DNA from: Eledone cirrhosa
Lineage: Eukaryota
Reading direction: 5' to 3'
Length of the DNA: 64,000 nucleotides
NCBI GenBank assembly: GCA_964016885.1
Contig: OZ024741.1
Location: forward strand, 233,492,001-233,556,000
Below the pieces are notes generated by a model that had not been told where the DNA came from, did not search any database, and saw only the letters and a program-made list of their open reading frames with translations. A program made the translations under genes and the position numbers. Shown here one piece after another: positions 1 through 64,000 of the stretch (position 1 is its first letter; each line of letters opens with the position of its first letter).

Positions 1-27478: not shown

Positions 27479-28646
27479 ATATATATATATTCAAAATAGC
27501 ACACAACAAATACAATGGAAAAAACAAAGGAAAGACAGACAGTCTATATATATATTACTCTTTTACACTTTTATCTGTTCCAGCCATCTGGCTGAGGCCA
27601 TGCTGGGGCACCGCCTTTGTATTATATATATACATACATATAAAGATTCAGGACCCCTACGGCTGAGCTCCAGCCATTTTGACAGCTAGATCAGTTCAGA
27701 TCTAGCTGTCGAAACGGCCGGAGCTCAGCCATCCTGTATCTTTTCATATTACCCACTCTACTACCCCAAGTATCGAGTACTCTGGTGGGTTATGGTCTAC
27801 CTGATTTTTATCACACCCTATCTGATATATATATATTATATATATATATAGAGAGAGAGAGAAAGAGAGAAAGACAAACACACGTATGTTCACTTATATG
27901 TAAACATACGTAACTGTTGATAAACAAGAATAAATTAAACGCAGTTGCAAATAGTAGGTGTTAGTATGAGGTAGTATTGTTATTGTAAGTTGGTAGAGAG
28001 AGAGAGGTTAGGAAGTAGTGGTAGTGAGGTGGTTGGTGGGGTATGTAATAGGGTAGCGGTAGTGATGGAGGGTTTGTGAGGCGGCTGGTGGGGTATGAGG
28101 TAGGGGTAGTGGTAGTGAGGGAGGGGCAGGTAGTTGTGAGGGGGTTGGGTGAGGTAATAGGTAAGGGTACTGACGGGTAGAGGTGTTAGAAGTGATGAGG
28201 GAGTTGGGTGGAGTAGGATATAGGGAGTAGTAAGAGGATAGGTAGGTATTGGAGTGAGGGGGTAGTAATTACCCAAGATTACAGTTGGTAATAAACATAC
28301 CAGGTTTTTGTTTTACATTTTATAATTAAAGAAGAGTGAAAAGTTTGAGGAGGAGGGGGAGGAAAGATAACGAAAGAAGGGGCTTGATGGGCATATCACC
28401 CTGAACACCAACCTACATGTACACACACACATACATGCACACAAACATGTATACGCACATACATATGCACAGATACATACTCATACATGCATAGCCACAT
28501 GCACATCCACATGCACACACTTATGTATGCACACATACACATACATACATATGCACACACAGGTATGCACAGACACACGTGCATGTATAAACATACACAC
28601 ACACATACACACACCCACTTAACATCAATATATGAACTCTTCACTA

Positions 28647-29776
28647 TCTATACATCTATATAAAACTGTAGTTGTCTGTGTGTGTGTGTCCTAATTTTTG
28701 CAAAGTCTATACAAATCCACATTTCTACTCCGATTGACTTCAAACTTGCATTTATATATTCCCTGCGGTCTAAAGATATTAACTGCAGCTTTTATTTTTC
28801 AATTTTCTGTTGTTAATGGGGTGTTAGGCGCCGGTTATTCATCTCCGTTGCACCCTTATAATATCCGTCTGTATGCCTAGCTGTCTGCATTACGACATTC
28901 TGACGAACATTGATGATGTATTATGTTCGCTATTTTCCGTTCATTGCCAGGGAACGTCTTCACGAATCAAAATATCGTCTTCCTGTTTTCCTTCGGTTGC
29001 AACGTTTTTCGAAATATTTACTTCTGTGTTCACAGATTGATTTTTTTAGTTTCAGAAGATCCCGTTAAGGGTGAAAGCAGTAATTCTTCGCTTAAACTTT
29101 AATCTGTTATTTTAATATATAATATAAGCGAGGCAAGCCAGCCCAGTTGCACTTCTTGCCAATAAACATTAACCCTTTGTGCACCATTCATCTAACTGTA
29201 GACCAACAAATACCAACTAAACGGAGCATTGATAAGAACGATGGCAAATGAATCTTCAAGGTAAGCAGTTTCCTCCCTAGCTGTTACTTCACGCGGGATT
29301 CTCTGCTACACCTTTTCGTAATAATACCGAACAACGTACTGCTGGTCACTCCTTCCTCCAAAAGCCGTACAAAGCGGACATGTGCAAATCTACACCAGAC
29401 CTACGCAAGAAATTTGCAAGGGACTGCACTGAGCGGAATAGAAAGAGTGCAAATGAACTTTTCAGGTAAGTAGCCTATGCCTTACTGCTATGACACTGGG
29501 ACCTTCTGCCAACTTAACCTGTGACTTTCTCTTTCACATTTACTCCAATAGGCCAAAACAGAGGAGTATGAAAAGAAGGGGCTCAACAATATTTCTATGA
29601 ACAATGCACATAGACAGCTAAACTGTACTTTCAACTTCTTAATTTTCTCCAAATAAAACAAGTTTCCTGTCGGTATATTTTCGTGAGTTTTTAACAGGCA
29701 CTCACAAATAAACGTTTTTCATTGGAGGTGCTATTACCAATGTTCTTACCCGTGCAATGCCGGGATACACTGCTAG
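28647..29776 (+). mobile_element. Non-autonomous Helitron
   Basis: 5' TCTATACATCTATATAAAAC followed by (TG)n; 3' hairpin cccg-tgcaatgc-cggg then CTAG; A|T target. Confidence 0.7.
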
Positions 29777-29817
29777 TACATATATAAAATTATATTCACA
29801 CATGTTCGCAAAATGTC

Positions 29818-30036
29818 TTAACCCGTTAGCATTTAAACCAACCGTATCTGGTCAGAATTCTCTCACCTCTTTCTGGTCAAACTGGCCACTCATACTTATG
29901 TTAAGGTATTGTTCTCAAAATATATGATATCAAAATCCCATAGATTCAATATTATGTGAAATAATTATATGAGATAAAGCCTTTACCATGAAAATACAAT
30001 AGTATATATAGAGTAATGTAAATGCTAAAGGGTTAA
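29818..30036. mobile_element. piggyBac-type MITE
   Basis: TTAA-CCCGTTAGCATTT...AAATGCTAAAGGG-TTAA. Confidence 0.8.
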
Positions 30037-30039
30037 TTC

Positions 30040-30960
30040 ATTAATTTTTTTCTGGGGGTATAAAGAGTGGAATAAAAGAACTCACAACTGTTTTTATCAG
30101 GTGTATGATGAGGGATTGTACAAATTTGCTTGAGGCTCTTGTGCTTGTAATTCAGGATTCTGTTGGTTGTTCTGGATTTCTCATCAAGCAAGTCTCGATT
30201 TGAATAATTTTGGCAGTAACATATTAGTATGTAGAACTTAATGAAAACCATTTGTCTCTGATGTTAGCCCAAAAAGTGATGAATGCCTTTCAAGCTTTCA
30301 GTTTGACAGCTAGATCATTGTGAAAGACCTTACAAATATTGAGATTAGCAGGCTTGCAATAATTGAATGTCTTCGCTTTTAGTGCCCTTAAGTGTCCTAA
30401 GTGCATGTGAGGAGAGGGGGGGGGGGGGGCATAAAATCTTACCTTTATTAGTGTCATGCAATGGTCTGATTAACATTCAGCTCCCTTGATTACAGTAATG
30501 AGAGCATCTTTGGGTCTTCTTGTCTTGTCATGGTCTTGTGGGTAGGTATGATTGAAATTCTTGTGCATATACACAGTATCCTCATTAGGCTTTCTATAGG
30601 GATAGTATTTGTCTGTCACGAGATTTAGAGTATTAGCCAAGACATTTGACTGTTGTTAAATTTACAGAAACAGTTGTATTTATGCCAAACTCCTTGAATA
30701 TTTTCATTAAGATTTTCTTGAAGTTATTCATAGAATGGTCACCCATGTTACTTGAAATCACGTCTAAACAGTCTGGAGCAATAGAAGGGATACAGGGCAT
30801 TCATTCATCCCAGACACCTTCAAGATTACCTGCAAATTCAGCTGCACTCTACAGGGTGACTCTCATCCCTCCAAATAGTGTCCAGTGTACTACGTTTGAC
30901 TTACAGCCAATAGCTTCAAGGCAAGTTTTACTTAACACATAATTTCATTCGAGTCCAGAA
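30040..30960 (-). pseudogene. Heavily decayed Penelope-like element RT/EN relic
   Basis: Minus-strand translation NNFKKILMKIFKEFGINTTVSVNLTTVKCL / TLNLVTDKYYPYRKPNEDTVYMHKNFNH aligns by eye to LRKKIRKFFNNLGLSITF...FNLNSGLIEPFHKNKENLAYIDYNSNHP of the 54600-56393 ORF. Confidence 0.55.
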
Positions 30961-31029
30961 ACATGGAAAACACTCCACGCCTTTACACCCCACCCCAGCC
31001 CCAGTTCACACAATAAAGTAGTCGTTTTG

Positions 31030-31272
31030 GCGCCATGACAAAAAGTGTCCAGTCCGCACTGTAAAGTGGTTGTGTAGGTGTCATAACAAAAAGCACCCAG
31101 TCCGCACTGTAAATATGGTTGGTGTTAGGAGGGGCATCCAGCCATAGAAACCAAGCTAGAAACAGTTCTGTATGAACAAGAAATGATCACTTGACCTGAC
31201 TTGTCTCAAATAGGGCAACCCACCTAACCCATGTTAGCATGGAAAATAGATATTAAACAATGATGATGATGA
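31030..31272 (+). mobile_element. RTE 3'-UTR fragment
   Basis: Tail motif plus (GAT)n. Confidence 0.75.
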
Positions 31273-32365
31273 TATATATATATATACTGGGTGGGTAATG
31301 ATTACGGTCTGTGTGGAGTAGGTATTCTGTTAGCAGAAAAATGGGTAGATAATGTAATCACAGTAAACAGAGTAAATGACAGTTTAGCAATAAGATATAA
31401 TGGATATATCACCAAGACTTTAGCATGTTTTTACATAATTTATTAACAAAGGTTAAGAGTTGGATTAAGCTGGCATGCCAAAAGAAATGAAATAAACCAA
31501 TTAAGATTGCAAGAGAAAGTACGGTTGACTGGCTGAGGTGTTGACCAGGCCCGTAGTAATGTTTTGTCATTACATATTGTTCGTGCTTGCGGAGCAAAAG
31601 AAGAATTGGTGTTTACCTTAGCAAGGTCAAGCTGCAAGAGCGAGATAGGCACCAGAACACTCCCTTATATTAGTTTTGTTCCCCGGACAACGGTGGCGCT
31701 AGTCACTACAACAGAATCATTAAACCCAGGGTGGTCCTAGGTAGAACAACTTTAACTATTATATCTGTATATGCACTACAGTCAGGACTTTCAAACTAAA
31801 AGGAGACAAAGTTTTGTAAGCTTAAGAAAATATATAATATTTCTCCCAATTTGTTTTCATTACATACTGAGCATATATATATATAAAATCAGTTACAGCA
31901 GTGACATATACAGGTACTGTTTTGTTGGGTTGCTACCCTAATTCATTCAGCCTGCCATATAGAGATATATGTATATATAATATAATATTATATTATAATC
32001 TATATCTTGTATTGTGGTATTGCTAGTGCCACAACAAAGAGTGCTTAGTTTACTCTGCATTGTGGTCATGCTGGTGACATGACAAAAGAATACCCAATCC
32101 ACCCTTTAAGGTGCTTGTACTGGTGACATAACAAAAAGCACCCAGTACACTCCATAAGGTGGTTGTACTGGTGTCATGGCAAAAAGCAACAAGTCCAGCC
32201 TGTTAGATGGTAGTGATAGTGTCACAGAAATATCTCCCAGTATGCACTGTAATGTGGTTAGCATTATGAACGACAAACAACTGATGAAAACCAAACCCAA
32301 AATGGAGTATGTGAGTAAGACACCTAACCCATGCAAGCAAGGAAAATAGACATTAAACGGGGATG

Positions 32366-32555
32366 ATAATTGTTTCTACTTTTGGCACAAGGCCAGCAAT
32401 TACCCAGTGTATTACTGGTACTTTATTTTATCGACCCCATAAGGATGAAAGGCAAAGTTAACCTTGGCGGGATTTGAACTCAGAATGGCAAGGGCCGTAA
32501 CTCTATGCATCAAAACATGGCGTCCGACTCTCTACCGTTACTGGCAATCCACCGG
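32366..32555 (-). mobile_element. SINE family B
   Basis: Full-length copy inserted in the GGGGATGATAAT end of an RTE tail; this motif is present on both sides (probable TSD). Confidence 0.85.
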
Positions 32556-32741
32556 GGATGATAATGATGATGAAGATGACATATACTCTGTTATTTACTG
32601 CAGCCACAACAGTGAGAAGAGTAAATCAAGAGATGACTAAAGAGTAAATAAAGACAAACGAAGAGTGTAAGAATTGGATACAATAATAGTAAAAGTGAAA
32701 CAGGGGGGGAGTAGGGTATAGGAGGGAGAGAAAGAAGATGG

Positions 32742-33122
32742 GGATGATAATGATAAGAGGTAGTGATAATGATGATGATGAAGATAATGATGATGATGGT
32801 GGTGGTGGTGGTGGTGGTGGTGGTGATGATGAAGATGGTGATGATGATGGTGGTGGTGATAGTGATGATGATGGTGGTGATGATGGTTGTGGTGGTGGTG
32901 GTGGTGGTGGTGATGATGGTGATGGTGGTGGTGATGATGATGGTGATGATGGTGGTGATGGTGGTGGTGATGATCGTGATGATAATGATCGTGATGATAA
33001 TGATGGTGGTGGTGATGATGGTTGTGGTGGGTGATGATGGTGATGATGATGGTGGTGATGATGATGGTGATAGTGATGATGATGATGGTGGTCATGGTGA
33101 TGGTGGTGATGTTGATGGTGAT
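32742..33122. repeat. Compound (GAT)n/(GGT)n microsatellite
   Basis: Directly visible. Confidence 0.95.
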
Positions 33123-33251
33123 GCAGTGTGTTCCCACACAGTCTGTTATAAAGGAAAGCAAACTGGTTAGAAATGTAAAAGGTTATCATAAAGCTGATTT
33201 TCACCACCTGACTTACTACTACTACTGCAACAACAACAACAACTACTACTA

Positions 33252-36200
33252 TTAATAATAATAATAATAATAATGATTTCTTTATTGGCCACAAGGGCTG
33301 ACATCAAGAAAAACATTACAGATGCCACAGGACGGTACGATGTGGGTTTTGTGCGTGTAAATATTTTTATTATTTATATAAGAAAAGAAAAAAAAGACAT
33401 AGAAACATATATATATATATAAACAATAAAAATGATTTTCCTCTTCAAGTGAAACTTGAAAAAGTTAATTAGGGATTCGCCGAAGAGGAAAGTGTCTGTC
33501 TTTAACCCTCTCAACCTGTCTACCACACAATCTCTTTCGCCATGGCCACCAGACAGATGAAAACCACCTGCCCTTCCTCCTCGAAGGAAGACGGCGAGAC
33601 CATCTGCACAATGGACTCAGTCAATAATCGGATCAGTCCTACACGCGACAGCAACTGTTCGACATAGCTCCACAAGTCAACAATGCTCGGGCACTGAATG
33701 AGTGCGTGCACGACGGTTTCGTCACTCTGCGCGCATCTCGGACAGACTCGGCTGACGGCACTTCCGTGCCTGTAGAGCTTATCTCGAACCGGCAGCGCTC
33801 CCCGGTAGCACTGCCAGGCCAGAGAGTTTTGAAAGTTATCCATAGCCCCTGGGCTGAAAGTTCTCCGGAAGAGAGCAAACGGCTGATCTTCTTCAACGCC
33901 CAGGATCTCTCCGAGAACGTCGTCGCTCTTCTCCTCCACTAGTCCTCTACAGAACTCCGTGGTGCATGTCCCACAGATACTGGTGCCCAGCTGGCAGAGG
34001 GCAGTGAGCGCCTGGAGACATTCCAGTTTCCAAGTGCTATCCCTCGGTCTTTTTCTGACCCAGGACTGCAGCTCCATCAAGGAGACGAGCTGTGGGAAAA
34101 CGTGCCTGGCGAACGGCGACCACACCTGTTCACCGTCAAGGAAGCACCAGAGATGTCGCAGCCTCAGTGCATGTTTGCGCATCATCAGCCATGGCATGCC
34201 TAGTCCTCCACGCAACGGGTGTTGACAGCAGATGGATCGTCTGACCATGGGAGCGCGTCCCTTCCACAAAAAGTGGAAGAGGAGGCGCTCCATTTTGGTG
34301 AGAGTTGGGCCGGGGCAAGGGACGACGGTGAGGTGGTAGCAGATGACGGATGCGATATACGCATTCACCACCTCCGCCCGGCCTTTCAGGGACAGCTTCC
34401 TCTCGGCTCATTTCTGGGTGAGGGAGGTCATCTTGCTCGTCACCTCGTTCCAGTTTTTCTCCATCTGGAGGTCCGGTCCGAACCAGACCCTGAGCAATTT
34501 AACCAGTCCGTCCGTCCATTCGCCCCACGACGCTGTTGGACGGCATGGACTTGCCTCTCCAGGTGCCGAGCTGCAAGCCCACTGACTTTTCCTGGTTTAT
34601 CTTTGCCCCTGTCACCGCCTCATATTCCTTGAGAGCGGTGCCGAGCATCTGGACGTGTCTGGTGCTCGACACCACCACGGTGACGTCGTCGGAGTAAGCA
34701 GACTCGGATTTCCCACATCCTAGTTCGCGTGGGACGCTCCTCATCGCCCCCAGTTTGTGCCATAACTGCTCGAGTGCCAATACGTACAAGAGGAACGAGA
34801 GGGGACAACCCTAGCGGACTGAGCGCATGAAGCTGAACGGCTGCGACAGGTGACCATTCACCCTCACAACTGAGCAGATGTCGCTGTACATTACAGTGAT
34901 CCAACCCCTGAAAATGGGCTCGAAACCGGCTGCCTCGAGGACCACCGCCAGGTACCGATGGTCGACCCTATCGAATGCTTTGGATTGATCCAAGTTGATC
35001 AGGGCCCCACCCATGCCAGGTTCCTTAACCACCCTCTCTATGATGTATCGCATGAGGTGGAGGTTGTCATGTATGGATCTGTCCGGAATGGCGCATGTCT
35101 GTGCCTCTCCCATCAGACCCTTGACGACAAGCGCCAACCTCGTTGCTAACACCTTGGCCAAAATCTTGAACTCTGCGTTTAGCAGGGTTATGGTCCTGAA
35201 ATTATCGATAACATCCCCCTTGTTCGGGTCTTTTCTCAGCAGCGCCACTGCTCCCCGGCTCACATAATTGGGAATGCTCCCGTTCTGCTGCCAGTTGCAG
35301 TAGACATCTGCCAAGAGGTCACCGAACAAGTCTGGCATAAATACATAAAGCTCGTAGGGCAGACCATCCAAACCTGGCGATTTACCCCTCGTACAGTTAG
35401 CCATCGCTTCCCGTATTTCACCGGCTGTTATTGGCTTTTCGCAACACTGTGTTGCGGACATTGAGAGCTGAGGCAGTTCGTCGAGGTATGCACTGAAGTC
35501 CATGCCCCGATCCGGGCCGCCGCTGCTCCCGAACAGTTCAGCAAAGTGCTGCTGAAAAGCTTCACACATCTGCTCGGGTTCAAGCAACACGTACCCGCTT
35601 TGGTCAGACAAAGACAGAATTGTGGCTTTGTTGCCACGTCGTGCCTCTGCCACCCGGGCCCATTGGACGGCTTTTGTCCCCTCGTATTTCAGAGCACACG
35701 CTCTAGCTCTGACAACGCAGCCTTCGTGTTTTGCGTTGAAGAATTGGTCGAGTGCCAATCTTGCTGCAAGCACGTCGGTTGCGATGCCTGTCCTAAATGC
35801 CTCTTCTAGCTTTCTGACTAGCTCTCCCTCTACTCTATTTTCCTCTATCACTACTCCTTTGCTAAACCTAATCGACTCTACTTTAATTGCCCTTTTCAGG
35901 GCGAACCACCACCACGACCGCTTCCGTCAACGCCCGCTTAACTAATACGCTAATCCGGTCTCTGTAGGCATTGCACGCCGGGAAAGACGCATTCAGCTTC
36001 CAGTAACCGGGCCCTTGTCTATGAAGTCTGTCAAATTTGTGGTCTGTGTAGTCGACTATTTTAAATTGTGGACAACTTATACTAGCCTTATCTAGTTCTC
36101 TGCAGAATACCCTATCGAGATACGATCTGGATGACCTGATGTGGTTTGTCCATGTCCACATTGGCACATTCGGGTGATCCAGTCGATACCTGTCAGACAG

Positions 36201-37340
36201 TTCAAAACGTCTGAGCAGGTTGGTGAGGCTCTTGCACCCTCCTCCCCTATCCACTAGCCCCACACAATCCCAGCGTGCATCCAAGATACTGTTCCAGTCG
36301 CCCACTAACACTAAAGAGCGGGACGTTCCAAGAAAGGTCTCTAGATGTCTGAAGAAATCTGGTCGTCTTGCCCCTGTTTGGCCGTAGATGGCTACTAGCC
36401 TGAAAGCATTGCCTTCGCTGCCGGTCACGTCTACACCACCGACTTACCTTCTGGGTCTAGGAATATGGCCCGTATGGCGAGATCCAAGCCTCTCCGAAAA
36501 AGTACGGCAACCCCCTCCCCCCGATCCTGGACGGCTGGGAGATATGTATATATCGTAGCCGCCGAAGATCGGTGCGAAGGCTTGTGCTTCGGAGATTCTT
36601 GTCTCGCTGATGGCCACCACATCTATGTTTAGTGACCTGAGGTTGTTGAGCAGGTGACCCTGCTTCCAAGATGACCCCAGGCCACGTGCATTTATACTGC
36701 CTATTCTGAGTACGGCCATGTTGGATGAGAAACGGGGCAAGTGAGAAAGGGTCACTTACTTTGATCGTGTGGTGAAGGGACAGTAGAACCGTCCCTTTCA
36801 CTGGTCATGAGTGTTTCCAAGAAGATGTCAGTGTATATCCTCTTGGTAACCGACCCTTTGAAGTCTCCAACTGCCTTGGGGGATTTTTGTTTTAAAGGTT
36901 TGTACTGTTCTATTGAGATTTCAATGATGCTTATGTTTGTTGGGAGAGTTCTTGGTGTTGGTGGGGTGTAGTAGTTTTTTTCTGTGATGTCTGTGTGCTG
37001 CTTTATATATTGTATGTGTTCTATTTTTGCCATGTTTATGGCTGTGTACTTTTTGGGGGGAGGGGTGATTTTGTTGCTGTTTGGTGTGTGTGTTTTGTTT
37101 TGTTTGCATTGTTGGTGATTTTGGTGATGCTGGTGGTGGTGTGGTAGTTGTTGGCGGTAGTGCTTATGGTGGTGATGGTGGTGGTGTTGCTGCAAATTTC
37201 CTTGCTGCCTTTACCCCTCTTTGTGTACCTTCGCTTTTGGAGAGTGAATCTAAGGGTTCGCTGTTACAGGTATCGATGTCATTGTTGATGTTTTCGTTGG
37301 TACAGTTGTTGGTGTTGTTGTTGTTGTTGTTTTCGTTGAT
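33252..37340 (-). mobile_element. L1-clade (Tx1-like) LINE: ORF1 3' part plus frameshifted ORF2
   Basis: EN motifs GSINARGL, ISETR, VGDWN, SYLDRVF, TDHK. RT motifs GKSPGLDGLP, FRTITLLNAEFKILAK, LDQSKAFDRVDH, AYSDDVT. C-terminal CPRC..ETVVHALIQC zinc knuckle. AATAAA followed by an (ATT)n tail. Confidence 0.93.
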
Positions 37341-37344
37341 ACTG

Positions 37345-37620
37345 TTGCTGTTGTTACTGTTATAATACCACCACCAGCAACAACAACACCAACTCCAGCA
37401 CTACTACTACTGCCACTATCACAATCACTAATACTGCCATCACTGCTACTACCACAACCACTACTACTACTACCACCACCAACATCAGTACTACTACTAA
37501 TACTACCAACATCAACACCAGTATTATTACAACTACTACTACTACTATCAACACTACTACTACTACTGCTGCCAACAATAACATCAACACCAACACTACC
37601 ATCACCACCACTAACAATAA
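37345..37620. repeat. Compound (ACT)/(ACC)/(AAC) microsatellite
   Basis: Directly visible. Confidence 0.85.
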
Positions 37621-37836
37621 TTATAATGGTTTTGTGGGGACGTTATATTGCAAAGACAAATGACAAAACCAGTTGAGGAATGGTTACATTGTCTGTGTGT
37701 GGGAGCAGTATGCATATATGTGGGTCTATGTGTGTGGGTGCATATGTTTGTATGTATGCATATGCATGTGTGTGTATACATGTGTGAAGCTATACATGTA
37801 TACATATGTGGATGTATGTATGTATATTTATAGATG

Positions 37837-38028
37837 ATAATTGTTTCTACTTTTTGGCACAAGGCCAGCAATTACCCAGCGCATTACTGGTACTTTATTT
37901 TATCGACCCCATAAGGATGAAAGGCAAAGTTAACCTCGGCGGGATTTGAACTCAGAATGGCAAGGGTCGTAACTCTATGCTGGAAAGCATGGCGTCCGAC
38001 CCTCTACTGATACTGCCAATCCACCACC
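37837..38028 (-). mobile_element. SINE family B
   Basis: Reverse complement: ggtggattggcagtatcagtagagggtcggacgccatgc...ctgagttcaaatcccgccgagg (A/B-box-like). Confidence 0.85.
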
Positions 38029-38336
38029 ATTATATTTATATATAATAATGTACTTATGTATATGTATGTGTCTGTATGTGTTCATGTATGTGTGTGTATG
38101 TATGTTTGTGGGTGCATATGTGTATGTAAACATGTACATGTGTGTATTCATATGTGGCAATGTGTGTGCATGTGTATGTGTGTAATAGAGAAATAACAAA
38201 TACTGTGATGTTAAATATATTGTATGTGTTCCACATGAGAGAGAGACAGCCCCTTAGGACCATTTAGAGAAATGTACACATCTAGGAAATCCTATGAGTT
38301 AATGCCCTTAATGTAGTACCATATTTTTTTTTTGTG

Positions 38337-41300
38337 TACAGTGTCTCTCGAAAAAGTATCCGACTTCTTTTTCTGTGGGATGTAATGGCGTTAGGAAGAC
38401 AGAAGTGTGTAGAGTGGAGCTGCATACATTCTTGTTTATGTATGGTTTATGGTGAGCTCACTGGATGCATCAGTATTTGAGATGCTGCAATATTTACTCA
38501 TTGCATTTTAATTTCACCCAATACTACCAACAAGTATCCTGACTTTCTAAATATCAGGATAACTGGAGATGAGATGTGGATGTACAGGTACCACCTGGAA
38601 ACCAAAGCTCAGTCATCACTGTGGAAACATTCAAAGTCTCCAAAGTCCAGAAACCATTTTACATGCAGAGCAAAACCAAGGTGATGCTAACAGTTTTCTT
38701 CGACTGCCAAGGCATTGTACATCATGAATTCACAGTAGGAGAAACAGTTACAAAGGGATAGTATCAGAAAGTCTTTGAGCATCATCACAATACAGTTCAG
38801 TGCAACTCATTCGTCAAATCTGCTTGGAAAAGAAAAGCATTTCATTCATTCACTAGGTTCCATATACTCCAGGCAGATCCTTTTGACTTTTGGTTGTTCC
38901 CAAAAATGTAGATGCCACAGAAAGCTTCCACTTTTAGAGGTGAGGGACTATCATGGGGATTATGATGGTGGAAATGAGAATACATCATGTGGACTGTGGT
39001 GGTAGAGGTGAGAGGACATCATGTGGACTGTGGTGGTAGAGGTGAGAGGACATCATGTGGACTGTGGTGGTAGAGGTGAGAGGACATCATGTGATCTGTG
39101 GTGGTAGAGGTGAGAGGACATCATGTGGACTGTGGTGGTAGAATAGAGAGGACATCATGTGATCTGTGGTGGTAGAGGTGAGAGGACATCATGTGGACTG
39201 TGGTGGTAGAGGTGAGAGGACATCATGTGGACTGTGGTGGTGGTAGAGGTGAGAGGACATCATGTGGACTGTGGTGGTAGAGGTGAGAGGACATCATGTG
39301 GACTGTGGTGGTAGAATAGAGAGGACATCATGTGATCTGTGGTGGTAGAGGTGAGAGGACATCATGTGGACTGTGGTGGTAGAGGTGAGAGGACATCATG
39401 TGATCTGTGGTGGTAGAGGTGAGAGGACATCATGTGGACTGTGGTGGTAGAGGTGAGAGGACATCATGTGGACTGTGGTGGTAGAGGTGAGAGGACATCA
39501 TATGGACTGTGGTGGTGGTAGAGGTGAGAGGACATCATGTGGACTGTGGTGGTAGAGGTGAGAGGACATCATGTGGACTGTGGTGGTAGAATAGAGAGGA
39601 CATCATGTGATCTGTGGTGGTAGAGGTGAGAGGACATCATGTGGACTGTGGTGGTAGAGGTGAGAGGACATCATGTGGACTGTGGTGGTGGTAGAGGTGA
39701 GAGGACATCATGTGGACTGTGGTGGTAGAGGTGAGAGGACATCATGTGGACTGTGGTGGTAGAATAGAGAGGACATCATGTGATCTGTGGTGGTAGAGGT
39801 GAGAGGACATCATGTGGACTGTGGTGGTAGAGGTGAGAGGACATCATGTGGACTGTGGTGGTGGTAGAGGTGAGAGGACATCATGTGGACTGTGGTGGTA
39901 GAGGTGAGAGGACATCATGTGGACTGTGGTGGTAGAGGTGAGAGGACATCATGTGGACTGTGGTGGTAGAGGTGAGAGGACATCATATGGACTGTGGTGG
40001 TGGTAGAGGTGAGAGGACATCATGTGGACTGTGGTGGTAGAGGTGAGAGGACATCATGTGGACTGTGGTGGTAGAGGTGAGAGGACATTGTGTGGACTGT
40101 GGTGGTAGAGGTGAGAGGACATCATGTGGACTGTGGTGGTAGAGGTGAGAGGACATTGTGTGGACTGTGGTGGTAGAGGTGAGAGGACATCATGTGGACT
40201 GTGGTGGTAGAGGTGAGAGGACATCATGTGATCTGTGGTGGTAGAGGTGAGAGGACATCATGTGGACTGTGGTGGTAGAGGTGAGAGGACATCATGTGAT
40301 CTGTGGTGGTAGAGGTGAGAGGACATTGTGTGGACTGTGGTGGTAGAGGTGAGAGGACATCATGTGGACTGTGGTGGTAGAATAGAGAGGACATCATGTG
40401 GACTGTGGTGGTAGAGGTGAGAGGACATCATGTGATCTGTGGTGGTAGAGGTGAGAGGACATCATGTGGACTGTGGTGGTGGTAGAGGTGAGAGGACATC
40501 ATGTGGACTGTGGTGGTAGAGGTGAGAGGACATCATGTGGACTGTGGTGGTAGAGGTGAGAGGACATTGTGTGGACTGTGGTGGTAGAGGTGAGAGGACA
40601 TCATGTGGACTGTGGTGGTAGAGGTGAGAGGACATCATGTGGACTGTGGTGGTAGAGGTGAGAGGACATCATGTGGACTGTGGTGGTGGTAGAGGTGAGA
40701 GGACATCATGTGGACTGTGGTGGTGGTAGAGGTGAGAGGACATCATGTGGACTGTGGTGGTAGAGGTGAGAGGACATCATGTGGACTGTGGTGGTAGAGG
40801 TGAGAGGACATTGTGTGGACTGTGGTGGTAGAGGTGAGAGGACATCATGTGGACTGTGGTGGTAGAGGTGAGAGGACATCATGTGGACTGTGGTGGTAGA
40901 GGTGAGAGGACATTGTGTGGACTGTGGTGGTAGAGGTGAGAGGACATTGTGTGGACTGTGGTGGTAGAGGTGAGAGGACATCATGTGGACTGTGGTGGTA
41001 GAGGTGAGAGGACATCATGTGGACTGTGGTGGTAGAGTTGAGAGGACATCATGTGATCTGTGGTGGTAGAGGTGAGAGGACATTGTGTGGACTGTGGTGG
41101 TAGAGGTGAGAGGACATCATGTGGACTGTGGTGGTAGAGGTGAGAGGACATCATGTGGACTGTGGTGGTAGAGGTGAGAGGACATCATGTGGACTGTGGT
41201 GGTGGTAGAGGTGAGAGGACATCATGTGGACTGTGGTGGTAGAGGTGAGAGGACATCATGTGGACTGTGGTGGTAGAGGTGAGAGGACATTGTGTGGACT

Positions 41301-44300
41301 GTGGTGGTAGAGGTGAGAGGACATCATGTGGACTGTGGTGGTAGAGGTGAGAGGACATTGTGTGGACTGTGGTGGTAGAGGTGAGAGGACATCATGTGGA
41401 CTGTGGTGGTGGTAGAGGTGAGAGGACATCATGTGGACTGTGGTGGTAGAGGTGAGAGGACATCATGTGGACTGTGGTGGTAGAGGTGAGAGGACATTAT
41501 GTGGACTGTGGTGGTAGAGGTGAGAGGACATCATGTGGACTGTGGTGGTAGAGGTGAGAGGACATCATGTGGACTGTGGTGGTAGAGGTGAGAGGACATT
41601 GTGTGGACTGTGGTGGTAGAGGTGAGAGGACATCATGTGGACTGTGGTGGTAGAGGTGAGAGGACATCATGTGGACTGTGGTGGTAGAGGTGAGAGGACA
41701 TCATGTGGAATGTGGTGGTAGAGGTGAGAGGACATTGTGTGGACTGTGGTGGTAGAGGTGAGAGGACATCATGTGGACTGTGGTGGTAGAGGTGAGAGGA
41801 CATCATGTGGACTGTGGTGGTAGAGGTGAGAGGACATCATGTGGACTGTGGTGGTAGAGGGGAGAGGACATCATGTGGACTGTGGTGGTGGTAGAGGTGA
41901 GAGGACATCATGTGGACTGTGGTGGTAGAGGTGAGAGGACATCATGTGGACTGTGGTGGTAGAGGTGAGAGGACATTGTGTGGACTGTGGTGGTAGAGGT
42001 GAGAGGACATCATGTGGACTGTGGTGGTAGAGGTGAGAGGACATCATGTGGACTGTGGTGGTACAGGTGAGAGGACATCATGTGGACTGTGGTGGTAGAG
42101 GTGAGAGGACATCATGTGGACTGTGGTGGTAGAGGTGAGAGGACATCATGTGATCTGTGGTGGTAGAGGTGAGAGGACATCATGTGGACTGTGGTGGTAG
42201 AGGTGAGAGGACATCATGTGGACTGTGGTGGTAGAGGTGAGAGGACATCATATGGACTGTGGTGGTGGTAGAGGTGAGAGGACATCATGTGGACTGTGGT
42301 GGTAGAGGTGAGAGGACATCATGTGGACTGTGGTGGTAGAGGTGAGAGGACATCATGTGATCTGTGGTGGTAGAGGTGAGAGGACATCATGTGATCTGTG
42401 GTGGTAGAGGTGAGAGGACATCATGTGGACTGTGGTGGTAGAATAGAGAGGACATCATGTGATCTGTGGTGGTAGAGGTGAGAGGACATCATGTGGACTG
42501 TGGTGGTAGAGGTGAGAGGACATCATGTGGACTGTGGTGGTGGTAGAGGTGAGAGGACATCATGTGGACTGTGGTGGTAGAGGTGAGAGGACATCATGTG
42601 GACTGTGGTGGTAGAGGTGAGAGGACATCATGTGGACTGTGGTGGTAGAGGTGAGAGGACATCATATGGACTGTGGTGGTGGTAGAGGTGAGAGGACATC
42701 ATGTGGACTGTGGTGGTAGAGGTGAGAGGACATCATGTGGACTGTGGTGGTAGAGGTGAGAGGACATTGTGTGGACTGTGGTGGTAGAGGTGAGAGGACA
42801 TCATGTGGACTGTGGTGGTAGAGGTGAGAGGACATTGTGTGGACTGTGGTGGTAGAGGTGAGAGGACATCATGTGGACTGTGGTGGTAGAGGTGAGAGGA
42901 CATCATGTGATCTGTGGTGGTAGAGGTGAGAGGACATCATGTGGACTGTGGTGGTAGAGGTGAGAGGACATCATGTGATCTGTGGTGGTAGAGGTGAGAG
43001 GACATTGTGTGGACTGTGGTGGTAGAGGTGAGAGGACATCATGTGGACTGTGGTGGTAGAATAGAGAGGACATCATGTGGACTGTGGTGGTAGAGGTGAG
43101 AGGACATCATGTGATCTGTGGTGGTAGAGGTGAGAGGACATCATGTGGACTGTGGTGGTGGTAGAGGTGAGAGGACATCATGTGGACTGTGGTGGTAGAG
43201 GTGAGAGGACATCATGTGGACTGTGGTGGTAGAGGTGAGAGGACATTGTGTGGACTGTGGTGGTAGAGGTGAGAGGACATCATGTGGACTGTGGTGGTAG
43301 AGGTGAGAGGACATCATGTGGACTGTGGTGGTAGAGGTGAGAGGACATCATGTGGACTGTGGTGGTGGTAGAGGTGAGAGGACATCATGTGGACTGTGGT
43401 GGTGGTAGAGGTGAGAGGACATCATGTGGACTGTGGTGGTAGAGGTGAGAGGACATCATGTGGACTGTGGTGGTAGAGGTGAGAGGACATTGTGTGGACT
43501 GTGGTGGTAGAGGTGAGAGGACATCATGTGGACTGTGGTGGTAGAGGTGAGAGGACATCATGTGGACTGTGGTGGTAGAGGTGAGAGGACATTGTGTGGA
43601 CTGTGGTGGTAGAGGTGAGAGGACATTGTGTGGACTGTGGTGGTAGAGGTGAGAGGACATCATGTGGACTGTGGTGGTAGAGGTGAGAGGACATCATGTG
43701 GACTGTGGTGGTAGAGTTGAGAGGACATCATGTGATCTGTGGTGGTAGAGGTGAGAGGACATTGTGTGGACTGTGGTGGTAGAGGTGAGAGGACATCATG
43801 TGGACTGTGGTGGTAGAGGTGAGAGGACATCATGTGGACTGTGGTGGTAGAGGTGAGAGGACATCATGTGGACTGTGGTGGTGGTAGAGGTGAGAGGACA
43901 TCATGTGGACTGTGGTGGTAGAGGTGAGAGGACATCATGTGGACTGTGGTGGTAGAGGTGAGAGGACATCATGTGGACTGTGGTGGTAGAGGTGAGAGGA
44001 CATCATGTGGACTGTGGTGGTAGAGGTGAGAGGACATCATGTGGACTGTGGTGGTAGAGGTGAGAGGACATTGTGTGGACTGTGGTGGTAGAGGTGAGAG
44101 GACATTGTGTGGACTGTGGTGGTAGAGGTGAGAGGACATCATGTGGACTGTGGTGGTGGTAGAGGTGAGAGGACATCATGTGGACTGTGGTGGTAGAGGT
44201 GAGAGGACATCATGTGGACTGTGGTGGTAGAGGTGAGAGGACATCATGTGGACTGTGGTGGTAGAGGTGAGAGGACATCATGTGGACTGTGGTGGTAGAG

Positions 44301-47300
44301 GTGAGAGGACATCATGTGGACTGTGGTGGTAGAGGTGAGAGGACATTGTGTGGACTGTGGTGGTAGAGGTGAGAGGACATCATGTGGACTGTGGTGGTAG
44401 AGGTGAGAGGACATCATGTGGACTGTGGTGGTAGAGGTGAGAGGACATCATGTGGACTGTGGTGGTAGAGGTGAGAGGACATTGTGTGGACTGTGGTGGT
44501 AGAGGTGAGAGGACATCATGTGGACTGTGGTGGTAGAGGTGAGAGGACATCATGTGGACTGTGGTGGTAGAGGTGAGAGGACATCATGTGGACTGTGGTG
44601 GTAGAGGGGAGAGGACATCATGTGGACTGTGGTGGTGGTAGAGGTGAGAGGACATCATGTGGACTGTGGTGGTAGAGGTGAGAGGACATCATGTGGACTG
44701 TGGTGGTAGAGGTGAGAGGACATTGTGTGGACTGTGGTGGTAGAGGTGAGAGGACATCATGTGGACTGTGGTGGTAGAGGTGAGAGGACATCATGTGGAC
44801 TGTGGTGGTAGAGGTGAGAGGACATCATGTGGACTGTGGTGGTAGAGGTGAGAGGACATTGTGTGGACTGTGGTGGTAGAGGTGAGAGGACATCATGTGG
44901 ACTGTGGTGGTAGAGGTGAGAGGACATCATGTGGACTGTGGTGGTAGAGGTGAGAGGACATTGTGTGGACTGTGGTGGTAGAGGTGAGAGGACATTGTGT
45001 GGACTGTGGTGGTAGAGGTGAGAGGACATTGTGTGGACTGTGGTGGTAGAGGTGAGAGGACATCATGTGGACTGTGGTGGTAGAGGTGAGAGGACATTGT
45101 GTGGACTGTGGTGGTAGAGGTGAGAGGACATCATGTGGACTGTGGTGGTAGAGGTGAGAGGACATCATGTGGACTGTGGTGGTAGAGGTGAGAGGACATC
45201 ATGTGGACTGTGGTGGTAGAGGTGAGAGGACATCATGTGGACTGTGGTGGTAGAGGTGAGAGGACATCATGTGGACTGTGGTGGTGGTAGAGGTGAGAGG
45301 ACATCATGTGGACTGTGGTGGTAGAGGTGAGAGGACATCATGTGGACTGTGGTGGTAGAGGTGAGAGGACATTGTGTGGACTGTGGTGGTAGAGGTGAGA
45401 GGACATCATGTGGACTGTGGTGGTAGAGGTGAGAGGACATCATGTGGACTGTGGTGGTAGAGGTGAGAGGACATCATGTGGACTGTGGTGGTAGAGGTGA
45501 GAGGACATCATGTGGACTGTGGTGGTAGAGGTGAGAGGACATCATGTGGACTGTGGTGGTGGTAGAGGTGAGAGGACATCATGTGGACTGTGGTGGTAGA
45601 GGTGAGAGGACATTGTGTGGACTGTGGTGGTAGAGGTGAGAGGACATCATATGGACTGTGGTGGTAGAGGTGAGAGGACATTGTGTGGACTGTGGTGGTA
45701 GAGGTGAGAGGACATCATGTGGACTGTGGTGGTAGAGGTGAGAGGACATCATGTGGACTGTGGTGGTAGAGGTGAGAGGACATCATGTGGACTGTGGTGG
45801 TAGAGGTGAGAGGACATTGTGTGGACTGTGGTGGTAGAGGTGAGAGGACATCATGTGGACTGTGGTGGTAGAGGTGAGAGGACATTGTGTGGACTGTGGT
45901 GGTAGAGGTGAGAGGACATTGTGTGGACTGTGGTGGTAGAGGTGAGAGGACATCATGTGGACTGTGGTGGTAGAGGTGAGAGGACATTGTGTGGACTGTG
46001 GTGGTAGAGGTGAGAGGACATCATGTGGACTGTGGTGGTAGAGGTGAGAGGACATTGTGTGGACTGTGGTGGTAGAGGTGAGAGGACATCATGTGGACTG
46101 TGGTGGTAGAGGTGAGAGGACATTGTGTGGACTGTGGTGGTAGAGGTGAGAGGACATCATGTGGACTGTGGTGGTAGAGGTGAGAGGACATCATGTGGAC
46201 TGTGGTGGTAGAGGTGAGAGGACATCATGTGGACTGTGGTGGTAGAATAGAGAGGACATCATGTGATCTGTGGTGGTAGAGGTGAGAGGACATCATGTGG
46301 ACTGTGGTGGTGGTAGAGGTGAGAGGACATCATGTGGACTGTGGTGGTAGAGGTGAGAGGACATCATGTGGACTGTGGTGGTAGAGGTGAGAGGACATCA
46401 TGTGGACTGTGGTGGTAGAGGTGAGAGGACATTGTGTGGACTGTGGTGGTAGAGGTGAGAGGACATTGTGTGGACTGTGGTGGTAGAGGTGAGAGGACAT
46501 CATGTGGACTGTGGTGGTAGAGGTGAGAGGACATTGTGTGGACTGTGGTGGTAGAGGTGAGAGGACATCATGTGAACTGTGGTGGTAGAGGTGAGAGGAC
46601 ATCATGTGGACTGTGGTGGTAGAATAGAGAGGACATCATGTGATCTGTGGTGGTAGAGGTGAGAGGACATCATGTGGACTGTGGTGGTAGAGGTGAGAGG
46701 ACATCATGTGGACTGTGGTGGTAGAGGTGAGAGGACATCATGTGGACTGTGGTGGTAGAGGTGAGAGGACACCATGTGGACTGTGGTGGTAGAGGTGAGA
46801 GGACATTGTGTGGACTGTGGTGGTAGAGGTGAGAGGACATTGTGTGGACTGTGGTGGTAGAGGTGAGAGGACATCATGTGGACTGTGGTGGTAGAGGTGA
46901 GAGGACATTGTGTGGACTGTGGTGGTAGAGGTGAGAGGACATCATGTGGACTGTGGTGGTAGAGGTGAGAGGACATCATGTGGACTGTGGTGGTAGAGGT
47001 GAGAGGACATCATGTGGACTGTGGTGGTAGAGGTGAGAGGACATCATGTGGACTGTGGTGGTAGAGGTGAGAGGACATTGTGTGGACTGTGGTGGTAGAG
47101 GTGAGAGGACATTGTGTGGACTGTGGTGGTAGAGGTGAGAGGACATCATGTGGACTGTGGTGGTAGAGGTGAGAGGACATCATGTGGACTGTGGTGGTAG
47201 AGGTGAGAGGACATCATGTGGACTGTGGTGGTAGAGGTGAGAGGACATCATGTGATCTGTGGTGGTAGAGGTGAGAGGACATCATGTGGACTCTGGTGGT

Positions 47301-47640
47301 AGAGGTGAGAGGACATTGTGTGGACTGTGGTGGTAGAATAGAGAGGACATCATGTGGACTGTGGTGGTAGAGGTGAGAGGACATTGTGTGGACTGTGGTG
47401 GTAGAGGTGAGAGGACATCATGTGATCTGTGGTGGTAGAGGTGAGAGGACATCATGTGGACTGTGGTGGTAGAGGTGAGAGGACATTGTGTGGACTGTGG
47501 TGGTAGAGGTGAAAGGACATTCTGAAGAAAGTTTTCCAAGCTTGCTTCTAACAGTGGAAAGAAAGAAAGAAAGAAAGGTATTTTGTGTTTGGAGTAAACA
47601 ATTTACTAAGTGAGAACTAGTTCTATCTTTATTATGACAG
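38337..47640 (+). mobile_element. Decayed mariner transposon split by an 8.5-kb satellite
   Basis: ITGDEMWMYRYHLETKAQSSLW and SKTKVMLTVFFDCQGIVHHEF precede the array; KDILKKVFQACF*QWKE follows it immediately. Confidence 0.75.
38982..47520. repeat. 34-bp satellite array, roughly 250 copies (GAGGACATCATGTGGACTGTGGTGGTAGAGGTGA)
   Basis: Directly visible, with 37-bp (+GGT) variants and a ~2.7-kb internal duplication. Confidence 0.98.
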
Positions 47641-47849
47641 GTGCTGGGTAAGTCATATGATGTTCCTCAGAGACTTGAAATATCACTTGACATTTTATGT
47701 TCCTGAGAAATATCTCCTGACTTACACTGATCAGTAATGTGAAGAATTTCATAAGAAAGAAAAGGAAGAGATGGAAATTTTACGTGGATATGACAGCCAG
47801 CAAGAGGGAATATGAACCTTAAAACTAGCCCAGACACCTGGTGATGCTA

Positions 47850-48545
47850 ACTAACAGACAACTGAATGCTAGGTGTGTTTTCACAACTCAGCTATGGTAA
47901 CAATTGACTAACTGACTTCCACTGCTGAGAGCCAGAGATATGTTTTCACTGCTCAGCTAAGGTGACACTGACTAACAGACTGCTGAGGGCCAGAGGTGTG
48001 TTTTCACTGCTCAGCTAAGGTGACACTGACTAACAGACTGCTGAGGGCCAGAGGTGTGTTTTCACTGCTCAGCTAAGGTGATGCAGACTAACAGACTGCT
48101 GAGGGCCAGAGGTGTGTTTTCACTGCTCAGCTAAGGTGACACAGACTAACAGACTGCTGAGAGCCAGAGATATGTTTTCACTGCTCAGCTAAGGTGACAC
48201 TGACTAACAGACTGCTGAGGGCCAGAGGTGTGTTTTCACTGCTCAGCTAAGGTGACACTGACTAACAGACTGCTGAGGGCCAGAGGTGTGTTTTCACTGC
48301 GCAGCTAAGGTGACACTGACTAACAGACTGCTGAGGGCCAGAGGTGTGTTTTCACTGCTCAACTAAGGTGACACTGACTAACAGACTGCTGAGGGCCAGA
48401 GGTGTGTTTTCACTGCTCAGCTAAGGTGACACAGACTAACAGTCAGCTGAGGGCCAGAGGTGTGTTTTCAGTGCTCAGCTAAGGTAACACTGAATAACAC
48501 ACTGCTGCCAGCTCAGGGCCAGAAGTGTGTTTTCACAGTTCTGCT
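47850..48545. repeat. 58-bp minisatellite, ~11 copies
   Basis: Unit ctgctgagggccagaggtgtgttttcactgctcagctaaggtgacactgactaacaga. Confidence 0.95.
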
Positions 48546-48908
48546 AATTTTTGTTTCAATGTTTGTGTAGCAGCTATAACCTCAGGCTTTTACAATTTTT
48601 TAAGTCTTTTTTTTTTATCCATCTCAACCACCCACCAGGCACTGCTCAAATACCCTTTTGGCAAGCCTGCCTCTGCAATCAAAACAAGTTAAATACTGCC
48701 GAATTTAGATTTGGTGAGCCCTCTAAGCTATATAATCGTTGTTTAAAAAATCCCACAAATTGAAAATATATGTATGATACATTTTAAATATGTGTGTATT
48801 CAATGTAGAACCCTTTCATATCGAAACAGATGACTAAATAGGTTGGTGTCAGAAAAGCATTTGCCTGTAAAATATTGCCTCAAAAAGAACCCCATGATGA
48901 GAATGAAA

Positions 48909-49136
48909 TTTACTTTAGCATTTAAACCGGCCATATACGGCCAGAATTCTCTCACCTCTTTCTGTTCAAACCATCCATAACCGGTTGCACCTACTGATGT
49001 TAAGGTATTGTTCACAAAATAAATAATATCAAAATTTCATAGATTTGATGTTATGTGAGATAATTATGTGAGGTAAAGCCTTTACCGTGAAAATATTATA
49101 TCATATATAGAGTAATGCAAATGCTAACGGGTTTAA
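48909..49136. mobile_element. piggyBac-type MITE
   Basis: Same family as 29818-30036, with degenerate ends. Confidence 0.75.
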
Positions 49137-49436
49137 ATACTTGCTGTTGTTGTTATTGTTGATGTTGTATTCTAAATTTTGTATGTAAACTGGTTGTGTA
49201 CCAGAGGGAGTTATCTATCAGGGTGACTTATACACAAACATATATGGCATATGTTTTTTAATAACTTCTGAGTCGCCTGCAAAGACTAAACTGTAGCTTG
49301 TTCAGATTATGGCTAAATCTAGCATTGGAGTTGAATAAAAAAAATCTGCAACCTAAAACCAAAAGTGGATCATCAGAATGTTCTACTATATGCCTATGGG
49401 AACTTCTATGTAATCACGTGTTCTAGAAAATCTCCC

Positions 49437-49567
49437 TTAACCTTTTAGCATTTAAATCGGCTGTATCCGGCCATAATTCCCTCACCTCTTTCTGTTCAAA
49501 CTGGAGGTAAAGCCTTTACTGTGAATATAATAGTAAATATAGAGTAATATAAATGCTAAAGGGTTAA
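49437..49567. mobile_element. piggyBac-type MITE, internally deleted
   Basis: TTAA-CCTTTTAGCATTT...AAATGCTAAAGGG-TTAA. Confidence 0.8.
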
Positions 49568-49719
49568 ATCGCATGCTACTCTCTTAAATAAGTAGCCCTA
49601 TAAAGCAGAAAACTATTGGTCCTCAAGTCACATGTGTAACTTTGCAGTTACCACTGGTAATCCGTGGCGGCCAAGATGTTTGAAGGTCACAGTCCAAAAC
49701 TGCCAGGTAGAAATCCAGG

Positions 49720-51050
49720 TCCAAATTATGATATTTAAATATAAGTTTAGAAAGGCCCTACAGGATGCATTTGATGAGAGAAGTGATGAGATAGACACTT
49801 ATGATTAGAGGACAACTGGAAATTCTTATGTGTCAACCTTTTGCAACTACTGATGAGACATGTAACTGGAGTAGAGCACCAGCCAAACAGAGGGTGACTT
49901 GGTGGTCGAACAGCTCAGTGGATAGAGCCATCAAAGCCAAGAGACAGGCTTGGAAAGACTGGAAAAATTGGGGTAGCAAAGACTGGTACCAGGTATCTAA
50001 GAGAAAAGCTAGATGATGGGTCAGAGAAAGGCAGAAGAAAGAAAGTTTACTAACGTTCTGAGACATGAGGATGAGAGATGTGAAGTGTTCTGCATTGCAA
50101 AGCATTGCAATGTGTCAGTGTGAATCATAATGTTGTTGGGGAAAAGTGAATTAGCAATGACACCGGTGCATTTAGCACCACTGACACTCAAAAGAAAGAG
50201 GCCTGGAAATGTTACTATGAGGGACAGATGAATGTAGAGAACAAATGGGAGGAAGAGAAACTACCCCAAACCCACCCAACAGAAGGGCCAGCCCTTAAAG
50301 TTGATAGGGTTAAAGAAGCAATCAAAGAGATGAAAAATGGTAAAGCTGCAAGACCATTAAAGATAGCTGCTGAGATGCTAAAAGCATCAGAAGTAGGAGT
50401 CAAACTTGTAACCTGCACAGTCAATCAGGCAATACAGGATGGTATCATATCCAATGACTGGTGCAGCAGTACAATTGTAAATTGCTAAAAGGGCAAAGGT
50501 GATGGACTAAATTATGAAAGTGATGGAAAAAGTTATAGTGCAATTAATTAGTGAAAGAGTCGAATTAGACAAAATGCAGTTTTGTTTCATGTCTGTGAAT
50601 AGTACTACAGATGCCCTCTTCTTAGTGAGGAACTACAAGTGAAGTTCTTAGTCAAAAATAAACCACCATATTTAGCTTTCTTTTGTCTAGAGAAAGCCTT
50701 TGACAGAGTACCCCAAATCTATTATCTGGTGGACCTTAAAGAATAGTTGATGAGAGCAATGCAAGCTATGTTCAGAGGAGCTGTCAGCAAAGTGAGAATA
50801 GGAAGTGAGTTTAGTGAGGAATTCAAGGTACAAGTAGGAGTTCATCAAGGTTTAGTTTGTGGTCCATTACTATTCATTATAACTATCCAGGCATAAACAG
50901 AGGAGTTTAAAATGGGCTGCCCATGAGAACTTCTCTATGCAGATGATCTGGCCCTAATAGCCAAATCCATTAAAGAACTATAAAATAAGTTCTAATTTGG
51001 GAAACAGAATTTAGAATCAAAAGGTTTATGAGTAAACTTAGCCAAAACTA
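49720..51050 (+). pseudogene. Older decayed RTE LINE segment (linker + RT)
   Basis: RVTWWSNS..AIKAKRQAWKDW, EGPALKV, KMQFCF, LEKAFDRVP, VGVHQG, LLYADDL; homologous to 18050-19450. Confidence 0.88.
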
Positions 51051-52234
51051 TAGAAGCAGACACTTGCCCAAGGTGTCATGCAGTGGGAGTGAACCCAAAA
51101 CCATGTAGTTTTGAAACAAACTGCTTAACCACATGGCCATGCCTACACCTGCCTATATGTGTGTATTTGTGTGTGCATGTGTGTGTGTGTCTGTCAGTCT
51201 GTGTGTGTATGTGTGTACACGCGTGTATATGTGAGTGTGTTTGTCCAGGTCTGTGTTTATTTATACTGTTTGTTTATGTCACATAACTTAATGGTTTACC
51301 AAATAAAGTCCGATAAATTTTAGTATCAAATTTTAAAATAAACCTAACCCCATGAAGGTTGTGCCTCAGTAAAGCTCAAGTGTATAGTTCAGGTACGTCT
51401 ATCAACATTAAGATCATAGTTAAATCCACTGGCAATGTAAACGTTTTTGTTAGTTTTAGAAAGTTTTTCCATCAGAATTTTTATGTACTCATTTAGAAAT
51501 ATAATTTCATTCATGCAATGATGGCCATGTATTAGCCCAGTTATGTCATTTATCACTTTATTTTTATTAATAATTTCAATAAAGAATGGTTCTAGCTCTT
51601 TAGATTTGTATATGTTGAGATCTGTTCTTGGTTTAAAGAGCAGTCATTTGCTCACTTACAACAGGACTCCTACTTTAATTGTTTCAGTTGGGGATTCCAT
51701 CAGCAGCAACAATAAAAGCAAAAACAGAGCAGCAGCAGCACCACCACCACCACAACAACAACAGCACCACCACCACAACAACAACAACAGCAGCAGTAGC
51801 AACAACAACAACATTGTCTTTCACCATTATCACATTTTATTATTATCAGTTAGACAATTCCTTGATTGATTTCTCTATTCCTGTGGCTTTAAATCATACT
51901 CGTTATCTCTAGATAGATTATGTGGGTTTTTATTTCATTTATTTTGTTTGTTTTGGGTGGTGTTTTGGCGGTGGGGGGGATAGGCAGACAATAATTTCAG
52001 TAACATCTATCATTCAGTATTCAGTAGAGGCAGCCATTATAACTACAATGGCATTTTATTTACCTCTTCTTGTTGGGTGATAATGCTGCATTCTATCAAA
52101 ACTTTGAATTTAGCCAAGTCACTCGTCTTTAGATATGAAAAAAATATAAACACACAGCATCACATTTTTAGAATGTGGGGTGGAGGCTTCTACAAATATA
52201 AGAAAAGAAGAAAAGAGATAGAGAAGGTATCCTG

Positions 52235-52296
<62 letters not shown>

Positions 52297-52317
52297 CAGG
52301 ATACCTTCTCTCTCTCT

Positions 52318-52352
<35 letters not shown>

Positions 52353-52514
52353 ATATGTTGAAAAGGTAACACACTAGAGAGAGATACAGTGCCTATCAAT
52401 AAAACGGGGAAAAACCACCAGTGTATAGAATCTATAACCTATGAAAGGCAGAGTATAGGCACGATAATTAAAAATATAAATTAAAGCGTAAATAAATACC
52501 TCTATAACTATATA

Positions 52515-52596
52515 ACACACGTACAAATCCAAATTGATCTGTTTCGCCAGTAAGTTGTTGACAGAAATGAAATAACCCAGGTTCATCAGCGTGTGT
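52515..52596 (-). ncRNA. Type I hammerhead ribozyme
   Basis: Minus strand: acacacg CTGATGA acc...ggc GAAA cagatc aatttg gatttg TA cgtgtgt. Perfect 7-bp stem I, 6-bp stem III, imperfect stem II. Confidence 0.75.
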
Positions 52597-53047
52597 AAGG
52601 CCATACATTTCAGACAACACTAAGAGAATTTTTAAAACGACCGTCCATCTACACGTGGGAAAGAAAAGTCACAGCGTATTTAAGGGCAGTGAACCAGTGG
52701 CCTCTGGGGGACGAGCTGCTAGAAAGGGCAGCCCAAAACCACTCAGAGAAGAGCTTTAAAGAGCTCAGGATTTCCTCTCGTTTGAGCACATTATTTACAG
52801 GCAACGGCAAGAGTCTATGGCTCCGTTAATGTATCGTGATATTTCGCTCCTTATAACAGTCTTTCCTCTGTCTTTCTGTTTGGTTGAGCACACTTCTCTG
52901 GGTGGTTTTGGGCTGCCCTTTCTAGCAGCTCGTCCCCCAGAGGCCACTGGTTCACTGCCCTTAAACACGCTGTGACTTCTCTCTCCCACGTGTAGATGGA
53001 CGGTCGCTTTAAAAATTCTCTTAGTGTTGTCTGAAATGTATGGTCTT

Positions 53048-53133
53048 ACACACGCTGATGAACCAACCTGGGTTATTTCATTTCTGTCAACAACTTACTG
53101 GCGAAACAGATCAATTTGGATTTGTACGTGTGT
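53048..53133 (+). ncRNA. Type I hammerhead ribozyme
   Basis: acacacg CTGATGA acca...tggc GAAA cagatcaatttggatttg TA cgtgtgt; predicted cleavage after GTA at 53126. Confidence 0.75.
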
Positions 53134-53384
53134 TATATAGTTATAGAGGTATTTATTTACGCTTTAATTTATATTTTTAATTATCGTGTCTATACTCTGC
53201 CTTTCATAGGTTATAGATTCCATACACTGGTGGTTTTTCCCTGTTTTATTGATAGCGCACTGTATCTCTCCCTAGTGTGTTACCTTTTCAACATATTGTA
53301 TTTTAAAGAGCTCAGGATTTCCTCTCCTTTGAGTACATTATTTACAGGGAACGGCGAGAGTCTATGGCTCCGTTAATGTCTCGT

Positions 53385-53426
<42 letters not shown>

Positions 53427-53470
53427 GTGAGGAATAACATGGTTGACAGTACAAACAAGGATATTTATTT

Positions 53471-53581
53471 ACAGTCTTACAATTGTTTCCATGATAGAAT
53501 TGTCTATAAATTGCTAAATACTGGAGACAGTATAACTCAATTTACAATACATCTAAGTTCAATCATTTCATCAGAAACTAT
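53471..53581 (-). ncRNA. Type I hammerhead in the PLE 3' pseudo-LTR (sense to the ORF)
   Basis: Reverse complement of 56875-56985. Confidence 0.75.
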
Positions 53582-54237
53582 TAAGAAATATAAAATATAT
53601 GCGTAACGGTAAATTTAAAAATTCAAATTACTACATCAATAATAGTATTAATGATGAAAAAATAAAGGAAGGGGGACAGATGGAAATGAGAGAGAAAGAA
53701 AGAAAATGACGAAAGAAGGAATGAAGATATAGTTAAATGTGTAACCGGCAAAAGTTACGAAATCAAACTATCACATCAAAATAAATATAATAATAAAGAT
53801 ATATACAGAAAGAGAGAAGGGGGGATATAGCATAGGCAAAGAGGAAGGATAAGTAAGGAAGATGAGAAAGAAATAGAGGAAGGTTAAGAGGGATGAGGAA
53901 GCATAGGGGTTAGAAAATAATCATGAATATGGGGATATGAAGAAGAAAGAAAATAAAATAAACATACATTACTATGTAAAATAGCTAGTTTGATATGTAT
54001 TATATTATAGGATAAAATGATCGAGATAAAATTAGTTTAAGTGGAGAAATACAAAGACAAATGGTGAAAGGTGTATATATATAAGATAATAAGTGATGTA
54101 ATTACAAATAAAAATAAAAATAATGATGTTAATACAAATGTTTTTAAGTTATTCTTACGTAATTATGAAATTTGTGATAATTTGATATCGTAATAAGTGC
54201 TAAAAGTATAAAAAGGAATGAGGAGTAGAAAATATAG

Positions 54238-56487
54238 TTAAGTTGGTCTAAAGTTCAGGAACTTGGTTGCTGATTTGTGCCGGCAAAAGATAGTTCTCTC
54301 AATTCTGCTGTTAAGAAGGGTTTTACTAAAATTAAGAATTTGGAAGAGCTCCATATTACAGAGCCTACAATGGGACATACCAGTTTGATAGGCTTTAGCA
54401 GTTGACAATATTTTCCAACTGATCTTGTATTTAATGTCTGCATTCTTGAGTTGCCATATTTTATTGGCAAGAGTTGTATTTGATTGATTCTTATTAATCA
54501 TAGAATGTCTGTGCACGTACCACCGTTTTTTGAAAACACCAGCTGTGGAACCAATGTAATACCATGCGAAGCTACCTGAGTTGATAGTACACGAGTATAC
54601 TACGTTTTCTCAAGGCATCTGTTTAGTAGAGGGCAATTGTCGAGTAAGTGGCAATTGCATAGAAATGCTTTCCTATGCGCCGGTTCTACTATATGATTTT
54701 GAAGATTGTTATGTATGGGCTGCGAATTAGGTTTGTTGGTGTATTGTGGTGGTGTTCTTTGGCGTGTATTTGGTTGCGATGATGTAATATGTGTGTATTC
54801 TGTATTAGGTGATATGGAACTTATATGGGGGCTACTTTGATTATGAATTCTTATGTAGTTAATTTTGTGAATGTGCGATTCTATGTTGATAGCAGTGGAG
54901 TATGGTAGTTTTATAGTTTTTCTATTAAAGATTTTATATTTATGTATTTTAGGGAAGTGTTTGTCAACTAATTTAATGAAAGTGAGAGGAAGCTTAGTTT
55001 TAATAGAGGAGTTAAACATTGGATTAAACCATAAGTAGTTTCTATTTCTGTATCTCCTATGTCCGCTAGTGGTATTAGTATTAGCATTTTGTTTATTTAA
55101 ATTAGGTATATGCTGCCTATTTATGCGTTTAGACCTAGGTTTGTTGATTCTATGGTTGTGGGAAGTATCGTTAACATTAAGTGTCTTGTTATTTTTTGTA
55201 TCAGGTATGTATTTGAGTCGTTCTTTATGGCCTGCCTTAAGTAAAGCTAAGTTATAGTAGCTAGCGTGTTCATTAAAAATTTCATGGTTAGAGGATAGGC
55301 GCGAGATTCGAAGGGATATACTATGCGCTATGGAGTTAATTATGGATCTAGGATGGTTCGAGTTATAGTCAATGTAAGCTAAATTTTCCTTATTTTTATG
55401 GAAGGGTTCTATTAGTCCTGAGTTAAGGTTAAAAAATACGTCCAAGAAGTTGACTTTTTTAGAGTTGGGTTCGAAAGTAATGCTCAGGCCTAAATTATTA
55501 AAGAATTTTCTAATCTTCTTCCTTAATCTTTCTAAGTTTTGCCTATTTACGTTTCTAGCTAAAAGTAGAGTATCATCTCTATAGATTCCACCTTGTAAGT
55601 TACCAAATTCCCTATGTAAGAAATATGCTATATAAATTCCAACCAAGTCTGTGATCTGGGCTGAGTCGTTCGATCCCATAGTAATATCGAAGTTATTCAG
55701 TCTATTTTTTCTCTCCCAGTAGCTGTTGTCGAATTTAATGATAGTTCGTCTAGCGGCTAGTATTATTTTAATTTCATCTGCTGAAAGATCCGAATGATTT
55801 TTGGCAAAGGATAATGCCTTATTAAGGGTGACTGGGGAGATAGAAGAGTAGTAGTCATTTATGTCAAATTGTATAAAGTCGGACGATTCTTTATTGTCTA
55901 ATGAGTTGAACCAGTCTATTGCTTCACTTGTGTTACCCCAGAGCTTGATAGTTAGTTGTTTCTTAATTTGTGGTAATATTCTATCTAGTATAAACTTACT
56001 AATTCTACCAATATCTGATTTTGAAGGACATATCAATCTAATAGTAGGGTTGGTTTCGAAGTTACATGTATGATCTTTCAGATTAAAAGTGGGTTCACAA
56101 GGTGTAAGAGGATCGGTTCTATCGGATATTTTAAGTTTTTTTACTATGTTAATACCTTTTATGTTAATGCTGTTGAGTGTAGACTCTGTAGTTTTCTTGC
56201 ATTTTTTATGTAAGTCGCGGCGTATAAAATTGTTGTATGTATTAAGGCTCATGGTGTATACATTAGATGTTTTATCTGCTTTTACAATGATACCATTAGT
56301 GGCACGTAATTTTCTTATAAGTACATTGATGTTATTCTGTAGTTTGTTGTGGTGGGTACGTTTTTTGAATTTAATTTCCTTTATCATGTTCATGAGATCA
56401 AGTTCAAAGGCATCGAGATGTGGATTGCCTGGTGGGTTTTTGCAGGATTTGAATCCATATTTTTCGCTGGTAGATCCATTAATTTGA
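54238..56487 (-). CDS. PLE polyprotein: reverse transcriptase + Cys-rich linker + GIY-YIG endonuclease (one frameshift near 54605; N-terminus truncated)
   Basis: Motifs YGFKS..PP, VKADKT, IRLICP, FDINDYYSSI, ITMGS, IYRDD, VNFLDV, SNHP, then CNC-x5-CP-x4-C. After the shift: NVVYSCTINSGSFAWYYIGST..FKKRW, KISWKIL, CRLC..E, LLNSR, CRHK. Confidence 0.9.
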
Positions 56488-56874
56488 TCACTATTATTAT
56501 CTTTTCTCTCTTCTTCATATCCCCATATTCATGATTATTTTCTATCCCCCTATGCTTCCTCATCCCTCTTAACCTTCCTCTATTTCTTTCTCATCTTCCT
56601 TACTTATCCTTCCTCTTTGCCTATGCTATATCCCCCCTTCTCTCTTTCTGTATATATCTTTATTATTATATTTATTTTGATGTGATAGTTTGATTTCGTA
56701 ACTTTTGCCGGTTACACATTTAACTATATCTTCATTCCTTCTTTCGTCATTTTCTTTCTTTCTCTCTCATTTCCATCTGTCCCCCTTCCTTTATTTTTTC
56801 ATCATTAATACTATTATTGATGTAGTAATTTGAATTTTTAAATTTACCGTTACGCATATATTTTATATTTCTTA

Positions 56875-56985
56875 ATAGTTTCTGATGAAATGATTGAACT
56901 TAGATGTATTGTAAATTGAGTTATACTGTCTCCAGTATTTAGCAATTTATAGACAATTCTATCATGGAAACAATTGTAAGACTGT
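56875..56985 (+). ncRNA. Type I hammerhead in the inverted pseudo-LTR
   Basis: atagttt CTGATGA aatgat...(~78-nt stem II including tgtaaattg/caatttata and atactg/cagtat)...atcatg GAAA caattg TA agactgt. Confidence 0.75.
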
Positions 56986-57188
56986 AAATAAATATCCTTG
57001 TTTGTACTGTCAACCATGTTATTCCTCACTTTTTTATTACTCCAAGATATATTTACATAGGAATACAAGTGAAGTCATAAAATCGTAAACCTCTTGTTGA
57101 GTCACACAGCACCGTACGCTTAAACTGTCCATGATAAGTACTTTTCATAGACTCTTATCGGATTACCATTAACGATTTATTGTTATCC

Positions 57189-57257
<69 letters not shown>

Positions 57258-57491
57258 ATTTACATATACATAAAGTCACAGATATATATGTATATGTAAA
57301 TCTTTATATTTAATAATCTCCCGTTGGGTTGAAATGCAATTTGGGCTGCGCTTTCTAGCAACCAGCCTACTCGCCGTAAGCAACTAATCACATTCTTTCT
57401 AACTTGACCACTGCCACGTCACGATTCTTAGCCATTTTTAAAATCTATTTCTGGCGGGATCGCTTTGGAAAATTAACTGTCCTATTGAGTT

Positions 57492-57570
57492 TGTCTCCTG
57501 ATGAGTTCGATACTCGAGATTTATCCTTAATAGGATATCTCAAAATACGAACGAAACCACGGTAGAGATA
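57492..57570 (+). ncRNA. Type I hammerhead ribozyme, intact core
   Basis: tgtctc CTGATGA gttcg...gagat.tatcct taat aggata tctc...cgaac GAAA ccacgg TA gagata; predicted cleavage after 57564. Confidence 0.85.
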
Positions 57571-57851
57571 TAATTACGGTATGTACGCATTTCTTCGAAC
57601 TTTAAATTTATACCTAATTGTGTATGGTTGACGGTATATTTGGTCAGTTTCTACATGCTGTTGAAATGTTGGGTAAATACTCTATTGTGGTCAACCGCGA
57701 AGAGGCTGCTTTCGGTTATTTATCAGATATTTCTTCATTGGAGCCTTTATTCTTATAGCCTGGTCTAATTGATTTTTTATATGGTTAATTATGCTAATTG
57801 GGAGAGGAAATAGTATATATATCTTATCTTATCTAATTTATTATATATATA

Positions 57852-58470
57852 TCTTCTCAATGGAAATCCGCTAAGATTTTCCGTTTATTCTGGAGCATGA
57901 AACGGCGGTGAGGGCACATATAGTAAGTACTGCGAATTTTTTTTTATTTATTTTAAAACATTTTCTCTATTTGCTAGACCTTGATTTTATATGTTCTGGC
58001 TTGTTAATTTATTAACCCGCCATAGAACCACATTGGCATACGGTTGGATAATACTTGTTTCCCTATATGTATTTTTTACATGTAGGAATTCATACTTTAT
58101 TATTATTAATCTCCCCCTAAGGTAGAGATCAAATTTTGGCCGTTTGGACTGCTGCTATTTCTAGTGGCAGGACATTGACCTGTCCACCCTGCCTTTTGTC
58201 TTTGCACACGGCACCAGACAGAATTATTTCTTCCATCATTCGCTCTCATTTCGGAATGGTTTTGTATGGCGTCAGTTTGTGATTTGAACTCGGGAATTTT
58301 ATATTCTCCGAGAGAGAAGAGCCCTCTGAAGATTGCTCCCTTCTCAATAGATATCCGCTTGGATTTTCCGTTTATTCTGGAGCATGAATCCGCGGTAAAG
58401 GCACATATAGTAAGTACTGCGAATTTTTTAAAATTTATTTTAAAACATTTTCTCTATTTGCTAGACCTTG

Positions 58471-58477
<7 letters not shown>
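57852..58477 (+). mobile_element. Non-coding PLE-like module with ~135-bp direct terminal repeats, ending in (TA)n
   Basis: 57853-57990 is repeated at 58340-58477; the repeat carries the 3' half of a hammerhead. Confidence 0.7.
58321..58402 (+). ncRNA. Type I hammerhead with one core substitution
   Basis: gccct CTGAAGA ttgctcc...ggagcat GAAT ccgcgg TA aaggc. The sister repeat at ~57892-57915 retains GAAA and agggc. Confidence 0.65.
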
Positions 58478-58525
<48 letters not shown>

Positions 58526-58567
58526 AATAGTAATAAACCAAAGATATAACACTATAGCATCACTATT

Positions 58568-58625
58568 TATTTCATCATATATTTCTGGGATGCTAAATTA
58601 TAGCAAACCTTCTTCAGACAAAATA
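58568..58625 (-). ncRNA. Decayed type I hammerhead
   Basis: Minus strand: tattttgt CTGAAGA aggtttgcta taatt tagcatccca GAAA tata TG atgaaata. The cleavage-site H is mutated to G. Confidence 0.5.
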
Positions 58626-59113
58626 CAATATTAGATGTATAAAATGTTATATGACATACTCACAAGAGTGACCTATCAGATCAATTCCAAATGGGTATGT
58701 GATTCAAAATCTCAAAATTTTCTAGTATGTAATGTTATTGGGAAATATAAAAATAAACAAATAAATAATAAGGACAGTGAATTTAAATGCTTTATATGTT
58801 TTTTTTTAAATAGCCTACTTAGATTGGCCAGCAAAAAAAAATTAAATGTGTATATCTTATTATTAAAGGGATATATATATATATATATTACACAATTTAC
58901 CCTTAAAAATCTCACACATTTAAACTTACACATACACTCACACTTATAGCAATACTAATTCACATACACATTCCACTTTATGTTCATACTCGTTACCAAG
59001 ACTACCTAATGGTTTTCTTGTTTTCCCTCGTCATTTTCGTCTTTTTTGTGTGTATGTGTCTTTACTGAACCTTCTTTCTGTTTCTCCATTGTGATTCTGT
59101 CTCTGTTTTGTAC

Positions 59114-59140
59114 TCCTGAAGAAGGGCTTAAGCCCGACAC
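59114..59140 (+). ncRNA. Decayed minimal hammerhead core
   Basis: CTGAAGA a gggc ttaa gccc GACAC; stems I and III are lost. Confidence 0.35.
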
Positions 59141-59666
59141 ATTTTATTCTTCTTTCCATTATAAAGCATGAAACTAATAAGACTTTAGAAGAAGTTATTT
59201 TGTAGATGTTCACCAATTTAGAATGAGTTAATGGATATAGATATATATGTGTTGAGAAATGAAATAAAACAAATTAAGATGCTGTAAAGGAATACACAGA
59301 CCTATGGCTGAAGTTAGATGCCACGGCCACGGTAATTGTTTGATAGCTACATTTTAGAAAGTTTGTTGAGCAAAATCAAGAGATGTTTACCTTCTGGTGT
59401 CGAGATTCAAAGAGGGAGATTTTCGAAGAGAAGCGAGAATTTTTCCCTTTCGGCAGAACTTGAAATACATCTCCCTATGCTGGTAGTGATTGGCTGAACT
59501 GACCCAAACAACGGATGGAGAATGTATTCAAGAGTCATCAGAATGTAGGTCACTACAAGACTTTTTGTACATCACTTTGTTGTTTCATTGAACTATATAC
59601 ACAAAGAAAAACAAGATGGCGTAGGACAGAGCAAAGGAGAGGCACAAAACAAAGAAAAGAATCCCA

Positions 59667-59709
59667 GTCACTGAAGAGGTCACAGAATGTGTGACGAAAG
59701 AACTTTGAC
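59667..59709 (+). ncRNA. Minimal type I hammerhead
   Basis: gtca CTGAAGA g gtcac agaatgt gtgac GAAA gaac TT tgac. Confidence 0.6.
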
Positions 59710-60007
59710 AATATATGAACAACCGTCCGGTTGTGGAACCAACCAACCGGAAATTTATAAATTTTTTAATTTATAATAAATTGGAGTGAAAGCAACTGGT
59801 GCGTGTGTTTCTTATTGGCAACATGACCCTCCCAAAGTATAACAATATCGGTTTCAACACACGTTTTCAGATAAAGAATCTTGCTAAACAAATTCAGAAA
59901 CGATATATATATATATATATATATCGTTCATGGGAAGAGAAAAATACCACTCAGGGAGGATGGGAGTAATCTAAATTCCTACACACACACACTTACATAT
60001 ATATGTA

Positions 60008-60098
<91 letters not shown>

Positions 60099-60284
60099 AC
60101 ATCATCATATCATCATCATCATCGTTTAACGTCTATCTTCCACGCTAATATGGGTTAGACATATGTGTGTATATATGTGTGTGTGTATATATATAATATA
60201 ATATATGTATATATATGACGAGGGTAAAAGTTCAGGTAAAATAATTATGCAAATAAAGTTTGAAGTTCAATGTAGTTTCAGTAA

Positions 60285-60378
60285 TAATTGTTTCTACTTT
60301 TGGCACAAGGCCAGCAATTACCTAGTACATTACTGCTACTTTATTTTATTGACCCCATAAGGATGAAAGGCAAAGTTT
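60285..60378 (-). mobile_element. 5'-truncated SINE family B with probable TSD
   Basis: AGTTTCAGTAATAAT on both sides of the SINE core. Confidence 0.75.
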
Positions 60379-60824
60379 CAGTAATAATGGAGCTTGAACA
60401 AGGTTTTTCACCATTTATATTTACCCTTTATACATTTTTCTAATTCATTTACTTTTCTTTTACTCATCTGATTCCATTTTTAACTCTTTTCCTTCCTTTT
60501 TCTTTTAGTTGTTTTAGGTCAAAAAGTCTACCACTTCATTTGAAGAAAATAATACAGAATAATACCCCTTTCACTTATGTCCCTCCTAGCCCTCCCCCCA
60601 CTTTTAATCCAATCTTAAAATCTGAGGAAGACTTATGTGGAATATGATGATAATGATAATGAAAATTATTGTGTACAGTGCTCAGGGGCACTACAACTCA
60701 TCCAAGGTGCATGTATAGTACATAAAATATTGTGCAAATGTCAGGAAAGTGAACAGAGTATGAGTCATGAAATACACACAGACACACACACATGTCTGCG
60801 TGTGTATGGAGGGGAATATCAGTG

Positions 60825-61015
60825 TTGGTGAATTTCAGGAAGCATGGAGGTTTTGAAGGATGCAGTGTCCTGACAACTAATAACTGATGCAGGTAGTTTG
60901 TTCCAAGCTTCAGCAACTCTGAGCGTGAAAAAATGTTTCCGAAAATCATGGAAACTGTGCTGTTTTCTGATTTTGTAAGCATGTCCACGGGTGTTAGACA
61001 TATGGAATTCAAAAA
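60825..61015 (-). mobile_element. CR1-clade LINE 3' fragment
   Basis: TRGHAYKIRKQHSFHDFRKHFFTLRVAEAWNKLPASV..FK, a typical CR1 ORF2 C-terminus. Confidence 0.85.
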
Positions 61016-61215
61016 GGCACTGTTGGAAAGATAGTTAGTAAGGTGACAAAGTTGTAAAATCTGAAGGAAAAGTAATCATGTATGACAAATGTGAGAAATG
61101 AATACACTATAGTGTATTCATTTCTCACATTTGTCATTGCAATAAAATGAGTAATAAACAATATGAATATTTTCAAATAAACTGGGAAAAACATTTGTAT
61201 GTAGAAACATGTATG

Positions 61216-61557
61216 GAGGCACATGGCTTACTGGTTAAAGCATTGGGCTTGCAATCGAAAGGTTGTGAGTTCAATTCTCAGACCGGGTGATGTGTTATTT
61301 CCTTGAGCAAGACACTTTATTTCACATTGCTCCAGTTTACTCAGCTTTAGAAATGAGATGATAGGGACTGGGGTCCCTATCATTCCACTGTAGAGTGATC
61401 GTGGAGGTGCCATGGCAAAAAAGCACCCAGCACTCACTGTAAATGAGGTTGGTGTTAGGAAGGGCATCCAGCTGTAGAAATCAAGCCAGAATCAGTTCCC
61501 GTCCCACCCTTGCAAGCAGGGAAAAGCGGATGTAAAATGATGATGATGATGATGATG
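61216..61557 (+). mobile_element. tRNA-derived SINE family A
   Basis: Complete head, central domain, RTE-like tail and (GAT)n. Confidence 0.9.
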
Positions 61558-61669
61558 AAACCTTTATATGCTATACAGAACATGTAAAAGGGCTGTGGCA
61601 GCTAATCATAGAAAACTGGAATTCTCCTCTTGTAAAACGTATGTGCACGAGAATGCAACAATTTTGATA

Positions 61670-62036
61670 AGAGTGACTGTAAAAGAGATAATCTTTAGAG
61701 TAACATTATTCGATAAAGTGCATAGCTCAGAGATCAGAGAGTCACTCCAGGTAGAGCTGCTACTTCTTCTAATTGAGAAATCACAGCTCTGATACTATGG
61801 GCGTGTATTTAGAATGTCTCAAGAAAGAATCACTGGACAGATTTTACGGGCAAAACCAACCAGCAAGTGACCCAGGAGTAGACTCCAAGCAAGATGGTTG
61901 GATAACATCCATGAGCTTGGCTGGTCTCACTTATGGATCCAGCTGAATCAGTTGGAGATGGTTGCTTCTGACAGGACCTGCTGGGGGGTCTGTTTGAGGA
62001 CTCTGCCCCCATGACTCATTCAGGAAGAAGAAGAAG
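61670..62036 (+). mobile_element. RTE-like LINE 3' fragment with (GAA)n tail
   Basis: RVTLFDKVHSSEIRESLQVE.LLLLIEKSQL*YYGRVFRM...RWLDNI. Confidence 0.7.
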
Positions 62037-62044
62037 ACACACAC

Positions 62045-62660
62045 AGTGTGTGCTGGGTGCTTTTTGTCATGACTCCTACACAACCACTTTACAGTGTAGG
62101 CTGGGTGTATTTTGTTACGACCACTTTACAGTGTGTGCTGGGTGCTTTTTGTCATGACTCCTACACGACCACTTTACAGCGTGGGCTGGATGTTTTTTAA
62201 GATACCAACATAACTTTACAGAAGTGGGTGGTGGGTGTAGGGGCATAGGAGGGGGTATAATGATTAAGAGGTGCCTACTAGATGTATGTTTGAGTCCATG
62301 CACATGGAAGGAGTGTCTTCTGTATTCTGCATAACACCAAAAATCTCAATCATGTGTCATTGTCTTTGAGAGGTGCAATCGTGCAAGGTCAGCTTTTACC
62401 ACCTCGCCCCAGATCTTTCTGAGTCTTCCTGCTCCATAGTTTCCATCAATTTTGATAGCCCTGTTCCTTTTTATAAAGCTGTCGTCCTTCATACGCATCA
62501 CATGACCATACCAACGCAATCTCCTGTCTAGCAGACTACATCTGATCGCTCTTATGCCTAATTTATCTCTCAGTTCATTTACGATTTGCCATTCATGTAT
62601 ATTACTATTACACATCCATCAGGACATGCATGCTTCATTTCTTTCCAGTCTTCCAATTTT
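62045..62660 (-). mobile_element. RTE LINE 3' end (C-terminus + UTR)
   Basis: ELRDKLGIRAIRCSLLDRRLRWYGHVMRM..GRLRKIW; homologous to 19920-20500. Confidence 0.85.
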
Positions 62661-63834
62661 AGTAGAGGTGATTCTTTGTAGACCAAACGCACTGCTATTT
62701 CTAGCATTCCTGTTGGCCTGTCTGTATCCTCATATTATTATATTCCTCACCATGTGCATTCAAATCCTATTGTGAATGTATGGTGACTAGTCTTATATAA
62801 TGTGTTTAGTAAGATGAAAATTCTACTGACAATTGAGTGTTTCATCTTATGGCTCCATCCATTTTTATTTTCACTCATAAAACAGCTGTATAGAATATTG
62901 AAATCTTGGAATTTTACCATTCTTATGTAAGTTTTTATTTACTTGCTCTCCAATTTGAAAATAATCGAAATTTTACCATCTGTCTAAGTTCTTTGACTTG
63001 CTATCCGATTTTTCTTTGGCAATGAATCTATTTATATATATATATGTGTGTGTATATGGATGGTAAGAATCGATCATATAACAACATTTCTCTCAGATCT
63101 TTTTATACCATTGCCCCAGTATAATCGTACATAATGTGGATAAATTTGTCTAGACAATATATTACCCTTGAATTTATGTGTGTGTGTGTGGGTGTGTATT
63201 GAGAGAGGTGAGTTGCAATATTCTCAAGATGCAAATAAATCAAATGACATTTCAGATGTAAATATCAGCTTATAAAATGGAAAGAATCTACAATATTAAT
63301 TCTAGAATACCAGCAATTATCAGCAAACTGTTTTGTTTTTTTCAGCCTGTGATGTTCAAAATATTTTGGGCAAGTTGGGCCACTGACAACAAAGTTCTTG
63401 TCATTGTTGACTGCTCACCATGTCATGGTATCAGGTGATGCCAGTGAAGGTGCTTGGTTATTCCACCACCTCAGCCTCTCTATCACTCACAGCAATTCTG
63501 CAAGTGTGTTGGCTTGCCTAAAAACTTGTTAGTGGGAAGCTCCAATCCCTCATGTAATGGCATGTGACTAAGTGTTTTTCTTCTTTTATTATCCCCACCT
63601 CATGTTTTTTTTTTAGTTCTGTGTCTACGTGTGAAAGAAAATTTATTAAAGTTGTAACTAAATACAACAAAACATTTTGTTTGATGCTCTACCAATTCTG
63701 TCAATCCACTGCCCTCAATAATGATTTCTAATATAGACACAAGGCTAGCAATTTTAAGGGAAGGACATGTCAATTATATCAATCAGTGCTTTATTTACTG
63801 GTACTTTATTTTATCAACAAAGGCGCCTGAAGAC

Positions 63835-64000
63835 AAAAGCACCCAGTCCCAACAGTAAAGTGGTCATGTAGGTGGCACAACAAAAAGCGTCCTGTCCACA
63901 CTGTAAAGTGGTCGTGTTGGCTACATGACAAAAAGTGCCCAGTCCACACTGCAAAGTGGTCGTATAAGATGTCACAACAAAAAGCACCTAGCACACACTG
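63835..64000 (+). mobile_element. RTE 3'-UTR internal repeats (runs off the window)
   Basis: Repeated acaaaaagcacccagtccacactgtaaagtggtcgt units. Confidence 0.7.

What the first reader, a model, noticed from the sequence alone, without database searches (positions are those of the whole stretch)
52200..59920. Stack of six or more distinct hammerhead-bearing modules threaded on (TA)n arrays around a near-intact Penelope-like element
Seen: between successive (TA)n tracts lie the modules 52348-53388, 53423-57190 (coding PLE), ~57310-57830, 57852-58477, ~58520-58870, ~58890-59235 and ~59250-59900. Each contains at least one CTGANGA...GAAA..TH hammerhead core or a decayed version (nine motifs in 7.7 kb), but otherwise they share little sequence. 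Known: PLEs carry type I hammerheads in their pseudo-LTRs, and some clades prefer microsatellites; retrozymes are non-autonomous hammerhead retroelements. Inference: a (TA)n hotspot was hit repeatedly by one autonomous PLE type and by a diverse set of non-coding, ribozyme-containing elements (retrozyme-like, or solo pLTRs of other PLE families).
Basis: partly seen in the sequence, partly recalled or inferred. Interest (0 to 1): 0.8.

Follow-up and report, generated by a model that had tools for sequence, protein, structure and literature searches.

The report
Hammerhead retroelements piled into TA repeats
Eight separate mobile-element insertions are stacked in one TA microsatellite; three of them are non-coding repeats with a predicted self-cutting hammerhead RNA that carry the same integration scars as Penelope-like jumping genes and so are likely moved by them, and a sample suggests such hammerheads, which the standard RNA library misses, number roughly a quarter of a million in this genome.

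Summary
The stack is real but mixed. It holds eight insertions from eight high-copy families: a 5'-truncated, frameshifted Hydra-clade Penelope-like element (PLE); three 3' stubs of other coding PLEs; three non-coding tandem-unit hammerhead elements (487-655 nt); and one solo LTR with no hammerhead. Of ten CTGANGA words, six fold as complete type I hammerheads (0.015 expected under the stricter descriptor, which passes five), two are decayed copies, one is dead family-wide and one is chance. PLE hammerheads, (TA)n targeting by Hydra PLEs and animal retrozymes are all published. New here: the non-coding families show the PLE integration signature (fixed 3' ends in (TA)n, 5' inversions, and one long plus one short 'tail' end in 59 of 66 inverted inserts), with 3-7 nt TA microhomology at all 8 ends. 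Many hammerheads have 37-109-nt stem II regions that Rfam misses. A 600-kb genome sample gave 52 complete motifs (about 170,000-360,000 genome-wide), so this pile is a dense but ordinary example. Cleavage, RNA and circles are untested. The scan has noted similar PLE-type tandem repeats in other genomes.

The parts
52237..52348 (.). (TA)n tract with a small palindromic insert end (arms 52211-52265 / 52266-52320)
52350..52751 (-). M1 inverted, 5'-truncated arm, ending at the family's short 3' end; hammerhead core at 52589
52755..53388 (+). M1 non-coding tandem unit (547 nt plus 88-nt terminal redundancy), ending at the long 3' end
53048..53133 (+). M1 type I hammerhead: stem I 7 bp, stem II region 41 nt, stem III 7 bp, predicted cut after 53126
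53423..56494 (-). M2 main body: 5'-truncated Hydra-clade PLE (RT, CxCX5C linker, C-terminal GIY-YIG nuclease, 3' UTR)
54600..56528 (-). RT-linker frame, 642 codons stop to stop (its first dozen codons come from the inverted arm); frameshift near 54605
54241..54609 (-). GIY-YIG nuclease frame, 123 codons
53471..53581 (-). M2 hammerhead in the 3' end: stem I 7 bp, stem II region 78 nt, palindromic stem III, predicted cut at 53478
56495..57192 (+). M2 inverted terminal copy (98-99% to 53423-53961) plus a 156-nt tail; second hammerhead at 56875-56985
57255..57832 (+). M3 non-coding tandem-unit element (unit about 655 nt): 37-nt inverted piece 57255-57291, main arm 57287-57832
57492..57570 (+). M3 type I hammerhead: stem I 6 bp, stem II region 48 nt, predicted cut after 57564
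57853..58479 (+). M4 non-coding tandem-unit element (487 nt plus 140-nt redundancy); hammerhead at 58321-58402 decayed here, complete in 12 of 29 copies
58522..58870 (-). M5: 3' stub of a second coding Hydra-type PLE family; hammerhead core at 58617 decayed here, complete in 13 of 23 copies
58888..59184 (+). M6: 3' stub of an older coding PLE (GIY-YIG-like frame upstream in the 3 longest copies); dead hammerhead remnant at 59116; continues at 59563-59598 beyond the LTR
59185..59557 (-). M7a: solo LTR of an LTR element about 1.6-1.7 kb long, with a 5-bp target duplication at 59180-59184 and 59558-59562; no hammerhead
59599..59902 (+). M7b: 3' stub of a coding Neptune-like PLE; minimal hammerhead at 59667-59709

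Best explanation
The region is a stack of eight independent insertions from eight repeat families, seven of them Penelope-type with fixed 3' ends at (TA)n, and the three non-coding hammerhead families among them are likely copied in trans by a (TA)n-targeting Penelope-like reverse transcriptase-nuclease. Shown: family membership, coding or non-coding context, end positions, inversions, tails, microhomology and hammerhead folds. Inferred: the PLE nuclease nicks a (TA)n tract; the freed TA-ended strand pairs with a short UAU(AU) word at one of two fixed internal sites of the RNA; copying runs towards the 5' end and stops early, runs past one unit (so the template is a multimer or a circle), or flips to give an inverted arm that starts at the other site. 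Each insertion leaves (TA)n on both sides, so the target is renewed and different families accumulate. The hammerheads, most with a palindromic stem III, would cut multimeric RNA as dimers into unit lengths; they do not define the inserted ends, which lie about 55-290 nt downstream of the predicted cut. The helper is most likely a Hydra-clade PLE. The LTR landed later inside M6 by its own route.
For: Every module has 39-40 scored copies at about 76-99% identity out of 1,400-5,000 first-look candidates. M1, M3, M4: in 51, 41 and 54 distinct copies the 5' side was a truncation, a head-to-tail junction or an inversion, with no shared upstream body and no sense-strand PLE coding sequence abutting; 3' ends ran into (TA)n in 44 of 51, 37 of 41 and 47 of 54. 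The units have no frame over 97 codons and no significant score against Hydra RT or nuclease profiles. Inverted inserts carry one long and one short end in 28 of 29 (M1), 10 of 11 (M3), 12 of 16 (M4), 9 of 10 (M4's sister family M4b) and 6 of 6 (coding M2) cases. This matches the PLE 'tail', described as unique to PLEs and traced to two internal start sites (PMC11167929, main text read; PMC8557442 passages). All 8 ends of the four non-coding families share 3-7 nt with (TA)n, against 4-9% of positions by chance. Hammerhead pairing survives between subfamilies 73-80% identical that were found by BLAST, with compensatory changes in stems I and II. M4's T-T mismatch at the base of stem II is the form listed for most published Hydra hammerheads. 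One copy of M4b is fused directly to a Hydra RT-thumb fragment inside a single (TA)n-bounded insert (L331). Hydra PLEs insert in (TA)n (PMC8557442 section 11 and supplement).
Against: No cleavage, transcript or circle was observed. Only the top 40 candidates per search were scored, so a rare coding-linked form of M1, M3 or M4 could be missed. No sequence homology links these units to any coding PLE end in hand. The Neptune-like M7b family also targets (TA)n and shows two ends, so the helper's clade is not fixed. The L331 chimera is 1 of 40 top matches and could be a chance neighbour. In the one reconstituted PLE, copying began at a site not homologous to the cut DNA and did not need hammerhead cleavage, which differs from the priming inferred here. 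Minimum-energy folds of the five window hammerheads are only 1.1-2.7 SD below shuffles and do not all adopt the active fold. In Xenopus 8 of 9 tested retrozyme dimers did not cleave. M1's stem II base is weak (3 of 29 copies pass the stricter descriptor; 27 hits under the relaxed one).
Confidence: 0.8

Rival explanations
1. M1, M3 and M4 are only the 3' ends (solo pseudo-LTRs) of coding PLE families whose long copies were not sampled.
For: This is exactly what M5, M6 and M7b turned out to be. Only 2 of 52 random hammerheads have coding sequence upstream in the same block, so long copies are rare. Searches score only 40 candidates.
Against: The same sampling found coding bodies for M5 (3 of 23), M7b (at least 10 of 30 motifs) and M6 (3 of 29) but for 0 of 146 copies of M1, M3 and M4; wherever these extend past one unit they join their own 3' end at a fixed junction. 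Extra searches with 3' halves only gave the same result.
Confidence: 0.1
2. The non-coding units spread as satellite DNA or by a DNA rolling-circle route, and their hammerheads are passengers.
For: They are head-to-tail units; the 2026 preprint proposes that a PLE end can seed local tandem arrays.
Against: Copies are dispersed over many contigs as about 0.4-2.6-mers with variable 5' ends, fixed 3' ends in (TA)n, inversions and tails identical in kind to the coding PLE. Hammerhead pairing is kept across diverged subfamilies.
Confidence: 0.06
3. The hammerhead motifs are chance matches, or the stack is an assembly artefact.
For: One of ten cores (59541) is chance; Rfam scores none; the reads were not checked.
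Against: 5 complete folds against 0.015 expected; 52 in 600 kb against 0 in 1.72 Mb of shuffles. Every junction follows its family's rule, including a 5-bp duplication around the LTR.
Confidence: 0.02

Closest known systems
Hydra-clade Penelope-like elements (Craig et al. 2021, PMC8557442; passages, section 11 and supplement parts read; includes Hydra-1_Obim from Octopus bimaculoides)
   Same: M2 has DKT, the CxCX5C linker, a C-terminal GIY-YIG with CxxC and CxH motifs, a 3' hammerhead, an inverted 5' copy and (TA)n flanks; M5 has the same linker and nuclease type.
   Different: The Hydra hammerheads listed in their supplement have stem II regions of about 25 nt or less; here 28-31 nt (M5) and 78 nt (M2). 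The tail is 156 nt against the 30-40 bp they describe. No sequence alignment to Hydra-1_Obim was run; motifs were compared by eye.
Animal non-LTR retrozymes (Cervera and de la Pena 2020, PMC7229834, two result parts read; Li, Clavereau and Pollet 2026, 10.64898/2026.07.22.740005, introduction to discussion read)
   Same: Non-coding, AT-rich head-to-tail units with one type I hammerhead each, living beside autonomous PLEs; the 2026 preprint argues they are non-autonomous PLE derivatives.
   Different: Here copies are mostly dispersed partial tandems with 5' inversions, two fixed 3' ends and strict (TA)n targeting; the parts read do not describe these features. Hammerheads are of the PLE type with long stem II, not canonical. 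Circular RNA is untested here.
Minimal hammerheads of metazoan PLEs (Cervera and de la Pena 2014, PMC4209133, results and discussion read)
   Same: Short stem I, palindromic stem III, an extra or mismatched base at the foot of stem II, many heterogeneous families, mostly single motifs from truncated PLEs.
   Different: Stem II regions up to 109 nt with internal loops; estimated number (about 260,000) above the counts given in the parts read (2,000-9,000 per genome; 126,247 in axolotl in the 2020 paper).
PLE tail and internal initiation (Frangieh et al. 2024, PMC11167929, main text read; Arkhipova et al. 2013, PMC3846280, passages)
   Same: Two alternative 3' ends; an optional extension on one of two inverted ends; PLE ends can move other sequence in trans.
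   Different: Tails are 86-156 nt, occur on non-coding elements, and both ends share 3-7 nt with the (TA)n target, whereas the anole element began at a non-homologous site.

Membership tests
Hydra-clade PLE (M2) | Single RT plus C-terminal GIY-YIG nuclease | tested here: met
   homologue P0002 (38% identity, E 1e-121) spans both domains in one frame. Pfam gave no significant RT or nuclease hit for the window proteins
Hydra-clade PLE (M2) | DKG changed to DKT; CxCX5C linker; CxxC and CxH around the conserved E and N | tested here: met
   against the description
Hydra-clade PLE (M2) | N-terminal RWK motif | tested here: inconclusive
   window copy is truncated before it; homologues P0002 and P0004 have RWR or RFR there
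Hydra-clade PLE (M2) | Falls inside the Hydra clade in an RT tree | not tested
   reference proteins were seen only in a paper supplement; no tree built
Hydra-clade PLE (M2) | 3' hammerhead and (TA)n insertion | tested here: met
Animal non-LTR retrozyme (M1, M3, M4) | Non-coding head-to-tail unit with one type I hammerhead | tested here: met
Animal non-LTR retrozyme (M1, M3, M4) | No LTR, primer-binding site or polypurine tract architecture | tested here: met
   ends are variable at 5' and fixed at 3'; no internal domain between repeats
Animal non-LTR retrozyme (M1, M3, M4) | [quoted passage not shown] | tested here: inconclusive
   a few copies exceed two units (L072, L077, L118) but both motifs were not scored pairwise; most copies are under 2 units
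Animal non-LTR retrozyme (M1, M3, M4) | Self-cleavage and abundant circular RNA | not testable with these tools
   no RNA run was listed
Type I hammerhead ribozyme | CUGANGA, GAAA and UH joined by three stems with compensatory change | tested here: met
   six window motifs; compensatory changes between M3 and M4 subfamilies
Type I hammerhead ribozyme | Rfam hammerhead model score | tested here: not met
   no match at gathering score in the window or in 150 kb holding 42 descriptor hits; no hammerhead family at E up to 10 in the region
Neptune-like PLE (M7b) | CX2-5CxxC linker before a C-terminal GIY-YIG | tested here: met
   translation of L037 and L040 upstream of the module; clade name rests on that motif only, no tree
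LTR retroelement (M7a) | Direct terminal repeats starting TG, primer-binding site, polypurine tract, short target duplication | tested here: met
   two-LTR copies 1.6-1.7 kb apart in 6 distinct loci among 29 sampled, PBS-like and PPT words, 5-bp duplication; the LTR ends in TAA rather than CA; internal coding capacity not tested

The most novel reading that the evidence does not exclude
This genome carries the densest hammerhead population yet reported for an animal (about 87 per Mb, some 260,000 motifs, dozens of families), mostly long-stem-II forms invisible to Rfam, and its non-coding families are true SINE-like partners of Hydra-clade PLEs that are primed by base-pairing to nicked (TA)n at two fixed internal sites. 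That would be direct genomic evidence for how animal retrozymes are mobilised, and the long stem II would be a conserved protein-binding or regulatory domain.
Probability: 0.4. Interest if true: 0.7.

Novelty: new variant of a known kind. Interest (0 to 1): 0.52.

Why it matters
Who mobilises animal retrozymes is open: the 2026 preprint argues for PLEs from co-occurrence and sequence likeness and says the mechanism remains unknown. Here non-coding hammerhead units carry the PLE-specific tail and inversion scars next to coding PLEs with the same target, which makes the question testable with defined RNAs, start sites and a (TA)n substrate. The long stem II means standard models undercount ribozymes in such genomes (Rfam scored 0 of 42). 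The single locus is otherwise an ordinary pile-up.

Tried and rejected
Rfam at gathering score and at E up to 10: no hammerhead family, only low-complexity microRNA matches. Pfam did not recognise the window RT or nuclease; the Atlas gave unnamed eukaryotic clusters with a minority RVT_1 share, used as a lead only. The core at 59541 was rejected as a hammerhead. The idea that M7a is a Helenus or Ajax element was looked at (PMC10886601 passages) and not pursued; no tRNA or 5S test was run. The idea that L055/L331 is a surviving deletion intermediate of the M4 lineage was tested: 39 other top matches lacked the RT part, and an apparent linker-like reading in M4b scored nothing against a Hydra nuclease profile, so it is kept only as a single chimera. 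No earlier notes exist for this genome. Literature searches that found no description of these families or of long-stem-II hammerheads in octopods: octopus + hammerhead ribozyme, cephalopod + hammerhead + ribozyme (82), octopus + Penelope + microsatellite (59), retrozyme + microsatellite + insertion (78), non-autonomous + Penelope-like + pLTR + hammerhead (62), Penelope-like + hammerhead + palindromic + stem II (38), type I hammerhead + extended stem II (97). Lunse et al. 2017 (PMC5785218) is not held and may describe such variants; Repbase and Dfam were not available; the preprint's supplements were not seen.
Full report
Setting. The window lies on contig C2 of a 3.0-Gb animal assembly. No call names the organism; that it resembles an octopod is my recalled impression and was used only to choose literature searches. 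Modules are called M1-M7b from left to right.

Observation. The (TA)n tracts and modules are present. Ten CTGANGA words lie in 52200-59920. I wrote a type I hammerhead descriptor that allows a stem II region up to about 100 nt. It passes five window motifs, all inside the finding, against a mean of 0.015 in 1000 Markov shuffles of the region without its TA runs. A relaxed version passes six, again none in the other 56 kb of the window. Rfam scores none.

The coding element. M2 has a 642-codon RT-linker frame and a 123-codon nuclease frame separated by a frameshift near 54605. It shows DKT, a CxCX5C linker and CxxC/CxH motifs, which are the marks of the Hydra clade; that clade is short, carries hammerheads and inserts in (TA)n (PMC8557442 section 11; supplement tables). 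Homologues of 790-806 residues have an N-terminal part that the window copy lacks. The 5' side is an inverted copy of the 3' end (513 nt at 98%) with a 156-nt extension. So it is a truncated, broken copy in the usual PLE layout.

The short modules. Each was searched in the genome; all gave 39-40 scored copies from 1,400-5,000 first-look candidates, which are not copy numbers. M5 continues upstream into a Hydra-type nuclease in 3 of 23 copies. M7b continues into an RT and nuclease with a CX4CxxC linker, Neptune-like, in at least 10 of 30 motifs (the print was limited to 10). M6 continues into a decayed GIY-YIG-like frame in its 3 longest of 29 copies (only one gave a BLAST hit, E 5e-4), and its hammerhead is dead across the family. 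M7a is a solo LTR: the family has two-LTR copies, PBS-like and polypurine words, and the window copy sits in M6 between two copies of a 5-bp word.

The non-coding families. M1, M3 and M4 have units of about 545, 655 and 487 nt with one hammerhead each and no frame over 97 codons. To avoid selecting for tandem copies I repeated the searches with 3' halves only. Across 51, 41 and 54 distinct copies, the 5' side was an inversion (34, 12, 23), a TA or similar run (12, 15, 26) or unrelated sequence (5, 14, 5); the last group shared no abutting upstream sequence, and its two nuclease hits were antisense (a few M3 rows were cut from the print, the totals were not). Copies longer than one unit always joined their own 3' end. 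The units score nothing against Hydra RT and nuclease profiles and share only one 20-nt match with each other.

Integration signature. Each family has two fixed 3' ends, 86 (M1), 101 (M3), 111 (M4) and 156 nt (M2) apart. Inverted inserts have one of each in 28 of 29, 10 of 11, 12 of 16 and 6 of 6 cases, and 9 of 10 for a sister family of M4. Pairs with an end at neither site were not counted. This is the PLE tail, which Frangieh et al. traced to two internal start sites and call unique to PLEs. All 8 ends of the four non-coding families share 3-7 alternating A/T bases with the target, where 4-9% of positions would by chance; M7b shares 4; the M2 test had one copy per class and gave 1 base. The ends lie about 55-290 nt downstream of the predicted cut, so cleavage does not make the inserted end. 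I infer priming by pairing of nicked (TA)n to the RNA, which differs from the non-homologous start reported for the anole element.

Hammerhead quality. Stem III is palindromic in M2-M5, the dimer-type form (PMC4209133). Between subfamilies found by BLAST at 73-80% identity, cores are unchanged and stems I and II keep pairing through substitutions. Against this, free folding is only modestly better than shuffles (z -1.1 to -2.7), M1 has a weak stem II base, and most Xenopus retrozyme dimers did not cleave in the 2026 preprint. Activity is predicted, not shown.

How special is the stack? In 698 kb of fetched loci the relaxed descriptor gave 222 hits in 35 clusters, against 0 in 651 kb of shuffles. 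In 60 evenly spaced 10-kb stretches from 11 large contigs it gave 52 hits, against 0 in 1.72 Mb of shuffles; 48 of 52 had a TA run within 500 nt downstream (29% for random positions), 31 of 52 had a stem II region over 20 nt, and 2 of 60 stretches held 5 or 6 hits. The bootstrap range is 57-122 per Mb, or 170,000-360,000 for the assembly if small contigs behave alike. Rfam scored none in the 15 stretches holding 42 of these hits. Only 2 of 52 had PLE coding sequence upstream in the same block, so most are short stubs whose parent cannot be told.

Comparison. PLE hammerheads (PMC4209133), retrozymes (PMC7229834), their proposed PLE origin (preprint), Hydra PLEs in (TA)n including one from Octopus bimaculoides, and trans-mobilisation by PLE ends (PMC3846280 passages) are published. 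A 2026 octopus repeat annotation lists 893 recently active unclassified SINE families and no hammerhead appeared in my searches for it (PMC13282606 passages); a squid genome paper reports 235 Rfam hammerheads. I found no description of long-stem-II, tail-bearing, (TA)n-targeted non-coding families in seven searches listed under Tried and rejected, but one key paper and the repeat databases were out of reach. Earlier scan notes from other genomes describe similar PLE-type tandem repeats and stubs; they are unchecked.

Verdict. The value lies in the family-level signature and the genome-wide count, not in this locus. Interest 0.52.

Noticed in passing
L331:1490-2230 (G000:C2 near 371.94 Mb; also L055:1-750): A single (TA)n-bounded insert in which a 310-bp Hydra RT-thumb fragment (62% identical to the window RT) is fused to a 5'-truncated copy of the M4 sister family; possibly a template switch by a Hydra enzyme.
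   Followed up: partly
L332-L360: M4b, a young sister family of M4 (478-nt unit, copies 96-99% identical, 3,827 first-look candidates) with a complete hammerhead and the same two end positions; a good substrate for cleavage and expression tests.
   Followed up: partly
L153, L157, L163, L164, L172: Two-LTR copies, 1.6-1.7 kb, of the element whose solo LTR is M7a; LTR starts TG and ends TAA; internal part has CAG-rich repeats; coding capacity not tested.
   Followed up: partly
L361-L420: Dozens of further hammerhead families with stem II regions of 12-109 nt, often as inverted pairs with one near and one far TA end.
   Followed up: partly
window 3175-3215: A hammerhead-like remnant (core, 4-bp stem II, GAAA) resembling the M6 motif; does not pass the descriptor.
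   Followed up: no
window 52211-52320: A 110-nt palindrome whose centre is a (TA)n run, at the left edge of the stack.
   Followed up: no
window 23245-23330 and 24580-24640: Two copies of another repeat that starts right after a (TA)n run; the same start follows TA runs in several fetched loci.
   Followed up: no
window 17480-19566 (+) and 33520-36443 (-): Two broken LINE-type elements with AP-endonuclease and RT matches.
   Followed up: partly
window 38935-47520: A 34-bp satellite, about 250 copies at 94% identity; also a 36-bp array at 14946-16176 and a 58-bp array at 47921-48507.
   Followed up: no
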